NCBI GenBank assembly: GCA_964347025.1
Contig: CAYFWU010000001.1
Coordinates: forward strand, 26,081 to 90,080
Direction of reading: 5' to 3'
From: an uncultured archaeon
GTDB taxonomy: Archaea > Aenigmatarchaeota > Aenigmatarchaeia > QMZP01 > QMZT01
DNA: 64,000 nucleotides
Below the pieces are notes generated by a model. The model was not told the origin of the DNA. It did no database searches and worked only from the letters and a program-made list of their open reading frames with translations. This document shows positions 1 to 64,000 of this stretch, piece after piece. The translations under genes and the position numbers were made by a program. Numbering within the stretch: position 1 is the stretch's first letter; every line of letters starts with the position of its first letter.

Positions 1-1
1 T

Positions 2-247
2 GCGGAGGTTGAGAAGTTACGAGCCCTTATCTCGATAATAGGGGAGGAAGGTTTAACGGAAACGGATAAAAGGTATCTGAAATGGGCAGATGGATTTGAA
101 AGAGGTTTCATAAATCAGGAAGAAAATGAAAGGAGAGGGATAAAACAATCTTTGGAAAAAGCATGGGAATTACTTTCGGTAATACCTGAGGAAAGGTTGA
201 AAAGGATTGAAAGTGATTTAATGAAGAGGTATTTGAGGAGGAAATAG
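2..247 (+). CDS. atpB: A-type (V-type) ATP synthase subunit B, C-terminal fragment (5' end outside window)
   Basis: Frame-2 translation ...AEVEKLRALISIIGEEGLTETDKRYLKWADGFERGFINQ...WELLSVIPEERLKRIESDLMKRYL matches the conserved C-terminus of archaeal A1 subunit B. The stop is at 245-247 and the next gene starts 1 nt later. Confidence 0.7.
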   Translation, partial: AEVEKLRALISIIGEEGLTETDKRYLKWADGFERGFINQEENERRGIKQSLEKAWELLSVIPEERLKRIESDLMKRYLRRK

Positions 248-248
248 C

Positions 249-488
249 ATGCCAGGTCCGAAACCGCCACACCTACATCCGAGACCCCATGAAAAGCCAC
301 CACATCTTAGGGTTAAATCAAAGACAAAAAGAGTGGTTTTGGCTTTTGTCATTTCAACAATCTTCGCGTTGGTAATAGGCTACATACTTTACTATTTTGA
401 CATATCAATAAATGTTATCCTGCCCGTGTTGGCTCCCATATGGGTGGGTGTAGCTACAATATCGTACATGGCTATGAGTGAGCACTGA
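249..488 (+). CDS. small membrane protein with a Pro/His-rich N-terminus and two predicted TM helices, embedded between atpB and atpD
   Basis: 79-aa ORF tightly packed between ATPase subunits (1 nt after the atpB stop, 5 nt before the atpD start). Hydrophobic stretches VVLAFVISTIFALVIGYILYY and VILPVLAPIWVGVATI. Confidence 0.4.
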   Translation: MPGPKPPHLHPRPHEKPPHLRVKSKTKRVVLAFVISTIFALVIGYILYYFDISINVILPVLAPIWVGVATISYMAMSEH

Positions 489-493
489 TTGAC

Positions 494-1102
494 ATGAGAG
501 AGTATCCGAACAGAACCGGTCTGCTGAGATTGAAGGAAGAGATAGATGTAGCGGAAAGGGGGAAGGAAATACTTCAAGATAAGATAGAATCTTTGATTGT
601 TTTGTTCTTTGAATATGTAAAGGAAAGGGGAGAGAAAAGAAAGTATATGGAAGACTCGTTGGTCAAAGCTTTCAAGGACCTTATTCTTTTGGAGTCACTG
701 ATGGGATTGATATCTGTGAAGAGCGATTCCTTTTCGGTTCCAGAGGGTTCACTGGCCACGAAAGAAAAGAAGGTTATGGGCATAAGATTGCCAGAATTTT
801 TTTGGGAAAAGTCAAAAAGTGGATTTCAAATATTAAACATACCTCTGAAGTTTGACAGAACAAAACTCAAGTTCGAAGATGTTCTGGAAGTAATTCTGAA
901 TGTTGGGACCATGGAAAATGCAATCCAGGTTCTTTCTAAGGAGATCAAGGAAACGAGGAAGGTTGTGAATTCCCTGGAAAACTACATACTTCCTGGATTC
1001 AGGAGTGAAAAGAAGTGGATAGAACTGAGGCTGGAAGAGCTCGCAAGGGAGGATTTACTTAGATACAAAATGATAAAGAAAAAGTTGGAAATTTCTAAAT
1101 AA
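494..1102 (+). CDS. atpD: A-type ATP synthase subunit D
   Basis: N-terminus P-NRTGLLRLKEEIDVAERGKEILQDK is the hallmark of V/A-ATPase subunit D. Length is 202 aa and it lies downstream of subunit B, as in the canonical operon order. Confidence 0.75.
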   Translation: MREYPNRTGLLRLKEEIDVAERGKEILQDKIESLIVLFFEYVKERGEKRKYMEDSLVKAFKDLILLESLMGLISVKSDSFSVPEGSLATKEKKVMGIRLPEFFWEKSKSGFQILNIPLKFDRTKLKFEDVLEVILNVGTMENAIQVLSKEIKETRKVVNSLENYILPGFRSEKKWIELRLEELAREDLLRYKMIKKKLEISK

Positions 1103-1120
1103 AGGAAAGAGGGGGTTAGA

Positions 1121-1726
1121 TTATGTTACTCCTAGACCGCTCAGACCGCCTAGAGTTCCTATACCGGTCATTGGTAAGAATGCCGCAAGTAATGTCATGA
1201 ATGCCACAGCCGCTATGATCACCGGTATCACAATTGCAATTATCAAGGCCAATGCTGCACTTCCTCCTGTCATTCCGTGGAGTTTCCTTATTCCCATCCA
1301 CTGCAGAACTAGGGCCCAGATCCCAAATATTATTGATATTACTGGTAACCAGCCAAGTAAATACGCCGGTGAATACCCGTAGTAGACTGACTTCATTGTC
1401 TGTTCCAGACCTTTTCTTGCTCCGAAAACGTATGCCCATAGATGAAGCCACAATCCCCATATCGTAAGGAATATTATTATCCCTATATATCCACCTACTA
1501 TGGCTCCTACGATCACCACTGGCAAAAGAACCGCTCCTGTCATACCGAATCCTGTTGAAAAGAAATTTGCTATCAGCCCTGACACTATTCCGTTGAGCAC
1601 TGCAAACACTATCGCGACCACTAGCATGAATTTGAATGCTTCCCCAAGTTTTTCCCCCTTTATTGAATCAAAGCTCTTTTCAGGCGATTTCAAGAAATCT
1701 ATCGCTTTGTATATATATTTCATCAT
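1121..1726 (-). CDS. Yip1-family integral membrane protein
   Basis: 201 aa with a soluble N-terminal ~40 aa followed by 5 TM helices, the typical Yip1/DUF1282 topology. Confidence 0.45.
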   Translation of the reverse strand: MMKYIYKAIDFLKSPEKSFDSIKGEKLGEAFKFMLVVAIVFAVLNGIVSGLIANFFSTGFGMTGAVLLPVVIVGAIVGGYIGIIIFLTIWGLWLHLWAYVFGARKGLEQTMKSVYYGYSPAYLLGWLPVISIIFGIWALVLQWMGIRKLHGMTGGSAALALIIAIVIPVIIAAVAFMTLLAAFLPMTGIGTLGGLSGLGVT

Positions 1727-1798
1727 ATTTCACCTTGCAATAATATTGGAAACCTTATTTAAATTGTTTTTTATCTCAATGAAGAACAAGAAGCGGTG

Positions 1799-2131
1799 TT
1801 ATTCCTTTTTCAGTTTTACTATTGCCTCTGCAATATCCTTGGTTTCTTCCAGCATGGCTTTCGCCTCTTCGGAGGAAACCCCTGCCTGTTCTGCCACCAT
1901 CTCTACATCTTCGTCACTGATCTCTTCTCTTGATCGTTCAGATATTTCACCGGTTATCTGAAAGGTTTCCTTCCCCATAACGTTTACCTTTGAAACCTCT
2001 GGGTTGGAGATAACTATTTCCTTGTCCGAAGTTTTTATTATCACTTCTTCTGCATCTATGTGAGACATCTGCATTCCCATCTGTTTCATCATACGCTCCA
2101 TCTGTCTCGGATTAATTTTCATAGCAATCAA
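1799..2131 (-). CDS. nac: nascent polypeptide-associated complex alpha subunit (NAC domain plus C-terminal UBA)
   Basis: MKINPRQMERMMKQMGMQM...VIIKT..KEIVISNPEVSKVNVMGKETFQITGE is the NAC beta-barrel. The C-terminus VSSEEAKAMLEETKDIAEAI is UBA-like. Confidence 0.8.
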   Translation of the reverse strand: MIAMKINPRQMERMMKQMGMQMSHIDAEEVIIKTSDKEIVISNPEVSKVNVMGKETFQITGEISERSREEISDEDVEMVAEQAGVSSEEAKAMLEETKDIAEAIVKLKKE

Positions 2132-2241
2132 TAAAGATATTAGGAAGTTGATTTAAAAATTATGTTGTTTGAAACTTTAGTTTTCTAACCTATACGTTTG
2201 GATAACGAAATGGTTTTATTGTTTGGTTTCCAATTTTCTAT

Positions 2242-4878
2242 ATGCTTTTTCAGATCTTTGATATAGACTACACCATGGTTGATGACAGGCCTATAGTGAG
2301 GATATTCGGAAAGACCAAAAAAGGCGAAACGGTTTGCGGTTTCTATGAAAATTACCTGCCGTATTTTTATGCAAGAGGTGAAGGGGTCGAGGATGCTGTC
2401 AAGGGAGAAAGTAATATGGTGAAGGTTGAAAGGGTTGAGAGATTTCTTCCCATAGGATATCAGAAACAAACGAGTGAATTGTATAGGATAACACTTAAAA
2501 ACCCAGCGAAGACGCCTGAAATAAGGGACAGGCTGAGATCAAAGGGTTTCGAGGTTTTTGAAGCGGACATACCCTTCAAATACAGATTCATGGCTGATTT
2601 CGATCTGAAGGGTATGGAATGGATTGAGGTTGAAGGTTCGGAAGGTGTGACGACAAACACAGTGAGCACACAGGTTAAAATCCCAATAAAACAATTCAAA
2701 AAAATCGAAATGGATGGTATGGCTCGCTTGAAATTTCTCTGTTTGGATATAGAATGTGTTTCTTTGAAGGAGGGGGAAATGCCCGAGGCAAGAAAGGATC
2801 CTATAATAATGATTTCGCTGGTTTTCAGTGAACCGTACAAGGGCAAAGATTCGCTGGTTATGAGTACGAGATCTGATATTGATGTGAAACCATTCGAGAC
2901 AGAGAAGGAACTGTTGGAGGATCTGATTGGAATAATAATGGATTACGATCCTGACGTCATAACAGGCTTTAACGTAAACAACTTTGACATCCCGTACATA
3001 CTTGAAAGGATGAGGCAGAATGATATACCTCCTATCTTTGGGAGATGTAAAAAACACGTTACCAAGAACCAGATAATGAGCAGGTTCAAAATAAACATAA
3101 CTGGAAGAATAATGGTTGATTCTTTTGAGATAATAAAGAGGGATTTCTCAATGAAACGCTATGATCTGAACACAGTATCAAACGAACTTTTGGGGGAAGG
3201 AAAAGAGAATGTTAAGAGGTCCCAGATAGAGAAGTTCTGGAAGGGCAGTCAGGAAAAGTTCAGAACACTCATAAGGTATTCCAAGAAGGATTCAGAACTT
3301 GCAATGAAACTGGTTTCTAAAATGAATCTGTTGGATAAATACATAGCGCTTGCCAAAATTTCTGGCACGCTTCTCCAGGATATACTCGATTCCGGGGAAA
3401 CGACAAGAATCGAAAACCTGATTCTAAGGGAATTTGACAAAGAGGATTTTGTTCTTCCCTGCAGGCCAGACGGGATGGAGGTTTCCAAGAGGGAGAAGGT
3501 AAGAAAGGTTGAGCTGAAAGGGGGGCATGTGATAGAACCCGAAAAGGGTTTACATTCCTCAGTTATTGTCCTTGACTTTAAATCAATGTACCCTTCTTTG
3601 ATAAGGACGTTCAACATCTGCCCGACAACCCTGCTTGTGAAAGGAGATGTGGAAGGGGCGATATCGTCCCCTTCAGGAGCGAAATTTGTTCCTGAAAGCA
3701 TAAGAAAGGGCATAATACCAAAGATACTGGAGAGGCTGATGGATGAAAGACAAAAGGTCAAAAGGAAAATAAGGAAAGAATCCGCCTCAGGGAAAATCAG
3801 GGAGTTAAAGGCGGAGGAATTCGCCCTTAAAATAATGTCCAACGCCTTTTACGGACACTTCGGGTACCCGCGAGCGAAGGTATACTCAATGGACATCGCA
3901 AGCTCAATAACGGCATTTGGGAGGGAAACAATCAAAAAAACAAAAGAGTTTATTGAGAAGAACTTCGGTTACAAGGTTATTTATGGAGATACCGATTCTG
4001 TCATGGTTGAGGTTCCATATAAGGAACTTGGTGAAACGAAAAAGGCTGGGGAAGAGGTGGCAAAAAGGGTCACATCGGTTTTGAAGGGTGTTATGGAGTT
4101 AGAATTTGAAAAGGTTTTCAAGAGATTTCTTCCACTCACCAAGAAGAGGTACGCTGCGTGGGCATTTGAGTTTAGTGAAGATGGTTGGAAGGAAAGCATG
4201 GAAACGAAGGGTATAGAGACTGTTAGGAGGGACTGGTGTGATCTAACGTCGGAGACTATCGAGAAAGTTCTGGGGATAATCTTGAAGAAGAACGACATCA
4301 AAGAGGCTGTCAGCTATTTTAAGGGCGTGGCAGACAACATGGTTGAAGGCAATATCCCCATACAAAAACTTGTCATAACCAAGACCATGACCAAGCGAGC
4401 GGAAGGTTATGCAGGTATACAGCCGCATGCAGAGCTTGTGAAAAAGATAAAGAAACGTTCACCAGCTGAATGCCCGGGGGTTGGGGATAGGATTGGCTAC
4501 GTCATAGTGAAAGGACCGGAACTTCTTTCTAAAAGATCAGAGGATCCCTTGTATGTTATGGAGAAAAAACTTCCGATAGATTCAAGGTACTACATAGAAA
4601 ACCAACTTCTTCCCCCCCTGGAAAGGATTTTCACTGCATTGGGTATTTCAAAAACAGAGCTGCTGGGAAAGGGTAAACAGGTTAGCCTTTTCACTGCTAT
4701 TGCCAACAATTCTAAGACAAATATTCTGAAAGACATTTCTGATAAAGACGTCAAAGGTTTTATATGTGAAAAGTGTTACAAAACCTATAACATTCCTCCC
4801 CTCAGCGGGGTTTGTCTGTGTGGAGGGAACCTTCTCTTTAATTCTTCCAAAGGGCCCGCAAAACATGTTGTTTACTAG
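2242..4878 (+). CDS. polB: family B DNA polymerase
   Basis: Exo I motif LDIECVS, polymerase motif C YGDTDS, the KxxxNSxYG motif (KIMSNAFYG), and a C-terminal Cys cluster CEKCYK...CLCGG. Length 878 aa. Confidence 0.9.
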   Translation: MLFQIFDIDYTMVDDRPIVRIFGKTKKGETVCGFYENYLPYFYARGEGVEDAVKGESNMVKVERVERFLPIGYQKQTSELYRITLKNPAKTPEIRDRLRSKGFEVFEADIPFKYRFMADFDLKGMEWIEVEGSEGVTTNTVSTQVKIPIKQFKKIEMDGMARLKFLCLDIECVSLKEGEMPEARKDPIIMISLVFSEPYKGKDSLVMSTRSDIDVKPFETEKELLEDLIGIIMDYDPDVITGFNVNNFDIPYILERMRQNDIPPIFGRCKKHVTKNQIMSRFKINITGRIMVDSFEIIKRDFSMKRYDLNTVSNELLGEGKENVKRSQIEKFWKGSQEKFRTLIRYSKKDSELAMKLVSKMNLLDKYIALAKISGTLLQDILDSGETTRIENLILREFDKEDFVLPCRPDGMEVSKREKVRKVELKGGHVIEPEKGLHSSVIVLDFKSMYPSLIRTFNICPTTLLVKGDVEGAISSPSGAKFVPESIRKGIIPKILERLMDERQKVKRKIRKESASGKIRELKAEEFALKIMSNAFYGHFGYPRAKVYSMDIASSITAFGRETIKKTKEFIEKNFGYKVIYGDTDSVMVEVPYKELGETKKAGEEVAKRVTSVLKGVMELEFEKVFKRFLPLTKKRYAAWAFEFSEDGWKESMETKGIETVRRDWCDLTSETIEKVLGIILKKNDIKEAVSYFKGVADNMVEGNIPIQKLVITKTMTKRAEGYAGIQPHAELVKKIKKRSPAECPGVGDRIGYVIVKGPELLSKRSEDPLYVMEKKLPIDSRYYIENQLLPPLERIFTALGISKTELLGKGKQVSLFTAIANNSKTNILKDISDKDVKGFICEKCYKTYNIPPLSGVCLCGGNLLFNSSKGPAKHVVY

Positions 4879-5093
4879 ATAGTGAATTTATATAACTTCA
4901 CTATGAAAGAGTTGATTTAATTTTTGTTTTGAAACCCATGTGAAGTTTGAGCGTGAAACCTTCATTTAAATTATCGTAAATGTCATGTGAAGGAGGGACA
5001 CCTTCATTTCCTGTGGAAAAATTCGATATGCTTAGCTATATACCGGTTTTTCCAGTTTCATGTGAATTCCATGTGAAATTTTTATCGGTGTCT

Positions 5094-6317
5094 CTAGAAG
5101 AAAGTGCTAAGAAAAAACGGATTTGCTCCTGAAAAGTACATGATTGTGGGGAGTATGAGGAACCCCATCAGGTGGGTTCTCTTCACGCCAAGAGAGATTG
5201 CCAGCAGACCTATAAACATTCCTGTCAATGAAATTAACACTCCTAAAATCCCTGTGAACGTGAATACCAGTAAGGACAAGAATGACAGTGTGAAGAGCAT
5301 CATTTTTGTATAGTTTATATCTTTAATCCTTTCGATTATAATGCTGCCCATCTTTATCGTTAATACACCCGATATCAGGCATGTTATAAAGCCGACCACT
5401 ATCACGAATATAATATCAAAGGACGAGATGGAATCCACAATCTGAGAAAGCACCCATACCGCTCCTGATCTTGTCTTCCCAATAACATAGAAGACAATGA
5501 AGGTGAAGAATATGTTTGATGTGTTTATTCCCCCAAGGGCAACAAGGAATTCCCTCAGTTTCGCTCTGAGAAACTGAGCCGCTACTATGCCTGCCTGCGA
5601 AGAACCTATTCCTGGAAGTAAACCCGCAAGCATGCCTGCCAGCCACCCGGCAACACTTCCCTTTAACCAGTTCTCCCTTATTTCTCTGGGTTTCTTCTGG
5701 GGAGGGAGTTTCATCCTTGTTATTACGCTCGTTAGCAGAGTGCTCAGGCCAAAGAGGCCTGTCAAGGCTGGGAAAAGGGTTTGCTCAGAGGGGAAAGAAT
5801 TAAGGGTTAAGAAACCAAAAACCCCAGAAAAGAAAAAAATCGGAGGTGCATATAATTTCTTCTTTCCCTTCTCTGTGAACATCATCCATACGACAATCGA
5901 CAGTAGGATAAGATGTATGAAGGGTTTTATTGTATTGTATATCAAAGGGAGAAAATAAAAGAGAGCGGGAAGGCTTAAAATTGTTAGCATCATTACACCG
6001 ATACCACCCATTACTGTCAGAAAAAGGGCTTCATACCCTTTCCCCTTCAAAAGTAGTCTATGCCCCGGAAGAATAGAAAGGACAGAATCCTCTTCCGGCG
6101 CTCCGAAGAGAATGGTTGGTATAAAATCGAAAAAGGTATTGGATACGGCGAGAGAAATTATAAAGGCAAGCATGCAGTGAAGGGGGAGAGAGGAAAAAAC
6201 GAAGGTCATGGATAAGACCATAATGAAAATTGTGTTTGGATGAAGCCCTGGGATTAGACCCGTAATTAACCCGAAAAACATTCCCAAAAAAATGAAGAAA
6301 ACAACCTCAAAGAACAT
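5094..6317 (-). CDS. TctA/DUF112-family polytopic membrane transporter
   Basis: 407 aa with >10 TM helices and duplicated G-L-x-P-G-x-(G/H) motifs (GLITGLIPGLHP and GLLPGIGSSQAG), as in tripartite tricarboxylate transporter TctA. Confidence 0.5.
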   Translation of the reverse strand: MFFEVVFFIFLGMFFGLITGLIPGLHPNTIFIMVLSMTFVFSSLPLHCMLAFIISLAVSNTFFDFIPTILFGAPEEDSVLSILPGHRLLLKGKGYEALFLTVMGGIGVMMLTILSLPALFYFLPLIYNTIKPFIHLILLSIVVWMMFTEKGKKKLYAPPIFFFSGVFGFLTLNSFPSEQTLFPALTGLFGLSTLLTSVITRMKLPPQKKPREIRENWLKGSVAGWLAGMLAGLLPGIGSSQAGIVAAQFLRAKLREFLVALGGINTSNIFFTFIVFYVIGKTRSGAVWVLSQIVDSISSFDIIFVIVVGFITCLISGVLTIKMGSIIIERIKDINYTKMMLFTLSFLSLLVFTFTGILGVLISLTGMFIGLLAISLGVKRTHLMGFLILPTIMYFSGANPFFLSTFF

Positions 6318-6414
6318 TAATAAATTGTTTTTGAGGGCTTTAAGAAATTGAGTTTAAACCTTTGTTTAAACAACCATCTTGTAAATATTTAAATAATTAA
6401 CGTATATTAATTCT

Positions 6415-7140
6415 ATGGTTGACGAAACCAAGTTGGCGAAGGAGAAGCTTGCAAAGGACATTGTAGGCGAAATTGTTCTCTCTGATAATCCTGAAAAGAT
6501 CCTCAAGAAATGGAGGAGTATATTCAATTTCTCTCAGAAAAAGGTGGCCAAATGTTTAGGTATAACCTCTTCTGTCATATCTGATTACGAATCCGGAAGG
6601 AGAAAGTCTCCAGGAATAAATGTCATAAAGAAGTATGTGAACGCGCTTTTGGACCTTGATCTCAGGAGCGGCGGTAAGGTTATAAAGAGTTTTTCACAGT
6701 CCTTTTTCCAGAGTCCGAAGATATCGGAAGCTGTCATAGATATAAAGGAATTCTCTTCTGGAATTGATATAAATACCTTCTGTAAGAGGATCAGTGCAGA
6801 CATGCTGACAAAGAGTGTTGGTAGAGTTGAAAGGGAGATATATGGTTATACCATTATAGATTCGGTTAAAGCCATATCAGAACTTTCATTTAATCAGCTC
6901 ATTGGTCTTTACGGGACGACAACTCAGCGCGCTCTTCTCTTCACGGGTGTTTCCACCGGGAGAACTCCCATGGTTGCAATAAAACTAACAAACCTGCAAC
7001 CAGGTCTTGTTGTTTTACATGGGATAGAACAGGTCGATGAGGTCGCAAAAAACATAGCCGAAGCAGAGAACATTCCCCTTGCACTGTGCAGACTTGAAGG
7101 AGTTGAGGACGTTGTCTCAAGACTGAAAGAACTTGATTAA
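6415..7140 (+). CDS. XRE-family HTH transcriptional regulator with a C-terminal domain of unknown function
   Basis: The segment FSQKKVAKCLGITSSVISDYESGRRKSP is an HTH_XRE helix-turn-helix. The ~150-aa C-terminal domain is unassigned. Confidence 0.5.
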   Translation: MVDETKLAKEKLAKDIVGEIVLSDNPEKILKKWRSIFNFSQKKVAKCLGITSSVISDYESGRRKSPGINVIKKYVNALLDLDLRSGGKVIKSFSQSFFQSPKISEAVIDIKEFSSGIDINTFCKRISADMLTKSVGRVEREIYGYTIIDSVKAISELSFNQLIGLYGTTTQRALLFTGVSTGRTPMVAIKLTNLQPGLVVLHGIEQVDEVAKNIAEAENIPLALCRLEGVEDVVSRLKELD

Positions 7141-7811
7141 AACTTTTTTATCTCACATTTTACTTCCCTGTCTATTGTCACCATCCCATACAGGCCATTA
7201 AATATGGCGCCGGGGTAGAAAACCGTTGTTTTTCCTATTTTATCTATACCGCCTGCTTCGTGTATGTGAGCAGAAATTGCCAAAACGGGTTTTCTTGTCT
7301 CTATGAAATTTCTTATCACCTTTGAACCTACATGTTCTCCTGTTTCTGTTCTGTCGACCTTTGTCCTGTAAGGGGGGCAGTGTGTTAGCAGTATGCTTTT
7401 TATTTTTGGGTCTATTTTAAGTTTAAGTAGGTTTCCCTTTATTTCCTCCTCTGTTGGCTCAAATTTCGTATTAAAGGGCGTGGAGGCCCCTCCAAAGCCG
7501 AGTATCTCAAATCCCTTGAATTTTCTGGTTTTGGCATGAAGATTTACATCATATTCGTCAAACATTTCTAAAATCTCGTATGGTTCATGATTCCCTGGTA
7601 TGCATAGAACAGGTTTGCCTAAGGATAACATTTTTTGGAGAACAAGCTCTGCAACATCTATCTGCGAGAAACCTTCAGGTGTATTGAACATGTCTGTGAA
7701 ATCCCCAGGACACAAAACCAAGTCGAAATTCTTTTCGTCAAATTTTTTTAAAAATTTTGAAAGCTTCTCAATCTCTCCGTGGACGTCCGCGATAACAAGA
7801 ATTTTTAGCAT
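7137..7811 (-). CDS. calcineurin-like metallophosphoesterase (MJ0936/YfcE-like)
   Basis: All MPE motifs are present: ADVHGE, PGDFTD, GNHE, LTHCPP, SAHIHE. A TATA-like element (tttttaataaa) lies ~27 nt upstream on the minus strand. Confidence 0.75.
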   Translation of the reverse strand: MLKILVIADVHGEIEKLSKFLKKFDEKNFDLVLCPGDFTDMFNTPEGFSQIDVAELVLQKMLSLGKPVLCIPGNHEPYEILEMFDEYDVNLHAKTRKFKGFEILGFGGASTPFNTKFEPTEEEIKGNLLKLKIDPKIKSILLTHCPPYRTKVDRTETGEHVGSKVIRNFIETRKPVLAISAHIHEAGGIDKIGKTTVFYPGAIFNGLYGMVTIDREVKCEIKKF

Positions 7812-7858
7812 ATTAATTCTATGCTGTGTTTATTAAAAAGTGTTGATATATAACAGTG

Positions 7859-8755
7859 TTATATTTTTCCAAACTTCCCCCCGTTAATCTCACTATATTC
7901 AAAAAAACTTTCATGGTCTGTTGATGCCACTACTATTCCCTTGTAGTTCTTACTCCAGTTTTCTTTGTTTTCAATCAACCATATTATGTTCGGTATATTT
8001 TCTATAAGGTAGGGGGTGTATATGCCTGCCTCCTCTCTGTGTGGGAGTTCCCTCCTCTTTAAAAAATTTACGAACTCCTGGTTCCCAATTACGTCCTCTG
8101 GTTTGAAAACAAGAATCAATGTTTCCTTGCCCCCATGCTGTAGCCTTATCCAACGTGGGTTCAGATTTCCGTTTTCTTCGGATTCGAGGTTTATGACCGC
8201 AAATCCTTTTCCTGTTTTCTCCTTCAGTTCTTCGCTTAGCTTTCTTGTAAGCAGAATGTCTGGGATCTTTCCCTTGTCGGTTAGTGGTATGTCAGGCCAA
8301 ATAATTTCATCAGGGAAGAAACCTCCCTCTTTAAACCAGCCTCTTAAGCCAACAATGTCTCCCGGTAAAATGTTTTTGTTGTCCATTACAACTTCTGTTC
8401 CCCCCGTGATGTCCTCTATGACAAACCCGTTTTTTGTTTTTTCTCTTACCCTTCCTATTATTGAAGTTTTCGAGAATATTTTTTTACCCTTGTTTATAGA
8501 AACAGCATCCATTTTCTTTAGTAGAACCCCCTTCAAGATTTCATACTTTTTACCGTAGTAATCCAAAAAATCTTTAACCGTGGCTTCCTTTCTCTTTTTT
8601 TTGTTCTCTGTCTTTATCTTAGGTTTTTCTTTTTTTCCTTCCTTGAGTTCTCTTAAAATATCCTCGTAGTTGTCCTCGTTAATTGTTTCCAAAAGGGTTG
8701 GTGGAACCATAACCCCTTCCTTGAGAAACACCGATATTATCTGCTTTTTGTTCAT
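7859..8755 (-). CDS. OB-fold protein with similarity in pattern to the OB/N-terminal region of PolD small subunit (DP1) and eukaryotic polymerase B-subunits; function unknown
   Basis: The central segment SIIGRVREKTKNGFVIEDITGGTEVVMDNKNILPGDIVGLRGWFKEGGFF...IIWPDIPL resembles the DP1 OB fold followed by the PDxP linker. No intact phosphoesterase motifs follow. Confidence 0.35.
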   Translation of the reverse strand: MNKKQIISVFLKEGVMVPPTLLETINEDNYEDILRELKEGKKEKPKIKTENKKKRKEATVKDFLDYYGKKYEILKGVLLKKMDAVSINKGKKIFSKTSIIGRVREKTKNGFVIEDITGGTEVVMDNKNILPGDIVGLRGWFKEGGFFPDEIIWPDIPLTDKGKIPDILLTRKLSEELKEKTGKGFAVINLESEENGNLNPRWIRLQHGGKETLILVFKPEDVIGNQEFVNFLKRRELPHREEAGIYTPYLIENIPNIIWLIENKENWSKNYKGIVVASTDHESFFEYSEINGGKFGKI

Positions 8756-8777
8756 TTTTCATTCTTGGGTTTTAGAT

Positions 8778-9977
8778 TTAAATAAACTCTTCTTTTAAGA
8801 ATTTTTCAATCTTGTTTATCATCTCGTTTGAAAGGTTAAGCTTTATTTCCCTCGTCCTTCCATACCTTCCTTTGGATATCACACGCGAATTCACGATGCC
8901 GAACATATCAAGCTCAGAGATGAGATCCGAAACCCTTCTCTGTGTTAGTGTCTTCAGGCTGTTTCTGTTGCAGGCCTGGGTATAAACATCAAAAACATCT
9001 CCTGTTTGGATGTTCTTCCTTCCTTTGTGGGTCAGTTCTATTATAGAGAGGAGGACGCATTGGGACTGTCTTGGTTGGGTTTTTGTTATTTCTAGGGTTT
9101 TGTCTGTGTCTAGTTTTTTCTCTGCGAGATCAACATGTTCTTTCAAAACCCGTTCATTTCCCATCCTTTCTGCGACTTCACCAGCAACCCTTAACAGATC
9201 TAATGCCTTCCTTGCGTCTCCGTGTTCCTGCGCAGCCAGGGCAGAACATTTCTCTATTACTCCGGGTGAAACCACTCCAGGGCTGAATGCCATTTGTGCT
9301 CTTTCGTTGAGTATGTCTCTCAGTTCAGAAGCATTGTAGGGAGGGAAAACGGCCTCTTCCTCCGAAAGGGAAGACTTGACCCTAGGATCAACATCATTAA
9401 TAAAAGATATGTTATTTGATATGCCTACTATTGTTATCTTGTTTTTCTCAAGTTCTTGGTTTATCCTTGTTAGGTTGTAGAGTATCCCATCACCAACCTT
9501 TTTAACTAGGGTATCTATCTCATCCAATACCAGCAAAACGTTTTCTTCTCCATCTTTCAATAAGTTAAAGAACTTCTTGTAGAGGCTGTCTGTAGGCAAA
9601 CCTGTATAAGGGACATCAACGCCGAAAAATGATATTAGCTGTGAAAGTAAACGATACTCTGTATCAGACACCCTTCTCATTTTACAGTTTACATAAATCG
9701 TCTTCAACTTCCCGTTGTCCTGATTAAGGTTGAGGTTCTTCACTATATGGCTCATACATAAGGATTTCCCAGTGCCTGTTTTCCCATAAATAAAAACGTT
9801 TGAGGGTTTCTCGCTTCTTAACAGAGGAGCAAGGATCAGACCAAGTTGTTTTATCTGTTCTTCCCTATGAGGTATGTTCTCTGGTGTAAAGGCTATTGAT
9901 AGCGTGTTTTTGTCTTTGAACACCCCTCTCTTTCCTCCATAACCCCCAAATATATCATTCAAAGAAATTTGAGCCAT
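8778..9977 (-). CDS. cdc6: Orc1/Cdc6 replication initiator
   Basis: FTPENIPHREEQIKQL precedes the Walker A motif GKTGTGKS. Walker B is VLVLDEID. A C-terminal winged helix is present. Length 399 aa. Confidence 0.9.
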   Translation of the reverse strand: MAQISLNDIFGGYGGKRGVFKDKNTLSIAFTPENIPHREEQIKQLGLILAPLLRSEKPSNVFIYGKTGTGKSLCMSHIVKNLNLNQDNGKLKTIYVNCKMRRVSDTEYRLLSQLISFFGVDVPYTGLPTDSLYKKFFNLLKDGEENVLLVLDEIDTLVKKVGDGILYNLTRINQELEKNKITIVGISNNISFINDVDPRVKSSLSEEEAVFPPYNASELRDILNERAQMAFSPGVVSPGVIEKCSALAAQEHGDARKALDLLRVAGEVAERMGNERVLKEHVDLAEKKLDTDKTLEITKTQPRQSQCVLLSIIELTHKGRKNIQTGDVFDVYTQACNRNSLKTLTQRRVSDLISELDMFGIVNSRVISKGRYGRTREIKLNLSNEMINKIEKFLKEEFI

Positions 9978-9982
9978 ATTAT

Positions 9983-10154
9983 TTCCATATGAAATAAGGG
10001 TTTAAATTCTTTTCTTTTCTTGAGTTAATACAACCCCAACATTTCTTATGGAAAGCCTACTTAAATTTCCACTGGAAACAGTATTACAGTGTTATATTAT
10101 AACTAATAAACATATTTTTCTTTGGCTTTCCACTTCCACAAGAAACAGGGGTGG
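9983..10154. other. probable chromosomal replication origin (oriC): four ORB-like elements around an AT-rich unwinding stretch
   Basis: The four elements are ttccatatgaaataagggtt (9983-10002, +), ttccataagaaatgttggggttg (inverted, plus-strand 10031-10057), ttccactggaaac (10067-10079), and ttccacttccacaagaaacaggggtgg (10128-10154). They match the archaeal ORB core TCCAnnGGAAA plus a G-string. The AT-rich stretch is 10080-10127, and the locus lies immediately upstream of cdc6. Confidence 0.6.
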
Positions 10155-10157
10155 TAT

Positions 10158-11333
10158 CTACCTAACTTTTAATTTTTTACTCACCCCTTCTACCCTGTTC
10201 ATTGCCTCTTCAATCTTCTCATAAGAGGTCGCATAAGAACATCTTATATACCCCTCCCCACACCTTCCGAATTCTGTTCCCGGGACAGTTGCAACCTTAC
10301 CTTTTTTGATTAACCATTTTGAGAAAGCCAAGGACTTCATACCGAAGTTTTTTATGTTTGGGAACGCGTAAAAGGCTCCTTTGGGCTTTACACATGAAAA
10401 ACCAGGGATTTCATTTAACCTTTTCGTGATCAGTTTCCTCCTTCTGTCATACTCCTTAACCATTTTCTTTACAGACGACTGCGATCCCTTTAAAGCCTCG
10501 ACCGCGGCGAGCTGCGAAACCGTTGGGGCGCAGATAGATGAATATATATGAACCTTTTTCATTGCATTTATCAGCTCCTCTGGGCCTACTGCATATCCTA
10601 CACGAAACCCCGGCATTGCATATGTTTTTGAGAAGGACTGTAAAGTTATGACGCGACCCCCCATACCGTTGAGTGACCCTATCGATATGTGTTTTTCGTC
10701 ATCATACACCAGCTTTTCGTATGCCTCGTCCGACAGAACGATTAAATCATATTCACAGGCGAAATCCGCGATCTCCTCCAGAACCTTCCTCTTGAACACA
10801 ACACCTGTTGGGTTTGATGGGGAATTTATTATCATGACGTTCGTTCTTTCAGGAATGATAACCCTTTTGGCTTCCTCGATGTTAAACTGAAAACCATCCT
10901 TCTCACAGTGGGGGATGGAGAGAGGCATGCCGTTCAGGATCTCGACAACTGGCTTGTACGCAAGAAAACCAGGATCAGGAATTAGGACACCTTCCCCTGG
11001 GTCGATCGTGCATATGAGATTCAAAAGAATGGCCTCTGTCGAGCCGCAGGTAACTATAACATGATCTGGAGAAACATTTATTTTGTTGTCCATCTTAAGT
11101 TTTTTTACAATCGCTTCTTTCAGTTCACTCCTCCCTCCAGGAGGAGAGTAATGAGTAAAACCCTCCCTCAGCTTTCTGCAGGCGAAATTTATAATGTTTT
11201 TAGGGGAACCAAAGTCAGGCTCTCCAGGACCCAGAGAAATTATCCCCTTGCTTTCTGCAGCGATCTTGATTAGATCACCAATGGTTGAAACAGGAAGTTG
11301 CATTTCCCTCTCAGAAACATCGATCTTTACCAT
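10158..11333 (-). CDS. class I/II PLP-dependent aminotransferase (aspartate/aromatic aminotransferase-like)
   Basis: The PLP-lysine region SFSKTYAMPGFRVGYAVG. 391 aa with typical fold-type I spacing. Confidence 0.8.
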   Translation of the reverse strand: MVKIDVSEREMQLPVSTIGDLIKIAAESKGIISLGPGEPDFGSPKNIINFACRKLREGFTHYSPPGGRSELKEAIVKKLKMDNKINVSPDHVIVTCGSTEAILLNLICTIDPGEGVLIPDPGFLAYKPVVEILNGMPLSIPHCEKDGFQFNIEEAKRVIIPERTNVMIINSPSNPTGVVFKRKVLEEIADFACEYDLIVLSDEAYEKLVYDDEKHISIGSLNGMGGRVITLQSFSKTYAMPGFRVGYAVGPEELINAMKKVHIYSSICAPTVSQLAAVEALKGSQSSVKKMVKEYDRRRKLITKRLNEIPGFSCVKPKGAFYAFPNIKNFGMKSLAFSKWLIKKGKVATVPGTEFGRCGEGYIRCSYATSYEKIEEAMNRVEGVSKKLKVR

Positions 11334-11372
11334 AATTATTATTTGGTCTGGGAATAAAAATTAATATACAGA

Positions 11373-12779
11373 GTGGATAATATTCTTATGAGCAAAATTG
11401 ACTACTTTTTCAACCCCAGATCCGTTGCGATTATAGGCGCTTCCAGGGACCAGAAAAAAATAGGACACATTGTTTTCAGGAACTTTATAGAAGGGAAGTT
11501 TAAGGGGAAGACATTCCCTATAAACCCCAAAACAAAAAAACTACTTGGAAGAAAATGTTACGCAAGTGTAAGGGATATAAGAGAAAAGATAGATCTTGCG
11601 GTGATATCAATACCAGCGAAACTGGTTCCAAGGGCCTTGGAGGAGTGTGGGAGGAAGAGGATCCCTGCGGTTGTTATAGTTAGCGGGGGGTTTAAGGAAG
11701 TTGGTGAAAACGAGTTGGAGAAGAAACTGGAGGGCATCGGAAAAAAATATAAGATGCGTGTTGTTGGACCAAACTGTCTTGGAATTTTTGATCCTTCCAC
11801 AGGAGTTGACATGATATTCCTTCCCAGATACAAGCTTGAGAGACCGAAGGAGGGGGACATAGCGTTTGTCACACAGTCGGGTGCTGTGGGCTCTGTTGTT
11901 CTCGACTGGATGGCAAGAAAGGGATACAAGATTTCAAAGTTTGTTTCGTACGGAAACGCTGTTGATGTCGATGAAGCAGATCTCATGGATTATCTGGCAA
12001 AGGATAAGAAAACCAAGGTTATATGTGCGTATTTCGAGGGGGTGAGGGAAGGAAGGAAGTTCCTAGAAGTAACAAAGAAGATATCTGGCATAAAACCCAT
12101 AATAATTTTAAAGGGCGGGACAACAGATGCAGGAACAAAAGCAATATCTTCGCATACGGGATCCCTCGCCGGATCCTTTGAGGTATACACCGCGGCATTC
12201 AAACAGGCCGGTGTTCTGCAGGCAGATGATATGGAAGAGCTTTTTGGTTTCGCGAGGACACTGTCCACACTTCCAAAACCAAAGGGAAAAAATGTTCAAA
12301 TAATAACAGATGGAGGGGGGTTTGGGGTCTTGCTTTCCGATAACATAGTTGAGAACGGGATGGAACTGGCGAGAATGAAAAGGGAGACCAGGGAGGGACT
12401 GAGCAGGGAAATGCCCTCATATGTTGTCTTGAAAAACCCCATAGACCTAACCGGAGATGCTGATGTTGACAGATACAGGAAGACCATAGAAGCCGCTCTG
12501 GCAGACCCAAACGTCGATATAATAGGCCTTATCGTTTTGCTCCAGGTTCCCAGGCTTGGAGGGGATATCGTACAGACCATCACCAATGCATTCAAAACAA
12601 GCGATAAACCCATTTTTGTGATCTCGGCTGGCGGGGAGTACACAGAGGTTCTTAAAAAATCCTTGGAAGATTTCGGTATCCCGACTTTTTCTTACCCGCA
12701 GAATGCAGCAAGGGCCATGCGTGTCTTATACGATTTCAGTCAAGAGGCGGAAGAGTACAGGAAGAGGAAAGGAGAATGA
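11373..12779 (+). CDS. ADP-forming acetyl-CoA synthetase alpha-like subunit (CoA-binding plus CoA-ligase domains)
   Basis: Motifs SVAIIGAS...KIGH, a PNCLGI-like loop (VGPNCLGI), and a 468-aa length typical of ACD alpha. Confidence 0.7.
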   Translation: MDNILMSKIDYFFNPRSVAIIGASRDQKKIGHIVFRNFIEGKFKGKTFPINPKTKKLLGRKCYASVRDIREKIDLAVISIPAKLVPRALEECGRKRIPAVVIVSGGFKEVGENELEKKLEGIGKKYKMRVVGPNCLGIFDPSTGVDMIFLPRYKLERPKEGDIAFVTQSGAVGSVVLDWMARKGYKISKFVSYGNAVDVDEADLMDYLAKDKKTKVICAYFEGVREGRKFLEVTKKISGIKPIIILKGGTTDAGTKAISSHTGSLAGSFEVYTAAFKQAGVLQADDMEELFGFARTLSTLPKPKGKNVQIITDGGGFGVLLSDNIVENGMELARMKRETREGLSREMPSYVVLKNPIDLTGDADVDRYRKTIEAALADPNVDIIGLIVLLQVPRLGGDIVQTITNAFKTSDKPIFVISAGGEYTEVLKKSLEDFGIPTFSYPQNAARAMRVLYDFSQEAEEYRKRKGE

Positions 12780-14104
12780 AAAGAAAGGTTATAATAATGG
12801 GAGCCGCAGGTAGGGACTTCCATAACTTTAACGTGTTTTTTCGTGATAGGAGAAACTACGACGTTGTATGTTTCACGGCAGAGCAGATACCGAACATCTC
12901 TGGAAGGAGGTACCCAAAGGAACTTTCGGGCAGGCTCTACCCAGAAGGAATCCCTATATACCCTGAAGGCGATCTTCCAAAACTGGTGAAAAAACATAAT
13001 ACCGATTTGGTAGTACTCGCTTATTCGGATCTGTCCTATGAGAATGTAATGCACAAGGCAAGCCTAATCAATTATTTGGGAGCAGATTTCGTATTGATGG
13101 GAAGCAAAGCAACAATGCTGAAATCCAAGAAAAATGTTATCTCGGTATGCGCTGTCAGGACAGGGTGTGGGAAATCCCAGACCTCTCGGAAGATATCTTC
13201 CATTCTGAAAGAAATGGGATACAGGGTGGTAATTGTCCGGCACCCAATGCCCTATGGTGATCTAAGAAAACAGAAAGCACAAAGATTTGCCGACTACGGA
13301 GACCTCTACAGACACGAATGCACGATAGAAGAAAGAGAAGAATATGAGCAGCACATTAAAAACGGTTTCGTCGTCTTCGCTGGCGTGGATTACGGGAAGA
13401 TACTTAAGGAAGCGGAGAAGGAGGCAGATATAATACTCTGGGATGGTGGAAACAATGACCTGCCTTTCTACAAACCCGATCTGCACATAGTGGTCGCTGA
13501 TCCTCATAGGCCCGGGCACGGGTTAAGATATTATCCTGGTGAAACCAACCTGAGAATGGCGGATGTTGTTGTTATAAGCAAGGAGGGCACGGCGAAAAGA
13601 GATGACATAAGAACGGTTCAGAACAACATCAAAAAGGTAAATCCTAAAGCAAAGATAGTTCATGCTGTCTCAGACTTCATAACAGAATACCCAGGAGACA
13701 TAAAAGGGAAGAGCGTCCTGATAATTGAGGACGGGCCAACACTTACACACGGTGAAATGTCGTATGGGGCAGGATGGGTCGCCGCCAAAAAATTTGGAGC
13801 AAAAACCATAATTAAACCGGAGAAGTATGCAGTAGGATCGATAAAGAGGGTGTATGAAAAATATACACAGATCAGAGAGGTCCTCCCCGCACTCGGTTAT
13901 GGCAGAAAGCAGATCAAAGAACTTGAGAAAACAATAAATAGGACACCCTGCGATCTGGTGATAATTGCAACGCCCATGGACCTTGCAGAACTGATTAAAA
14001 TAAACAAGCCGTCTGTTTACATAACGTATAATTTAAGGGAGAAAGGAAAACCGGACCTGAAGGACATTTTAAACGAGTTCCTGAAAGGAAAGAAAAAGAC
14101 CTAA
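12776..14104 (+). CDS. Rossmann-like plus P-loop-like protein of unknown function (DUF1611 / cyclic-2,3-diphosphoglycerate-synthetase-like?), translationally coupled to the ACD alpha gene
   Basis: 4-nt ATGA overlap with the upstream gene. N-terminus KVIIMGAAGRDFHNFN is Rossmann-like. CAVRTGCGKSQT is a P-loop-like stretch. No ATP-grasp motifs of an ACD beta subunit. Confidence 0.3.
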   Translation: MKRKVIIMGAAGRDFHNFNVFFRDRRNYDVVCFTAEQIPNISGRRYPKELSGRLYPEGIPIYPEGDLPKLVKKHNTDLVVLAYSDLSYENVMHKASLINYLGADFVLMGSKATMLKSKKNVISVCAVRTGCGKSQTSRKISSILKEMGYRVVIVRHPMPYGDLRKQKAQRFADYGDLYRHECTIEEREEYEQHIKNGFVVFAGVDYGKILKEAEKEADIILWDGGNNDLPFYKPDLHIVVADPHRPGHGLRYYPGETNLRMADVVVISKEGTAKRDDIRTVQNNIKKVNPKAKIVHAVSDFITEYPGDIKGKSVLIIEDGPTLTHGEMSYGAGWVAAKKFGAKTIIKPEKYAVGSIKRVYEKYTQIREVLPALGYGRKQIKELEKTINRTPCDLVIIATPMDLAELIKINKPSVYITYNLREKGKPDLKDILNEFLKGKKKT

Positions 14105-14742
14105 ATCATCTTCTCTATCTTCTTGACTTCTTCAAGGGGAGAACATATCGTGATTATATCCCCTTCTTTTATCTTGGTTTCCGGTTTTGGTATAAGGAGT
14201 TTATCACTCCTGTATATGAAGGCTATGGTGAACCCCTTTGCAATATCTACAACGGCTTTGTTTGTAAATTTCGAATCCTTGCTTACACTTACCTCGAAGA
14301 CTTCACCCTTACCTTCAGCCACTAAATTGATCAGCTGTTTACCTGGTTTTTCCAGAGCTTTCTTAAAGGCAAGTGTTGCCGTGTTTGTTGTATTGATGAG
14401 ATTCGTGATACCTATCTTTGTGAATATCCCTTCATTGTCTGACTGGTTTATCCTCGTTATAATATTGGGGACGTTAACACCCTTCGCCACCTCACAGACC
14501 ATCAAATTCGTCTTGTCGTCCGACGTGACGCTAACGACGGCGTCAACATTCCCTATGTTGGCATCCTTAAGAATGTTTTTATCTGTTCCGTCCCCGTGCA
14601 GAACAAGGGCATCAAGTTTTTCAGCCAGCTCTTCTGCCAACTTTTCATCCTTTTCTATGACGACCACATCATGCTTTTCCTTTATAAGCAATCCGGCCAA
14701 GGCCTCACCAATCGCTCCACCACCGACGACAATGATCTTCAT
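14101..14742 (-). CDS. trkA: TrkA-type K+ transport NAD-binding regulatory protein (TrkA-N plus TrkA-C)
   Basis: N-terminus MKIIVVGGGAIGEALAGLL is a Rossmann fold. A C-terminal TrkA-C-like domain is present. Length 213 aa. Confidence 0.8.
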   Translation of the reverse strand: MKIIVVGGGAIGEALAGLLIKEKHDVVVIEKDEKLAEELAEKLDALVLHGDGTDKNILKDANIGNVDAVVSVTSDDKTNLMVCEVAKGVNVPNIITRINQSDNEGIFTKIGITNLINTTNTATLAFKKALEKPGKQLINLVAEGKGEVFEVSVSKDSKFTNKAVVDIAKGFTIAFIYRSDKLLIPKPETKIKEGDIITICSPLEEVKKIEKMI

Positions 14743-14780
14743 TTTATCACTTAATATATAACGGGTGTAGTTAATAACCT

Positions 14781-15254
14781 TTACCAGACAATTACCCTCA
14801 GTTTGACCAGTTCGTTATTTTCGTTCAAAACACCCAACCTTTCTATCTCCGCCTTCTCCGTGCCTGCTGGAATGGTGTAGCCGCAGTCCAAAACATAGGT
14901 TCCAGATTCTGAGGTCAAGGTTATGTTTATATTATGCATCCTATCTCCGTACTCTGTTTTTTCTATCAGATCGAAGTCCCTTCTGAGTTGCGTATAACCG
15001 CCATTACAATATGTTGCGTTAAAGTTTCTGATCTTGCTTATGTTGAAAAGGGATGGACCCTCGACAAGGGAGATGGAGGACTTATCGTTCCCCAGTATCT
15101 CTGATATTTGTAATGCCTTGCTTTGCAACTTATCCATATAGAATTTCCCACGAAAATCAGAAACATTTGCATTCAAAAAATTCATTGCATAAAGAACGAT
15201 AGCAAAAAATATTATGCCTGCAATGAGAAACTCAAAAACAAACTGACCTTTCAT
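14781..15254 (-). CDS. archaeal type IV pilin-like protein (class III signal peptide)
   Basis: N-terminus MKGQFVFEFLIAGIIFFAIVLYA is a short basic KG followed by a hydrophobic helix, the prepilin-peptidase-type signal. It is divergent from the paralog array. Confidence 0.55.
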   Translation of the reverse strand: MKGQFVFEFLIAGIIFFAIVLYAMNFLNANVSDFRGKFYMDKLQSKALQISEILGNDKSSISLVEGPSLFNISKIRNFNATYCNGGYTQLRRDFDLIEKTEYGDRMHNINITLTSESGTYVLDCGYTIPAGTEKAEIERLGVLNENNELVKLRVIVW

Positions 15255-15321
15255 AATAATTTTTTCTTTTGAACCATAATATAATTAATACCTTTTTATT
15301 TGAAACTGCCAAAATATAATT

Positions 15322-16278
15322 ATGAGACGGGTTTTGTCCTTGATGCTGTTGATGCCCATGTTAATGGTCTCAGGTTGTGTAATACCAGGAACAGACTTTA
15401 GGATACCAATAATTTCTGATCTCTTTGGTCCGCCCATTGAGGAATTCAGGCACGATGTCGTTTTCATACAAAGTTTGCAGGCAATACCTTCACACACCAT
15501 AAGATCCGGTCAGGCCCTAACCTTACGGGCTTACGTACAAAACCTTCAGAAACCAGAGAGCGACCCACAGAATGACGTGGAAATCGAATTGTACGATGAT
15601 TGTGGGATATTTGATGTCAGAAAGAGCATATGCACAGGCGGGACTTTCCAAGGAGAAACGAAATGCAAAATTACGAAGATGTATCCGCAGTCCACAGCGA
15701 TAGTTGACTGGAAGATGACGGCAAAGCCAATGAAGATAAAAACACCCTGCGATGTCGGGGTTCTCGTGAAGTATACTTACACAACTCATACCACATCTTC
15801 GGCAAGCTTTGTTAATCAGGAGGAACTGGAAAACCTGATAGCACAGGGTAAACAGTTCAGCGAAAAGGGAATGATAGTTGTTGGTGAGGGCCCTGTCAAA
15901 TCATACATAGAGGTTCCGGACCAGCCGATAATGGTGGACATCAGGGGAGGCGATGGAACAGGAAAGGGCATGATGACGTTCTGGGTAGAAAACAAGGGAA
16001 AGGGAGAACTCGAGGGCAACAAAATAATCAAGGATAACATAGACATAGAGTGCGGAGACCAGGTGACTGGTTGCGAAAACTGCGAGAAAAAGATAGACGA
16101 AGATGGCCTGCAGCTCATCGGAAGAAGCTCTCCAAAATTCTCATGTGAAATAGAACCAAGAAACAAAGGATTTATAACACAGGAGAAAACATATCAACTA
16201 ACCTCGAAAATAACCTATTCTTACAAATTCACCAAAAAGATCAAACTGACGATAGAACCAGAGATCAAATTGGATTGA
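15322..16278 (+). CDS. secreted lipoprotein, paralog 1 of a four-gene tandem family (two beta-sandwich CARDB-like domains)
   Basis: Signal peptide plus lipobox MVSGC. Shares the family C-terminal block KITYSYKF...LTIEP and the central THTTSSASFVNQEELENLI block with paralogs 2-4. Confidence 0.5.
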   Translation: MRRVLSLMLLMPMLMVSGCVIPGTDFRIPIISDLFGPPIEEFRHDVVFIQSLQAIPSHTIRSGQALTLRAYVQNLQKPESDPQNDVEIELYDDCGIFDVRKSICTGGTFQGETKCKITKMYPQSTAIVDWKMTAKPMKIKTPCDVGVLVKYTYTTHTTSSASFVNQEELENLIAQGKQFSEKGMIVVGEGPVKSYIEVPDQPIMVDIRGGDGTGKGMMTFWVENKGKGELEGNKIIKDNIDIECGDQVTGCENCEKKIDEDGLQLIGRSSPKFSCEIEPRNKGFITQEKTYQLTSKITYSYKFTKKIKLTIEPEIKLD

Positions 16279-16328
16279 ATATTGAGAGCAAATTAAGTTT
16301 ATAAGCGTAACTGGTCAAATATTTAAAG

Positions 16329-17300
16329 ATGAAGAGAACAGCTTTCGGAAAGAACGCGAAGTTCTTTTTGCTGTTATTTATTGCTGCAGGTCTAACTGTG
16401 ATTTCTGGTTGTACACTGCCCGGTATAGGGCCGAGTACAGGGGGAGGACAGGGAGTTGCTGTTGACATCTTTCAGCCAACACTTGGACAGACAACACCCA
16501 TAGAATCAGACGAACCAGTGAGTTTCCATTTGGAGGTTATTAACAGAGGAGACTACAACAACGCTCCAGCAGTTGCGGAACTTACAGGAATAGACACGAC
16601 AGAATGGAACGTATTCGGAGATGTTTACAGGGACCTTGGCCTTTTGCTTGCCCCGGATCCAGAGTCGCAGACTGAGGGGGGAAGAGGAAGAGCTGACTGG
16701 GATGCAATAACACCGACACTTGCCAGAAACCAGAAGATGACTTACGAACCTATCGCAAGGGTTTACTATTACTATGAAACACACGTAACAAAACCCGTAT
16801 GGTTTGTGACATCAGAAGAACTGAGAAGGGTCGTACAGGGAGCAGGAACCCTAGACAGCGAAACGACAACACCATGGAACGGACCGTTAACAGCCACGGT
16901 TGACACAGGAAATTTCGTTAAGGCAAGGGACTGGAGAGAATCAAAATTCCAGCTCCAGATCAGGATAGATAACACCGGTGGAGGACAGATATTTGGAAGG
17001 GATTATCCAGTTGCCGTTGAGGTAATATGGCCAGATGGTGTTATACCAGTTGGTGATTGCCCGAGACAGATCCAGTTCGGATCAGGGATTTATGAAAACT
17101 TGCCACCATTCCTGTCAACACCTGCATTCGGAAGGTTTGTCAGGGTTTGGAATGGTCAGTACACAGACATAACATGTGAATTCCAGGTGACAAATCCACC
17201 AACAAACAAGGTTAAGAAAAACTTTGAGGTAAAGCTTGGCTACATATACTACGTGGATGCAGCAAGTCATATAACAGTTAAAGGGTTCGAGGAATTCTAG
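16329..17300 (+). CDS. secreted lipoprotein, paralog 2 of the tandem family
   Basis: Lipobox VISGC. Motifs VINRGD (CARDB-like N-x-G), LLAPDPESQTEGG, YYYYETHVTKPVWFVTSEELRRV, IDNTGGG, and KLGYIYYVDAASHITVKGF. Confidence 0.5.
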   Translation: MKRTAFGKNAKFFLLLFIAAGLTVISGCTLPGIGPSTGGGQGVAVDIFQPTLGQTTPIESDEPVSFHLEVINRGDYNNAPAVAELTGIDTTEWNVFGDVYRDLGLLLAPDPESQTEGGRGRADWDAITPTLARNQKMTYEPIARVYYYYETHVTKPVWFVTSEELRRVVQGAGTLDSETTTPWNGPLTATVDTGNFVKARDWRESKFQLQIRIDNTGGGQIFGRDYPVAVEVIWPDGVIPVGDCPRQIQFGSGIYENLPPFLSTPAFGRFVRVWNGQYTDITCEFQVTNPPTNKVKKNFEVKLGYIYYVDAASHITVKGFEEF

Positions 17301-17351
17301 GGGTTTCCATTCATTACCTCTTTTTATTTATTTTTAGACAATTATATAACT

Positions 17352-18335
17352 ATGAATAGCCAAAAAATTATAGTTTCATTTTTTGTTTTGTTCTCTTTAA
17401 TCCTGGCCTCAGGATGCGTAATGCCTGGCTTACCATTTAATTCTCAGACACCAGTAGGAACAGGTATCGTGATTGAAAGCTTCAGGACAGACCCAGAATT
17501 GAGCGAGGTATATTCTAACGAGGAGATAAAGTTTATTCTAAAGTTTAGGAACACAGGGACGGTAAAAGTAGAGAACTGTTATGCAGAGGTTCTTGGTTTG
17601 GACCAGATGTGGAAGGGAAAAGATGATGCAAGGAAAAACCCTAGTAATCAGGAGGTTTTCCCGTATGAGAGGGAGTGCCAGTATGACCAGAGAGGAAGCT
17701 GGATAGTCCTGTTACCGCCAGATCCATCAACCGGAATAGAAGGTGGGGATCACATATGCACATGGGGCTACATAGCTCCGGATGTCCCTCCAGGTATCCA
17801 CGCTGATTACAAACCGAGGGCTCGCGTTTTCTATGATTACAAAACACATGTTGTGAAAACAATAACCCTTGTCCCACAGGACGAGTTAAGGGTGATCCAG
17901 AACCAGGGGAAGAGCCTTCCTGTAGAAACAACCAGCGAATCTGGGTCCCCGATATCCCTGGATATTGAGACCAGAAGTCCCATAAGAACCTATGGGAAGA
18001 GTATGACGTTCCCTATGGTCATCAAGGTAGAAAACATTGGAGGAGGAACGGTCTGCTCAAACAGTGAAAATTGCAGGAAATATGCCGAAGGGGGTGCTCT
18101 ATGGAACCAATTCAGACTAACCATAGAACTTCCCGATGGCATGGGTTTTGAACAGGGGAGCTGTACCGGAAACGAGGATGTCTATTTGGTCATGGGAAAG
18201 TCGCAGACGATTTCCTGTAAGGTTCAGGTTCACACCATACCAGAAAGGCTGATACAGAAGAACATAAGACTTACAGCTGAATATGGTTACTTTATAGACA
18301 AGACCATCGAAATAAGGGTTCTCCCAAGCGGATAA
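17352..18335 (+). CDS. secreted lipoprotein, paralog 3 of the tandem family
   Basis: Lipobox LASGC. Motifs FRNTGT, LLPPDPSTGIEGG, FYDYKTHVVKTITLVPQDELRVIQNQGKSLP, VENIGGG, and TAEYGYFIDKTIEIRV. Confidence 0.5.
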   Translation: MNSQKIIVSFFVLFSLILASGCVMPGLPFNSQTPVGTGIVIESFRTDPELSEVYSNEEIKFILKFRNTGTVKVENCYAEVLGLDQMWKGKDDARKNPSNQEVFPYERECQYDQRGSWIVLLPPDPSTGIEGGDHICTWGYIAPDVPPGIHADYKPRARVFYDYKTHVVKTITLVPQDELRVIQNQGKSLPVETTSESGSPISLDIETRSPIRTYGKSMTFPMVIKVENIGGGTVCSNSENCRKYAEGGALWNQFRLTIELPDGMGFEQGSCTGNEDVYLVMGKSQTISCKVQVHTIPERLIQKNIRLTAEYGYFIDKTIEIRVLPSG

Positions 18336-18366
18336 AGATAAAAGCATCGTATTTCAATATAAAATT

Positions 18367-19293
18367 ATGGCAAGGACAATTCAGTCACTTTTGCTAATTT
18401 TTTGTTTGATTTTGGTATCAGGATGTATAGGCCAACAGACATCTTCTGGCGATGGGCTGGTCATAGAGAATTTTGTATCCAACCCGTCTGAAATATATTC
18501 CGGAGAATCGTTTCAACTTCAGCTGATGGTGAGAAACACAGGCATCTCCGATGCAAAAAACGTTAGATTTGAGCTTTCCAACATAGGAACCACCTATGGA
18601 AGCAGAGGGCTTGAAATATCCTGTGAACCAGAATGTTTGGATGTAATACAAAGCTTACTCGCCCCAGACCCCCAGGCAGGAACCACAGGAGAATCAAGAA
18701 CATGCATATGGAATTGCTTCGCCCCCCAAGACGTCCCTAGAAACGCGAAACTTACGTTTAACCCCAACCTGAGGATATACTATGACTATGAGAATACGAT
18801 CGTCAAGTCCGTCACAATAGTATCAGAGGACGAATTGAGATCAATACAGTCACAGGGGATACCACTCCCAAGCGAGGTTGTTAGCCCATCAGGAGGCCCG
18901 GTAACACTGAGCATACAGATGAGGAGCCCTGTTAAGTATATAGAAAACTCAAATACAGTAACCTTCCCGATAGCCATAACAATTGAAAATGTTGGTGGCG
19001 GTGTGGCTTGTCATCCGAGTTGTAGTGACCCGAAAAACTGGAACAAGGTATTTTTAGGTCTGGGCCCGGAATCTGGAATGAACCTGAAAGACTGTGAAAT
19101 AGTGATGTACAACGAAATTGATTTATGGGAAGGTCGGAGCAGAACAATTGTTTGTGACGGAGAGCTGTCCCTGTTTTCTGAGATGAGCGGCAGGAGGACG
19201 GGGATCAACCTGCTGCAAAAAACCTTAGAGATAAAGGCAAGCTATGAATACTTTGTAGACACTTCAACTTCTATAACGGTGACAGGGTTCTAA
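18367..19293 (+). CDS. secreted lipoprotein, paralog 4 of the tandem family
   Basis: Lipobox LVSGC. Motifs VRNTGI, LLAPDPQAGTTGE, YYDYENTIVKSVTIVSEDELRSIQSQGIPLP, IENVGGG, and KASYEYFVDTSTSITVTGF. Confidence 0.5.
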   Translation: MARTIQSLLLIFCLILVSGCIGQQTSSGDGLVIENFVSNPSEIYSGESFQLQLMVRNTGISDAKNVRFELSNIGTTYGSRGLEISCEPECLDVIQSLLAPDPQAGTTGESRTCIWNCFAPQDVPRNAKLTFNPNLRIYYDYENTIVKSVTIVSEDELRSIQSQGIPLPSEVVSPSGGPVTLSIQMRSPVKYIENSNTVTFPIAITIENVGGGVACHPSCSDPKNWNKVFLGLGPESGMNLKDCEIVMYNEIDLWEGRSRTIVCDGELSLFSEMSGRRTGINLLQKTLEIKASYEYFVDTSTSITVTGF

Positions 19294-20540
19294 TTGAAAT
19301 CTTTGAGTGTCTTCTGCGGCTTTTTCAAACCCTCACCTTTATCCTCTTTCAGCATGATCTTTCCATAAACCCCATCATAACCAGCCCTTACCTTTATGCC
19401 CCCAGATCTGACTTTTAGTATCAAATCAGCTGTTTTTTCACTTATTATGTTCTTCATCTGTTCTTCATCTGCCTTTATCAAAACATTGAGTTCAGAACCA
19501 AAGGCATTGATCAACTTGTTATATTCCGTCCATACCCTTTGCGAGTTTACTGCAGAACCAAGGGCTATTGATATTATCTCTGACAAGGGAATAATGGATT
19601 TGAAAGGCTTGGAGCCTTCCGGGACGAACCCCTCCTCCCTGTCTGCAAGTTCCTCAACTCTGTGCAGAACACCGACAGTTAAGGGCTTCCTGCAGACAGG
19701 ACAAATATTTTTTGAACGTCTTGCCTCTTCAGGCGTTAATGAAATCCCGCATTCCCTATGTCCGTCGTGGTGATACTTCCCATAGCTGGGATCAACCTCT
19801 ATGGTTTCTACAAGACCCTCCTTCGTTTTTATGGCCTTAACGATGTTTTCATACGTTATTTCTTTAAATTCGAAAACCGTGGCCTCTCTTCCGATTCTCC
19901 AAGGCCAGAACGAATGGAGATCTGAGAAAGAAACAAGGGCAAATCTATCAAGAGACGACAGTCTCCAGTTCATTTCAGGATTTGATGATAATCCGGTTTC
20001 AAGAGCGAATATGTTTTTTATCTGGTCCTGGAAACAATCCTCTATTCTGTCAAATCCGGATTTGGATCCAAAGAGGGAAAACCACGGCGTCCATATATGG
20101 GCTGGTATTACCATGCAATCCTCAGAGATGCCAATAATGTTTTCAACAAGCTCCGTGCAACTGAAACCAAATATCGGCCTACCATCATAATCAAGCCTCC
20201 CCCTTTTCGACAGCCACCCGTTTATCTGGTCAACTGTTTCGAAATCTTTAGCGAAAATTATGTTATGTATCCTCCTCTGTCTGTTATCCTGGGTGTAGAT
20301 GTTCGAAAGTTCTGTTGAAAGCAAAAAATTGAAACCGTCCTTGCTCTTCAAAATCCCAGACCCATCCTCCACGAGCTTCTCTCTTAACTCTTTCAGCCAT
20401 AAAGGATGCGTGAAATCTCCTGTTCCAAGTAAATTTATTCCCTTTATTTTTGCGTACTTGACGAGATTCTCTATGTTCAATTCCTTGCTTGTGGCCCTAG
20501 AGAATCTTGAATGAATGTGAAGATCGGAGAATATTCTCAT
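19290..20540 (-). CDS. PHP-family phosphoesterase with Zn-ribbon (COG1379-like)
   Basis: N-terminus MRIFSDLHIHSRFSRAT is the PHP histidine motif. An internal CPVCRKPL Zn ribbon is present. Length 416 aa. Confidence 0.65.
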   Translation of the reverse strand: MRIFSDLHIHSRFSRATSKELNIENLVKYAKIKGINLLGTGDFTHPLWLKELREKLVEDGSGILKSKDGFNFLLSTELSNIYTQDNRQRRIHNIIFAKDFETVDQINGWLSKRGRLDYDGRPIFGFSCTELVENIIGISEDCMVIPAHIWTPWFSLFGSKSGFDRIEDCFQDQIKNIFALETGLSSNPEMNWRLSSLDRFALVSFSDLHSFWPWRIGREATVFEFKEITYENIVKAIKTKEGLVETIEVDPSYGKYHHDGHRECGISLTPEEARRSKNICPVCRKPLTVGVLHRVEELADREEGFVPEGSKPFKSIIPLSEIISIALGSAVNSQRVWTEYNKLINAFGSELNVLIKADEEQMKNIISEKTADLILKVRSGGIKVRAGYDGVYGKIMLKEDKGEGLKKPQKTLKDFN

Positions 20541-20571
20541 AAGAGTTTATTATTTTTGTTTTTAAAATAAG

Positions 20572-20742
20572 TGGGCTCGTGGGGAAATTCACATACAAAG
20601 ACTTGCTAAGCAAGTCAAAACGCATTTACAAATGCGACCCGTGTTTCGAACCCCAGACCTTCGGCTCTCTTAGCTAAAGCTGACAAGCTTCCGCTTATCG
20701 GACATATAAGACCGACGCTCTAACCAGGCTGAGCTACGAGCC
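20572..20742 (-). tRNA. tRNA-Ile (anticodon UAU) carrying two introns: a canonical 37/38 anticodon-loop intron (~38 nt) and a non-canonical T-loop intron (~59 nt after position 59/60)
   Basis: The minus-strand RNA folds as acceptor GGGCUCG/CGAGCCC, D-arm GCUC-AGCCUGGUUA-GAGC, anticodon stem UCGGU/GCCGA with loop CUUAUA|intron|A (C32, U33, U34-A35-U36, A37), variable loop AGGUC, T-stem UGGGG/CCCCA, T-loop UUCGAAA|intron, discriminator A. The spliced product is 75 nt. CCA is not encoded. Confidence 0.7.
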
Positions 20743-20807
20743 CATCTATGGGTATTAATCTATTATTCGTGTTCAGCTTAAATTAATGTTTAAATAATCT
20801 GTTAAGG

Positions 20808-20824
20808 GAAAGGTTTATAAATAA
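20808..20824 (+). promoter_or_regulatory. BRE/TATA promoter of the thermosome gene
   Basis: The sequence gaaaggTTTATAAATa lies ~60 nt upstream of the ATG. A gagaggtga Shine-Dalgarno is at 20869-20877. Confidence 0.45.
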
Positions 20825-20881
20825 CCTATATATATTATATCCTATCCTTATCATTGAATCGATAGGCAGAGAGGTGATGTT

Positions 20882-22525
20882 ATGAATGGAATGGGACAGC
20901 AGATTCAACCTGTGGTCATACTTCCTGAGGGAACCCTCAGGACAAGGGGCAGGGATGCCCAAAAGAATAATATAGCAGCCGCTAAACTGGTGGCTGATGC
21001 AGTTAGAACAACCTTGGGCCCGAAGGGAATGGACAAGATGTTGGTCGATTCCTTAGGGGACGTTACGATAACAAATGATGGAGCAACCATTTTAAACGAG
21101 ATGCAGATTGAACATCCCGCAGCCAAGATGATGGCTGAGGTTGCAAAAACCCAAGACGAGGCTGTTGGGGACGGAACAACGACAGCTGTTATAATAGCAG
21201 GGGAGCTACTGAAGGAAGCAGAAAATCTGCTGGAAAAGCAGATCCATCCCACTGTCATAACAAAGGGTTTCAGACTGGCAAAGATGAAGTCGCTGGAAAT
21301 ACTGGATAAACTGTCTTATACAGTTACAATAAAGGATGAGAAAACCCTGAAACGAATTGCGAACACGGCAATGACAGGCAAATCTGCTGAGAGGGCCTCT
21401 GAAAAGCTTACGGATCTCGCCGTGAGGGCGGTTACAAGGATAGCCGAGAAAGACACGAATGAGACAGACACCGAAAACATAAAGATCGAGAAGAAACAGG
21501 GAGGGTCGATGGCAGATACAGAACTCATAGAAGGAATAGTTCTTGACAAGGAAGTGGTTCATGCAGGAATGCCAAAGAAACTCGAAAAGGCTAAGATAGC
21601 TTTGCTGGATTCTGCACTGGAGGTTAAAGAACTTGAGGGAGATGCAAAGATAAGCATAGATTCGCCCGAAAAGTTGCACGCATTCCTCAACGAGGAGGAG
21701 AAAAGCCTGAAGGACATGGTAAATACAGTCATAAAATCAGGAACGAACGTCGTCTTCTGTCAGAAGGGCATAGACGATGTGGCTCAGCATTACCTGGCAA
21801 AGGCAAACATAATAGCGGCAAGAAGGGTTAAAAAATCCGATATGGAGAAGCTGGCGAGAGCGACAGGAGCGAAGATAGTGACTAACATAAAGGATCTGTC
21901 AAAGAGTGATCTGGGGTATGCAGGGCTCGTTCAAGAAAAGAAAATCGCTGGCGATGAAATGATATTCGTTGAGAGATGCAAGGAACCGAAGGCCGTGACC
22001 ATCCTTATTCGTGGAGGAAGCGAGCACGTCGTTGATGAAGTGGAGAGAGCGATGGAGGACGCGATAAAGGGAGTTGCTGCAGCGTTAGAACTAGGAAAGA
22101 TAGTTCCTGGCGGTGGAGCAGTCGAGGTTCAGGTAGCAAAGCAGTTAAGGAAATATGCCGAATCCTTCAAAGGAAGAGAACAGCTGGCTGTCAATGCATT
22201 CGCAGATGCCATGGAGATCGTTCCGAAGAGCCTTGCTGAGAATGCAGGTCTGGATCCGATAGACAAGCTGGCTCAGCTCAGGTCAGAGCACGACAGGAAA
22301 AGAACAGCAACAGGCCTGGATGTATTCACAGGGAATGTACACAGCATGATAAACCTTGGTGTTATAGAACCCCTGAAAATAAAACTTCAGGCCCTTAAGA
22401 GCGCAAGCGAGGTTGCAGAGATGATACTAAGGATAGACGATATGATTTCAGCGGGCGCTGGAGAAAGGGGTGGAGGACCTCCGATGCCACCCGGGGGCAT
22501 GCCAGGTGGGATGCCTGAATACTGA
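20882..22525 (+). CDS. ths: thermosome (group II chaperonin) subunit
   Basis: Motifs [34 protein letters not shown], and VPGGGA, with a C-terminal GGM repeat tail. Length 547 aa. Confidence 0.9.
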
Positions 22526-22571
22526 TCCGGAGGTATCAAATATTTATATTAGGTAATGGCAAATATTTATT

Positions 22572-23066
22572 ATGAGCCCAGAAGAAGAATACGAGGTAAT
22601 ACCAACATCTCCCATACGAAGATTGGAAAAAAGAATTGAACAAGTTGAGACAGGAAGTTACTCTTCTCAGATCCGAAAGTTAATAGAGCAGGTTATAGAA
22701 CTTATTAAATCAAATCAGAGGATAATAGACGATAGTATAAAGGCTAACACAGATCTCATAGCAGAGGTTTCAAAGGTCCCAAAGAAAGTTGAAGATCTGA
22801 TAATTGAGATGAGAGAATTCATGAAACTGTTAAAAACTTCCGCAGAGGAGGAAGAAGTGTCAGCAGTTTCGAAAGAAGTAATGACACCTCTGGTTGACAA
22901 ATTGGCAGAACTTATAGAGCAGAACAAGAAGAATTTTGAGACCAATCAGGCCGCTCTCACGACTTTGGGCATAATAGAGAAGAGGCTGAAGAGACTTTAC
23001 GTACAAAGTACGCCAACAAGAACAGCAACCAGCGGTTACACCAGATCCCCAGGAACAGAATATTAA
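22572..23066 (+). CDS. hypothetical coiled-coil protein
   Basis: 164 aa with heptad-rich Glu/Lys/Ile-rich sequence. No recognisable motif. Confidence 0.3.
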   Translation: MSPEEEYEVIPTSPIRRLEKRIEQVETGSYSSQIRKLIEQVIELIKSNQRIIDDSIKANTDLIAEVSKVPKKVEDLIIEMREFMKLLKTSAEEEEVSAVSKEVMTPLVDKLAELIEQNKKNFETNQAALTTLGIIEKRLKRLYVQSTPTRTATSGYTRSPGTEY

Positions 23067-23097
23067 ATGATTAAATAAATTAAAGGAGGTTGAATGG

Positions 23098-23532
23098 ATG
23101 AAAAAGGGAATAACCCCCATCATCGCAATAATAATTTTGCTGCTTATAACAATAGGTCTTGCAGCAACAGCATGGACGTATTTATCAGGGTTTTTGGCCG
23201 GTTACACCAAGTCACTACAGTTAGTAGACTCATATTGTATGGGCGCTACAACAACCACTGTAGTACTCAGAAACACAGGACCAGATCCGATAGCATTGGG
23301 TGCATCTTGCAGTATAAGCGGCAGTGTAATGACATGCGGTTCTATGACAGTAACGAGAACTGATGCCAACCTGGATGCCAGTGCAGCTATAAGTACATCA
23401 GGAAATCTTGCAGCAGGATCGACATTTACGTTCACGGATGTATGTACACCGGCAGGTACACCGGCAGTTTGTACGTACAGGTTTGTTGCAGGCGGTACAG
23501 GAGCGACTGTGGTTTCAGTGCCTTGCGGATAA
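23098..23532 (+). CDS. archaeal type IV pilin-like protein (class III signal peptide), Thr/Ala/Gly-rich C-terminus
   Basis: N-terminus MKKGITPIIAIIILLLITIGLAATAW. A GGAGGT SD lies 5 nt upstream. Confidence 0.5.
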   Translation: MKKGITPIIAIIILLLITIGLAATAWTYLSGFLAGYTKSLQLVDSYCMGATTTTVVLRNTGPDPIALGASCSISGSVMTCGSMTVTRTDANLDASAAISTSGNLAAGSTFTFTDVCTPAGTPAVCTYRFVAGGTGATVVSVPCG

Positions 23533-23541
23533 ACCCGCAAA

Positions 23542-26379
23542 TCACCCTTCTTTTTTAAATTTTAAGAAATCTATCTTTCCCTGCGCCAGATAACCTTTAC
23601 CGCCACCAGAACCGCCGTATTTTTTACAGAATTTTTTAACCTTTTTTGTTATATCCGTGGTTTTGCTCATTCCTATGACATCCCCTTCCCTGTTAACAAG
23701 AATAACAGTGAACTTGGGATGGGAAGAAACGAGAAGATCAGCAGTTTTTATCATATCCTTTCTACTCATATCAACTATTTCAAATATTTCCTTGTTCCTC
23801 ACCCTTTTCAAGAGTTTCTTGATTTCTAAATCAGCCTTTTTCATTCCTAATTTTTGAAGTTCTTTTTTCTGGGATTTCCATAATTTAAAAATAATTTCAC
23901 AACCACTCTTCAACGTTTTTGTCCTCTCTTTTTTAATTTTTTTGTTCAAGAGCTTAACATCCTCTAGGGTCTCCCTTACAAATTTTTCGACGGTATTCTC
24001 TACCTGTTTCAATGGGACGGAAAAGAAATGTGAACACTCCCTCAGTTGCTTTGGTATGTCAGAAAATTTACCTTCAAATTCAACCAATTTGTTCAATTCA
24101 CTGAAGATGCCATTAAAAATTTCGTTCTCCTTTTTTGAAATTTTCTCTACAACCTCACCCGCAGTGAACTCAATCCTGATAACGCCATCCTGAATTTTGC
24201 TGGTTTTTAACAGCTTTATTTTTCCAACCTCCTTTGTGTTGTTAAGATGCGTTCCTCCACATGCTTCAACATCCACACCAAGGATGTTTACAATTCTTAT
24301 CATCCTGCCAGGTACAGCCCCGCCCTGATATATTCCCATTCCAAACCTCTTTTCAGCAACATTCCTTGGAATCAACATCTTTTCAATTTTTGTCCCCCTC
24401 TTCACGATCTTGTTGGCCTCGCTTTCTATCCTTTTCAATTCATGGATACCGATTGGCTGATAATGGGTTATGTCCAGATGAGAATATTCCTCGGTCTTCT
24501 TCGCTCCTGCCTGATTAACATGATCCCCCAAAACCTTCTTGGCAGCAGCATTCACTATGTGCGTTGCCGTATGCTGTTGGGAGAGTTTTAACCTTCTTAG
24601 CCAATTGACTTCTCCCTTAACTTTCATATCCCTTTTCAAACCGTGTCCCTTCTTCATTTCGTGAACAATGACACCTCCCTGCTTGAATACACCCAGAACG
24701 TCCTTACCGTTTATATCTCCCAGATCATGAATTTGGCCACCAGAGGTCGGATAAAAACCAGTCTGATCAAGAACTACGAAATTATTTATTACCTTCAACA
24801 CCTTTCCGTCAAATTCCAGTTTTTTGTAATTTTTGTAATACAATATTCCTGTATCAGGAATTCCGTCCAGAGGAAGTAATTCGCTTCTCTCTGTAGCCGC
24901 TATCTGTTCTTTCTTTTCGTGAAGTTCGGAAACCTTTGAATAGAAATCATCAGCTATTTTTATTTTCTTCCCCATCTTTCCGAATTCCTCCTTCACTATT
25001 TCAGGCGGTATTCCATGACTGTCGTAAAGTTTCAGGAGTTCCTTTTCAGTCACCCTTTCCTTGAATATGTTTTTGACAATTCTTACAGACTTTCTCTTGG
25101 TGTTTTCATATTTTTTTCCTTCAACCTCTATTATTTTTCCTACACCCTCCAGACTTTCCGATAATTCAGGAAATATCGGTTTCAGGTAACGTGCATGCCA
25201 TTCACAGACTTCTGGAATATCCACAGACCAAGCATATTTATTTATGAAGAGTCTCGCTCTTCTGAACAACATCCTCAGGTTGTAACCACCGCCCACGTTA
25301 CTTGGCAAGCCACCATCAGTCAAGGCTACCAAAAGGCTTCTTGAATGTTCTGCCACAGAATACATTCCGGATAATGGGAGTATGAATTCTCTCAGTTCCT
25401 TGACATCCACGCCAACCTTTCCTGCCACAACTTTCCAGGACCTGTCAATGTTTTCTATTTCATCCAAATTGAGAAGGCCTGCATAAGGAACGTATATCCT
25501 CATAACGTCTTTGTCCACCTTCAGACCAGTTTTCGAAAGAAGTTTCTTGACAACTGTTGGAAAAGTCGCATCGTAAATGGTTTCGCAGCCCTGTGTGAAC
25601 CATGCATTTCTCTCCTGCCCCATACCCATATCCAAAACCTTTATTCCCAGTTCTCTGATGCCTGAAGGTGTCTGTTCATAGAGCATGTAGACCTGGTTCC
25701 CTAGTTCACATCCTTTTGAAAAAAATTCCATGCATGATCCGAAATTCCCTCCACCTGCCCAGGCATCCTCATGATAGATTATATCAGAATTTTTCAACCC
25801 AATACCCCTTCTTAACCATACATGTATATCACGAAAAACCTTTTCCTGGTCCCATTTTTTGGGAGGGACAAATGAATGCTGGCCTATCATCACAAAACCG
25901 GTGTTGTGCGATTGTGTCACACCAACATTATCTATATCATTGAACCTCAGACAGAACTGCGGGATGACCAAGGGGTTTGCTGGAGGTTCCACTTCACCCG
26001 AAATCACGTATGGCTGGAAGGCAGAGATCGAAGCGTTCGTGTATTCCATTGTGGGATTCCAGCGGGCAACAACAGGATACCTTCTTATTGGTGTGTAGCC
26101 GAACTTTCTGAACATTCTCGCGAACTCCAGCCAGACATCTATATAGCTCATTTTTTTCTTTGCCGGAGTATCTCCTATGAAACCAAAACCTTCTCCGCTA
26201 CACAACGGATCTCCGCATACCCTTCTTTCAGGGTCTGTATTCCAGAAAGGCTTCTTGCATTTGGTACAGACATTCCTTGTAAACCCCTCCTCTTTCAAAA
26301 CACCGGTTGCATAGTACCTGTCGGGATTCTTCCAGAACTTCGGAAGAAATTCTTTTTTGATCTCTTTATCGGATTTCAT
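23542..26379 (-). CDS. alaS: alanyl-tRNA synthetase
   Basis: 945 aa archaeal-type AlaRS with a class II core, the editing-domain HxxxH/CxxxH region (HTATHIVN, CGGTH), and a C-terminal DHHA1-like region. Confidence 0.9.
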   Translation of the reverse strand: MKSDKEIKKEFLPKFWKNPDRYYATGVLKEEGFTRNVCTKCKKPFWNTDPERRVCGDPLCSGEGFGFIGDTPAKKKMSYIDVWLEFARMFRKFGYTPIRRYPVVARWNPTMEYTNASISAFQPYVISGEVEPPANPLVIPQFCLRFNDIDNVGVTQSHNTGFVMIGQHSFVPPKKWDQEKVFRDIHVWLRRGIGLKNSDIIYHEDAWAGGGNFGSCMEFFSKGCELGNQVYMLYEQTPSGIRELGIKVLDMGMGQERNAWFTQGCETIYDATFPTVVKKLLSKTGLKVDKDVMRIYVPYAGLLNLDEIENIDRSWKVVAGKVGVDVKELREFILPLSGMYSVAEHSRSLLVALTDGGLPSNVGGGYNLRMLFRRARLFINKYAWSVDIPEVCEWHARYLKPIFPELSESLEGVGKIIEVEGKKYENTKRKSVRIVKNIFKERVTEKELLKLYDSHGIPPEIVKEEFGKMGKKIKIADDFYSKVSELHEKKEQIAATERSELLPLDGIPDTGILYYKNYKKLEFDGKVLKVINNFVVLDQTGFYPTSGGQIHDLGDINGKDVLGVFKQGGVIVHEMKKGHGLKRDMKVKGEVNWLRRLKLSQQHTATHIVNAAAKKVLGDHVNQAGAKKTEEYSHLDITHYQPIGIHELKRIESEANKIVKRGTKIEKMLIPRNVAEKRFGMGIYQGGAVPGRMIRIVNILGVDVEACGGTHLNNTKEVGKIKLLKTSKIQDGVIRIEFTAGEVVEKISKKENEIFNGIFSELNKLVEFEGKFSDIPKQLRECSHFFSVPLKQVENTVEKFVRETLEDVKLLNKKIKKERTKTLKSGCEIIFKLWKSQKKELQKLGMKKADLEIKKLLKRVRNKEIFEIVDMSRKDMIKTADLLVSSHPKFTVILVNREGDVIGMSKTTDITKKVKKFCKKYGGSGGGKGYLAQGKIDFLKFKKEG

Positions 26380-26461
26380 AATTTATTATATTCAAGAGCT
26401 ATACTTAAATTTGAGAACTAGAGAGATCTTGACCGCTTCTTAAATTAAAGTAAAGGGGAGT

Positions 26462-26767
26462 TTATCCGAAAAGCGCGCCAAGACCTGCTGCCGCTTCCTC
26501 TGCTTTCTTCTCAGTTTTTTCTTCTTCCTTTTCCTCTTTCTTCTCTTCCTTCTTTTCCTCTGTTGCCGCTGGAGTAGCAGCTGCCTGAACTACAGAAGCT
26601 CCCTTTATAGCGTCTTCTATGTTAACGTCCTTAAGGCTTGATACCAAAGCCTTTATTTGGGCGGTTTCAACCTTAGCTCCTGCAGCTTCGAGCACCTTTT
26701 TAACTCCAGTCTCATCTACCTTTTTTCCCAAGGAGTGAAGGAGCAAAGCCGCATATACCATTTCCAT
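26462..26767 (-). CDS. rpl12: ribosomal stalk protein P1 (L12e)
   Basis: N-terminus [34 protein letters not shown], an acidic EEKKEEK linker, and C-terminus GLGALFG. Confidence 0.85.
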
Positions 26768-26769
26768 CT

Positions 26770-27741
26770 TTATCCCTCCTTTTTAACCTTTGACTTTTTA
26801 TCAACATCTTTATCTTCTTCCTTTTCCTCTTTCTTCTCTGACTTTTTATCCGTCTTTTTCTCCGCTTTCGGCAACTCTTCCTTTACCTCAACCTCTTCTT
26901 TAGCCTCTTCCGGGATTTTCCCTTTAAGGGCAAGCATTTGCGAGTGTGCCCTTGCCAGAAGCCCCCCAACCGTTTCCTTAGTCACCAATCCAGCCTCCCT
27001 TGCCAAAATCATCGCTTCGCTGTATGCCTTTGAAAGCAGGAAGGGAACATTATCCTTCGTAACAAAACCTATGTTAAGCGAAAGGTTAAATGCATTCTGA
27101 TACGCAATGCGTACGTCGTTTTCGTATTTCTCCAGTGGTATGAACAATATTTCTTTAGGGTAGATAACACCATGATCCCATACCGCAAGCAGGTTCAGAG
27201 AAATTTCTATGGGTTCCACCCCCAGTTTCATTAGAACATCAGCGACCCCCTTTTCTATGGTCTCTCCGTACCTCACGACAACAACATCCTCTTTTACGAT
27301 GATGTTCTCGCCCTCAACACCTGCCGGGATCTTGACCCTCTGCAGTTCCCCTATCACAGGTCCTGCCTTGAGGTTCGTTTTACCGGCCTTTACAATTATA
27401 TCTTTAGGAGCGACGTCACCCTCCTTTGCTGCTGCAAAAGATTTGGATGATTCAATTATCCTCGCCAGGTCAAATGGGTCAGCATCACTGAACAACAAGG
27501 CAGGCTGATTCTCTATTTTCTTTTCAAGTTCTTTTATGCCTTTCTTGTCAACATTCTCTAACGCCCGTTTCATTATACTCTTTCTTACCATTCTAATCTT
27601 ACCCCGTCCCTTCAATTTGTCCCTCATTTCCTGTAGCTGTCTAGAAGGGAGCTTGAACATGTCAAGCAGACCAATGACTGGATATTTTTTCAACTCTTCT
27701 TCAAGTTTTTTCACTTTCTCTTTCTTCCTTTCTGACACCAT
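26770..27741 (-). CDS. rpl10: ribosomal stalk protein P0 (L10)
   Basis: 323 aa with the L10 N-terminal domain and an acidic Lys/Glu-rich tail. It lies between L1 and L12, as in the conserved cluster. Confidence 0.85.
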
Positions 27742-27743
27742 TC

Positions 27744-28379
27744 TTACACCTTTAACTTAATTGGCGGTCCCATTGTCAGTTTTATACAAGCACCTTTCAT
27801 GTTAACCTTTCCCTTGGGGAGTTTTTCCTTAACAAAGTTCATGACAGCAAGGACATTTTTCATTATTTGTTCCTCCTTCATACTTTCTGTCCCAACAGAA
27901 ACATGTATTACAGGTGAATCCCTAAGCCTAACCCTGATGAGCCTCTTTGACATCTCGATGAATGGTTGGACGCTTCCTTTAGGAGGGATAGGTTTGGGCA
28001 TTTTACCCCTTGGTCCTAAGACCACACCAAGTGTCTTACCCACCAGAGGCATAAGAGGTGCTTCGCAAAACCACCATTCGTATTCTTCCGCGTATTTTTT
28101 CAGTTTTTTCTTATCTCTTCCAAGCTTTTCTAGTTCACCCTTCGTTATAACTAGTCCGCCTGTCTTCTTTGCCTCAGGCAAAAGCATATCAACAATGAAT
28201 ATTACTTTGGTTTCTTTCCCCCTGCCTTCAGGCAGCGGAAATTCAACATCCAGCTTATTTTCGGGTTTTTTGAGATCTATGTTCTTAAGGCTAATCGACA
28301 GATCCCAAGTTTGAAGAAACTTTCTTTTCTTTGCCTTTTCCTTCGCTTCCTTTATCTCCTTCAAGAACTCTTCTGCCAT
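27744..28379 (-). CDS. rpl1: ribosomal protein L1
   Basis: N-terminus MAEEFLKEIKEAKEKAKKRKFLQTWDLSISLK and a 211-aa length typical of L1. Confidence 0.9.
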   Translation of the reverse strand: MAEEFLKEIKEAKEKAKKRKFLQTWDLSISLKNIDLKKPENKLDVEFPLPEGRGKETKVIFIVDMLLPEAKKTGGLVITKGELEKLGRDKKKLKKYAEEYEWWFCEAPLMPLVGKTLGVVLGPRGKMPKPIPPKGSVQPFIEMSKRLIRVRLRDSPVIHVSVGTESMKEEQIMKNVLAVMNFVKEKLPKGKVNMKGACIKLTMGPPIKLKV

Positions 28380-28439
28380 ATCACAACCTCCTGCTTACGC
28401 AGTAAACGGCATGATTCTTTAATTTATGGCAAAAGATAT

Positions 28440-29831
28440 TTAAATCTTTTTGGACAGGTCGGATTCGAAATATTTCCTCACAAACCTTGAAAATTCCTTA
28501 TTTTTCAAAAGCCCTTCAAAATTTTTCCCAGTCAAAACTCTGAAATCCTTGGAAACGCTCTCAGCCACATATGATCTTACACCATCCCCCAAAAGGGATT
28601 TTTTATTCCTCTTCAGAAAGTCGCCAAGAATGTTTTCAACTTTCCTATACTTCCTTTTCACCTCTGCAACCCATATCTTATCCTCTACATACAATTTCGA
28701 TCCTTTGTATTTACCGGTGAATTGTTCCGAGTGTTTCTTGGAGTATACAGGAGGGCCTTTCAGCATTCTTATTTTTGGTAAAAGCCAGCTTTTCATTTCA
28801 AAAAGAATATACGAATCATTCTCATCACTCCATACAGAGACATTGAAAACCTCAAAGTCATGATCTTTCAAGAGGTTGACAATTCTCAGCGATGTCTTTC
28901 TCATCTGTGACCAAAGGATGTCTTCAACCACCTTTGGCCTCTTGAAATGCAAAGCAAAAATTTTCGTGCCTCTGCCTTTCAGATGTTTCCTTAGTTCAGT
29001 GGCATTTATGGTTCGCAGGTCCCTTTCGAAAAACCCTTCGCCAGGTTTCTTCACAAAATGTTCACATGATTTCACAAACTTTATGAAATTCTCTTCAGAA
29101 AGCGCTGCAGCGACGTTTCTCTTAGGGTCTGTGGGATCTATAACAATAAGGGGATGATCCTTGAAAAGGGACTCGGGGCCTTTGACGGAGCAATGACCTT
29201 CCAGATCTATGAACTTCCCAAATTTCCAATTTCTTGCAGAAAGAACAAGTTTCTTGAAACTCTTGTATTTTATTATGAGAAGTTCACAGAGGTAACCGGA
29301 GAAACCTAACGTACGTACATCCGATCCATACACCTCTATGGCTTTGCAGAACTGCTTCAGAAGACGAACCTCTTTTGACATATTCGGTTTTAACTGTTTG
29401 GCTATGTACCTGTTATGGAAAGGAGTTCTGTCGACAGCAGAAATTATCCTTGAAGCCGATTTAACCTTGTAACATGGAACGATATCTATCGAAAAACCAT
29501 TAACCTTTCCCCTTACATAGGGATGTTCTGCATACGCTATTTCATACTCACCCTTAAGCTTTTTTATGATATTCTTTCCTGTTTCGAGACCCGACTTTTC
29601 GAGTTCTATCCTTGAATAAGAAACGGGAAACATTATGAAGAGATCTATTTCCTTCTTATCCGTTAGCCATGTGTCACGGATGAAAGAGCCAGCTACGGTT
29701 TTGCCCAGACCCATTGGTTTTATTACGTTCTCTGTGACAGCGATTATCCTTTCCAGTACATCGTTCAATTCACCCCTCTCCTTTTCTGTAGGTGTTATTT
29801 TTTTCAAAACCTTACGAAGGATATTCTCCAT
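28440..29831 (-). CDS. cca: CCA-adding tRNA nucleotidyltransferase (archaeal class I)
   Basis: GSFIRDTWLTDKKEIDLFIMFP is the nucleotidyltransferase GS...D.D motif. 463 aa archaeal CCA architecture. Confidence 0.85.
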   Translation of the reverse strand: MENILRKVLKKITPTEKERGELNDVLERIIAVTENVIKPMGLGKTVAGSFIRDTWLTDKKEIDLFIMFPVSYSRIELEKSGLETGKNIIKKLKGEYEIAYAEHPYVRGKVNGFSIDIVPCYKVKSASRIISAVDRTPFHNRYIAKQLKPNMSKEVRLLKQFCKAIEVYGSDVRTLGFSGYLCELLIIKYKSFKKLVLSARNWKFGKFIDLEGHCSVKGPESLFKDHPLIVIDPTDPKRNVAAALSEENFIKFVKSCEHFVKKPGEGFFERDLRTINATELRKHLKGRGTKIFALHFKRPKVVEDILWSQMRKTSLRIVNLLKDHDFEVFNVSVWSDENDSYILFEMKSWLLPKIRMLKGPPVYSKKHSEQFTGKYKGSKLYVEDKIWVAEVKRKYRKVENILGDFLKRNKKSLLGDGVRSYVAESVSKDFRVLTGKNFEGLLKNKEFSRFVRKYFESDLSKKI

Positions 29832-29872
29832 AGTAATTTATTTATTGCCCAACATTAAAAATAAAATGCGTC

Positions 29873-30721
29873 TTGATTGTTATGTTCAAGATTCTCACCA
29901 AGAACCCACTAGAATTGAAGAGGTTTGTTGATGTAGAAAAACCTGTGAATGAAATATCTTCGAAAAAACTAACGGTTTCTAAAGAAAGCGATAAACTCCG
30001 TTCCGTTATCAACCTCATACTTAAGAAATACAGAAGAATCCCAATAATTGACAGCCACAACCATTTGAAAGGAATAATTACAGCTACCGATGTACTAAAC
30101 ATTCTTGGTGGTGGAGAGAAAAATAAAGTTTTCCTGAAATACAAGAAGAGTTTTAACATACCTGCCAGAAAGGTGATGGAAAGACACGTTTTGACGATAG
30201 ATAAAAAAACGTCCATAAAGAAAACTTTAGAAATATTCAGAAGGGAGGAGAGGGGAGCGTATCCCGTGGTATATAAGAAGAAACTGGTGGGAATTGTATC
30301 AGAATGGGACCTTGTAAAACAGATAAGAGAAAAGGTTGATTTTCTGGTTGAGGACATCATGGTCAGAAAACCAATGATAGCAAAGCCAAATTACTCTCTA
30401 CTCGACACATCAAAAATAATATGCAGAGGCGGTTTTAGAAGACTCCCAATTGTTGATGACAACGTACTGGTTGGCATAGTGACACCAAAGGATATAATCG
30501 GACATTTAAATGAAAAGGGATTTCTGGACAAGTTGACCATGGTAAAGACGAAGACCAAGGATGTTATGAGGAAGAACGTTATTGTTGTCGATCCACGAAC
30601 AGAACTTTTTGAAGCAATAAAAATAATGAAAAAGAAGAGGATAGGAGGTCTTCCTGTAACCGATGGAGACGACCTTATAGGAATACTGACAGAAAGAGAC
30701 ATTGTAGATGCGTTTTTATGA
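29873..30721 (+). CDS. CBS-domain protein (four CBS repeats)
   Basis: Repeated motifs of the form (I/V)P(I/V)xDxxxxLxGIxTxxDI(L/V). Confidence 0.7.
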   Translation: MIVMFKILTKNPLELKRFVDVEKPVNEISSKKLTVSKESDKLRSVINLILKKYRRIPIIDSHNHLKGIITATDVLNILGGGEKNKVFLKYKKSFNIPARKVMERHVLTIDKKTSIKKTLEIFRREERGAYPVVYKKKLVGIVSEWDLVKQIREKVDFLVEDIMVRKPMIAKPNYSLLDTSKIICRGGFRRLPIVDDNVLVGIVTPKDIIGHLNEKGFLDKLTMVKTKTKDVMRKNVIVVDPRTELFEAIKIMKKKRIGGLPVTDGDDLIGILTERDIVDAFL

Positions 30722-31173
30722 CAAAGAACAGAATTATAACAATCGAGAAACTCAGAGAGCTTTTAGATGACCTTAGTGATAAACTTTTGATAGTTGAAGG
30801 CAAGAACGATAAAAAAGCTTTAAAAAGCCTAGGATTGAAAAATATTATTGCCATCGATGGCAGACCACTTTACGAGGTGGTTGAAAACATAGAAACAGAT
30901 AAGGAGATTGTAATACTTACAGACTTCGATAAAAAGGGCAGGGAGATCGGAAAACGACTGAAATACCTGCTCCAGAAACATAAAAAAAGAATAAACTCAA
31001 AATTGAGAGGTAAGACAATGTCTTTAGGAAAAAATCAAATAGAAGATTTGGCAAATTTGAATAGCCAAATCGCTTTTAAGGAGGTTGATATTCATGTCAA
31101 AACTCGCGCCAACATCAATAAAATATCTGATAAAGGCACAAATAAACGCAAAAGGGGTAATAGAGAAACCTGA
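30718..31173 (+). CDS. small Toprim-domain protein (COG1658/RNase M5-like)
   Basis: LLIVEGKNDKKALKSLG...AIDG...ILTDFDKKGREIG contains the Toprim E and DxD motifs. A 4-nt overlap with the upstream CBS gene. Its 3' end overlaps the DnaG start region. Confidence 0.55.
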   Translation: MTKNRIITIEKLRELLDDLSDKLLIVEGKNDKKALKSLGLKNIIAIDGRPLYEVVENIETDKEIVILTDFDKKGREIGKRLKYLLQKHKKRINSKLRGKTMSLGKNQIEDLANLNSQIAFKEVDIHVKTRANINKISDKGTNKRKRGNRET

Positions 31174-32278
31174 TGTAATAGGAGCTATTTTTGGGCAGAC
31201 AGAAGGTTTGCTTGGACCAGATCTGGATTTAAGGGAACTGCAGAGAACGGGAAGGATAGGAAGGATTGAGGTCAACATAAAATCAGAAAAGGGTAACTCT
31301 TACGGTGAACTAATAATACCTTCATCCTTGGATTCAACAGAAACAGCTTTGATAGCAGCAACATTGGAGACGATAGAAAGGGTGGGACCATGCATAGCAA
31401 AAATCACGCTGAAATCAGTTGAGGACACAAGGGAGATGAAGAGGAAATTCGTGGTTGACAAGGCAAAGATAATCCTGAAGGATTTGTTAGAGAAAGGTTT
31501 GCCCGATACCACAAAGATAACAGAGGACATAAAGGAGGAGATAAAGACACACGAGATAACGAGCTACAAAGGACTGCCATGCGGACCAAATCTACTCGAT
31601 TCTGATGAGATAATAATTGTGGAAGGACGAGCAGACGTAGTGAATCTTATAAGGTATGGAATAAAAAATGCCATAGCAATAGAAGGCAGTTCAATTCCAC
31701 AAACTATAATAGATATCTCGAAGGAGAAGATAACCACGGCTTTCTTGGACGGAGACAGAGGTGGGGACTTGAATCTGAAGGGCCTCATTGAAACAACGGA
31801 TCTGGATTACATAGCTGTCGCCCCGCCTGGCAAAGAGGTAGAGGAACTATCTAAAAAAGAGGTTTTTAAGTGCCTTAGGGATAAGATATCATCTTCCCAG
31901 TTTAAACTCGAAAAAACCAACAACTTAAAAAGGGAAGAAAAAAGGCCAATGGTTGTGAAGAGGGAATACACAAAACCCATGATAAGAATTACAGAGGATC
32001 AGAAGAAGGTATTCAAGAAAACCTTGGAAGAGCTGATAGGGACGAGAGCTGCCTGTATTTTTGATTCGAGTTTCAATCTGCTAGGTAAGGTTCCCGTGAA
32101 GGAATTGATAAATACTTTGAAGACCGTAGAAAATCCTTATGCGGTTATATTCGACGGCAGGATTGACTACAAACTGGAATCAATTGCGAAGAGAAAAGAC
32201 ATAAAGTTTCTCGTGGGCATGGAAAAGGAAAACATTAGATCCTCTGTGGGTATACTTTCCAAAGAGGACCTTAAGTAA
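31085..32278 (+). CDS. dnaG: archaeal DnaG-like primase (Toprim; exosome-associated). The likely true start is at Met 31094 (MSKLAP...).
   Basis: N-terminal SIKYLIKAQINAKGVIEKPDVIGAIFGQTEGLLGPDLDLRELQRTGRIGRI is the archaeal DnaG signature. A Toprim motif is present (IIIVEGRADV, 31615-31644). Confidence 0.8.
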   Translation: MIFMSKLAPTSIKYLIKAQINAKGVIEKPDVIGAIFGQTEGLLGPDLDLRELQRTGRIGRIEVNIKSEKGNSYGELIIPSSLDSTETALIAATLETIERVGPCIAKITLKSVEDTREMKRKFVVDKAKIILKDLLEKGLPDTTKITEDIKEEIKTHEITSYKGLPCGPNLLDSDEIIIVEGRADVVNLIRYGIKNAIAIEGSSIPQTIIDISKEKITTAFLDGDRGGDLNLKGLIETTDLDYIAVAPPGKEVEELSKKEVFKCLRDKISSSQFKLEKTNNLKREEKRPMVVKREYTKPMIRITEDQKKVFKKTLEELIGTRAACIFDSSFNLLGKVPVKELINTLKTVENPYAVIFDGRIDYKLESIAKRKDIKFLVGMEKENIRSSVGILSKEDLK

Positions 32279-32335
32279 TTTACAAATTTATTATGGGACG
32301 AACAAATATTATATATCAATAGTTCAGGTGATAGA

Positions 32336-33367
32336 ATGGAAGATCTGTTGAAAAGACTTGTTGAAGCACCATCCATTTCGGGTTCCGAAGGGAATGTTAG
32401 AGATATGATAATGAAGGAGATAAAGCCACACGTGGATGATATTAGGGTTGATAAAATAGGTAATCTCATTGCTAGAAAGGGCAAGGGGTCCCCTAAAATA
32501 ATGATAAATGCGCACATGGACGAAATTGGATTGATGGTAAAACACATAGACGAGAAAGGTTTCATAAGGTTCGAGCCAATAGGAGGCTGGGATAACAAGA
32601 TAATCCAGGCACAAAAATTCAAAATACATGGTTCTAAAGGAACTGTAATAGGGGTTGTAGGAGCAAAAGCGATACATCTTCAAGAAAGGGAAGAAGGCAA
32701 GAAGACAACAAAGATAAAGGACATGTTCATTGATGTTGGAGCAAAAAACAAGAAAGAAGTTGAAAAGATGGGGATTAGTGTTGGCGATTTCATAACCCAG
32801 CACGGTGGATTTAACAAACTTGGTGGCTCTAGAGTAACAGGATACGGCTTTGATGATAGAATAGGGTGCCTAGAACTGATAGAAATTGTCAAGGGACTTA
32901 AAAAGTTCAAGGGAACTGTTTACGCTGTTGGAACGGTTAAGGAGGAGCTAGGGCTAATAGGCATAAGAGGATCAACATTCAGTATAAACCCTGATGTCCT
33001 TATATCTTTGGATGTTACCTTCAGCGGTGATGTACCTCACCTGAAACCGCATGAAGCAATAGCAATTATGGGCAATGGACCTGCACTGCTCATCAAGGAT
33101 TCATTGAGCATAATACAAGACAATCTTAAGAAATGGGTTCAGAATGTTGCAAAAAAGAACAAGATCCCATTACAATATGATGTATTGAGTGCTGGGGCAA
33201 CCGACTCTTCTATAGCATCGACAATTAGAGAAGGCATCCCATCCTTAGCGATATTAACACCTTCACGTTATATGCATACACCCGTTGAGATCGCGGATAT
33301 GAAGGACGTGAAGAATGCAGTGGAGATTGTTAAAGAACTTGTTAAGAGTGCGCACAAACACCTATAG
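32336..33367 (+). CDS. M42-family (TET/FrvX) aminopeptidase
   Basis: N-terminus LLKRLVEAPSISGSEGNVRDMI, the motif HMDEIGLMV, and a 343-aa length. Confidence 0.8.
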   Translation: MEDLLKRLVEAPSISGSEGNVRDMIMKEIKPHVDDIRVDKIGNLIARKGKGSPKIMINAHMDEIGLMVKHIDEKGFIRFEPIGGWDNKIIQAQKFKIHGSKGTVIGVVGAKAIHLQEREEGKKTTKIKDMFIDVGAKNKKEVEKMGISVGDFITQHGGFNKLGGSRVTGYGFDDRIGCLELIEIVKGLKKFKGTVYAVGTVKEELGLIGIRGSTFSINPDVLISLDVTFSGDVPHLKPHEAIAIMGNGPALLIKDSLSIIQDNLKKWVQNVAKKNKIPLQYDVLSAGATDSSIASTIREGIPSLAILTPSRYMHTPVEIADMKDVKNAVEIVKELVKSAHKHL

Positions 33368-33745
33368 AACCTTCACATGTTCACGTATTGGTATCACTTC
33401 CAGTTCACCCTTGTAAAACTGAACATTACCAATTACGTTGAGCTCATTTTCATCTTTTATTTCATTTATATTCACGCCACTCAATTCCAACAACTCTAAT
33501 GTATCTTTCCATAAAACAATCTTTATCTCCCCTGTATCGTCCTTAAGATCGAAGAATGCATTTCCTTTATTAATTTTTAAACTAGTTATCCTTCCTGTTA
33601 TGTTCACAGTTCTGCCCACATAGCTGGAATCAATTTCACCTATATTCACGTGAAATGAATGTAGTTGATTAACAAGAAAATACAGCACTAACAAACCAAT
33701 AACAACGCCTATGAATGAAATTTTTGTCAATTTAGCTTCATTCAT
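33362..33745 (-). CDS. membrane-anchored OB-fold protein (tRNA_anti/BOF-like)
   Basis: An N-terminal TM segment followed by the OB pattern VNITGRITSLK..GNAFFDLKDDTGEIKIVLW. Confidence 0.4.
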   Translation of the reverse strand: MNEAKLTKISFIGVVIGLLVLYFLVNQLHSFHVNIGEIDSSYVGRTVNITGRITSLKINKGNAFFDLKDDTGEIKIVLWKDTLELLELSGVNINEIKDENELNVIGNVQFYKGELEVIPIREHVKVL

Positions 33746-33746
33746 A

Positions 33747-34295
33747 TCAATTTCCTCCCAGCTTAAAAACTGCTAAATCAGTATATACAGGCCCATTTCT
33801 GGTAAGGACACTGCTTTTTAACTTCACGTCTTTCACGGCCATTTCACCTATCTTCACATCTTTATGTTTATTTATGAAATCCAAAAGTAGGTCCCTGTTC
33901 CTTCCCGATTTGACCCGTCCTATGGTTAAGTGTGGCGATTTATTTTTTTCACCGATATTTAAGCAATCATTCATATTCTTCACCAACTTCACAAAATCAT
34001 CTTTACCTTCATCCACATCCAGCCATAAAGTTTTTATATGTTTCGGGCTTCCAAAATAACATAGTCCCTGTATGTTTATTTTGAAAACATAATTTCCCCT
34101 CAGGCCCCTTTCAACAGATTTTTTAATCACATCAACTTCATCCTCTTCAACTTCCCCAAGAAACTTTAGCGTGAAATGAAGATTTTCAGGCTCCACCAGC
34201 TTGATATCCAAATTCATACTAATTATCTCATTCTGGATCTCCTTTACTTGCTTTGCAAGATCCTTGTTCAAATCAACCGCCAAAAAACACCGCAT
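33747..34295 (-). CDS. thpR: RNA 2',3'-cyclic phosphodiesterase / 2'-5' RNA ligase (2H family)
   Basis: Two H-x-T/S-x motifs (HFTLKFLG and HLTIGR). Length 182 aa. Confidence 0.75.
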   Translation of the reverse strand: MRCFLAVDLNKDLAKQVKEIQNEIISMNLDIKLVEPENLHFTLKFLGEVEEDEVDVIKKSVERGLRGNYVFKINIQGLCYFGSPKHIKTLWLDVDEGKDDFVKLVKNMNDCLNIGEKNKSPHLTIGRVKSGRNRDLLLDFINKHKDVKIGEMAVKDVKLKSSVLTRNGPVYTDLAVFKLGGN

Positions 34296-34376
34296 AAAAA
34301 TTTATTGTTAAATTTATATATAAATTTCATCCACCTTCACTAAATATTTAAATATTTTAGCCAAATATATGAAATT

Positions 34377-35453
34377 ATGAACTTGGATATGAACTTAAGT
34401 GAAAAATATGTGAAGTTGTTCAGTTGGAGTGAAAATCCATTCAGCTTTAAGATACTACCTAACCTATTTGTAGGTTATATGAAAGAAACAGAGAACATTT
34501 TAGACAATATAAGAAGCATGGACAAGTTCTCTCTCCTACTCGGACCTACGGGTTCTGGTAAAACAACCCTCCTTAAGTTTATAGCAGACAAATTTGATGG
34601 TAAAAGCATTTTCTACTTATCGAAACCGCCAAAAAATCCAGAAGACTGGGTAAATATATTCACGAACTTCATAGGATTTGGAATAATGGAGAGGCTCTTT
34701 TCAAGAAGAAAGAATCTCAACTTGTATAACCTTAGTGAATGGGTAAACAAAAAAACACAAAGAAGGAAAATTGTCCTACTCTTGGATGAAGGACATGAGG
34801 CCACAATAGAAACGCTTGAATGGCTGAGAACCCTGACAGATCAGATAGATAATCTATCAATCGTGATAGCAGGTTTGCCCACCCTCGAACAGATTCTGAG
34901 AGAAAATCTTGAAACCTTCATAAGGAGGGTAAGTACGAAGGTGGAGCTAACGAATCTCACAAAATCGGAAACAAGAGAACTTATTAAAAAAAGAATAGAA
35001 TGGGTTGGCGGTAATGATATAAAACCTTTCACTTCTGAAACCATACAGGTTATACACGAAAAGACAGGGGGGTTCCCCAGAGAGGTAATAAAACTGTGCA
35101 ACGATTTTGTTCAAAAAGCGACCGAAAGAAACATATCTACAATAGACCCCAATTTCCTGGAAGAAATCAGAACGGAAGCACCCAGAAGGGTTTCATTGGG
35201 GAGCATAAACAACCTACCATCTCGTCAGAAGCTTATTTTGGAACTATTGAATAAAAACAAAGATATAACACCATCAGAAGTGGTCTCAAACATCGAACTG
35301 GATGGATACCGGGATAAGGAAAATGCAATAAGATCGGTTAACAATATACTTAAGAGACTCTTGAAGGACGGTTTGGTAACGAGAAGGAGAGCAGGCAAGA
35401 CATTCCAATACAAACTTTCAGATAAAGTAAAAACAATGATGGTTAATGCGTAA
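34377..35453 (+). CDS. AAA+ ATPase of the Orc1/Cdc6-ExeA-like clade with a C-terminal winged helix
   Basis: Walker A LLLGPTGSGKTTL, Walker B VLLLDEGHE, a sensor-1-like IVIAGLPT, and a C-terminal wHTH (...LLKDGLVTRRRAGKTFQYKLS). Confidence 0.5.
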   Translation: MNLDMNLSEKYVKLFSWSENPFSFKILPNLFVGYMKETENILDNIRSMDKFSLLLGPTGSGKTTLLKFIADKFDGKSIFYLSKPPKNPEDWVNIFTNFIGFGIMERLFSRRKNLNLYNLSEWVNKKTQRRKIVLLLDEGHEATIETLEWLRTLTDQIDNLSIVIAGLPTLEQILRENLETFIRRVSTKVELTNLTKSETRELIKKRIEWVGGNDIKPFTSETIQVIHEKTGGFPREVIKLCNDFVQKATERNISTIDPNFLEEIRTEAPRRVSLGSINNLPSRQKLILELLNKNKDITPSEVVSNIELDGYRDKENAIRSVNNILKRLLKDGLVTRRRAGKTFQYKLSDKVKTMMVNA

Positions 35454-35507
35454 TTTTTAAATACTTTGTTTTTAAATATATAGCATAATGTTTTCAGGAG
35501 GGGTATT

Positions 35508-35768
35508 ATGGAAGAGAGAGTGAGAAGCAGACAACTGGTCGGCAAGATATTAGTTTCTGAGGAAACAGGAAAGAAGTTTGGTGTTGTTGGTGATCTTGAT
35601 TACATTATAGAATCAGGCGAGCTTATAAATCTGGTTTTAATTGAACCAACAAAGCATACAACTGAACTCAATCTTCAGGAAGATGACAGGGGAAGGGTTC
35701 TGGTTCCCTTTTCAGCTGTAAAATCAGTTGGAGATTTCGTAATAGTTACGGAAAAGGATATAATTTAA
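35508..35768 (+). CDS. PRC-barrel domain protein
   Basis: An 86-aa pattern LVGKILVSEETGKKFGVVGDLDYI...VPFSAVKSVGDFVIV. Confidence 0.55.
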   Translation: MEERVRSRQLVGKILVSEETGKKFGVVGDLDYIIESGELINLVLIEPTKHTTELNLQEDDRGRVLVPFSAVKSVGDFVIVTEKDII

Positions 35769-35833
35769 TCTCCAGACCATTTTATTCCAGATTTTAGGAT
35801 AGATATAAATTTGACCCGGTCAATATACTATTT

Positions 35834-36136
35834 ATGAGAGAGAAAGGATACTATCGAAATACAATAAAAAACGTTATGCAGATACTAAATTTACTGAAAA
35901 AATACGAAAAAACAGGGGAATTGCTAACGATATCTAAAATATCAAAATTAACAGGCATGCATAAATGGACAGTGTCCAGAACCCTGGATCTCTATATGCA
36001 GAATTTTGTTGAAATAACTATCCCAGATGGTTTTGAAGATGTCGGTTTACATATAAAATTCGTAAGATTAAAGAGACCTGACATAACAAAAGAACAGGTT
36101 TTACGCCTACTTAAACTGCGAAGTCTCACTTTTTAA
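35834..36136 (+). CDS. small winged-helix DNA-binding protein
   Basis: 100 aa. [21 protein letters not shown] is a plausible HTH. No further assignment. Confidence 0.3.
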
Positions 36137-37068
36137 TCCCTCACACCCTCTGTTATTACCCTGAACACAGCCTCTCCTTCTGGCATGTTCGGTGAGTCTA
36201 TCAGCTTCGCTATCCTTTTATCTCCTTTGGATTTCCTGAGATAAACACGGAACGTCGCCTGATGCCCTAATATGTGACCTCCTATGGGGGCAGTCGGGTC
36301 CCCGAAAAGAACATCCGGCCTTGCCATAACCTGATTTGTTACGTATATGGCCACGTTGTAGACATCGGCTAACCTTTGTAGTTTATGCAGGTGTCTGTTC
36401 AGTTTTTGCTGACGGTCGGCCAGAGTTCCTCTTCCCGTGTAATCCGAACGGAAAGATGACGTTACAGAATCAACTATCAAAAGTTTAATATCCTCTTTCT
36501 TTAGTATCTCCTCTGCTTTCTCGGCCAAGAGGACTTGATGATCTGAATTGTAAGCCCTTGCAACAAAGACGTTTTCCATAGTTTTCTTGGGATCAAGACC
36601 CAAGGATTCTGCCATTTGCTGGATTCTTTCAGGTCTGAATGTTTGCTCGGTGTCTATGAAGAGCGCCTTACCTCCCATGCCACCTTTTTCCTTCGGGAGC
36701 TGGACCGTTACAGCCAGCTGATGTGCCAACTGAGATTTCCCTGAACCATATGCACCATGCATCTCTGTTATTGCCTGCGTTTCGATTCCTCCACCAAGCA
36801 GGTCATCCAGTGCTTTGGAACCGGTTGTTATTTTACCAACTTGTTCCCTCTTTTTTAAAACATCGCCTGCTGACTCGAAACCCATTTCCAGCTTTTGCCT
36901 CGCTCCAGCTATTATCTTGTTTGCACTTTCAACACCCAGTCCAGTAGCGGCTGACAGTTCCCCGGCCGAGGCAGCAGCTATACTCATAATATTATCATAA
37001 CCAGATTCCTTTAACTTTTCCAAAGTTTTATCTCCAACCCCAGGCAAACCAGTCAGATCCTTTGACAT
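36133..37068 (-). CDS. radA: RadA recombinase
   Basis: N-terminal HhH ([15 protein letters not shown]), Walker [10 protein letters not shown], and a 311-aa length. Confidence 0.9.
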
Positions 37069-37107
37069 AAAACCACCTCGTTAACCTTTATATTTCTTTT
37101 TAAGACT

Positions 37108-38148
37108 TTAATCTTTAATGCCCTCTATTCTTTCCAACATATTTTTAGTTTCCTTCTCGGTATCCATAATTTCAACTTCATTTGACATGAATTCCATTCT
37201 ATCTGTAAACTGATTCTTCTTAATCCTCCCTCTGATCATGAATTCCTTACCCAAGACATCAAAATTTTCATAAATCGATAAAGGATCGGCATGTTTTGAG
37301 GCCAAGTCCCTTATGTCTTCGGTATTCTTGTCTAAAATCTTCTCGGCCAAGTCCCTGAAAAAGACCACGCGTACGTTCCCTGAACCATCATCAACAACCC
37401 CCGATATCACAAGCTGATATTTGGGTTCAATGTTTCCGTGATCCTTACATGCCCAGACGTCTCCTGATTTTTCAATCCTAGTTTCACACTTAGGGCAGAC
37501 CTCAAAGAAAGGGTTCCTTCTGAATAACTGAACGAGAGAAGCACGAATTTCGCTGTACTCACCTTCCTTCAAGCCACTGATATCCTTCGTTTTAACTGTC
37601 TCGAAATCCCTTTGGATATCCTCGCCTTTGGGCACTCCCAAATCTTTCCCTTCAACCCTTTCAATCTTACCGAACTTTCCCAATCTAAGCTCGTTGTTAC
37701 CTCTGCTATCCTCTTTTACATATCCACTGCTGACCCTAAGGACATCGTTTTCATTTATTTGCAGTGTTTTAAGAAGATCTATCTCCTTGTCCCACAGTGA
37801 CAACCGAATCGTCCCTGTCTCGTCTCCTAATACCAAGTTAACAACAGAACCGCTCCTTCCATTCTTATCAAAATCCCTTTTTTCAGCAACATTCACAACC
37901 CTTCCAATTAAATCCACGGATTTCATCCCTGAAATCACATTCTTGATCCTCAGTTCTTTCTTTTTGGTTTCTTTCAAAAGGTTAACACCAAGCTCCTTCC
38001 CAACAATGTATGCTGCTCCCTCCTCGGAAACCAGACCAGAGAGCTCTGTCTGCTTCTCACCAATTCTTTTCCTCACCTCTTCCTCAGACAGATCAGAGAC
38101 TTTCACGATTTCCTGTATGATCTCTTTCAGAGAATACATGGTAATCAC
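37108..38148 (-). CDS. rpa: replication protein A (ssDNA-binding, OB folds plus Zn ribbon)
   Basis: An OB-fold region and the Zn ribbon CPKCETRIEKSGDVWACKDHG. Located upstream of radA. Confidence 0.75.
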   Translation of the reverse strand: MITMYSLKEIIQEIVKVSDLSEEEVRKRIGEKQTELSGLVSEEGAAYIVGKELGVNLLKETKKKELRIKNVISGMKSVDLIGRVVNVAEKRDFDKNGRSGSVVNLVLGDETGTIRLSLWDKEIDLLKTLQINENDVLRVSSGYVKEDSRGNNELRLGKFGKIERVEGKDLGVPKGEDIQRDFETVKTKDISGLKEGEYSEIRASLVQLFRRNPFFEVCPKCETRIEKSGDVWACKDHGNIEPKYQLVISGVVDDGSGNVRVVFFRDLAEKILDKNTEDIRDLASKHADPLSIYENFDVLGKEFMIRGRIKKNQFTDRMEFMSNEVEIMDTEKETKNMLERIEGIKD

Positions 38149-38221
38149 AGACTTTAATAAAGAATTGAAAATTAGTTATAAAAGATTATGTTTAAACTTC
38201 TTCAACCAAAAAATAATTTCT

Positions 38222-39907
38222 TTACTCTATAATTCCCAATCCTGTTGATGATTCAAGTAACTTCTTCACCTGTCTGGTTTTCGTTTTGTATGGGGGTAGA
38301 TTTTTGTTGACCCATTCCATTATGATTGAAGGTTCCTTGTAATATATGTTGATTAGTTTGCATACTTCCCTGTAATCTGTTATAGCGAACTTCCTCATCC
38401 ATTCCAGAATCTTCGCCCGGTTTTTTATCTCCTCCGTCATCTTTTCATAAGACATGCCCCTGTCGAAAGCGATTCTTTTCAGAAGATACGAAGTTTCAAA
38501 GTTAGATCCGAATGAATCTGTTGAAGGAACCCAATCAAATGTTTTTATTGTATGGGGGCTCCCTGTCTTCGGGTCAACTGATTCTATTTCCACTATACTT
38601 TTAACCCTCCTTGCAGATTTCCCCTTTTCCTTTGCATTGACCATTACTATCACGAGATCAAGGGTTTCTATCAAACTGGGGGATAGTTCTATTGGAGGGG
38701 TCTCCAAACGCTTGATAACGTCTTCTATTGAGCCGGCGTGTATAGTTCCTATAGACGAGTGTCCTGAAGCCATGCCCTGGAACATCACGTATGCCTCTTT
38801 ACCTCTGACTTCCCCAACTATAACGTAATCAGGATTCTGCCTGAATGATTCCTTAAGAAGTTCAAACAACGTAACCTCTCCGTACCTCTTTCCTGAAGCC
38901 TCTGGAACACCAAATCCAACTCTAGACACGCTTGGTATCCAATTTTCATGCGGAAGATTGAGCTCGCGGGTGTCTTCTATGGAAACGATTTTGTCTTCAG
39001 GCGGTATGAACATACTCATCGAATTCAAAAAAGTTGTTTTTCCGCTTGAAACACCACCACATATTAATGTCGAGGCCCTGGCTTCTGTAACCATCCAGAT
39101 GTATGCCATGAGTTCAGAGGAGGCCGTATTCAAATTTATAATGTCAATGGGCGAAAAGGGCTCTATACGAAACTTTCGAATGGAAAATGTTGGACCCTTA
39201 GTGGTTACATCCTTCGCTAAAGTTGCCTGAACCCTCGAACCATCTGGAAGTGAACCATCGAGAAGTGGTTTTGCATAGGATACGTATCTCCCACAACGTT
39301 CTGCCAACTTTATCACAAAATTGTTGAGGTAGCCGCCATCAGTGTAAACAATGTTGGTTTCAGTAGAACCAAACTTTCTGTGAACAACAAAAACAGGTAT
39401 CCCCAGGCCAGAACAACCTATGTCCTCTATGTACGGATCATGCAGAAGACCTTCGATCTCGTTGAAACCAACAAAATCCCTGTATATGTAATAGCTGATC
39501 TTGACATAGGTTTCTGAGCTCAAAACTATATTTTCATCCTCGAGTATACCTGCCAGCTTTTTCTGTATGTATTCGAATGTCTTTCCCCTGTCCTTTATCG
39601 CTGAGAGCTCAACATCTATTGTTTCAAGCAGATCCTTTTTCACGGTTTCCAGAACTTTTACCTCTCTTTCCGAAAGTTTGGGTTCTATAATGTTATATAC
39701 AAGACCCTTTTTTTCGGCGTCCCATTTTATCTTTGCATAAACAAACGGCTCAAGGAGCGGGTATTTTATATCAACTTCTGTCATTTTTTTGAGTGAGGGA
39801 AAAATTATTAGGTGTTTAGGTTCTTTGATCTCAACAACAGGATATTCTACCCTCCCTTTACCTTTCATTCTGTCTATCTTCTCTCTGAGAGCACCCCTCA
39901 AAGTCAT
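38222..39907 (-). CDS. FlaI/PilB-type secretion ATPase (T2SSE/VirB11 family) of an archaeal type IV filament system
   Basis: Walker A LICGGVSSGKTT, Asp box, Walker B IVGEVRG, and a His box. Length 561 aa. Confidence 0.8.
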   Translation of the reverse strand: MTLRGALREKIDRMKGKGRVEYPVVEIKEPKHLIIFPSLKKMTEVDIKYPLLEPFVYAKIKWDAEKKGLVYNIIEPKLSEREVKVLETVKKDLLETIDVELSAIKDRGKTFEYIQKKLAGILEDENIVLSSETYVKISYYIYRDFVGFNEIEGLLHDPYIEDIGCSGLGIPVFVVHRKFGSTETNIVYTDGGYLNNFVIKLAERCGRYVSYAKPLLDGSLPDGSRVQATLAKDVTTKGPTFSIRKFRIEPFSPIDIINLNTASSELMAYIWMVTEARASTLICGGVSSGKTTFLNSMSMFIPPEDKIVSIEDTRELNLPHENWIPSVSRVGFGVPEASGKRYGEVTLFELLKESFRQNPDYVIVGEVRGKEAYVMFQGMASGHSSIGTIHAGSIEDVIKRLETPPIELSPSLIETLDLVIVMVNAKEKGKSARRVKSIVEIESVDPKTGSPHTIKTFDWVPSTDSFGSNFETSYLLKRIAFDRGMSYEKMTEEIKNRAKILEWMRKFAITDYREVCKLINIYYKEPSIIMEWVNKNLPPYKTKTRQVKKLLESSTGLGIIE

Positions 39908-39912
39908 TTGAC

Positions 39913-40173
39913 CTACTTCCTTTTAGTCTTCTTTACAATTTTTCTATGCCGAGCGCAACCAGGGCATGCATAAATCTTTGTTGAGGACAGAGAAAATCTC
40001 CTTCTGCCTAAATCCTTCCTTAGAGAAGGATCGGATATGGAAAACCCTCTATATACGACGAACGTCTTGTATTTCGGAACCTTTCTCCCACAAAAACCAC
40101 ACGTAACAATAGTTTCTCTCCCCCTTGTTTTTGTGTGGTGCCACCCTCTTCTGTAAGCCTCTTTTCTAGCCAT
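39913..40173 (-). CDS. rps26e: ribosomal protein eS26
   Basis: Pattern GRETIVTCGFCGRKVPKYKTFVV...KIYACPGCARHRKIVKK matches eS26 (GRGHV.[22 protein letters not shown]...LHYCVSCAIHSKVVRNRS). Confidence 0.6.
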   Translation of the reverse strand: MARKEAYRRGWHHTKTRGRETIVTCGFCGRKVPKYKTFVVYRGFSISDPSLRKDLGRRRFSLSSTKIYACPGCARHRKIVKKTKRK

Positions 40174-40267
40174 ACAATCTACACCTCTCTAATTTAATAT
40201 ATAAACCGATATGATATATAAGGAATGATTTAATAAGGACAATACAACACTTTAGAGGAGGGTCTAG

Positions 40268-41674
40268 ATGAAGGATAAGCTGAAAAAAATAAGTGAATAC
40301 GAATGGGAACTAGATAAAAATGTTAGACCTAAGATGAACGTGAAGGCAAAGATCATCGGAAACAAAATGGTGGTCGATTCGCTCGAAGATGCCGCTGTCC
40401 AGCAGTTAACCAACGTCGCGACACTTCCTGGTATTATAGAACCTGTGATAGGACTTCCGGACATGCATTGGGGATACGGTTTGCCAATGGGAGCTGTGAG
40501 CGCTTTCGATTCCAAAGAGGGAATAATATCTTCCGGCCTTTGCGGTTTCGACATAAACTGCGGCGTGAACTCGATAAGGACGAGCCTATCTTATGATCAG
40601 GTCAAACCAAAATTAAACGAGTTAATCTCAGCATTGTTTAAAAATATTCCATGCGGTGTGGGAGCGAAGGGGAAACTGAAACTAACGAATGATCAATTGG
40701 ATCAGGTCCTAACTAGGGGGATAGAGTGGGCAATAGAAAATGGTTTCGGAACAAAAAGAGACAAAGAGCATATGGAAGAGAACGGAAGAATGGAGGGTGG
40801 AGATCCTTCGAAGGTATCGGACCTTGCAAAGAAGAGAGGACTCCAACAGCTCGGGACGCTCGGAGCTGGAAACCACTTCCTTGAAATACAAAGGGTTTCT
40901 GATATTTATGATGAAGAGAAAGCTAGAGAATGGGGAATTGAAAAAAAAGATCAGGTCGTGTTGATGCTGCATTGCGGTTCCCGCGGTCTAGGCCACCAGG
41001 TGGCGAGTGATTATTTGAAGATACAGGAACAGGCCGTAAAGAAATACAACATCTGGCTCCCTGACCGACAGTTGGCGTGCGCGCCCGCTAGCTCCCGGGA
41101 GGGCCAAGACTATTTTTCTGCAATGGTATGCGCCGTTAACTACTCGTTCACTAACCGTTTGGTCATGACTCATTGGATCCGCGAGACCTTTGAAAAGGTC
41201 TTCGGCATGGATTGGGAATCAATGAACATGCAAACCATATACGGATTATGTCATAATGTGGTGAAACTGGAAGAACACACTATAAACGGAGAAAAACGAA
41301 AAGTGTTTGTCCACAGAAAGGGATCGACACGCTCCTTCCCGAATGATCCCGTTCTTATTGCAGGAACAATGGGAACGTCGAGCTATCTTCTGAAGGGGAC
41401 TGAGAAAGCGATGGAGAAGACCTTCGGGTCAACTGTTCACGGAGCAGGTCGTGCAATGTCGAGGCATGCCGCCATACGCAAATTCTGGGGAGGGAAGGTA
41501 AAGGAAGACCTTGCAAGCAAAGGGATCGTTGCCCAATCAACCCACCCCAAGGTCTTGGCTGAAGAGGCCCCAGGTGCCTACAAAAACGTGGACGATGTGA
41601 TAGAAAGCGTGCACGGAATAGGAATTTCTTTGAAGGTAGCTAAAACAATTCCAATAGGGGTCTGCAAAGGATAA
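40268..41674 (+). CDS. rtcB: RtcB RNA-splicing ligase
   Basis: LGTLGAGNHFLEIQ, MLHCGSRGLGHQV, and HNV are the conserved metal-binding motifs. Length 468 aa. Confidence 0.9.
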   Translation: MKDKLKKISEYEWELDKNVRPKMNVKAKIIGNKMVVDSLEDAAVQQLTNVATLPGIIEPVIGLPDMHWGYGLPMGAVSAFDSKEGIISSGLCGFDINCGVNSIRTSLSYDQVKPKLNELISALFKNIPCGVGAKGKLKLTNDQLDQVLTRGIEWAIENGFGTKRDKEHMEENGRMEGGDPSKVSDLAKKRGLQQLGTLGAGNHFLEIQRVSDIYDEEKAREWGIEKKDQVVLMLHCGSRGLGHQVASDYLKIQEQAVKKYNIWLPDRQLACAPASSREGQDYFSAMVCAVNYSFTNRLVMTHWIRETFEKVFGMDWESMNMQTIYGLCHNVVKLEEHTINGEKRKVFVHRKGSTRSFPNDPVLIAGTMGTSSYLLKGTEKAMEKTFGSTVHGAGRAMSRHAAIRKFWGGKVKEDLASKGIVAQSTHPKVLAEEAPGAYKNVDDVIESVHGIGISLKVAKTIPIGVCKG

Positions 41675-41712
41675 AAAGCAAAGGACATACATCAAAGATG
41701 CATGTCAACTGA

Positions 41713-42123
41713 TCATATATCTAAACTGACAGTTACCTTATAACCCTTATCCGTTTTTTCCACGCCGAACTTATGATACGTAACCCCTTTGACCAGCGTG
41801 CCTCCCTTATCCTTGCTTATCATCTCACCATAACACTTTGCCTTCAGATGCCTATCGCTGATATCTGGTATTTCGAACCTTGAAAAGAACATCTCCTCTG
41901 TATCCACAAGGCTTATGAGTTCCTGTAACCAGTTCAACATAAGGTCTTTCGTATCCTTCCCTTCAACTTCAATTCCCCTCTCCACCTTCGGTTCCACCCT
42001 TTCTATCTGACATACCACACTGAAGAGCGCGAGGGCAGCATTAACGAAAAGCTCTTTCAGATCCTTGCCATACGCCTCAAAAAGAACATCTGACGTTAGA
42101 TCATCTACGAACCTGTACTTCAT
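41713..42123 (-). CDS. archease (RtcB cofactor)
   Basis: 136 aa with N-terminus MKYRFVDDLTSDVLFEAYGKDLKELF and C-terminus YHKFGVEKTD. It is adjacent to rtcB. Confidence 0.8.
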   Translation of the reverse strand: MKYRFVDDLTSDVLFEAYGKDLKELFVNAALALFSVVCQIERVEPKVERGIEVEGKDTKDLMLNWLQELISLVDTEEMFFSRFEIPDISDRHLKAKCYGEMISKDKGGTLVKGVTYHKFGVEKTDKGYKVTVSLDI

Positions 42124-42175
42124 GAATATCCTAGAAAGATTTACGATTGTTTAAATAAAAAAACAGGGGTTTTAC

Positions 42176-42619
42176 TTAGTAAGCTGGGAAACCGAGCCCC
42201 CTTATATCGTACTTACCTATGAGATCTTGTGCCCCCCTGCACTGCAAGGATTGTATAACGACTTTTTCAAGATTGTCAGCTGCTGGGAAAACTACTGTTT
42301 TTATATCCTGAGATATTATTTCAAGATTCTCCAGACCAGTTCTCTCCGAAGCTACTGTATTATTTTCATAGGTTATTCTTGCAACAAAGCCCTTCAAAGG
42401 AACATCACCTGTATTGAACAACGCTACGGTAAGGTTCTTCGTCGAGTTATCGAAGTTCGCATTCTGAATAAGCAATTGAGCCCTAGCGCAGAACTGAAGT
42501 TCCTCCCTCTGCTGGGTAACGAAAGTGGTTGCCCAACCAGCTAGAATTCCTGCAACTATCATGGTAAACGCTATCAACATTATCACTGCAATAAGAGGGG
42601 ATATACCCTTTCTCCTCAT
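42176..42619 (-). CDS. archaeal type IV pilin-like protein (class III signal peptide)
   Basis: N-terminus MRRKGISPLIAVIMLIAFTMIVAGILAGW. Confidence 0.5.
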   Translation of the reverse strand: MRRKGISPLIAVIMLIAFTMIVAGILAGWATTFVTQQREELQFCARAQLLIQNANFDNSTKNLTVALFNTGDVPLKGFVARITYENNTVASERTGLENLEIISQDIKTVVFPAADNLEKVVIQSLQCRGAQDLIGKYDIRGLGFPAY

Positions 42620-42623
42620 CTCA

Positions 42624-43112
42624 TCACTCCTTAATTATATCCTTTTTAGGAATCTTGGCTGAAAATGCAGGGCATGCCTTATTGAAGACAGTTACCTCTT
42701 CCGCCGTTCTCGCCAGCTCCGCGTAGTCACCCTGCGTTCCGTTAAGATCGACAACTATTATGGCAGATCTCTGTTCAGTTAAAGGATATTCCTTGCTTAG
42801 ATTTGGTGTTACCTTTATATCAGAGCTTGTATCGTTGTAGGTAACTATGTTGGTTAAATTCATTATTTGTACACTGAACCCGTAGATCTGTATAGTACCC
42901 AAGTTTTTAACAACCATTGTAAGATTTTTATTGTTGCTGGTGTATGTCGCTGACTCTATATTGTAGTTCGTTAATGCCACACACTGAGTCGTCACACCTG
43001 TTTGACTTGTAACCCAATGGGTCACCCAAGATGATATCATCACCCCAACTGCAACACTTATTGCTATTAGCACGACGGCAGCTATTATAGGGGAAATTCC
43101 CTTCATGCCCAT
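42624..43112 (-). CDS. archaeal type IV pilin-like protein (class III signal peptide)
   Basis: N-terminus MGMKGISPIIAAVVLIAISVAVGVMISSW, in tandem with the previous pilin. Confidence 0.5.
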   Translation of the reverse strand: MGMKGISPIIAAVVLIAISVAVGVMISSWVTHWVTSQTGVTTQCVALTNYNIESATYTSNNKNLTMVVKNLGTIQIYGFSVQIMNLTNIVTYNDTSSDIKVTPNLSKEYPLTEQRSAIIVVDLNGTQGDYAELARTAEEVTVFNKACPAFSAKIPKKDIIKE

Positions 43113-43241
43113 AATATAAGATTTGAACTAGCTCATTAATAAAAGTTTAAAACACCAAATTCCGTTTAAGACAACCATCGAACATTTGATATAAACTTAT
43201 AAATAAAGGATAATACAAAATCTCTATTTATGTGAACAGTT

Positions 43242-45848
43242 ATGAGAAAAATGGTTTACCTTTTTGGAGAGAAGGGAAAGGAGAGCAAGAAACTGCTTGG
43301 CGGTAAAGGAGCGAACTTGGGAGAAATGACAAAGATAGGCCTTCCAGTTCCACCTGGATTTACCATATCAACCCGTGTATGCATGGACTTCATAAAAACT
43401 AAAAAATACCCTAAAGGCTTGGAGAAGCAAATTGATTCGAACCTGAGGAGACTTGAAGTTAAGATGAAAAGAAGGTTTGGGAAGGAGGAAAGGCCTCTAC
43501 TCGTTTCTGTCAGGTCGGGAGCTCCTGTTTCCATGCCAGGCATGATGGATAGCGTTCTAAACCTTGGTCTAAACGAAAAAACCATGAAAGGCCTTGAAAG
43601 AGAGAGCGGAGATTTACGATTCGCGTGGGATTCTTACAGGAGGTTCATTCAGATGTTTAGTGACGTTGTTTTGGGTGTGGAACATGCAAAATTTGAGAAA
43701 GTTCTTAACAGATACAAGAGAGGAAGGAACGATACGGACCTCAGACCAGAAGAACTCAAAAGGATTGTTAATGGTTATAAAAATCTCGTTAGGAAAGAGA
43801 CAGGGAAAGAATTCCCTTCAGATCCGAAGAAACAACTCAAAATGTCGATTGACGCGGTATTTCGTTCCTGGGACAACAAGCGTGCGAAAATATACAGAAA
43901 ACTCCACGGCATACCCGATGACATGGGGACTGCTGTCAATGTTCAGGTAATGGTTTTCGGAAACCTGGGGAAGGATTCTGCAACGGGCGTGGGATTCACG
44001 AGAAACCCTTCTACTGGGGAAAACAAGCCCTATGGTGAATATCTAATCAATGCCCAGGGCGAGGATGTGGTTGCTGGTATAAGGACACCAAAACCAATAT
44101 CCCAACTCAGGAAGGACCTGCCGAAGGCATACAAAAGTTTAATGAAGGTGTACAAACTCCTTGACAGACATTACAGGGACATGCAGGACATGGAGTTTAC
44201 AGTCGAAAAAGGAAAACTTTTCGTTTTGCAGACCAGAACAGGTAAGCGAACTGCGCAGGCAGCAGTTAAAATCGCGGTTGATCTGGTAAAGGAGAAGATG
44301 ATAACCAAGGAGGAAGCGATAATGAGAATAGACCCCGTGCAAATTGATCAATTATTGCACAAACAGCTTGATCCGAAAGAGAAGGAAAAGGCAAAGGTTA
44401 TTGCGAAAGGACTTCCAGCATCTCCGGGAGCCGCCGTAGGTGTCGTGTGTTTCACGGCAGAGCACGCGGAACAACTCGCCTCCAAGGGAAGGGATGTTAT
44501 ACTTGTAAGGAATGAAACATCCCCTGAAGACATCGGGGGCATGTCCGCTTCGAAGGGGATACTCACGGCAAGAGGAGGAATGACATCGCATGCAGCCGTA
44601 GTTGCCCGGGGAATGGGAACATGTTGCGTGGCAGGCTGTGAGAGTATAATAATAAATGAAAAAAAGAAGACCCTCACGGTAGGCAGCATCAAAATTAAAG
44701 AAGGTGACTGGATCACGCTCGAAGGGGGAACAGGGGAAGTAATTATTGGCAAAGTCCCTGTCGTTGACCCTGAGATGAAGGGGGAATTCAAAACCCTTAT
44801 GAAATGGGTTGACCACATCAGGCGTTTGAAGGTAAGAACCAATGCCGATACACCATCAGACTCGAGGAGAGCTCGGAATTTCGGGGCAGAAGGGACCGGC
44901 CTGTGCAGGACAGAACACATGTTTTTCGAAGGAAAGAGAATAGATGCTGTCAGAGAGATGATATTGGCAGGGGATGAGAAAGGGAGGAGGAAGGCCCTGA
45001 AAAAACTCCTTCCAATGCAGATGAACGATTTCGTGGGAATATTCAGGGAGATGAACGGTCTGCCTGTTACCATTCGCTTGCTTGATCCCCCACTTCACGA
45101 GTTTCTTCCAAAAGAAGACCCTGAAATACGTTCCCTAGCGAAGCGTATGAAGATGGGGTTTCAAAAACTAAAAAACAAGGTCAACTCACTGAGCGAGTTC
45201 AACCCGATGCTGGGATTCAGGGGCTGTAGGCTGGGGGTTGTATACCCCGAGATATCAGAAATGCAGGTGGAGGCCATAATAAGAGCGGCGATAAAGATAA
45301 ACAAGAGCGGTGGCAAAGCGTTGCCGGAAATAGAGATCCCTGTTTTAGGGATTCTAGAGGAAGCAAAGTTGCTGAGGAAAATTATAGATAAGGTTGCAAA
45401 AGGTTTAATCAAAGAATCCAAGGTTAACGTTAAATACAAGGTTGGAACAATGGTTGAACTCCCAAGGGCATGCGTCGTAGCGGTTGAGCTGGCAAAGGTC
45501 TTGGAGTTCTTCTCTTTCGGGACGAATGACCTGACCCAAACAACCTATGGATTCTCAAGGGATGATGCTGGTAAATTCATACCAAAATACATAGAGAAAG
45601 GGATCCTTAGGCACGATCCTTTTCAGGTGCTGGACAGGGAAGGTGTCGGTCACCTTATGAAAACATGTGTAGATCTCGCCAGAAAGGCTAACCCTAAGAT
45701 AGAAATAGGAATTTGCGGCGAGCACGGAGGAGAACCAAATTCAGTTGAATTCTGCCATTTGATAGGGATTGACTACGTTTCCTGCTCACCCTTCCGCGTA
45801 CCCATCGCCCGGCTCGCGGCTGCGCAGGCCAAAATAAAGAACGGATAA
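43242..45848 (+). CDS. ppdK: pyruvate, phosphate dikinase
   Basis: N-terminal ATP-grasp GGKGANLGEM, the phospho-His region GGMTSHAAVVARGMG, and a C-terminal PEP-utilising TIM barrel. Length 868 aa. Confidence 0.9.
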   Translation: MRKMVYLFGEKGKESKKLLGGKGANLGEMTKIGLPVPPGFTISTRVCMDFIKTKKYPKGLEKQIDSNLRRLEVKMKRRFGKEERPLLVSVRSGAPVSMPGMMDSVLNLGLNEKTMKGLERESGDLRFAWDSYRRFIQMFSDVVLGVEHAKFEKVLNRYKRGRNDTDLRPEELKRIVNGYKNLVRKETGKEFPSDPKKQLKMSIDAVFRSWDNKRAKIYRKLHGIPDDMGTAVNVQVMVFGNLGKDSATGVGFTRNPSTGENKPYGEYLINAQGEDVVAGIRTPKPISQLRKDLPKAYKSLMKVYKLLDRHYRDMQDMEFTVEKGKLFVLQTRTGKRTAQAAVKIAVDLVKEKMITKEEAIMRIDPVQIDQLLHKQLDPKEKEKAKVIAKGLPASPGAAVGVVCFTAEHAEQLASKGRDVILVRNETSPEDIGGMSASKGILTARGGMTSHAAVVARGMGTCCVAGCESIIINEKKKTLTVGSIKIKEGDWITLEGGTGEVIIGKVPVVDPEMKGEFKTLMKWVDHIRRLKVRTNADTPSDSRRARNFGAEGTGLCRTEHMFFEGKRIDAVREMILAGDEKGRRKALKKLLPMQMNDFVGIFREMNGLPVTIRLLDPPLHEFLPKEDPEIRSLAKRMKMGFQKLKNKVNSLSEFNPMLGFRGCRLGVVYPEISEMQVEAIIRAAIKINKSGGKALPEIEIPVLGILEEAKLLRKIIDKVAKGLIKESKVNVKYKVGTMVELPRACVVAVELAKVLEFFSFGTNDLTQTTYGFSRDDAGKFIPKYIEKGILRHDPFQVLDREGVGHLMKTCVDLARKANPKIEIGICGEHGGEPNSVEFCHLIGIDYVSCSPFRVPIARLAAAQAKIKNG

Positions 45849-45915
45849 TATAGATTTCAATAGAAATTTTTCAACATAAAAACGCTTAAATAACTTCGAT
45901 TGATATTTAAAATTA

Positions 45916-46470
45916 GTGGTTGCCATGGTTAAAGTAAAGGAGATAATGAAAAAGCATGTCGTAACGATAGACCCTGATGTAACAATGTCAACAGTAGCGA
46001 AGATACTCACCAACAACAGGATAGGTTCAGCTGTTATAGTTGAAAAGGAGAAGCCCATAGGAATGGTGACAACCAATGACATAGTGACCCTGATAGCAAC
46101 CAACAAGGACCCAAAGAAGATAAAGGCCGGAAAATTCTGGAGAGACAGGAAGAGGCCATTCATAACAGTTTCACCTGATGAGAATGTATTGAGTGTCGCT
46201 AAAAAAATGATAAAGAGCGGTCTGAAGAGATTCCCCATAGTAAAGGACGGCAAGCTGAAGGGCATAGTTTCAACCAAGGAAATCCTTTTGGTCTCACCAG
46301 AACTTATAGAACTTCTTTCCGAGAAACTGAAGGCAAAGGTGGATGCTGTCGCAAGGCCTGATCAAGCAATCTCTGGACTCTGTGAAAGATGCGATTCCTA
46401 TTCAGACGACCTGAGAAACATAGATGGTAGATGGGTCTGTTCAGAATGCAGTGAAAGAACGGAAGAGTGA
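45916..46470 (+). CDS. CBS-pair protein with a C-terminal Zn ribbon
   Basis: Two CBS repeats plus CERCDSY...CSEC. Confidence 0.6.
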   Translation: MVAMVKVKEIMKKHVVTIDPDVTMSTVAKILTNNRIGSAVIVEKEKPIGMVTTNDIVTLIATNKDPKKIKAGKFWRDRKRPFITVSPDENVLSVAKKMIKSGLKRFPIVKDGKLKGIVSTKEILLVSPELIELLSEKLKAKVDAVARPDQAISGLCERCDSYSDDLRNIDGRWVCSECSERTEE

Positions 46471-46526
46471 AAGTTTAAACGTATGTTTAAACATATATAT
46501 TTTAGTGTATAATTCCAGATTTCTTT

Positions 46527-48017
46527 ATGAAAATCTATTTCATTTTTTTGATACTCTCCCTCTTTCTGATCAGCAATGTCCAAGCAATCGTTATAAACGA
46601 GTTCATGCCGAACCCCCCTGACGTTCATGACAGCTCTGAATGGATTGAGATCACAAGCCACTTTAATACGTCCTTGAAGAATATAGCAGTTGATACCGGC
46701 AACGGGCCGATAACCCTGAATGGCTCTATCGAGGAGAATGAATTCATAATAATCACGAAGAACTCAAGTGCTTTCAAAAAGATATGGGATTCGGAAGTTA
46801 GAATTTTCGAAAGCAGTAAGGTCAAACTCAACAACAAAGGAGATAATATTTCGCTCTACAATGGTTCATCACTTTTACAAAAGATAGAATACAACGCTTC
46901 TGAAACTAACATATCATATGGTCTATGCAATTCGACTTTTATCCTCCAGAACATCTCTACCCCCGGCCTTCCCAACATATGTCTTTCAGGAAATACGAAC
47001 CAGACCAATGAAACCAACGAGACGGGAATGACGAACGAAACCTGCGATCTTTCGTTAACTATAGCATCAGATCTGATTTTCATTTCAGGCGAAAAACACA
47101 ACTATTACCTGAGTGTTGAAGACAAAAAATGTGATCAGAAAGAAAAGGAAGTAAGCATAGAATACTGGATAGAAGACCTATTCGGAGAGATGATAAGATC
47201 CAGATATACCACTACACAGAGCATCACATGCTATAAAAATATATCCAGACAGTGGACCCCAAAAGAAACTGAAGGTTCAGAAGCCTTCTATATAAAGGCA
47301 AGGATAACCAATTTAACCTGTAACGATTCCGACCATTCTAATGATCTCGCTGAAAAAGTAGTTATTGTTAAGGGCAGAATCCCCGATTCAGAAGAATGCC
47401 CTCCATGTGAAATAAAGGAAACAACCTGCTCATACGGGTCCTGCCCAAAATGTATTTGCGAAGAGGAAGAAGAAAAAGAGACAAAAGACTTCAAAATAAT
47501 TTCCTTTCCTGAAGAAATAGAAAAAAATAAAGAAATAGAAATAGAGGTCGAAATAAACAACACCTCCATCTACCGAAAGGACTACACAGTATATTCATAT
47601 GTTTACGAAGGAAACAAAATCCTTTCCGAAGGTTTTGATGGGAATTTTTGGTTCAATACATGGGATGCCAACAGGCAGAATGTGAGTATACCCGGAAATT
47701 CTTCTATTACACTTACACTTAAAAACAGAATCGCAATCGATACAAAACCAGGGAAATACGATCTAAGGGTAAGAATACGGTTTGACGACGAAAAACGCGA
47801 TCTTACAAAGAATATCATAATCAAGGAATCATTTCCAAAACCAAGCAACCAAACAATTGAAGAGGAAAACGAAGCATCGGATGAATTTAACTTTACGAAC
47901 GAAACAATCGAAATGGATTTACCAACGGGAAGAATAATTTCAAAAAGAGAAGAGAATTGGTTTTCTACTTTTATAGAAAACGTAATAAATTTCTTTAAAA
48001 ACCTCTTTAATCTATAA
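46527..48017 (+). CDS. secreted lamin-tail-domain (LTD) protein, sequon-dense and Cys-rich
   Basis: Signal peptide MKIYFIFLILSLFLISNVQA. The LTD signature is INEFMPNPPDVHDSSEWIEI. More than 20 N-x-S/T sequons are present, including NQTNETNETGMTNET. A Cys cluster is CPPCEIKETTCSYGSCPKCIC. Confidence 0.55.
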   Translation: MKIYFIFLILSLFLISNVQAIVINEFMPNPPDVHDSSEWIEITSHFNTSLKNIAVDTGNGPITLNGSIEENEFIIITKNSSAFKKIWDSEVRIFESSKVKLNNKGDNISLYNGSSLLQKIEYNASETNISYGLCNSTFILQNISTPGLPNICLSGNTNQTNETNETGMTNETCDLSLTIASDLIFISGEKHNYYLSVEDKKCDQKEKEVSIEYWIEDLFGEMIRSRYTTTQSITCYKNISRQWTPKETEGSEAFYIKARITNLTCNDSDHSNDLAEKVVIVKGRIPDSEECPPCEIKETTCSYGSCPKCICEEEEEKETKDFKIISFPEEIEKNKEIEIEVEINNTSIYRKDYTVYSYVYEGNKILSEGFDGNFWFNTWDANRQNVSIPGNSSITLTLKNRIAIDTKPGKYDLRVRIRFDDEKRDLTKNIIIKESFPKPSNQTIEEENEASDEFNFTNETIEMDLPTGRIISKREENWFSTFIENVINFFKNLFNL

Positions 48018-48040
48018 ATAGAATCATCAATTACTATTTT

Positions 48041-48114
48041 GGGCCTGTAGCTCAGTTGGATAGAGCAGTAGCCTCCTAAGCTAAAGGTCGGGGGTTCGAA
48101 TCCCCCCAGGCCCG
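48041..48114 (+). tRNA. tRNA-Arg (anticodon CCU)
   Basis: Cloverleaf: acceptor GGGCCUG/CAGGCCC, D-arm GCUC-AGUUGGAUA-GAGC, anticodon loop CU-CCU-AA, T-arm GGGGG-UUCGAAU-CCCCC, discriminator G. Length 74 nt. Confidence 0.8.
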
Positions 48115-48209
48115 TACTAACGTATGACGACTTGGAACGAAAGTGAAGGTCGTCTTACGAAAATTTGGGTAAAGATAGTTTTATAACTTTTCAAAAATAA
48201 ATTATAAGC

Positions 48210-48971
48210 ATGACTAGAATTATAACAATTGCTTCTGGAAAGGGAGGAGTGGGAAAAACAACAATCGTCGCGAATCTGGCGACTGCCCTTGCACTATATG
48301 GCAAATCTGTAGTGGCGCTTGATGCCAATCTGACGACATCCAACCTCGGTCTGCATCTGGGTATTCATTTGTATCCAAAAACCCTGCATGATGTTTTGGA
48401 GGGGAAGGCAGGAATACAGGATGCAACCTACCAACATAAGACAGGATTCAGGGTAGTACCCGCGGACATATCCCTCAGAAAGATGAGAAACATCAAATCC
48501 GATGATTTTGTTAACGTTTTTTACAAACTAATGGAAGGTACGGATTTTATCTTGATAGACTCGGCTGCAGGCCTAGGGAAAGAAGCCCAGTCATCCATAG
48601 AAGCGGCAGACGAGCTCATAACCGTGACAAACCCCGAACTTCCGGCTGTGACTGATGCAATGAAACTGGGATTGCTTGCAGAGAAATTTGAAACCCATAA
48701 TCTTGGTGTGGTTGTTAACCGGATAAAAAGGGAATCACATGAGGTTCCAATAGAACATATAGAGGAGATGCTGGGGGTTCCGGTGATCGGAAGGATCCCA
48801 GAGGACAGGGAAGTTCGCAAGTCGATCGCCCTGAAGGAGCCAATTGTTTATCACAACCCCAGATCCCATGCTGCACAGCACATACGATCGATAGCAGCAG
48901 GGCTCATAGGAGAGGAATACACACCTAGAAAACCATGGAGTCTTCGCCTATTTGGTTGGATGACAAGGTAA
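48210..48971 (+). CDS. minD: MinD/ParA-family P-loop ATPase
   Basis: The deviant Walker A motif SGKGGVGKTT. Length 253 aa. Confidence 0.8.
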   Translation: MTRIITIASGKGGVGKTTIVANLATALALYGKSVVALDANLTTSNLGLHLGIHLYPKTLHDVLEGKAGIQDATYQHKTGFRVVPADISLRKMRNIKSDDFVNVFYKLMEGTDFILIDSAAGLGKEAQSSIEAADELITVTNPELPAVTDAMKLGLLAEKFETHNLGVVVNRIKRESHEVPIEHIEEMLGVPVIGRIPEDREVRKSIALKEPIVYHNPRSHAAQHIRSIAAGLIGEEYTPRKPWSLRLFGWMTR

Positions 48972-48977
48972 AATAAA

Positions 48978-50645
48978 TCACACAAAGCTTACATGGCTCC
49001 CTTCAATGCATGTTTTGTGTATTTGCCATAATATTTGGTTGGCTTTATCTTCTCTGCACATCGGAGGACAATCCGGTAGCGTTAATTTGTCTTGAAAAAC
49101 CTGTTTTCGTTTGTCAGAATTCCAGATTTTTATGAAGCTATCTTCATTTAAATCCCCATAAGCGAAATTATCCAGACCTCTTGTATAACAGCATGGATAC
49201 ATCTTTCCATCGGCTGCAACAATTGAGGTAAAATGGTCCCTAAAACATTCGGTAAGTTTATCTTCAATTGACGATGGGTTTTTCATGCTTTCATACTTGA
49301 ACTTAGTTGCTATAACACGGAAGTCGTCATTATCGAATAATTTTTGACATTTCTCTATTGTCGGCACAACGTAAGTTTTATCATAATGGAATGGTCGAAA
49401 TTGTACGTAATTCACATTGGCAAATCTTCCTCTCTCAGCGAATTCCATCATCCCTTCTTCATTTTCCTCATTTGTGAGGTAGCCCACACCCACTGTGCAT
49501 GACGGATTATGTTTATCTCTTGCCTCTGTGAGCAATTCAACGTTTTTCCAGACTTTAAAAAATTCGCTTTCCTCCACTCCACGGTATAGGCTGTAGGCCA
49601 TAGAATTTGGATATTCAATACTTACTCTAACATAGGTGCAATTTTCCACGAGGATTTTTGCGATTTCTTTTGTTATTAACGATCCGTTTGTAATCAAGGC
49701 CGGTTCTATCCCCTTATCCTTTGCGTATACAATGGCATAAATTGAGCTTTCATTACATAACGGTTCGCCTCCGCCTGTGAATATAAAGCCTTTGGCGAAT
49801 TCACTCACCTGGTCTGTAAAATCTTTCATAAATTCAAGTGATAATGATGAATTACTGTATCTATTACCCGAACAATCTTTGCAATTTTGATTACAATCAT
49901 TGGTAGGGTCTATCTGAAAGGTGACTGGTAAAGTAGTGCTTGTCTTTAACCATTCATCTATCCTGTCAGGATAACAGAATATTTTAAAATCCGTTAAGAT
50001 ATCATCTTCAGGCAATTTTATTTTAATATATCCTAGGTCTTTCTTATGCGATGGATCTATCTGTGCAACAACTTCCTTGAATTCGAAGAAAAAATCAGTA
50101 GGGTGTTGCCTGTCCCAAATAACACAATTTGCTATTGGGTGTTGTGCTAATGTTTTTTGTTCTAACTCTTTGCATAAGTTCGGTTCATTCCAACTTGTAA
50201 CCAAATAATCAGAAGGAAATCTAAAATGTCTTTCAGCCTTGTCAATCACAACGGTCGCGAATCCATGTTCTTTTTTAAGACTGATTAACGCTTCCTCATT
50301 CAGCTTGAGGTCATTGATCGGTAGAACAACTACTGACGGTTTTGTTCGGTTGACATCCCTTTCGAATTCTCCGAAACTTGTTGCCACTGTATCCACAGAA
50401 AAGCCAGCTTGATTGTAAGATCTGCTGAGACTATAATCGATAGTTTGTCTCTTAGGAGCCTTCCAAAAGGAAGGATCATCGTGACAATATACTAGATATC
50501 TGTGGGCGGATCCTTCATCAAATAACAGAGACACCCCTCTCAGTTCAGATCTCGGTTTGTACAGAGCTAATTTTAAAAATTCAATAATACCTGAATTATA
50601 GGCACCGCTCAACTTATCGAAATCTATGTATTTGCCAACTTTCAT
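48978..50645 (-). CDS. radical SAM / SPASM-like enzyme with a ~250-aa N-terminal domain of unknown function
   Basis: CNQNCKDCSG is the CxxxCxxC motif. A Gly-rich SAM site is FTGGGEPL. C-terminal Cys motifs are PCCYTRG and DCPPMCRE. Confidence 0.6.
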   Translation of the reverse strand: MKVGKYIDFDKLSGAYNSGIIEFLKLALYKPRSELRGVSLLFDEGSAHRYLVYCHDDPSFWKAPKRQTIDYSLSRSYNQAGFSVDTVATSFGEFERDVNRTKPSVVVLPINDLKLNEEALISLKKEHGFATVVIDKAERHFRFPSDYLVTSWNEPNLCKELEQKTLAQHPIANCVIWDRQHPTDFFFEFKEVVAQIDPSHKKDLGYIKIKLPEDDILTDFKIFCYPDRIDEWLKTSTTLPVTFQIDPTNDCNQNCKDCSGNRYSNSSLSLEFMKDFTDQVSEFAKGFIFTGGGEPLCNESSIYAIVYAKDKGIEPALITNGSLITKEIAKILVENCTYVRVSIEYPNSMAYSLYRGVEESEFFKVWKNVELLTEARDKHNPSCTVGVGYLTNEENEEGMMEFAERGRFANVNYVQFRPFHYDKTYVVPTIEKCQKLFDNDDFRVIATKFKYESMKNPSSIEDKLTECFRDHFTSIVAADGKMYPCCYTRGLDNFAYGDLNEDSFIKIWNSDKRKQVFQDKLTLPDCPPMCREDKANQILWQIHKTCIEGSHVSFV

Positions 50646-50704
50646 TATAAAATGATCTTTTTAGTATATTTAAATATTTTGTTATGTAAAAGTAGTAATT
50701 TATG

Positions 50705-52378
50705 TTATTTTTTCGTAAGCGGTAACAAATCAGTCAAGTTAATCTCGAACGCGCAGACGGGCTGCTCGATCCCGAAATTGTCAAGGACCTGTGGATGGAT
50801 CTCACCGATGTACGCGATTTTCTTACCTTTAACAGAGACCCTTCCTGCTCTTCCCGGGATGAAGGAGGGATGTTCTGTTTTGCTTATAATATAGTCTAAA
50901 CCGAGGTTTCTCATCAGGAAATCTAAACTCTGTTTCGCAGTTGTGAAATTCGCTTCAGAACCAGCGAATGCCCAAGCAAGTCTCGTGGGGTTCCTTGATC
51001 TCGTTTCTGCCCTTTCATCAAAGAGAACGACTTCCCCCATCTCGAATACATTCTGCGGATATTCCTTGTTGGTGTTCTTCCCAAGAAATTCAATCAGCGA
51101 TGGAGTGATCCATGTACGAAACACACTCCAGTTTTTGGAGACAGGGTTATCAACCTCTATCACTTTCACGGATTCCAGATTCATCTTTTTTATGAGATTA
51201 TCCCTGTTTGTGAGGATGTATGAAAGAACTTCTTGAGAGCCTAGTCCTGTCATTATGTTCGAAACACTTTTAGAGAGTTGGTTTGTCCTTGTTAGTTCGC
51301 CAAGTGTTGACATTTTTGGCACTGCGGGCTCAATCCTGTTGTAACCGTAGGAAACTATCACGTCCTCTATTACATCAACCTCATGCATGATGTCCTGTCT
51401 GTAGGCCGGGTAGTAAACAAGAAGTTTCCTGCCCCTTGTTTTTACGTCGTATCTTGATTCCAAAAGAAGTTTTTTGATCTGGTCTACCTTTAAATCAAGA
51501 CCGGAAAGTTTTCTCACTCTGTCGATATCTACCATCATTTCCCTCGGTTCGAGATCTGGTGTTTTCATCCTTCCTTCCGGAGAAATCACGTCAACGGTCT
51601 CGATCTTCCCTCCCCTGTCGGCGAGGGCGGAAACCATTATGTTGAGAGATGGGAGAAGGAAATTCATATCGGAACCCGAGCATTCAATGAATACATCCCT
51701 GGTCTTCTTCGTAACCTTTCCCGTGTAATCCGAATTTATAATGGGTGGCATTGATAGAACTTGTTTCTTAGAGTCTATGAATATAGGGTATTTTTCAAAA
51801 TTCGCCAGCAAATGCCCGTATTCTTTCCCCTTAGGATGTTGAGAGAGGATCTGCCTTAGGTCCAGTTCCTTATCGAAATCAAGGGCAATGAATTTGATAT
51901 CATCAGGCTTGTACGCTCGGAAGTAAATGGGAGGTGATATCCTGTGGTAATCATATATGCCTAATGCAACCTCCTTCCTGTTCCTTCCGAAGGTTTCGCA
52001 TATCTTTTCCTGGAGCTGTATCATTTGGAATAGCATCTCATCATCGATCTTCAGACCCTTCACAACTGCGCACACCGTTCTCGGCCTTATGTTTTTCAGA
52101 CTTTTGTCAATTATCACTCTAAGGCCGGATTTCCTCATCTTGTATTTAACCAATCCCTTGTCCTTCGTGTATCTAGCGCGTAGTTCCCTCGCAACCCCCT
52201 CGGCAGACCAAAGGTCGGGCCTGTTGGTATCGGCGATCTCTATCTTTATTCTATCGCCTTCCCTTGATTCCACCTCTCCTTTTACGTATTCCAATGCCTC
52301 ATCCAGTTGCCTGTGGGTGAATTTCTTTCCCGCGAGCCTGTTCAAATCTTTCAACGAAATTTCAATGGTCGGCATCAC
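50705..52378 (-). CDS. pheT: phenylalanyl-tRNA synthetase beta subunit (archaeal type)
   Basis: 557 aa with a B3/B4 domain. 4-nt overlap with pheS. Confidence 0.85.
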   Translation of the reverse strand: MMPTIEISLKDLNRLAGKKFTHRQLDEALEYVKGEVESREGDRIKIEIADTNRPDLWSAEGVARELRARYTKDKGLVKYKMRKSGLRVIIDKSLKNIRPRTVCAVVKGLKIDDEMLFQMIQLQEKICETFGRNRKEVALGIYDYHRISPPIYFRAYKPDDIKFIALDFDKELDLRQILSQHPKGKEYGHLLANFEKYPIFIDSKKQVLSMPPIINSDYTGKVTKKTRDVFIECSGSDMNFLLPSLNIMVSALADRGGKIETVDVISPEGRMKTPDLEPREMMVDIDRVRKLSGLDLKVDQIKKLLLESRYDVKTRGRKLLVYYPAYRQDIMHEVDVIEDVIVSYGYNRIEPAVPKMSTLGELTRTNQLSKSVSNIMTGLGSQEVLSYILTNRDNLIKKMNLESVKVIEVDNPVSKNWSVFRTWITPSLIEFLGKNTNKEYPQNVFEMGEVVLFDERAETRSRNPTRLAWAFAGSEANFTTAKQSLDFLMRNLGLDYIISKTEHPSFIPGRAGRVSVKGKKIAYIGEIHPQVLDNFGIEQPVCAFEINLTDLLPLTKK

Positions 52379-53889
52379 AACACCTTCTTAGATTTTCTCA
52401 GGAATTCAATATCATGTGAAAATACATTTCGTATATCCTTTATATTCAGTTTAATCATCGCCAGACGATCTATCCCAAACCCCCATGCTATAACAGGTTC
52501 CTTCACGCCTAGCGGTTCGGTCAGTTCAGGCCTGAATACACCTGCCCCTGCAAGTTCAACCCAGCCGAATTTTGGGTGTTTTGCCGAGATCTGGACAGAG
52601 GGTTCTGTGAAGGGGAAGTAATCAGGAACAAATCTGGTTTCCTCAATGCCCGTGGTCTCAAAAACAAACTGGTTGAGCAAACCGAGCAGGTGCCTGAAAG
52701 ACAATTCTTTATCGATCACGAACCCTCCCAGTTGATTGAACTCCACACCATGCGTTGAATCTATAACATCCGGCCTAAAGCAGCGAACTAGGTTAAAGTA
52801 CCTGCCGGGGACCTCAACCCCCTTTGCAAGGTAGCGAGGAGATATGGCGGTATCATGCGCTCTGGGCATCAGCTGCGAAGAGATCTTTTCACTCCATTCA
52901 TAACCCCATCCCTTTGAACCGGTCTTCCAACCGTTCTCATGCGTGTGCTTGACATTTTTAACTATTCTCCTATCAGGAAGCCTACCGTATCTGGGCTCTC
53001 TGATCCGATAGGTGGCACTCCAGTCTCTTGCAGGATGGTTCTGCGGCTGGTAGAGTGCATCGAAATTGAAGAACTCCAATTCTATTATCGGGCCTTCCAT
53101 TTCCTTAAAGCCCAGCTTAATGAGAGTTTCCCTAACATTCTGAATGAATTCGCTGTACGGGTGTCTCTTGCCACCGTATATTTCAGGAACATTTATCTTG
53201 ATGTCATACCTCCTGAATCCCTTTCCCTTCCAAGACCTGTCTTTCAACATCTTTGGTGACAATTTTTCTATCAGGTCTCCTATTTTTGTTTTTTTGAATT
53301 TCAACAAAACCTCCTTTCCCAAATTAGTGATATCTACATACTTTAGCTTCATTTCCTCCTTCTTAACGATCCTTTTCCTCTTGCTCAGCCTGGAGTATAC
53401 GGTTCTGTCCTCCCCCCTCAGATCTGATACCTTGAGAGGTAGCCTCTTCAAAAATTTTTCCTCAATAAATCCATCCTTGAGCAGTTCCCTCTTTTTTTCT
53501 GTCGCCTCCACCCTGTCACCAAGTATCGATATCGCATACTTTGATTTCAATATACCTAAACAAACCCTGACCTCATCATCGTTTAGTTTGGCCTTTTCCT
53601 TTATCTCCGAAAGACTCATTTCACCATCAAGATTTTCCAGAAACCTCCTTTCCGGCAGGCCCTTCTCAAGATAGAACCTCCCGTTTTCATCTAGATTTAT
53701 GATCTCTCTGGAGACAGATTTTATTTTCAGAACATTCTTATTTTCAAGCCATTGAAGCGCGCGCATGGCCTCGATCTTTTTCATTCCTGATTTCTCAGCC
53801 AGATCTTCCAATTCGATGCTGTCTCTTAGAAACGGAATAACCTTTCTTTCTAGGGGATGTAAAGTTTCCAGAAGCTCCTGAACCCTCAT
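52375..53889 (-). CDS. pheS: phenylalanyl-tRNA synthetase alpha subunit
   Basis: Class II motifs FRPD, GVEFNQLGGFV and GFGIDRLAM. Length 504 aa. Confidence 0.85.
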   Translation of the reverse strand: MRVQELLETLHPLERKVIPFLRDSIELEDLAEKSGMKKIEAMRALQWLENKNVLKIKSVSREIINLDENGRFYLEKGLPERRFLENLDGEMSLSEIKEKAKLNDDEVRVCLGILKSKYAISILGDRVEATEKKRELLKDGFIEEKFLKRLPLKVSDLRGEDRTVYSRLSKRKRIVKKEEMKLKYVDITNLGKEVLLKFKKTKIGDLIEKLSPKMLKDRSWKGKGFRRYDIKINVPEIYGGKRHPYSEFIQNVRETLIKLGFKEMEGPIIELEFFNFDALYQPQNHPARDWSATYRIREPRYGRLPDRRIVKNVKHTHENGWKTGSKGWGYEWSEKISSQLMPRAHDTAISPRYLAKGVEVPGRYFNLVRCFRPDVIDSTHGVEFNQLGGFVIDKELSFRHLLGLLNQFVFETTGIEETRFVPDYFPFTEPSVQISAKHPKFGWVELAGAGVFRPELTEPLGVKEPVIAWGFGIDRLAMIKLNIKDIRNVFSHDIEFLRKSKKVL

Positions 53890-53926
53890 AAGTTATTATA
53901 AGAAGTAATTGTTTTTATAATTTGAT

Positions 53927-54526
53927 TCACTCAACTTTGTACAGCACACCAACCATGTGCAGATCCTCTTCAGTCGATACAAGTTTCATTCTTGGCATCG
54001 AGGTTTCCTTTATCAGTTGTTTGATGCTCATTTTTTCTTCGTATCCGTTCTTCACTGACATAAAATGTTCGACCAGCCAAGATTTTTTCGGGACAAAGAA
54101 CATCAGGAACCCCCCATCTTTAACGAATTTTTTATGCAGTAAAATTATCTCCCTTCTTTCCTTGGGATGAAAGTGTTCTATCAGACCATCGGAAAAAACC
54201 AGATCATGCCTTCCCTTGTAATCGAACATGTCGGCCAGAATGTAATTCACATCTCCATTTTTCACGACCCTTTTGAACACTTCATATGCCTTTTTATTGT
54301 CGTCTATTATAGTCCCTCTGCATCCGTATTTTTTGCAGAGAAGTCCGCAGATGTAGCCCGAACCTCCCCCTAACTCAAGAATACTTTTACCTTTCAGGCT
54401 CAGGTCTTTAAGGAGCCTGAAATAACTCCTAGCTCGGAATCTTTCGTAAATTCTATAGAACAGAAAGGATCTGAATGACAGCTTTCTTTCCCAGAACTTT
54501 GTCCAGTCAAGTTCGCTTTCGATCAT
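53927..54526 (-). CDS. class I SAM-dependent methyltransferase
   Basis: Motif I ILELGGGSGY. Length 199 aa. Confidence 0.65.
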   Translation of the reverse strand: MIESELDWTKFWERKLSFRSFLFYRIYERFRARSYFRLLKDLSLKGKSILELGGGSGYICGLLCKKYGCRGTIIDDNKKAYEVFKRVVKNGDVNYILADMFDYKGRHDLVFSDGLIEHFHPKERREIILLHKKFVKDGGFLMFFVPKKSWLVEHFMSVKNGYEEKMSIKQLIKETSMPRMKLVSTEEDLHMVGVLYKVE

Positions 54527-54578
54527 AAATTTATTAAGTTAACATCAAATATAAATTACAACTCACGGGAATGATTTT

Positions 54579-55568
54579 ATGAAAATGAATAATATATTTT
54601 TCAACTCGATCACGGCGAGCCTTCCCAAGAATGTGATACAGTTCGCATTCGGAGTCTTGCTGTTTTGGTTAATAATGGGAAATTTTGAAATCCTTCTGGC
54701 AATCACGGCAATGGTGGCCTTTGTGATCACGTATTCCTCGGTCTACATGTACAACGACATAGTGGATTATAAGGTTGACAGAAAGGACAAAGAGAAACTG
54801 AAATGGAAACTGATAGCAAGCGGGGACTTGAGCATAAAGAAAGCGAAATATATGTCCTTGGCTTTTTTGGTGGTGGGCCCTTCACTCTCGCTCTTCGTTA
54901 ACAAATGGTTTTTGATGATAATGATAGTTCTGCTATTTTTGAATTTCCTTCACACCTCTCCCAGAACCAAGTTCAAGAGCAGTGTTACAAAGACCAGCAT
55001 AAATATGACGATCATTGAATTTCTGAAATATAGTACGGGATGGTTCGCCCTCACCTCGAACATCTCGCAATTCCCCTTCTGGCTGGTCGTGTCCGTTTCT
55101 TTTATCTACACAACAGGTTACATGCTTTACAAGTTCAGGTTCAAGGGAAAGGAAATAAAAAGGAAAAAACCGCTCTTCTGGATCTTTGGTATAGTCAGCG
55201 GTCTCTCCTACGGGGTTTCAATCTTCTTATACGGCTTCCCTCTAAGCCTGCTGTTCTTGATAACGATAGCAGTTACAAGCTTCCTGTTCTTCAAACACAT
55301 TAAATTTGTCTCCTACAGGACAAAGAACATGATGTTTGTCGGGTATCTGTTACTGGGTGTTTTCATAGTATCATTTCTGATCCTGATAAATCCTGTTGTT
55401 GCAGAGATAAATGATGAAATGGCGAAGGAAATAGATATTCAAAAGGGAAAAATATCTGAAAAATTGCCAGAATCCTTTATACAATCAATCGAGGGTATCT
55501 CGAATGAGCTGAAGAAATACGAAAGCCTGGAAGACATAGAAGATAAATTGAACTTCAAATGTAATTGA
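54579..55568 (+). CDS. UbiA-family prenyltransferase with a C-terminal coiled-coil extension
   Basis: Asp-rich motif YNDIVDYKVDRKDKEK (NDxxDxxxD), 7-8 TM helices. Confidence 0.6.
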   Translation: MKMNNIFFNSITASLPKNVIQFAFGVLLFWLIMGNFEILLAITAMVAFVITYSSVYMYNDIVDYKVDRKDKEKLKWKLIASGDLSIKKAKYMSLAFLVVGPSLSLFVNKWFLMIMIVLLFLNFLHTSPRTKFKSSVTKTSINMTIIEFLKYSTGWFALTSNISQFPFWLVVSVSFIYTTGYMLYKFRFKGKEIKRKKPLFWIFGIVSGLSYGVSIFLYGFPLSLLFLITIAVTSFLFFKHIKFVSYRTKNMMFVGYLLLGVFIVSFLILINPVVAEINDEMAKEIDIQKGKISEKLPESFIQSIEGISNELKKYESLEDIEDKLNFKCN

Positions 55569-55572
55569 AAAT

Positions 55573-56244
55573 TTACCTGAACCTTTTCTGGAAAAAAGTC
55601 TTTATGTGAGGTTTCGCCCCTGTTTTTTCACCTGAAATTTTGGTCTTGCCTGATTTTATCGCCTTCATCACACTTTCCTTATCCGGTTCAGAATTCACCA
55701 ATGTTATCCCCTTACCTATCTCTTCCTCAAAGTGTGCATCAGAACCAGCCAAAAGAGGTAAACCCTTCTCCTCTGAAAACCCGACCGCTTTCTTATTGAA
55801 TCTGTTGAACATGCTTCTTGCATTAAAGCCTTCTACAGCATCTGCATATTTCACGATCTTGTAGACAGAACTCCCTAGACCCATCCTTAAGCTATCAAAG
55901 GGATGGGGAAGAACGATAAAGCCTCCGAGTTTCTTAACAATTTTGCACGTTTCTATAAGGTCCATGAACTGGGGGATCGTTTTGTCTATGTTGAATGCGA
56001 TTATTTCCCCTTCCTTTGTTTTTATTTCCTCACCGACAAAAACAACGAGGTCTTTGGCTATTTTTTTTGCGAGGTCTTCCGTCTCCTTTCCTCCATCAAC
56101 ACTTCCATGGTCTAGAACGCCTATGATGTCAAGACCGGCTTCCTTCGCCCTCTTTATAATAATTTCAGGCGTCAGATTGCTGTCTAAAGAATGATAGGTG
56201 TGTATGTGGAAATCCCCCTTCAGGTCACGTTTGGCTTCTGACAT
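55573..56244 (-). CDS. PHP-domain metal-dependent phosphoesterase
   Basis: DFHIHTYHSLDS and a downstream His motif. Length 223 aa. Confidence 0.65.
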   Translation of the reverse strand: MSEAKRDLKGDFHIHTYHSLDSNLTPEIIIKRAKEAGLDIIGVLDHGSVDGGKETEDLAKKIAKDLVVFVGEEIKTKEGEIIAFNIDKTIPQFMDLIETCKIVKKLGGFIVLPHPFDSLRMGLGSSVYKIVKYADAVEGFNARSMFNRFNKKAVGFSEEKGLPLLAGSDAHFEEEIGKGITLVNSEPDKESVMKAIKSGKTKISGEKTGAKPHIKTFFQKRFR

Positions 56245-56296
56245 AGATTATTCTTATTAAAGAAACTCTAATAAATTTATATAATCAGGTGTTTTT

Positions 56297-57769
56297 ATGG
56301 GAAATTTCGAAAACATACATGAACTTGCAGACCAGCGCGGTCTATTCTTCCCCTCAGCTGAAATCCATTCGCCTCCTTCAGGATTCTGGGACTTCGGGCA
56401 TCTGGGGACGATACTCAGAAGAAAGATAACCGACCTATGGAGGAAGGAAATCGTACGAAAAACTGATTCCCTCGAGATCGAAGGGTGTCTAATACTCCCC
56501 AAACAAAATTTTGAGGCCAGCGGACACCTAAAGGGGTTTGTTGACCCGCTGATTCAATGCAAGAAATGCCACAAGATATTCAGGGCGGACAAGCTTATAG
56601 AGAAGAAGTCAAAGAAGGAAATTCCTGAGGCTCTTGGAACAAAGGAATTTGACGGGCTCATAAAAAAGCACAAGATCACCTGTCCCGAATGCAAGGGGCA
56701 ACTGGCAAAAACCAAGAAGTTCAACATGATGATAGGAACATCCATAGGTCCTTTATCAAAAGAGATAAATGCATACCTTAGGCCTGAGACATGCCAAAAC
56801 ATATTCACGGCCTTCCAGAAGATATATAAAACTTCTAGGGTTTCCCTACCCCTAGCGATATCGCAGGTTGGAAGGGCTTTCAGGAATGAAATTTCCCCTC
56901 GCCAGGGTCTTGTCCGGACCAGAGAATTCAGCCAGTTCGAGACAGAGGTCTTCTTCAACCCCAAAAAAATCAATAATTTCCCGGAATTCGAAAAGTATAA
57001 AAACAAGCGATTGAGACTAAAACTCCTAGGAAAGGACAAGGTAGAGTCCGTTAAATTAGGAGAAGCAGTCAAGAAAAAAATAGTTTCAGGGAAACTCATA
57101 GCATATTACCTTGCAATTACCCAAGAATTCTTCGAGAAAGCTGGATTGGATCCTAAAAATATTCGCTTCCGCGAACTCGAGGACAGGGCCAAAGCCTTTT
57201 ATTCGGAAGAAACATGGGACTTTGAAGTGAATACGAGCGTAGGGTGGCTGGAGTTAGTCGCATGCAACTACCGAACGGATTTCGATTTGTCCTCTCATTC
57301 AAAGGTTTCAAAGACTGACCTAACAGTGGTTGAAGACGAGGAAAAGTTCGTTCCGCATGTTTTCGAGCTTTCAATGGGTCTTGATCGCATATTCTACGCG
57401 ATACTTGAGAACTCCCTCTCCGAGAGGAGTGGAAAACCAGTTCTAAAATTCCCGAGAGAACTAACACCCCTGGATATCGTGATCCTTCCACTCGTCCGGA
57501 AGGACGGGATTGATAAGAAGGCAAAGGAAATCCACGATCTCCTGAAAACGAATTTCGAAACCAAATACGATGAGAAGCAATCCATAGGAAAACGCTACGT
57601 GATCTACGATCAGCTAGGAGTCCCGCTAGCGATAACGGTGGATTACGATAGTCTCAAGAAAAAAGACGTCACCCTCCGCGATCGCGATTCAATGAAGCAG
57701 ATACGCGTGAAAATAAATGATCTGCCCTCGAAAATAAACGATTTCTTTGCAGGTAGGAAGATATTCTAG
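56297..57769 (+). CDS. glyS: glycyl-tRNA synthetase (archaeal/eukaryotic type)
   Basis: RGLFFPSAEIHSPPSGFWDFGHLG is the GlyRS hallmark. Class II motifs and a C-terminal anticodon-binding domain are present. Length 490 aa. Confidence 0.85.
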   Translation: MGNFENIHELADQRGLFFPSAEIHSPPSGFWDFGHLGTILRRKITDLWRKEIVRKTDSLEIEGCLILPKQNFEASGHLKGFVDPLIQCKKCHKIFRADKLIEKKSKKEIPEALGTKEFDGLIKKHKITCPECKGQLAKTKKFNMMIGTSIGPLSKEINAYLRPETCQNIFTAFQKIYKTSRVSLPLAISQVGRAFRNEISPRQGLVRTREFSQFETEVFFNPKKINNFPEFEKYKNKRLRLKLLGKDKVESVKLGEAVKKKIVSGKLIAYYLAITQEFFEKAGLDPKNIRFRELEDRAKAFYSEETWDFEVNTSVGWLELVACNYRTDFDLSSHSKVSKTDLTVVEDEEKFVPHVFELSMGLDRIFYAILENSLSERSGKPVLKFPRELTPLDIVILPLVRKDGIDKKAKEIHDLLKTNFETKYDEKQSIGKRYVIYDQLGVPLAITVDYDSLKKKDVTLRDRDSMKQIRVKINDLPSKINDFFAGRKIF

Positions 57770-58851
57770 TATCCTCTTTCTCTTTCCACCTTTTTATGAA
57801 CTTCCCTTTCCATCTTCCCCAGAAACAGCTTCATCGCCTTTGTGGGGTCCCATTCATGATCGCTTGCGTAGAAGTTCCCCTTGTCTGTTACGAACCTTCC
57901 CTGCACTGAATACTTCTTCCGTTTACCTCCGCTTTTGTGTGTCTCTACATGTATTGCTACGTAGTTCACTGTTAAGGACTTCAGGAGCTTCGTGATGGTG
58001 TTGTCAACCATTTCATCTATTTTTCTCTTTATGAATTCATCTTCTTCATCGAGGCCGCTGATCCTTATGTATACGGTTTCTAGGGATTTTCCTATCAGTT
58101 TGAAGATATCCCTGACAGTTATAATTCCTGCAAACTTATCGTTTTCTTCGACAATTACAGCGCAGACCCCTTCTTTTGAGACATCCTTGACTATTTGCTT
58201 GAGCTCGGTTTCCGGGTTCACCCTCAATATATCTTTTCGTAAGAATTTGCCTATTCCGATTTCTCCCAGCTTTGTTCTGTCACCGAACATTTCACCCCGT
58301 TTTGATCTGCTTTTATCTATCAATACACTCGCCAGACTTACGCTGTCTGCAAGACCTATGAATTTCCCGTTCTCATCAAGTATCGGAATTCTATCGAGAC
58401 CCATGTCCTTCATAACGGAAATAACGGTTAATAGCGTGTCATTCGCGCTTACACAATACGGAAAATTCATCACATCCTTCGCCTTTTTACCCCCGAACAC
58501 CTCTTCTTTCACAAATTTCAGAAGTTTGGGTTTTGTAACAACGAAAATTTTTCCTCCCTTCTTAACGGGAAGTGATCTGTATTCGCTCACGAGCATGTAG
58601 TTGATTACATCCTCGACAGAGGAGTCCACGGCAAATGGCTTTACAGGCTTCATGAAATAGGAAACCTTCATTTTTCGAGGTTCGCTGACCCTTCTTTTAA
58701 CTATGTCGTTCAATGTGACTATACCCTTTAAAACCCCGTCAAACACGAATGCCTCGTATTTTTTGTTTTCCGCCATAGTGAAGGCCACGTGTGAAAGACT
58801 TTCGTCAGGCTTGACCAGAAACGCATCTTCAAGGATATCCTCCAGTTTCAT
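57766..58851 (-). CDS. CBS-domain protein (multiple CBS pairs)
   Basis: Repeated CBS signatures. Length 361 aa. Confidence 0.6.
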   Translation of the reverse strand: MKLEDILEDAFLVKPDESLSHVAFTMAENKKYEAFVFDGVLKGIVTLNDIVKRRVSEPRKMKVSYFMKPVKPFAVDSSVEDVINYMLVSEYRSLPVKKGGKIFVVTKPKLLKFVKEEVFGGKKAKDVMNFPYCVSANDTLLTVISVMKDMGLDRIPILDENGKFIGLADSVSLASVLIDKSRSKRGEMFGDRTKLGEIGIGKFLRKDILRVNPETELKQIVKDVSKEGVCAVIVEENDKFAGIITVRDIFKLIGKSLETVYIRISGLDEEDEFIKRKIDEMVDNTITKLLKSLTVNYVAIHVETHKSGGKRKKYSVQGRFVTDKGNFYASDHEWDPTKAMKLFLGKMEREVHKKVERERGY

Positions 58852-58855
58852 GACA

Positions 58856-59056
58856 TCACAACCCGCTTTTCTTCATTCTTTTTATCTCTTTGGTTATGTA
58901 ACCCGCCAGGATGTTCTTTATCTTCTTGGATTTTATTTCCTTTACCTCTCCCAGAACCTTTTTGTTCTTCTCAAAATTATCAGTGAAAAGCTTTCCGTGT
59001 TCCTTGATTATCTGGTTTCCCATAACCTTTATGGATGCTGTTTTTATCCTGCCCAT
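58856..59056 (-). CDS. rps17e: ribosomal protein S17e
   Basis: MGRIKTASIKVMGNQIIKEHGKLFTDNFEKNKK...ILAGYITKEIKR matches S17e. Confidence 0.8.
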   Translation of the reverse strand: MGRIKTASIKVMGNQIIKEHGKLFTDNFEKNKKVLGEVKEIKSKKIKNILAGYITKEIKRMKKSGL

Positions 59057-59105
59057 GTAATCACCATAGAATCTTCTCTATAACATTAATTCTGAACACA
59101 ATTAT

Positions 59106-59978
59106 TTAAAATAGTTTTATTTGGAACTGTCCAAGGAGGGAGAATATTGTGTAACCTATGACTACCAGGACCAGTGAATGTTTGAACCCGGCCACGAGCG
59201 AGCCTTCGGCCATCTTCCCCGTGGCAAGTCCTGCAAAAAAACCCTGCACAATTATAAAGTTTACGAATGTCTGGGAGTAAAGTTCTGCTGGCATTTGTCC
59301 TGTATCCTCCTCTAAGCCGCCAGCTATTGTTGCAGTTCCAAGGGCAGGTATCAGAAACGCCTGTAGTATGACAAGGATGAATATGAAGACAAAGAATATG
59401 AGATAGGAAGTTACGATTTGCGCTTGCACGGAGGCCGAACGTTCCTGCTTTATCTTGTTTATCTCAACAAGTGACTGACCTATTGCCTTCAGCGTATCCG
59501 AAATCTCGCCACCGACCTTATAGGTTTCTATTATTGTCCCGACAGATCTTTTGATGGGAACAGACCCCACCTTTTCTGAAAACATGGATAGCGCCTGCTC
59601 GAAGGGGACGCCCCAGTCAACCTTGCTGTTTATCTCCTTGACGTAAGGGGTCAGAACGCCGTAACCCCTCTTTACAGAGTGTTTCAAAGCGATTGGTAGC
59701 GTCATCCCGGAATCTATCGCTTCTGTTAGGTCGGTGATAAACATAATAAACTGTTCCTCTATCTCCTTCCCTATTTTGTATCTTGAATAGAACAACAGGA
59801 AGGGAGGTATTATTGCTATCAGGGCTCCAAGCATGTTGATTAACGGGGTTATGAAGGGGAAAAGAATTGAGATTACAAAAAAATTCAGAATCAGGATAAT
59901 AACCCCTAATACAACAAACATGGCCTCAAATACCAAGATCCTGTACTTCTTAATGCTAAATTTCATGCCAGACATCAT
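59106..59978 (-). CDS. TadC/FlaJ-like type IV filament platform membrane protein (single T2SSF-like domain)
   Basis: 290 aa. The N-terminal TM pair, a cytoplasmic ~110-aa domain, and C-terminal TMs fit GspF/TadC topology. 4-nt overlap with the upstream paralogous gene. Confidence 0.55.
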   Translation of the reverse strand: MMSGMKFSIKKYRILVFEAMFVVLGVIILILNFFVISILFPFITPLINMLGALIAIIPPFLLFYSRYKIGKEIEEQFIMFITDLTEAIDSGMTLPIALKHSVKRGYGVLTPYVKEINSKVDWGVPFEQALSMFSEKVGSVPIKRSVGTIIETYKVGGEISDTLKAIGQSLVEINKIKQERSASVQAQIVTSYLIFFVFIFILVILQAFLIPALGTATIAGGLEEDTGQMPAELYSQTFVNFIIVQGFFAGLATGKMAEGSLVAGFKHSLVLVVIGYTIFSLLGQFQIKLF

Positions 59979-60853
59979 ATCCCCGGATATGTTACATGTA
60001 TGAATGCGAGATACGAAACGTTAAGTATTGGTAACATCACCCATGTTATGAGCAACATAACATCCTGTATCCCCAGACCCATCACCTGACCGCCTATTAT
60101 GCTCATCGTTGCCAGAAGGGCGAGCATCATCAGGGGGGCGGCCACGAGCAAGGCAGTATAAATATCTGCGTAGGTCGAAAGCGTCTTCATATATTTTTCC
60201 CTCTTAATCCTGTAATCAAACAATGCCTTGTCCGCCATCTCTCTTAAATACGACATAAGATTCCCACCTGTTTCTATTGTTGAAACAATCCCCAGCAGCA
60301 ACTCCCTGAATTCCTGCGATGGGGTTATATCCCCAACGTTTTTGATGGCATCAACGCTGCTCATTCCAAACGTTTTTATGTTCCTCATTATCAGTCTTGA
60401 TTCCTCTGATATCTCTCCGTACTCTTTGAAACCAGTCAGCAATTCAAAAACGAATTCTGGTGGTATGCCAGAGGAAGCAATGGCAGCCATGTGCGTTATG
60501 GCGAAGGGAAGATTGTTTTCAATGCTACTCTTCCTCGATTTTTCCCTCTGAACAGGATACAGGTAGAAAATTATGAATGCGACCGAAGCCACGAAAACAG
60601 GAAAGAACACTATCGTGAAGACATAAATGTAAAATTCAATTTGTATGAAAAAGGTGAGAACCACATATGTGGCGATGAACGCTATGATGAATAGCAGAAC
60701 AGTTGTAAACAGTATGAGGGAAACCCAAGTTTTCAACAAAATCTTCATGTTGGCATTTTTTATGTGCGGTTCTAGGGGTCTGAATGAATCTATCCACTTA
60801 TCAACAAGTCCTCCAAAAAAGACCAGTGACAACTTTTTGTAGAATGACAACAT
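59975..60853 (-). CDS. TadB/FlaJ-like type IV filament platform membrane protein (single T2SSF-like domain)
   Basis: 292 aa with the same topology as the neighbour. Together they resemble a split FlaJ/TadB-TadC pair. Confidence 0.55.
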   Translation of the reverse strand: MLSFYKKLSLVFFGGLVDKWIDSFRPLEPHIKNANMKILLKTWVSLILFTTVLLFIIAFIATYVVLTFFIQIEFYIYVFTIVFFPVFVASVAFIIFYLYPVQREKSRKSSIENNLPFAITHMAAIASSGIPPEFVFELLTGFKEYGEISEESRLIMRNIKTFGMSSVDAIKNVGDITPSQEFRELLLGIVSTIETGGNLMSYLREMADKALFDYRIKREKYMKTLSTYADIYTALLVAAPLMMLALLATMSIIGGQVMGLGIQDVMLLITWVMLPILNVSYLAFIHVTYPGI

Positions 60854-60883
60854 ATTTAATTATTGCTTCGGTTTCATAAAAAT

Positions 60884-60898
60884 AAACTTTTAAATACT
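60884..60898 (+). promoter_or_regulatory. BRE/TATA promoter of the SRP RNA
   Basis: The sequence aaaCTTTTAAATAc is centred ~26 nt upstream of the predicted RNA 5' end (60917). Confidence 0.4.
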
Positions 60899-60914
60899 CA
60901 TTCCCAAAAGAAGC

Positions 60915-61193
60915 ATGGTAGGGACTAGACTGGGAGGTTAGGCGTCTCCTGTAACCATAAACCGCCTTCATGATGGAGTCGAAGCCTAAAGGCGATATTG
61001 GGATATCAAAAGGCCCGTGGTCCCAACTGAGAAGCTCTGTCCTTCAGGGTTTTTAGTATGATGAACCGGGTCAGGACCGGAAGGTAGCAGCCCTAAGTTA
61101 TATTAGCGACGCTTGAAGGGTAGCGGAGTGGAGGAGGGATTGTGGATAAACCTTTTGGTTGATCAATGTCCACTGATGGTGTGTCCCTACCTT
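60915..61193 (+). ncRNA. ffs: signal recognition particle RNA (7S/SRP RNA)
   Basis: The conserved helix-8 motif is ...GGTCAGGACCGGAAGGTAGCAGCC.... The 5' GGTAGGGAC pairs perfectly with the 3' GTCCCTACC (helix 1). It is followed by a T-tract and lies upstream of the BRE/TATA. Confidence 0.7.
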
Positions 61194-61266
61194 ATTTTTA
61201 TTTCTAAATTCTCCAAGGTCGAAAGAAACAGGGAAAATATAAAATTTGAAAACAATTATATAACAC

Positions 61267-62052
61267 ATGCACAGAAGACCTCGTAGATACAGAGGAGTAA
61301 AAACAACAACGTTCATAGTTTTTTTAGTAACGGTGTTCTTTCTGGGTTACTATATGGGAAACTACATGAACGAGACCATAATCATTTACTATAACCGCAC
61401 GAGGCCCACGAATATCGTTACCTACGTACCTTACACTTCCGAAAACACCTCATACTCATCTATCGTCGTCCCAGCTGTTGACGAGGAGGGGGAAGGGCTG
61501 ACCACGGTCCTAAACGTTCAGATCGTTCCAGGTTCTGGAAAAATTTTGGCCAACATAGACAAGCTTTTGTTCTGGACTGACACGCAGAATTCTATTCGAA
61601 TCTCCAGCAAGGTTGCCTCGAACATAACGGGAACAGACCTATCAAACTATGATTTGATATACACAATAGAGACGAATGCAACAGCTGTGGAAGGCCCATC
61701 CGCCGGAGCTGCCCTTGCGATTGCCACGATCGCGGCTCTGAAGGGAAATACACTTGACCCAGAGGTAATGATAACGGGCGCTGTAAACCATGACGGAACT
61801 ATAGGACCTGTTGGAGAAATCCTTCCAAAAGCAAATGCAGCGAAGGATGCAGGAGCGAGACTTTTACTGGTCCCACTACTTCATTCAAAAGAGATAACCT
61901 ACAAAACCAAGAAATACTGCGAACAGATAGGGACATCAGAGATATGCAGCACAGAAAAAATCCCCACAGAAGTGGATATCTCTGAAGAGGTGGGCATAGA
62001 GGTGGTTGAGGTCAAGACAATAGAGGAAGCGATAGATTATTTTTTCACCTGA
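61267..62052 (+). CDS. membrane-anchored Lon-type (S16) protease-domain protein without an AAA+ module
   Basis: An N-terminal TM, then the S16 catalytic region TAVEGPSAGAALAIATIAALKG...ITGAVNHDGTIGPVGEILPK. The active-site S is in GPSAG and the active-site K is in KANAAKDAG. Confidence 0.65.
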   Translation: MHRRPRRYRGVKTTTFIVFLVTVFFLGYYMGNYMNETIIIYYNRTRPTNIVTYVPYTSENTSYSSIVVPAVDEEGEGLTTVLNVQIVPGSGKILANIDKLLFWTDTQNSIRISSKVASNITGTDLSNYDLIYTIETNATAVEGPSAGAALAIATIAALKGNTLDPEVMITGAVNHDGTIGPVGEILPKANAAKDAGARLLLVPLLHSKEITYKTKKYCEQIGTSEICSTEKIPTEVDISEEVGIEVVEVKTIEEAIDYFFT

Positions 62053-62090
62053 GTTAATTTTTTTAACTTAGCCATTCTAATTTATTCTTT

Positions 62091-62846
62091 ATGATTGATG
62101 TGCATGCTCACATGTGTTGGAAATCTTACGAGAAGGACCTGGACCAAATAATAGCTAGATGTAAGAAGGAGATAACAGCAATCATCGCGAGCTCCGCCCG
62201 ATACGAAGAGGGATTGAAGGTCCTTTCCCTTACCGATAAACACCCTAAATTCATCTTCCCAAGCATCGGGTTTCATCCGGTTGAGGGAGGGAATGATCCT
62301 GAGAGGATAATGAAGCTAATAAAGGAAAACAGGGACAGGATCGTTAGCGTGGGCGAGGTTGGATTAGACTATCACTGGGAGAAAGACCCGGAAAAACACG
62401 AGATCCAGAAGGAGATATTTTCGAAATTCATAGAACTTGCAAAATACCTTGGAAAACCCCTAGTAATCCACTCTTGGGGCGCGGAAAGAGACGTGTACGA
62501 GATGGTTAAGGATTCAGGGTTGAAATGTATTTTCCATTGTTTTGGAGGAAAGAGGGATCTGGCAAAGGAAATATTTTCTAAGGGCTTTTACATATCGATT
62601 TCAACAATGGTTCTGTTCTCAAAAAACGTCCGGAAGGTTGCGAAGGATATACCGATGAACAGGCTTCTCCTCGAGACTGACTCACCCTTCCTTTCTCCGG
62701 ACAAGGACAAAGATCCCAGAAACTACCCCTGGAACATAAAACTGGCTGCAGAGAAGATAGCGGAGTTAAGAAAGATCCCGAAGGAAGAGGTTCTAGAAAG
62801 TGCGAAAAGGAACGCGATAGAAGTTTTTGATTTAAAAATAAGTTAA
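62091..62846 (+). CDS. tatD: TatD-family metal-dependent hydrolase
   Basis: N-terminus MIDVHAHM, the motifs GEVGLDYHW and HSW, and a C-terminal LETDSPFL. Confidence 0.8.
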   Translation: MIDVHAHMCWKSYEKDLDQIIARCKKEITAIIASSARYEEGLKVLSLTDKHPKFIFPSIGFHPVEGGNDPERIMKLIKENRDRIVSVGEVGLDYHWEKDPEKHEIQKEIFSKFIELAKYLGKPLVIHSWGAERDVYEMVKDSGLKCIFHCFGGKRDLAKEIFSKGFYISISTMVLFSKNVRKVAKDIPMNRLLLETDSPFLSPDKDKDPRNYPWNIKLAAEKIAELRKIPKEEVLESAKRNAIEVFDLKIS

Positions 62847-62869
62847 ACATAATTTCTATGTGAAAACAT

Positions 62870-64000
62870 ATGATAAGAGAGAACGCCATCAAAATCCTAG
62901 GAGAAGGTTACGTTTGCGATCATTGTCTGGGGAGGCAGTTCGCAAAATTACTTAGCGGTTATTCCAACGACGAAAGGGGGAGGATGATAAGAGGTTTTCT
63001 AGCCATGGAATACGAGATCAAACCTTTTGGGATTGATACCTCGAACCTTTATGGCTTTGATTTCAGGAAAAGAGAAACAATAAAAAGGAAACCCGGAAAA
63101 TGCATGGTTTGCAGAGGTCTGTTCGATGAGCTTCCGAAACTGGCAGATCAGGCAACAAAAATTCTTAAGGGTCTGGATTTCGAAAGATTTATGGTCGGTG
63201 TTAAGATGAGTGATTCCCTTGCGATGGCAGAGGAATCTCTCTGGGAGAAGGCAGGTATCGCTTACTGCGAACCCATAAAATATGAAATTAACAGGGAAAT
63301 GGGAAAGCTCATTGAGAAAAAGATGGGTAAAATACCGGATGAGAACAGACCAGAAGTTATAATTTTAATTGACCTCCAAAAAAGGAGGATAGAAACATCG
63401 ATCAACCCCATATACGTTTATGGCGAATACAAAAAACTTGTTAGGGGCATCCCACAGACAAGACTGAGAGGGTATAAGGAAACAGTGGAAGATATCATAG
63501 CAAGGCCTTTATTGATGGTTACGAAAGGGTTCTCCCACAAACTGCATGCATGCGGGAGAGAGGATAAACAAGCGAGATGTCTAGATTGGAGACCATTTAT
63601 TTTGGAAATCGACCAGCCATTGAAAAGGAGGATAAACCTGAAAGATGCAGAGGGCAAGATAAACAAGGATAAAAGGATTAAGGTTAAGGGCCTCAGATAT
63701 TCTTCGCGAAAGGAAATTGTTGAAATGAAGAAGAAGAGAATAGAAAAGGTTTACAAATTAATAGCAAATTTTGAAAGACCAGTCAGAAATATCACAAGGG
63801 TTAAAAAAATAGTTGGAGTTGTGAATCAGAAAACCCCAGACAGGCTTTTGCCAAGGCAATCCGATAAACTTAGACACAAAAAGGTTAAAAGTATTAGATG
63901 GAAAAAGATAAATACTAAAACCTACGAATTTCATATACATACGGAAGCGGGCTTGTACATAAACGAACTCGTTTCCGGAGACAAGGGACGAACGAAACCA
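62870..64000 (+). CDS. pus10: tRNA pseudouridine synthase Pus10, N-terminal ~377 aa (3' end outside window)
   Basis: ATG at 62870. The open frame runs to the window end. N-terminal Zn ribbon YVCDHCLGRQFAKL...CMVCRGLF is typical of archaeal Pus10 (THUMP-like plus catalytic domain). Not in the ORF track because there is no stop. Confidence 0.7.
   Translation, partial: MIRENAIKILGEGYVCDHCLGRQFAKLLSGYSNDERGRMIRGFLAMEYEIKPFGIDTSNLYGFDFRKRETIKRKPGKCMVCRGLFDELPKLADQATKILKGLDFERFMVGVKMSDSLAMAEESLWEKAGIAYCEPIKYEINREMGKLIEKKMGKIPDENRPEVIILIDLQKRRIETSINPIYVYGEYKKLVRGIPQTRLRGYKETVEDIIARPLLMVTKGFSHKLHACGREDKQARCLDWRPFILEIDQPLKRRINLKDAEGKINKDKRIKVKGLRYSSRKEIVEMKKKRIEKVYKLIANFERPVRNITRVKKIVGVVNQKTPDRLLPRQSDKLRHKKVKSIRWKKINTKTYEFHIHTEAGLYINELVSGDKGRTKP

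Follow-up and report, generated by a model that had tools for sequence, protein, structure and literature searches.

The window that we analysed is a stretch of 64 kb of DNA from an uncultured archaeon. Within it, an orc1/cdc6 initiator gene is separated from an aminotransferase gene by a short gap that is a candidate replication origin. The genes on which the analysis draws, and the gap itself, are the following.

2242-4878, plus strand: polB, one of the two genes that converge on the polB/TctA gap
5094-6317, minus strand: TctA-family transporter gene, which converges on polB
7859-8755, minus strand: gene for a DP1-like OB protein, immediately following cdc6 on its downstream side
8778-9977, minus strand: orc1/cdc6 initiator gene, encoding 399 amino acids with Pfam Cdc6_C, Cdc6_lid and AAA domains
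9978-10157: origin-candidate gap of 180 bp, between the cdc6 start codon and the aminotransferase stop codon
10158-11333, minus strand: class I/II aminotransferase gene, whose stop codon borders the gap
36133-37068: radA
37108-38148: rpa

The gap and gene coordinates given in a first-pass annotation of this DNA all check out, and annotation confirmed the neighbours that it had named, namely polB, rpa, radA and the DP1-like OB protein. The loci most similar to the window are from Aenigmatarchaeota MAGs, and an identical Cdc6 protein is annotated at NCBI as Candidatus Aenigmarchaeota. We take the window to be chromosomal because it contains aminoacyl-tRNA synthetase genes, the gene for ribosomal protein L10 and the SRP RNA. 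The conserved gene order runs aminotransferase, cdc6, DP1-like, metallophosphoesterase, HTH, TctA and polB; genes for the metallophosphoesterase and for an XRE-type HTH protein accompany cdc6 in the nearest Aenigmatarchaeota loci, even where the order is rearranged. The DP1-like protein matched the PolD small subunit family NF003118 (1.6e-16, residues 42-161) and the structure 6knb_A (4e-4, residues 33-165), and its tblastn matches (25-67% identity) lie on the downstream side of cdc6 in most matching loci. The idea that the metallophosphoesterase supplies a PDE half missing from a split DP1 was rejected on present evidence, as the protein has no match to a DP1 family.

The initiator itself scores 420 bits against profile TIGR02928 and 484 bits against NF001625. 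Its nearest solved structures are 2qby_A (S. solfataricus Orc1-1, 2e-111) and 2v1u_A (A. pernix ORC1, 1e-99), both of which were crystallised on ORB DNA. By alignment, the protein keeps the Gly-Leu of the initiator-specific motif (ISM) as well as an Arg in the helix-turn-helix and another in the wing; the ISM Gly-Leu and the DNA-contacting Arg residues matter for origin binding (PMC3089459). Judged by its sequence, this is an initiator of the Orc1-1 clade, whose members bind ORBs. No second cdc6 was found by tblastn within the 64-kb window. A protein with AAA_22/ATPase_2 domains (34377-35453) was tried as a second initiator marking a second origin and was rejected: its match to orc1/cdc6 is weak (1e-4), and there are no ORB matches nearby.

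The first-pass annotation had described four elements in the gap with the archaeal origin-recognition-box (ORB) core TCCAnnGGAAA. Four elements are indeed present, and that core is exact for only one of them, box C; the form common to all four is TTCCA-N3-GAAA. The boxes are listed below with their scores on a 22-nt weight matrix, which was built from 214 core instances taken only from 80 other genomes and has the consensus tTTCCAnAgGAAAtnAAGGTGT.

9982-10003 (core 9983-9994), plus strand: ORB A (TTTCCATATGAAATAAGGGTTT), followed by GGGTT; matrix score 24.8; nearly invariant in 12 relatives
10033-10054 (core 10042-10053), minus strand: ORB B (TTTCCATAAGAAATGTTGGGGT), followed by GGGGTTG, with the G-string at 10034-10037; matrix score 27.2; kept in all relatives
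10057-10078, minus strand: mini-ORB C, containing a 13-bp perfect palindrome (TTTCCACTGGAAA) at 10066-10078, without a G-string; matrix score 19.5 on the minus strand and 14.5 on the plus strand
10133-10154 (core 10134-10145), plus strand: ORB D (CTTCCACAAGAAACAGGGGTGG), followed by GGGGTGG, with the G-string at 10148-10154; matrix score 20.8

The three G-strings reported earlier (GGGTT, GGGGTTG and GGGGTGG) are thus those of boxes A, B and D. The core of box C is that of the P. furiosus ORB and mini-ORB oligonucleotides (PMC1904270), and box D is conserved in relatives as a distal box of opposite polarity.

We found eight matches to TTCCA-N3-GAAA in the window, against 1.9 expected, and none of 100 shuffled sequences reached eight. 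Five of the eight, belonging to the four elements, fall inside the 180-bp gap, where about 0.005 would be expected; the Poisson probability of this cluster is approximately 4e-14, or approximately 1e-11 after correction for 355 windows. The weight matrix gave the same picture: the boxes of the gap score 19.5-27.2, compared with a mean null maximum of 14.6 in Markov-shuffled sequence. Scores above 16 occur at three places in the window, which are this gap, the polB/TctA gap and coding position 39165, and the last of these (16.3) is at chance level. Frequent occurrence of the motif at other loci would have told against an origin here; the other strong matches are instead confined to one further intergenic gap. 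The matrix also recognised, in the same register, P. furiosus ORB1 and ORB3 (16.2 and 16.8), which are bound by purified Cdc6 in vitro, and gave -9.3 for mutated ORB1 and -14.8 for the control (PMC1904270).

We extended the comparison to 80 loci with cdc6 orthologues, mostly from DPANN archaea. The core occurs at 4.6 per kb in the gaps upstream of cdc6, at 0.39 per kb in other intergenic DNA and at 0.18 per kb in coding DNA. Upstream of cdc6 it is thus enriched 12-25x, the lower figure being that against other intergenic DNA, and within 600 nt upstream of cdc6 its density is 23x that found elsewhere. A chance origin for the motif cluster could appeal to the AT-richness of intergenic DNA and to other gaps that are equally unstable. 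Given the empty tail of the shuffles, the corrected cluster probability, the 12x density relative to other intergenic DNA across the 80 loci and the conservation of the boxes position by position, we regard such an explanation as having practically no chance of being right.

The boxes are arranged around an AT-rich spacer that contains a further element, a palindrome with a second copy elsewhere in the window.

10079-10132, no strand: AT-rich spacer, a candidate duplex-unwinding element (DUE), 76-79% AT
10082-10096, no strand: 15-bp palindrome (TATTACAGTGTTATA) matching the pattern TATWACANTGTWATA, inside the AT-rich spacer
7849-7863, no strand: the palindrome again (TATAACAGTGTTATA), in a copy that overlaps the DP1-like stop codon and lies 9 nt upstream of the metallophosphoesterase TATA box

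The AT-rich stretch noted at first pass, 10080-10127, is 79% AT. Boxes B and C, on the minus strand, and box D, on the plus strand, face each other over a spacer of 54-79 bp, and all three have their dyads proximal and their G-strings, where present, distal to 10079-10132, giving the order ORB(-)/DUE/ORB(+). In characterised archaeal origins, the winged-helix domain reads the dyad of an ORB and the AAA+ ISM its asymmetric G-rich element (PMC6742236; PMC12141716), and the ORBs that flank a DUE have opposite polarity, with the winged-helix/lid sides inward and MCM loaded between them (PMC6742236; Ori-Finder-Arch preprint; PMC12141716).

This layout is kept in 12 Aenigmatarchaeota relatives whose Cdc6 identity to the window's protein is 56-94%. 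Read in the orientation of cdc6, the common order is a distal (-) ORB, the AT-rich spacer, a variable mini-ORB, a strong (+) ORB, the block GAATTTAAACCC, a (-) ORB and the ATG. When 16 relatives were tested for the order ORB(-)/DUE/ORB(+), nine had it; six of the others have no above-threshold match on one side, and one has no anchoring palindrome. The equivalent spacer measures 53-117 bp in 11 relatives and is 65-85% AT. Identity over the whole gap is no guide here: both ORB gaps of the window are no better conserved than ordinary promoter gaps. We dropped whole intergenic identity as a footprint, and the informative signal is conservation at the level of blocks only.

Two further measures did not discriminate an origin. 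The spacer is unstable as a helix (z = 3.3 at 30 bp), as are ordinary promoter gaps to a similar degree; when the 30-bp segments of the window are ranked from the least stable upwards it comes 7th, so that AT-richness does not by itself set it apart, and we put helix stability aside as a discriminator. The window's least stable AT tract adjoins the AAA_22/ATPase_2 gene at 34377-35453. Raw cumulative GC skew tracks the coding strand in the 64-kb window and is uninformative at such a scale. A model of skew at fourfold-degenerate sites with a term for fork direction, fitted over the 64 kb, placed no switch at either 10 kb or 5 kb: the null had a weighted error of 75.5, which a switch at 10 kb lowered to 73.0 and the best switch point, 27 kb, to 70.3, so that the fit is barely better anywhere. 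We set GC skew aside as uninformative at 64 kb and did not count it against the origin.

The gap also holds what appears to be the promoter of the initiator gene.

10001-10014, minus strand: putative cdc6 promoter, with the TATA box TTTAAA at 10001-10006 and a purine-rich BRE-like tract

The promoter block GAATTTAAACCC is largely invariant in alignments of the relatives, and the cdc6 promoter accounts for part of the conservation of the gap. The centre of the TATA box lies 26.5 nt upstream of the ATG, and this spacing suggests that the cdc6 mRNA is leaderless. Box A takes up the stretch from the TATA box to the ATG, a position that suggests autoregulation of cdc6: to judge from this placement, Cdc6 bound at box A would probably block transcription of its own gene.

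These observations raise the question of whether the gap serves transcriptional control only, the boxes being operators of cdc6 and the palindrome a transcription-factor site, with replication starting elsewhere or by recombination. The placement of box A and the largely invariant promoter block agree with such a role, as does the recurrence of the palindrome at the metallophosphoesterase promoter. In locus L007, moreover, the single palindrome of the origin region and the start of the metallophosphoesterase gene are about 65 nt apart. Replication that does not depend on an origin is known in the Thermococcales, where some Thermococcus species keep intact cdc6/ORB origins and yet can dispense with Cdc6 (PMC5663688, PMC11005403). 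Because origins and Cdc6 are dispensable in some of these species, the presence of an origin in our window does not prove its use. Boxes B/C and D, however, are set back 55-175 nt upstream from the promoter and inverted around an AT-rich spacer, an arrangement that MCM loading needs and an operator does not. ORBs of the same type also occur in a convergent gap that has no promoter, and ORB clusters beside Orc1-1 orthologues mark oriC1 in every experimentally studied archaeon (PMC4010727, PMC12141716). On balance, we consider a purely transcriptional role for the gap very unlikely.

The palindrome is itself a rare and well-placed element. Its pattern, TATWACANTGTWATA, has two matches in the window against 0.05 expected. 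Among the Aenigmatarchaeota loci that have a match, the pattern lies upstream of cdc6 in 18 of 18, and it does so in none of 70 other loci. In eight loci, counted as those whose nearest (+) match is the equivalent of box B, the palindrome is no more than 6 bp from the midpoint of the distal (-) ORB and the strong (+) ORB. The copy at 7849-7863 is kept in five related loci (L006, L081, L084, L085 and L088) and is degenerate in two (L086 and L087). Xer/dif sites have a 6-bp spacer; the palindrome, with its 7-1-7 geometry, lacks one, and we rejected it as an Xer/dif site. In Sulfolobus oriC1, the element ucm is essential and lies midway between ORB2 and ORB3, and its binding protein occupies many intergenic sites (PMC12141716). 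The palindrome resembles ucm in its position in the middle of the spacer and in having an extra genomic copy, a likeness that is positional only.

The second intergenic gap with strong matrix matches lies between polB and the TctA-family gene.

4879-5093, no strand: second ORB cluster, in the 215-bp convergent polB/TctA gap, 5 kb from the cdc6 gap
4998-5019, minus strand: ORB E (TTTCCACAGGAAATGAAGGTGT), matrix score 32.0, the best in the window and a perfect match to the 214-instance consensus
5056-5078, plus strand: two tandem mini-ORBs (TTTCATGTGAA and TTCCATGTGAAA), of polarity opposite to E, with an exact core at 5067-5078

This gap contains four copies of CATGTGAA, and its density of GTGAA/TTCAC is the highest of all 215-bp windows (7, against 0.62 expected). 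ORB E is identical in L081 and L084, whose Cdc6 identities are 94% and 86%, and is present with a score of 24.8 in L086 (77% identity); in L087 (69% identity), E is replaced by three ORB-like matches of mixed polarity in the same gap. The mini-ORB block TTTCACATGGAATTCACATGAAA hardly varies among L081, L084 and L086. Since the gap is convergent, a promoter cannot explain this conservation. A structured RNA was considered and rejected: there is no Rfam match, and the alignment fold is weak (-11.3 kcal/mol, with a covariation term of +5.0, which is a penalty). Mini-ORBs within the DP1-like gene (7859-8755), as in Pyrococcus, were likewise looked for and rejected, the gene having no exact core and one match with a single mismatch. 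Loci from Woesearchaeota, Pacearchaeota and Nanoarchaeota have a strong satellite ORB 1.7-2.9 kb upstream of cdc6.

The strength of this cluster raises a second alternative, in which the working origin is bipartite or lies at 4879-5093, with initiation occurring at the polB/TctA gap or requiring it, possibly by Cdc6-mediated looping with the cdc6-proximal cluster. In keeping with this alternative, the window's best ORB is there, its conservation is not explicable by a promoter, the boxes form a (-)ORB/spacer/(+)mini-ORB arrangement, and ORB matches are kept in relatives down to 69% Cdc6 identity; the satellite ORBs of the three other groups fit as well. The nearest precedent comes from Pyrococcus: there, Cdc6 binds in vivo both to an ORB cluster in oriC and to another in dp1, on either side of cdc6 (PMC1904270). 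Set against these points, E is separated from the mini-ORBs by a spacer of only about 37-47 bp with an AT content of about 64%, the gap's least stable segment has a low rank (z = 2.3), and a single box has a full G-string. In addition, the closed genome of L088 lacks the TctA-polB adjacency, yet keeps the cdc6-proximal cluster. We consider unwinding more likely at the cdc6-proximal cluster because the E/mini-ORB spacer is short and only moderately AT-rich, and we think it unlikely that the working origin is bipartite or sited in the polB/TctA gap.

Our analysis favours the region 9978-10157 as a probable Orc1/Cdc6-dependent chromosomal origin of the oriC1 type in an archaeon of the Aenigmatarchaeota (DPANN). 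The first-pass annotation had read the gap as a classic oriC-cdc6 arrangement, a reading to which the polarity of the boxes, the Orc1-1 clade of the initiator and a layout kept in 12 relatives lend support at the level of sequence. By homology with the Sulfolobus, Aeropyrum and Pyrococcus systems, we infer how binding, unwinding, firing and autoregulation might proceed at such an origin, and what roles the palindrome and the satellite cluster might have. Cdc6 monomers would bind each ORB in a fixed polarity, the TTCCA-N3-GAAA dyad being contacted by the winged-helix domain and the G-string by the AAA+ initiator-specific motif. With B/C and D in opposite polarity and their dyads inward, two initiators would face each other across the spacer 10079-10132, where they would recruit MCM and give rise to bidirectional replication. 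Through box A, Cdc6 most likely represses its own gene, whose transcript would be leaderless. The mid-spacer palindrome is probably bound by an accessory factor, as its relative position is that of ucm in Sulfolobus oriC1, and Cdc6 probably binds at the satellite cluster (4879-5093) as well, as it does at the Pyrococcus dp1 cluster.

A more elaborate version of this model, which we put forward tentatively and hold to be possible although on the doubtful side, is that of a composite, regulated origin. In this version, the factor that recognises TATWACANTGTWATA, for which the XRE-type HTH protein (encoded at 6415-7140) is a candidate, would couple the origin to transcription of the metallophosphoesterase gene, and Cdc6 bound at the satellite cluster would cooperate with the cdc6-proximal cluster, either by looping or as a second site of MCM loading. 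If this were so, the palindrome factor would be a functional analogue of the crenarchaeal ucm/UBP system, and satellite ORBs a few kb from cdc6 would be a general, unrecognised feature of origins of the oriC1 type, seen in Thermococcales, Aenigmatarchaeota and Woesearchaeota/Pacearchaeota.

The basic finding, a probable origin of an ordinary and well-known kind, will not surprise a specialist; it places a probable replication origin for an uncultured and little-studied DPANN lineage. It may serve as an anchor for estimating growth rates from metagenome read depth, and the lineage ORB consensus tTTCCAnAgGAAAtnAAGGTGT can be used for origin prediction. The extras worth following are the palindrome and the satellite cluster, which are leads on accessory factors and secondary initiator sites in archaeal origins.

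Origins of Aenigmatarchaeota are not named in the literature that we searched, nor in the text of the Ori-Finder-Arch preprint. Unlike the predictions of Ori-Finder 2, Ori-Finder-Arch and DoriC, our analysis yields a lineage consensus, a palindrome and a satellite cluster, none of which is described in the Ori-Finder-Arch text.

Several characterised origins nevertheless invite comparison. Like oriC1 of haloarchaea, the gap combines a mini-ORB core with a G-string and has inverted repeats around a DUE beside cdc6; it differs in lacking the extended halophile-specific G-string and in being a much shorter intergenic region (180 bp). The resemblance to the oriC of Pyrococcus and other Thermococcales extends to the order of oriC, cdc6 and dp1 or dp1-like gene, to a nearly identical core, TTCCAGTGGAAAT(G)AA, to the presence of both full ORBs and 13-bp mini-ORBs, and to two ORB clusters within about 5 kb that flank cdc6. 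Unlike in Pyrococcus, the second cluster here lies 2.8 kb beyond the dp1-like gene and not within it, and the DP1-like protein has the OB part only; measured from the first base of the core, the G-rich element (GGTGT/GGGG) begins at a distance of about 16 nt here and of about 21 nt in Pyrococcus.

Sulfolobus (Saccharolobus) oriC1 likewise adjoins orc1-1 and has inverted dyad-plus-G-string ORBs around an AT-rich spacer. Sulfolobus oriC1 is bound by Orc1-1, and the initiator in our window is most similar to Sso Orc1-1. The units are also of comparable size, at 122 bp here (10033-10154, from the G-string of B to that of D) and 130 bp for ORB3-DUE-ORB2 of S. islandicus. Unlike the Sulfolobus origin, the gap has four boxes, one of which lies over the cdc6 transcription start, and a satellite cluster 5 kb away; its central element is the 15-bp palindrome, compared with ucm by position and not by sequence. 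The probable origin described here shows that the ancestral oriC1 module, comprising Orc1-1, dyad-plus-G-string ORBs, the ORB(-)/DUE/ORB(+) order and the linkage of cdc6 to dp1, survived genome reduction in this lineage.

In the gap between the convergent polB and TctA genes, we found a second cluster of ORBs (origin recognition boxes, bound by Orc1/Cdc6) at 4879-5093. Four copies of the repeat CATGTGAA belong to this cluster, and the gap contains the following elements:

4937-4965, inverted repeat TGAAGTTT-N8-AAACTTCA, as written in the orientation of cdc6
4998-5019, the top-scoring ORB of the window
5056-5078, tandem mini-ORBs (ORB cores lacking a full G-string)

The cluster is kept among relatives whose Cdc6 identity is as low as 69%. 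The inverted repeat is likewise conserved, being retained in five relatives, and could serve either as a protein-binding site or as a bidirectional terminator.

A 15-bp palindrome, TATWACANTGTWATA, occurs just twice in the window: at 10082-10096, near the center of the origin spacer (the AT-rich candidate duplex-unwinding element between ORBs of opposite polarity), and at 7849-7863, immediately upstream of the TATA box of a metallophosphoesterase gene. We found the origin copy in every one of the 18 matching Aenigmatarchaeota loci. The genes on the downstream side of cdc6 are:

7859-8755, DP1-like protein of 298 amino acids, directly downstream of cdc6
7137-7811, calcineurin-like metallophosphoesterase of 224 amino acids, a separate gene after the DP1-like gene
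6415-7140, XRE-type HTH protein of 241 amino acids

The DP1-like protein matches DP1, the small subunit of PolD, only over the OB part, and the 224-amino-acid metallophosphoesterase has no DP1 family match. In most matching loci, the DP1-like tblastn match falls on the cdc6-downstream side. The HTH protein, whose C-terminal ~160 amino acids are uncharacterized, is a candidate for binding the palindrome. Wherever its gene is retained, it lies at most about 3 kb from cdc6 and beside the metallophosphoesterase gene; this proximity of the three genes survives rearrangement of gene order, and in three of the comparison loci (L004, L005 and L007) the HTH gene lies upstream of cdc6.

Replication and repair genes are abundant in the window, and three of them lie 21-28 kb from the origin:

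31085-32278, archaeal DnaG primase (NF003108, 1e-137)
36133-37068, RadA (Rad51 family, 1e-97)
37108-38148, RPA-like OB protein

The least stable tract of the window, an AT-rich stretch at 34294-34393, precedes the gene for a 358-amino-acid AAA_22/ATPase_2 P-loop protein (within 34294-35453), the C-terminal part of which weakly matches the orc1/cdc6 family (TIGR02928, 1e-4). No ORB matches were found near 34294-35453. Separately, four paralogous genes encoding proteins of 308-327 amino acids stand in tandem at 15322-19293, and their location is conserved among relatives (L081, L084, L086 and L087); the one paralogue checked had no Pfam match.

Among other DPANN archaea, many of the Woesearchaeota, Pacearchaeota and Nanoarchaeota loci (L022-L072) have one very strong, minus-oriented ORB (matrix score 27-32) that lies 1.7-2.9 kb upstream of cdc6. 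This satellite ORB is separated by about one gene from the main, cdc6-proximal cluster, which in these loci often includes two plus-oriented ORBs spaced ~98 bp apart.

Follow-up and report, generated by a model that had tools for sequence, protein, structure and literature searches.

A conserved array of paralogous lipobox proteins paired with a pilin-like gene in Candidatus Aenigmarchaeota

The DNA analyzed here is a 64,000-nucleotide stretch, hereafter called the window, from a Candidatus Aenigmarchaeota MAG, the source of 100%-identical database proteins, in keeping with an earlier guess that its source was a DPANN archaeon. Within it lies a module of five genes, all annotated as 'hypothetical'. 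The pilin-like gene (14781..15254, minus strand, 157 aa) was defined from the ORF list, an ortholog alignment, and an AF2 model. A divergent intergenic region of 67 bp (15255..15321) carrying two TATA-like boxes separates its start at 15254 from that of p1 at 15322. On the plus strand follow p1 (15322..16278, 318 aa, lipobox MVSGC with Cys19, supported by the ORF and an ortholog alignment), p2 (16329..17300, 323 aa, VISGC, Cys28), p3 (17352..18335, 327 aa, LASGC, Cys22), and p4 (18367..19293, 308 aa, LVSGC, Cys20). The ORFs thus confirm the coordinates of the original prediction for all five genes, including the divergent spacing. The chromosomal context of the module consists of housekeeping genes, and no transporter genes are linked to it except one for a cytoplasmic TrkA regulator.

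A TATA-like box of its own precedes the ATG of each of the five genes by about 27 nt. The boxes of the pilin-like gene (15275-15284, minus strand) and of p1 (15293-15301, plus strand) lie about 21-30 nt from the respective ATG. Three intergenic promoter regions on the plus strand, recognized from sequence and conservation, serve p2 (16279..16328; box TTTATAA at 16298-16304, -31 to -25), p3 (17301..17351; box TTTTTATTT at 17321-17329, -31 to -23, kept in orthologous loci), and p4 (18336..18366; box GATAAAAG at 18337-18344, -30 to -23). Shine-Dalgarno motifs are absent upstream of the module genes and present at several other genes of the window. A TATA-like element roughly 25 nt upstream of each lipoprotein start had been proposed, and these elements are indeed conserved, even between genomes whose proteins share only 45-50% identity. 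It is plausible that the module genes use leaderless-type promoters.

The predicted signal peptides of p1-p4 have typical n- and h-regions that end in a lipobox (VSGC, ISGC, ASGC, VSGC), matching the pattern [LVI][ASTVI][GAS]C with a conserved Cys. Some family members carry S at -3. The lipobox assignments made previously hold throughout the family: the G-C pair is present in 36 of 36 aligned members, and no paralog in about 25 loci lacks it. An RR pair occurs in the window's p1 alone and is not conserved among p1 orthologs, and Tat export was rejected as a candidate. Sequence comparisons indicate that p1-p4 are true paralogs, with homology far above chance. BLAST scores among p2-p4 are 97-173 bits, and alignment of the p1 and p3 ortholog profiles with hhalign gives a probability of 99.1% (E = 7e-19, 294 columns). 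Pairwise identities of 22-24% (p1 versus the others), 29% (p2 versus p3), and 37% (p3 versus p4, its closest relative) come close to the 25-35% estimated originally. The most divergent copy is p1, in which the sequence blocks once listed as shared by the family are degenerate though recognizable; they are present in p2-p4. Directly after its lipobox Cys, p1 has a conserved peptide, C-x-I-P-G-x-D-x-x-I-P, and domain 2 of its orthologs contains a loop that varies strongly in length (0 to about 70 aa). Besides the lipobox Cys there are eight further cysteines in p1, two in p2, six conserved ones in p3, and eight in the mature chain of p4, such that all these counts are even (8, 6, 2).

A structure model of p3 (pLDDT 89) has a helix (176-185) connecting two domains, both of them beta-sandwiches (about 39-173 and 190-324). 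The structural neighbors of p3 are generic Ig-like or CARDB folds only, and searches of Pfam, NCBIfam, and PDB assigned it to no family. CARDB, DUF11, and NEW3 (PF07705, PF01345, PF10633) are beta-sandwich domains of prokaryotic surface proteins. The modeled domains have the seven-stranded Ig-like sandwich of CARDB, but p4 scores 20.4 bits (E 6e-4) against a gathering threshold of 22.7 bits for PF07705, and p1-p3 give no match. Among relatives, 16 of 36 match CARDB at E < 0.1 (best 1.4e-4), and one precomputed NEW3 match is the sole case in which a family member passes a Pfam gathering score for these three domains. The model and the sub-threshold matches together bear out the view that these are two-domain beta-sandwich proteins with a remote CARDB-like signature. 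The module proteins differ from CARDB, DUF11, and NEW3 proteins in their fixed two-domain lipoprotein architecture of ~300 aa, in their conserved inter-domain helix and Cys pattern, and in forming an array of three to four orthologous paralogs, which is not a described CARDB architecture. Only one domain aligns with the macroglobulin (MG) domains of bacterial alpha-2-macroglobulin lipoproteins and complement, at 7-11% identity; unlike alpha-2-macroglobulin, the module proteins have neither a thioester nor a bait region, and they are about five times smaller. No confident match to solute-binding or S-layer proteins emerged by sequence or fold, nor did the fold match that of known pilus accessory proteins or PapD-like chaperones, and so the earlier failure to place the family among characterized ones stands. 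Internal duplication of the two domains in p3 orthologs was considered as well; the hhalign comparison is collinear (probability 6.9%, E 0.005) and suggestive, and we do not claim it.

The N-terminus of the pilin-like protein, MKG followed by QFVFEFLIAGIIFFAIVLYA, is of class III type, with Gln at +1 and Glu at +5. It is short and charged, has G at -1 (A in one ortholog, KAQ), and leads into a hydrophobic helix of ~20 residues. The residues K, G, Q, F6, E7, and F8 of the motif K-G-Q-x-x-F-E-F are invariant among orthologs with identities as low as 30%. In these respects, and in its many sequons and its predicted long hydrophobic alpha-1 helix with a globular head, the protein resembles archaeal type IV pilins and class III proteins (Pilin_N PF07790, Class_IIIsignal). 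The AF2 model (pLDDT 84.6) has a helix at 2-54 (53 residues) followed by six strands, and the head is predicted to be alpha/beta, with two conserved Cys. This head has no match among solved pilins. The Pilin_N and Class_IIIsignal models find nothing at E <= 1 in the window's protein or at E <= 0.1 in nine orthologs, and an ordinary pilin encoded nearby does match Pilin_N. Among Pfam models there is only a match to DUF7287 (PF23958), which aligns collinearly over the whole length (2-157 versus 3-157 of 157) at 17.7 bits (E 0.006), below the gathering threshold of 27 bits, and has sub-threshold, full-length matches in four of nine orthologs (best E 1.1e-4). In a profile search with the pilin-like protein, all matches that name a taxon are from Aenigmarchaeota, save one from Micrarchaeota, and DUF7287 is in none of them. 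A literature search returned nothing on DUF7287 or its sibling DUFs. The grounds for the original call of a pilin are the N-terminus and the predicted helix.

The array and the pilin-like gene belong together well beyond this genome. We sampled the phylum rather than surveying it exhaustively (about 25 loci; 1944 representative hits). All 21 sampled loci with an intact left boundary contain the five-gene module, with orthology position by position. In at least 20 genomes orthology is strictly one-to-one: each paralog type is present once, the gene order is constant, and neither expanded copy numbers nor shuffling nor hypervariable cassettes were seen. The synteny that had been put forward as a check is thus conserved, but the pairing is not universal. 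In two distant, deep-branching loci (L024 and L026) the pilin-like gene is missing from the neighborhood, and a gene for AliA/AliB (PF01889; E 2e-48 and 2e-55) directly adjoins the array in its place; consequently, the array can exist without an adjacent partner. In another locus (L027), both flanks of the module differ from those elsewhere, and therefore the pilin-like gene and the array moved as a unit. Arrays on deep branches contain three or two paralogs. The ancestral array is one of two or three genes, and the p3/p4 split is younger. The suggestion that ancient duplicates were individually retained is upheld by the positional orthology. The divergence rate of module genes is about twice that of the flanking housekeeping genes, as would be expected for exposed proteins.

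A sharper signal comes from N-glycosylation sequons. Across 76 lipoproteins, 13 sequons were observed versus 168 +/- 12 expected from shuffles (z = -12.6), a motif-specific, 13-fold deficit, and p1, p2, p3, and p4 of the window have none. Five control tripeptides in the same proteins number 132-187. Of 31 N-x-S/T tripeptides, 18 have the blocking residue Pro at x. The pilin-like orthologs, on the other hand, are enriched (63 observed versus 24.4 expected in 18 orthologs), with four N-x-S/T in the window's copy, and sequons also abound in other secreted proteins of the window, among them a 496-aa protein (46527-48017) with 23. A composition artefact as the cause of the depletion is ruled out by the shuffles and the control tripeptides, and a genome-wide trait of secreted proteins is at odds with the sequon-rich proteins elsewhere in the window. 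Because the partner and other secreted proteins are rich in sequons, the glycosylation machinery is evidently active, and sites appear to be selected against in these lipoproteins only. Our literature search found nothing relevant on archaeal sequon depletion.

Machinery for processing such proteins is known in archaea. AliA and AliB are experimentally identified components of archaeal lipoprotein lipidation that are present in DPANN, where lipoproteins are reported to be prevalent (PMC12462473), and they mature archaeal lipobox lipoproteins (PMC12462473; PMC13631571). The module proteins resemble their substrates in having a canonical lipobox with an invariant Cys after a Sec-type signal peptide, but most archaeal lipoproteins characterized so far are solute-binding or redox proteins of haloarchaea, and the module family has a different fold. 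Neither an AliA gene nor a Peptidase_A24 gene occurs within the window. Genes for a T2SSE ATPase with a PilB3_C domain, two T2SSF platform proteins, and three Pilin_N-type pilins do; the ATPase and platform genes lie 19-45 kb from the module and never adjoin it in the loci examined.

The set of three or four lipoprotein genes with an accompanying pilin-like gene is genuine, is shared across the group, and has not been described before; what we infer from it are lipidation of the array proteins, cleavage of the partner by a peptidase, their physical association, and their biological role. Our tentative proposal, to which we give somewhat less than even odds, is that the module encodes a heteromeric complex of the cell envelope that is anchored by lipids, rich in disulfides, and free of glycans, together with a pilin-like partner that is glycosylated. 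The p1-p4 proteins would be exported by Sec, and their lipobox Cys would probably be thioether-lipidated via the AliA/AliB pathway, so that a linker of 10-20 residues would tether each protein to the membrane's outer face. Each would form a rigid, disulfide-stabilized pair of beta-sandwich domains. Because there is one copy per paralog type in a fixed order, and because the folded domains are nearly free of sequons, the paralogs might pack as non-interchangeable subunits of a membrane-proximal, glycan-free hetero-oligomer. Prepilin (class III) peptidase would cleave the pilin-like protein after Gly3; its long hydrophobic helix would keep it in the membrane, or the genome's type-IV-filament machinery would extract it. 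With N-glycans on its head, this protein could serve as a fifth subunit or a client of the complex.

The even Cys counts, positional orthology, invariant lipobox, sequon asymmetry, linkage in 21 loci, fast divergence, AliA/AliB adjacency in two loci, and presence of type-IV-filament machinery elsewhere in the window speak for such a complex. Promoters for individual genes instead of one operon, the two arrays without a neighboring pilin-like gene, and the absence of a solved pilin relative for the head speak against it. Moreover, single-copy retention would equally fit four separate, non-redundant functions, and sequon avoidance could come from folding constraints of disulfide-rich sandwiches instead of packing.

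Other explanations must be weighed against this one. In bacteria, sets of minor pilins are accompanied by accessory lipoproteins or beta-sandwich proteins (T2SS GspH-K with pilotin, T4P PilP, Tad TadD/RcpC). By analogy in role, the lipoproteins might form an extracytoplasmic base, collar, or anchoring ring of a type-IV-filament machine, and the pilin-like protein might act as a minor pilin in priming or capping a filament of Pilin_N-type pilins. Here too, a single pilin-type protein is linked genetically with several small, presumably membrane-tethered extracytoplasmic proteins; unlike in the bacterial sets, it is the lipoproteins rather than the pilins that are multiplied, no sequence or fold relationship connects the two systems, there is no outer membrane, and ATPase and platform genes are unlinked. 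The class-III-type N-terminus with Glu at +5, the 53-residue helix, the weak DUF7287 matches, and the filament genes of the window all agree with the idea of a pilus accessory. So do a DUF7266-like class-III protein that L024 encodes within a pilin/ATPase operon located 5 kb downstream of its array and a recent survey in which 'system 1' loci of DPANN are described as having two platform genes and numerous accessory proteins (bioRxiv 10.64898/2026.04.22.720090). However, the module adjoins the ATPase or platform genes in none of the loci examined, its lipoproteins match no known pilus accessory in fold, and the array persists beside AliA in two loci that lack the pilin-like gene. A pilus accessory therefore seems unlikely.

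The original prediction had named a cell-surface or host-attachment module as a candidate; on this view, the paralogs would be independent host or substrate adhesins to which the pilin gives reach. Adhesins often contain CARDB or Ig-like domains, the module changes faster in sequence than neighboring genes, the p1 loop is variable, and Aenigmarchaeota are thought to be symbionts (PMC8407114). Nevertheless, this seems quite unlikely given one-to-one orthology without expansion, shuffling, or hypervariable cassettes, a short tether that would hold the proteins close to their own membrane, a housekeeping context, and sequon avoidance over the whole surface, which is atypical of archaeal adhesins. 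Sequon-free surfaces would also permit the tight contacts of a lattice, archaeal S-layer proteins typically contain Ig-like domains, and each gene has a strong-looking conserved promoter. Perhaps, then, the lipoproteins are abundant, lipid-tethered subunits of an S-layer or its anchor. We consider this improbable because archaeal S-layer proteins are mostly large and heavily glycosylated, because the known ones match neither in sequence nor in fold, because three to four different small subunits would be unusual, and because the protein with 23 sequons at 46527-48017 is a far better candidate for an outer glycoprotein. Equally improbable is that no joint function exists, with four separate ligand- or metal-binding lipoproteins beside a mere syntenic neighbor. 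The individual promoters, the replacement of the pilin-like gene in two loci, and a CARDB domain structure that binds metal ions (3idu) would fit; the joint relocation in L027, the fixed order and shared short divergent promoter region in 21 loci, the scarcity of linked transporter genes, and a fold other than that of solute-binding proteins would not.

If the envelope complex that we favor exists, its role is likely in envelope architecture or as a fixed site of contact or anchoring. Single-copy retention, a housekeeping neighborhood, and glycosylation-site avoidance are easier to reconcile with a structural complex of constant composition than with a varying set of adhesins. We also consider a broader proposal, which we regard as rather doubtful at present, that Aenigmarchaeota possess an unrecognized, lineage-defining envelope structure, a membrane-tethered hetero-oligomer in which three to four ancient, N-glycan-free paralogs surround a glycosylated pilin-like subunit.

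To our knowledge, experimental work on DPANN cell surfaces is limited to a few cultured lineages, and we know of no cultured representative of Aenigmarchaeota with a described envelope. A conserved five-gene module that current annotation leaves as 'hypothetical' is now defined. Its lipoproteins are a clean candidate substrate set for the recently discovered AliA/AliB pathway in DPANN, its partner is a pilin-type protein with a head unlike any solved pilin, and its conserved, putatively leaderless promoters may be usable expression signals. The loss of sequons in an exported set beside a sequon-rich partner is a sharp evolutionary signal that points to glycan-free packing. If the complex is real, it would offer a marker and a target (e.g., antibodies for FISH, cryo-ET) for the surface organization of these cells. 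The lineage-defining structure, if it exists, would represent a novel type of archaeal surface assembly, intermediate between type-IV-filament components and lipoprotein scaffolds, and could be the fixed contact or anchoring site of ultrasmall Aenigmarchaeota cells.

The four tandem plus-strand genes at 15322-16278, 16329-17300, 17352-18335 and 18367-19293 (p1 to p4, hereafter the array) and the divergent minus-strand gene at 14781-15254, which encodes a 157-aa pilin-like protein and lies across a 67-bp gap from p1, are all open reading frames with exactly the boundaries first assigned to them. The p1 to p4 proteins each start with a basic n-region; a hydrophobic h-region comes next and leads to VSGC, ISGC, ASGC and VSGC, respectively. 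The motif blocks that the original prediction described as common to the family are evident in p2 to p4, but the claim holds only in part for p1, in which they are degenerate yet recognisable. p1 shares 22-24% identity with the other three, p2 and p3 share 29%, and p3 and p4 share 37%. BLAST matches among p2 to p4 score 97-173 bits, and p1 has no significant BLAST match to the other paralogs. A profile comparison by hhalign of 16 p1 orthologs with 21 p3 orthologs yields a probability of 99.1% (E = 7e-19) over 294 columns. Together, the BLAST and profile matches show that all four are true paralogs.

The five module proteins (the array products plus the pilin-like protein) have 100%-identical database entries labelled "hypothetical proteins" from a Candidatus Aenigmarchaeota MAG. 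None of p1 to p4 reaches a Pfam or NCBIfam threshold, the p4 match to CARDB (20.4 bits) being below the cutoff of 22.7. Sub-threshold CARDB matches occur in 16 of 36 family members, with DUF11 or NEW3 matches in a few, and the profile of the lipoprotein family matched nothing among all PDB sequences. The AlphaFold2 model of p3 (pLDDT 89.1, pTM 0.82; 36-sequence alignment) starts with a signal helix and continues through ~15 disordered tether residues into two domains built of beta structure throughout (about residues 39-173 and 190-324), which a single short helix connects. When domain 1 was compared with domain 2 across p3 orthologs, hhalign gave a collinear match (probability 6.9%, E 0.005) that is at most suggestive of an internal duplication. 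Cysteines outside the lipobox number 8 in p1, 2 in p2, 6 in p3 and 8 in p4, and such even counts are expected for disulfide-bonded extracytoplasmic domains.

Several further features distinguish individual family members. Between lineages, an insertion in p1 domain 2 ranges from 0 to about 70 aa in length, often with extra Cys (columns of about 300-390 in the p1 ortholog alignment), and the window copy has a short form at residues of about 240-265. Directly behind the Cys predicted to be lipidated, p1 orthologs carry a conserved peptide, C-T-I/V-P-G-x-D-I-E-I-P-F-L-P-D-I-F; this segment is G/S/T-rich in the other paralogs. The sole domain fusion seen is a distant 472-aa member in a related locus (L026, 2124-3542, +), for which a Pfam scan matched the N-terminal domain only and nothing in the extra C-terminal ~150 aa.

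The protein encoded divergently begins with MKG/QFVFEFLIAG, in which the residues K, G, Q, F, E and F do not vary among orthologs down to 30% identity, except for KAQ in one. This N-terminus fits the prepilin-type pattern (Gln +1, Glu +5), in agreement with the class III signal originally proposed. In its AlphaFold2 model (pLDDT 84.6), a helix of 53 residues leads into an alpha/beta head that has six strands and carries two conserved Cys. Searches produced no Pilin_N or Class_IIIsignal match, and DUF7287 aligns full-length yet below threshold in four of nine orthologs (best E 1.1e-4). Because of this, we call the protein "pilin-like" rather than a pilin.

When 1.84 billion representative proteins were searched, the lipoprotein profile matched 1944 at E <= 1e-3, of which 275 also passed E <= 1e-30; among the best 150 of the 1944, most are full-length (about 270-360 aa) and some are shorter fragments. 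Our locus sample consists of 20 loci from a genome scan, plus six from look-ups of distant matches. The scanned loci are labelled Aenigmatarchaeota or "uncultured archaeon", apart from one with a Micrarchaeota label and the same flanking genes. The conserved synteny expected of a genuine module is borne out, as a divergent pilin-like gene precedes the array in 21 loci, and BLAST matrices reveal positional orthology (p1-p1, p2-p2, p3-p3). Deep-branching loci carry three paralogs (L021-L023, L024, L029) or two (L026), and therefore the p3/p4 split is younger than the others. At the usual position beside the array, no pilin-like gene was found in L024 or L026. That position is occupied by a divergent gene for a PF01889 (DUF63 = AliA_AliB) membrane protein (L024, 4774-5742, -, E 2e-48; L026, 357-1160, -, E 2e-55). 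AliA and AliB are the first archaeal lipoprotein-lipidation components identified, and are reported in DPANN (PMC12462473). The presence of this gene beside the array lends contextual support to the view that family members really are lipoproteins, their lipidation being predicted. Divergence of the module proceeds at about twice the rate of its neighbours: identity to L007, for example, is 84% for the thermosome and 80% for TrkA versus 56% for the pilin-like protein, 40% for p1 and 36% for p4.

A marked asymmetry emerges from N-glycosylation sequons (N-x-S/T, x not Pro). Among the 76 mature lipoproteins of the sampled loci (23,329 residues), we observed 13 sequons versus 168 ± 12 expected from composition-preserving shuffles (z = -12.6), with control tripeptides at normal levels (S/T-x-N 132, N-x-x-S/T 170, Q-x-S/T 143, D-x-S/T 187). 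Furthermore, 18 of the 31 N-x-S/T tripeptides have Pro as their middle residue, which prevents glycosylation, and six of the 13 true sequons fall in the tether directly behind the Cys. Pilin-like proteins are enriched, with 63 sequons versus 24 ± 4.5 expected (z = +8.7), among them a conserved N-V-S near residue 30, and sequons are likewise abundant in other exported proteins encoded in the window; long flanking ORFs, mostly cytoplasmic, have approximately the level predicted from composition. This depletion, coupled with the sequon-rich exported proteins, implies that the lipoproteins encounter an active glycosylation system and are under selection to remain bare. One secreted protein of 496 aa (46527-48017, +), which has a cleavable Sec-type signal peptide (MKIYFIFLILSLFLISNVQA), carries 23 sequons versus six reverse tripeptides and matches only the Lamin-tail domain weakly (E 1e-4). 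It is a candidate for the organism's main surface glycoprotein or for its S-layer protein.

Start contexts in the window fall into two classes, with Shine-Dalgarno genes (clear GGTG or GGAGG motifs, e.g., genes at 20882, 23098, 40268 and 32336) on the one hand and genes with a TATA-like box and no Shine-Dalgarno motif on the other. Each module gene has a TATA-like box centred ~27 nt before its ATG, followed by an AT-rich stretch, and a Shine-Dalgarno motif is absent upstream of all five. These elements are conserved between genomes with just 45-50% protein identity. The boxes and the lack of Shine-Dalgarno motifs support the original proposal of leaderless transcripts from individual promoters, and imply such mRNAs for the genes of this class, all five of the module included.

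Outside the module, the window consists of housekeeping chromosome (PolB, Cdc6, thermosome, aminoacyl-tRNA synthetases, ribosomal proteins, SRP RNA), with tRNA-Arg(CCT) (48040-48115, +) as its sole tRNA. Convergent to p4, and overlapping its stop codon by 4 bp, is a PHP-type gene (19290-20540, -; DLHIHSRFSRA; MJ0043_C in the precomputed annotation of orthologs), which flanks the array on the right in most loci, L027 and L003/L020 being exceptions. Two overlapping Toprim-matching ORFs in different frames (30718-31173 and 31085-32278, +) may be a primase-like gene that is split or frameshifted, or may result from an assembly error.

Type IV filament genes are scattered over the window rather than gathered in one operon. 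They encode a T2SSE ATPase with a PilB3_C domain (38222-39907, -), two adjacent T2SSF platform proteins (59106-59978 and 59975-60853, -) immediately downstream of the archaeal SRP RNA (60918-61190, +, 161.5 bits), and adjacent Pilin_N-type pilins with KG/ISP N-termini (42176-42619 and 42624-43112, -), the former just missing the Pilin_N gathering cut-off (24.7 versus 25.2 bits). A third Pilin_N-type pilin (23098-23532, +; MKKGITPIIA), downstream of the thermosome gene, is syntenic in other loci. Two adjacent platform genes are a hallmark of "system 1" (bioRxiv 10.64898/2026.04.22.720090). No prepilin peptidase gene was found within the window. In L024, a filament locus (14172-16852) located ~5 kb downstream of the array encodes a T2SSE/PilB3_C ATPase, a pilin with a Pilin_N-type N-terminus and no Pfam match, and two KAQ-type class III proteins, one with a weak DUF7266 match (E 2e-4). 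This layout suggests that the array may formerly have been in loose linkage with the filament genes.

The p1 to p4 proteins are exported, lipobox-bearing, disulfide-rich tandem beta-sandwich paralogs that are retained strictly in single copy and in fixed gene order, and their linked partner is sequon-rich and of class III type. The reading we tentatively prefer, while recognising that it may well be wrong, is that the lipobox Cys would be lipidated via the AliA/AliB pathway, that the pilin-like partner would be cleaved by a prepilin peptidase, and that the paralogs might assemble with this partner into a glycan-free, membrane-proximal heteromer, perhaps serving envelope architecture or a fixed contact site. 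The filament machinery of the window could act on the pilin-like protein, and a role for the module as an accessory collar or base of a type IV filament is conceivable, if unlikely. Somewhat more doubtful is that the paralogs are independent adhesins; the host attachment originally suggested is disfavoured by the short tether and by the lack of copy-number or cassette variation. That the lipoproteins are S-layer or S-layer-anchor subunits seems improbable. In L027, the usual TrkA and PHP/thermosome flanks are both replaced and the pilin-like gene and array are still together, which argues for a functional linkage; we likewise give little credence to the idea that these are unrelated binding lipoproteins with a pilin-like gene as merely a syntenic neighbour.

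The component parts are of known kinds, namely CARDB-like sandwiches, lipobox lipoproteins and class III signal proteins, and no defined family contains the module components. Our literature search found no mention of the module or of DUF7287. What is new is the combination of three features, namely a fixed array of orthologous paralogs, a pilin-like gene paired with it, and the asymmetry in glycosylation sites, although this is not categorically new. For this uncultured phylum, the module is a solid and conserved lead that can be tested, and the functions discussed herein are candidates only.

Follow-up and report, generated by a model that had tools for sequence, protein, structure and literature searches.

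A probable AUA-decoding tRNA-Ile(UAU) gene of Candidatus Aenigmarchaeota with two bulge-helix-bulge introns, one of them in the T-loop

The window, the whole 64,000-nt stretch of DNA that was analysed, most probably carries a functional AUA-decoding tRNA-Ile(UAU) gene of Candidatus Aenigmarchaeota (DPANN), with a 172-nt precursor interrupted by two bulge-helix-bulge (BHB) introns; the probability of this reading is put at about 0.9. The gene lies in the gap between a 416-aa open reading frame (ORF; 19290-20540, minus) and the thermosome gene (20882-22525, plus). It would represent an essential tRNA missed by automatic annotation, and without it the genome would seem unable to decode AUA, because AUA is the most used Ile codon. 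The parts of the gene and its two flanking elements are:

20743..20572, minus: pre-tRNA-Ile(UAU) gene, 172 nt, no CCA encoded
20743-20705, minus: exon 1, 39 nt, tRNA positions 1-37 (acceptor 5' strand, D arm, anticodon stem 5' strand, CUUAUA)
20708-20706, minus: anticodon UAU, within exon 1
20704-20667, minus: intron 1, 38 nt, canonical 37/38 site
20666-20645, minus: exon 2, 22 nt, positions 38-59 (A38, anticodon stem 3' strand, variable loop AGGUC, T stem 5' strand UGGGG, UUCGAA)
20644-20586, minus: intron 2, 59 nt, T-loop, 59/60
20585-20572, minus: exon 3, 14 nt, positions 60-73 (U60, T stem 3' strand CCCCA, acceptor 3' strand CGAGCCC, discriminator A73)
20564..20570, minus: T-rich trailer UUAUUUU, directly 3' of the discriminator
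20776..20784, minus: TATA-box-like element AATTTAAGC, 33-41 nt upstream of the mature 5' end

Gene anatomy and splice-site motifs

The minus strand of the locus reads GGGCUCG-UA-GCUC-AGCCUGGUUA-GAGC-G-UCGGU-CUUAUA up to the 38-nt intron 1 and continues as A-GCCGA-AGGUC-UGGGG-UUCGAA, the 59-nt intron 2, and U-CCCCA-CGAGCCC-A. The first-pass annotation had proposed a minus-strand tRNA-Ile(UAU) with inserts of ~38 and ~59 nt at 37/38 and at 59/60 in the T-loop; the inserts measure exactly 38 and 59 nt, and their removal in silico leaves a canonical tRNA of the expected 75 nt. Its span of 20572-20742 is right at the 3' end but one nucleotide short at the 5' start, where the first G of GGGCUCG occupies 20743. 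Similarly, the perfect pairing claimed for all stems holds for the acceptor, D and T stems but not for the anticodon stem, in which U31-G39 is a wobble and not a Watson-Crick pair; all stem pairs of the spliced tRNA are standard. The 7-nt anticodon loop C-U-UAU-A-A is canonical, as had been described, with U33 and a purine at 37, and the tertiary hallmarks U8, A14, G18G19, G15/C48, U54U55C56 and A58 are all in place. With a splice at 59/60 the mature T-loop is UUCGAAU. The trailer UUAUUUU is likely an archaeal oligo-T termination signal, and a T run lies within ~20 nt of the tRNA 3' end in all the orthologs described below. The element AATTTAAGC is a tentative candidate for the promoter of the gene; ATTTAAGC or ATTTAAAC stands 39-50 nt upstream of the tRNA in four orthologs (L121, L124, L037 and L123).

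The BHB register was scored explicitly over five successive elements: the outer helix between exons, the 3-nt bulge with the 3' cut, the central helix of 4 bp, the 3-nt bulge with the 5' cut and the inner helix of the intron. Both junctions form such a motif, with four base pairs in the central helix, both bulges of 3 nt and symmetric cuts, in agreement with the structures that the first-pass annotation had asked to be checked. At 37/38 the outer helix is the anticodon stem and the central helix pairs C32-A35 (CUUA) with intron UAAG in all four positions; the bulges are UA^U and AG^A, where ^ marks the cut, and the inner helix is restricted to 2 bp (G-C and U-G). Intron 1 also forms an internal hairpin, GAUAAGC/GCUUGUC. 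At 59/60 the 5-bp T stem provides the outer helix and the central helix pairs U54-G57 (UUCG) with intron UGAA, again in four of four positions, one of them G-U, with bulges AA^A and UU^U. The inner helix at this site comprises only 2 bp (CA:UG, that is C-G and A-U) and is followed by a C-A mismatch, whereas the corresponding helix of L121 has 4 bp (CACG:UGUG), the weaker helix of the window being due to one G-to-A change. Thus, the T-loop motif of the window is relaxed, and the two motifs, both with inner helices of 2 bp, fall between strict hBHBh' and relaxed hBH. The body of intron 2 consists of two hairpins, GCAUU/AAUGC and GACUUGC/GCAAGUC. By eye, no C box (RUGAUGA) and D box (CUGA) in the right order are present in the T-loop intron, and an intron-encoded guide RNA was rejected on that ground. 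A pairing of GGGUUCG with the acceptor 3' strand proposed by RNAalifold was discarded as an artefact of aligning the T arm without the 5' acceptor strand.

Standard tools do not recover the unspliced gene. ARAGORN made no call at the locus, with or without intron mode or at a lowered threshold, and its sole call in the window is a tRNA-Arg(CCU) at 48040-48115. Rfam at the gathering threshold, run on the whole window, gave nothing at the locus and matched only this tRNA-Arg(CCU) and an archaeal SRP RNA at 60918-61190; a whole-window Rfam scan by E-value gave no match at the locus either. A local scan with the Rfam tRNA model stayed below the gathering score of 29, at 19.3 bits, and gave a partial match in which positions 1-59 fit, a 39-nt insert opens in the anticodon loop and the displaced 3' part is lost. 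The ARAGORN check suggested by the first-pass annotation therefore failed on the precursor but succeeded on the spliced form: with both inserts cut out in silico, ARAGORN calls a 75-nt tRNA-Ile(tat), and when the T-loop insert alone is cut out, intron 1, with the same length of 38 nt, is recovered by ARAGORN in intron mode. The unconstrained minimum-free-energy fold of the precursor gives no cloverleaf and pairs D-arm sequence with intron 1, as is usual for BHB precursors. A cloverleaf-constrained fold reproduces the T stem stacked with UUCG:UGAA and folds intron 2 into two hairpins. The two largest other intergenic regions of the window were scanned for hidden RNAs and yielded no credible candidate.

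Orthologous loci and the tRNA-Ile(UAU) family of DPANN

A search of metagenome contigs with the exact exon-1 pattern returned eight loci, to which L037 was added, and these reduce to six distinct orthologs: L037 (= L127, L128), L121 (= L125), L122, L123, L124 and L126. The order EndoQ-like ORF, tRNA, thermosome, 164-aa ORF and AlaRS is found in all six. Their exons are identical to those of the window at 71-75 of 75 positions, exon 1 alone being identical or matching at 38 of 39, while the thermosome proteins share 84-92% identity and the flanking DNA, including diverged coding DNA, 66-79%. The three exons are collinear in every case. Each ortholog carries an intron at 37/38, of 39-79 nt and 39-75% identical to intron 1 of the window, and another at 59/60, of 13, 52, 52, 58, 59 or 59 nt and 20-90% identical.

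The T-loop introns of the window and L121 are 90% identical. Those of the window, L121 and L124 are homologous, and those of L037 and L122 are more distantly related to them. Position 57 covaries with its intron partner: the pair is G:C in L122, L123 and L126 and A:U in L037 and L124, while L121 has G:U, as does the window. The two-hairpin body is kept through changed stems (GACUUGC/GCAAGUC versus GUCCGC/GCGGAC versus CAGG/CCUG), a hint of compensatory change within the aenigmarchaeal clade, and the YUGAC linker between the hairpins is retained in four of five introns, with CUGGU in L124. The T-loop introns of the window, L121, L124, L037 and L122 showed no sign of any role other than presentation of the BHB motif. 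In L124 (Ga0190360_1005132; tRNA at 4037-4245, plus) a third insert of 30 nt interrupts the variable loop at ~45/46; together with the introns at 37/38 and 59/60, this makes it a three-intron tRNA-Ile(UAU).

Two observations concern the neighbouring genes. The 416-aa ORF directly downstream of the tRNA (19290-20540, minus) has no Pfam match but resembles Pyrococcus endonuclease Q (PDB 5zb8, 7k30; E = 1e-53), and it is syntenic with the tRNA and thermosome in six of six orthologs. Farther along, four tandem ORFs of 308-327 aa (15322-19293, plus) show no confident Pfam match and one weak CARDB match; the last of them matches two adjacent copies in L037, L125, L126 and L122. The arrangement suggests tandem paralogues, which may be surface proteins.

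A wider scan with a degenerate exon-1 pattern, taking one genome per species, gave at least 120 matches (L001-L120), and a tRNA-Ile(UAU) with this D arm is present in at least 100 DPANN species genomes. The matches listed are almost all DPANN (Woese-, Pace-, Micr-, Iain-, Nano- and Parvarchaeota), the rest being one Marsarchaeota and a small number of records from CPR or other bacteria. The first-pass annotation had taken Nanoarchaeum and Korarchaeum as the archaeal exceptions with this anticodon, a statement now outdated by ARMAN-2, -4 and -5 (PMC3239211) and by these DPANN genomes. It had also called the gene phylogenetically informative, which is correct in that the gene marks the window as DPANN, the matches listed being almost all from that group, but not in the sense of a rare exception. 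The thermosome of the window, for its part, shows 100% identity to an NCBI protein assigned to a Candidatus Aenigmarchaeota MAG, and Aenigmarchaeota account for most of its other named matches, which confirms the host as a member of that lineage. The UAU strategy would appear to be the DPANN norm and not a curiosity of two or five genomes, with Aenigmarchaeota added to the lineages that use it. A search of the accessible literature found no paper taking the UAU/TiaS observation to the whole of DPANN or to Aenigmarchaeota.

Among the matches listed, 109 loci were parsed: 32 lack introns, 61 carry an insert solely after position 37, and in 16 the T-loop is interrupted as well, 3 of the last group being mis-parsed. 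Introns are thus present in 77 of 109 UAU genes (71%), ~12% also having one in the T-loop, against an ARAGORN-detectable intron in 11 of 68 neighbouring tRNAs (16%, a lower bound). T-loop introns at 59/60 or 58/59 occur among the matches listed in genomes labelled Aenigm-, Micr-, Woese-, Iain- and Nanoarchaeota, which suggests that this feature of tRNA-Ile(UAU) recurs across DPANN phyla. At least three of the four central-helix pairs are kept in 73 of 74 introns at 37/38 among the matches listed, where ~15% would be expected by chance (independent positions, 6 pairing combinations of 16). ARAGORN calls tRNA-Ile(tat) for all 111 spliced sequences, which comprise parsed loci among the matches listed together with the window and its close relatives. 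Over the 96 unique DPANN sequences, 476 of 480 cells of the anticodon stem are paired, through many compensatory pair types, and the parser had not imposed this stem.

Several of these genes are misnamed by ARAGORN. In intron mode, 20 intron-containing tRNA-Ile(UAU) genes among the matches listed were called 'tRNA-Ser(tga) with intron', and a further 3 were called Ala, Thr or Leu. Such calls are an annotation pitfall for DPANN genomes. Kaneta et al. (2018, PMC5829648) read incomplete DPANN tRNA sets as a sign of disrupted genes that escape detection, and the mis-calls support the suspicion that 'missing' DPANN tRNAs are of this kind. Intron-less 75-nt tRNA(UAU) sequences with an archaeal-style D arm also occur in the bacterial-labelled loci L012, L054, L109, L117, L088 and L118, whose labels are WWE3, Parcubacteria, Saccharibacteria, Meiothermus luteus and WPS-2. 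L010, labelled 'bacterium', is probably a mislabelled archaeon, since its tRNA has an intron and an adjoining thermosome gene.

AUA demand, precursor processing and rival readings

In 21 window genes AUA is the commonest Ile codon, with 463 of 811 occurrences (57%) or 45 per 1000 codons; the G+C content of the window is 41.5%. An efficient AUA decoder is therefore needed, and the window holds no other tRNA able to read AUA. Neither a member of the TiaS family nor a tRNA-Ile(CAU) lies within the 64-kb window, which is part of the genome. By analogy with ARMAN, Nanoarchaeum and Korarchaeum, tRNA-Ile(UAU) probably replaces the system of TiaS and agmatidine-modified tRNA-Ile(CAU). RtcB, archease, the CCA enzyme and ThpR, which the first-pass annotation had listed, are all encoded in the window:

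40268..41674, plus: RtcB, 3'-phosphate RNA ligase (PF01139, E = 4e-157)
41713..42123, minus: archease, RtcB cofactor (PF01951, E = 6e-38)
28440..29831, minus: class I CCA-adding enzyme (PF09249, PF21133)
33747-34295, minus: ThpR/LigT

Transcription would run from the A/T-rich promoter to the oligo-T trailer, and the ends of the precursor would be trimmed. The splicing endonuclease EndA would then cut in both 3-nt bulges of each motif, the motifs themselves being read directly from the sequence, at 37/38 and 59/60, and so release the introns of 38 and 59 nt. No splicing endonuclease (tRNA_int_endo) was found when 55 ORFs of the 64-kb window were compared with Pfam; the need for a relaxed-specificity enzyme to remove non-canonical introns comes from the literature (PMC5829648). 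RtcB, aided by archease, is expected to join the three exons. The CCA-adding enzyme, needed because the tRNA gene encodes no CCA, would complete the 3' end, and the 75-nt product would be charged by IleRS and read AUA. Its isoleucine identity is deduced from the anticodon and from family resemblance, and A73 is consistent with it.

A decaying or disrupted pseudogene, with the two inserts as inactivating insertions and not introns, might be suspected from the silence of the standard tRNA finders and from the T-loop inner helix, weakened relative to that of L121. Such decay is hard to reconcile with the six diverged syntenic orthologs, in which the exons are conserved at 71-75 of 75 positions, the inserts occupy the same two positions with BHB geometry throughout, and both inserts and flanks diverge. 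Conserved exons, fixed intron sites and diverged introns and flanks together argue strongly against both chance and a pseudogene. The requirement for a decoder of the main Ile codon, in a window with no other tRNA that reads it, points the same way. The pseudogene reading is highly improbable and was rejected on the conservation among orthologs. A split or permuted tRNA gene was likewise rejected, and the split-tRNA arrangement raised in the first-pass annotation does not apply, the exons being collinear on one strand within 172 nt.

A real gene spliced in another register, through a UCUU:AAGA helix in the anticodon arm or at 58/59 or 60/61 in the T-loop, is very unlikely. It draws some support from the runs of A and U at the T-loop junction, which make the loops left by 59/60 and 60/61 equally long at 7 nt, and from L121, which scores marginally higher at 58/59 by a crude measure. 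Moreover, in 13 other DPANN genes among the matches listed the best T-loop register is 59/60 in 9 and 58/59 in 4. Only 37/38 and 59/60, however, use the full anticodon and T stems as outer helices and place symmetric cuts after the second bulge nucleotide, and 59/60 scores best in 6 of 7 clade members. The T-loop site is set at 59/60, as the first-pass annotation had it, because the BHB register and the orthologs agree. The practical effect of the choice is small, since the mature loop differs little or not at all between the T-loop registers considered. That the mature UAU tRNA accepts another amino acid, or has a non-translational role, is extremely improbable. An identity read from the anticodon alone leaves room for this idea, but A73, the acceptor stem beginning GGGC, A37 and A38 and membership of a coherent DPANN family all favour isoleucine; A73 is invariant in the 96 unique sequences among the matches listed. 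The UAU tRNAs of ARMAN, Nanoarchaeum and Korarchaeum are all read as tRNA-Ile (PMC3239211, PMC6000648). Conserved genes such as those for the thermosome and AlaRS use AUA, at 45 per 1000 codons, which also speaks against a non-Ile product, and an informal look noticed no non-Ile residues at conserved Ile positions.

Known systems and possible roles of the introns

As an intron-bearing gene for an AUA-decoding tRNA-Ile(UAU), it belongs to a kind that is well known in DPANN and is hence no surprise, and nothing here alters what is known of the mechanism. The closest parallel is ARMAN-2 (Candidatus Micrarchaeum acidiphilum), also a DPANN host that uses UAU for AUA with an anticodon-pairing BHB intron at 37/38, and in which the non-canonical 59/60 T-loop site is found in other tRNAs of the genome. 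ARMAN-2, -4 and -5 have tRNA-Ile(UAU) and lack both tRNA-Ile(CAU) and TiaS (Fujishima et al. 2011, PMC3239211). The 37/38 intron of the ARMAN-2 pre-tRNA-Ile(UAU) is 25 nt long and lies in a strict hBHBh' motif, tRNA-Cys(GCA) and tRNA-Pro(GGG) of ARMAN-2 carry 59/60 introns, and the ARMAN epsilon-2 EndA cleaves in vitro both the 37/38 intron of pre-tRNA-Ile(UAU) and a tRNA with a 59/60 intron (PMC3239211). In contrast to ARMAN-2, where the 25-nt 37/38 and 13-nt 59/60 introns reside in different tRNAs, both sites are occupied here in tRNA-Ile(UAU), and the T-loop intron is long (59 nt) and structured. The hosts also differ, Aenigmarchaeota here and Micrarchaeota there, and the genes of the window include no EndA. 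Kaneta et al. (2018, PMC5829648) connect DPANN EndA variants that bear an L3 loop with a large number of disrupted tRNA genes.

Nanoarchaeum equitans and Korarchaeum cryptofilum resemble the present case as archaea whose AUA decoder has a genomically encoded UAU, but no T-loop intron is reported there. A 2018 survey of 167 genomes found UAU in Korarchaeum and Nanoarchaeum only, the Korarchaeum gene containing an intron (PMC6000648).

Multiple BHB introns, a T-loop site, relaxed motifs and omission by tRNA finders are features shared with tRNA genes of Thermoproteales and other Crenarchaeota, in which several BHB introns may occur per gene and T-loop sites such as 59/60 are used. Multiple-intron tRNA genes with relaxed motifs that standard tRNA finders miss were reportedly described by Sugahara et al. 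in 2008/2009. The multiple-intron crenarchaeal genes are reviewed in PMC4033280 and PMC5829648. In contrast to the gene described here, they belong to another superphylum, and their hosts use an (alpha-beta)2 EndA with a Crenarchaea-specific loop and read AUA by agmatidine-modified tRNA-Ile(CAU) and not by UAU.

Eukaryotic tRNA-Ile(UAU) likewise combines a UAU anticodon with an adjacent intron that pairs with it, the intron being obligatory in eukaryotes, but it is spliced by TSEN, with another ligation pathway in yeast, and has no T-loop intron. Intron-dependent modification keeps the eukaryotic UAU anticodon from misreading AUG, and in yeast the intron is required for pseudouridine at positions 34 and 36. 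The excess of introns in the DPANN UAU genes among the matches listed (77 of 109 versus 11 of 68) invites a similar idea, in which the anticodon-pairing intron is kept for modification of U34 or U36 and, by analogy, may stop the UAU anticodon from misreading AUG. The T-loop intron, found across phyla and with its two-hairpin body kept, could therefore be ancient and serve a purpose of its own, such as setting the order of T-loop modification or lasting on as a circular RNA that is stable. Such roles for the two introns are considered unlikely on present evidence. The U31-G39 wobble at the foot of the anticodon stem, kept in 82 of the 96 unique tRNA-Ile(UAU) sequences among the matches listed, suggests a family-specific feature and is possibly a determinant of identity or modification.
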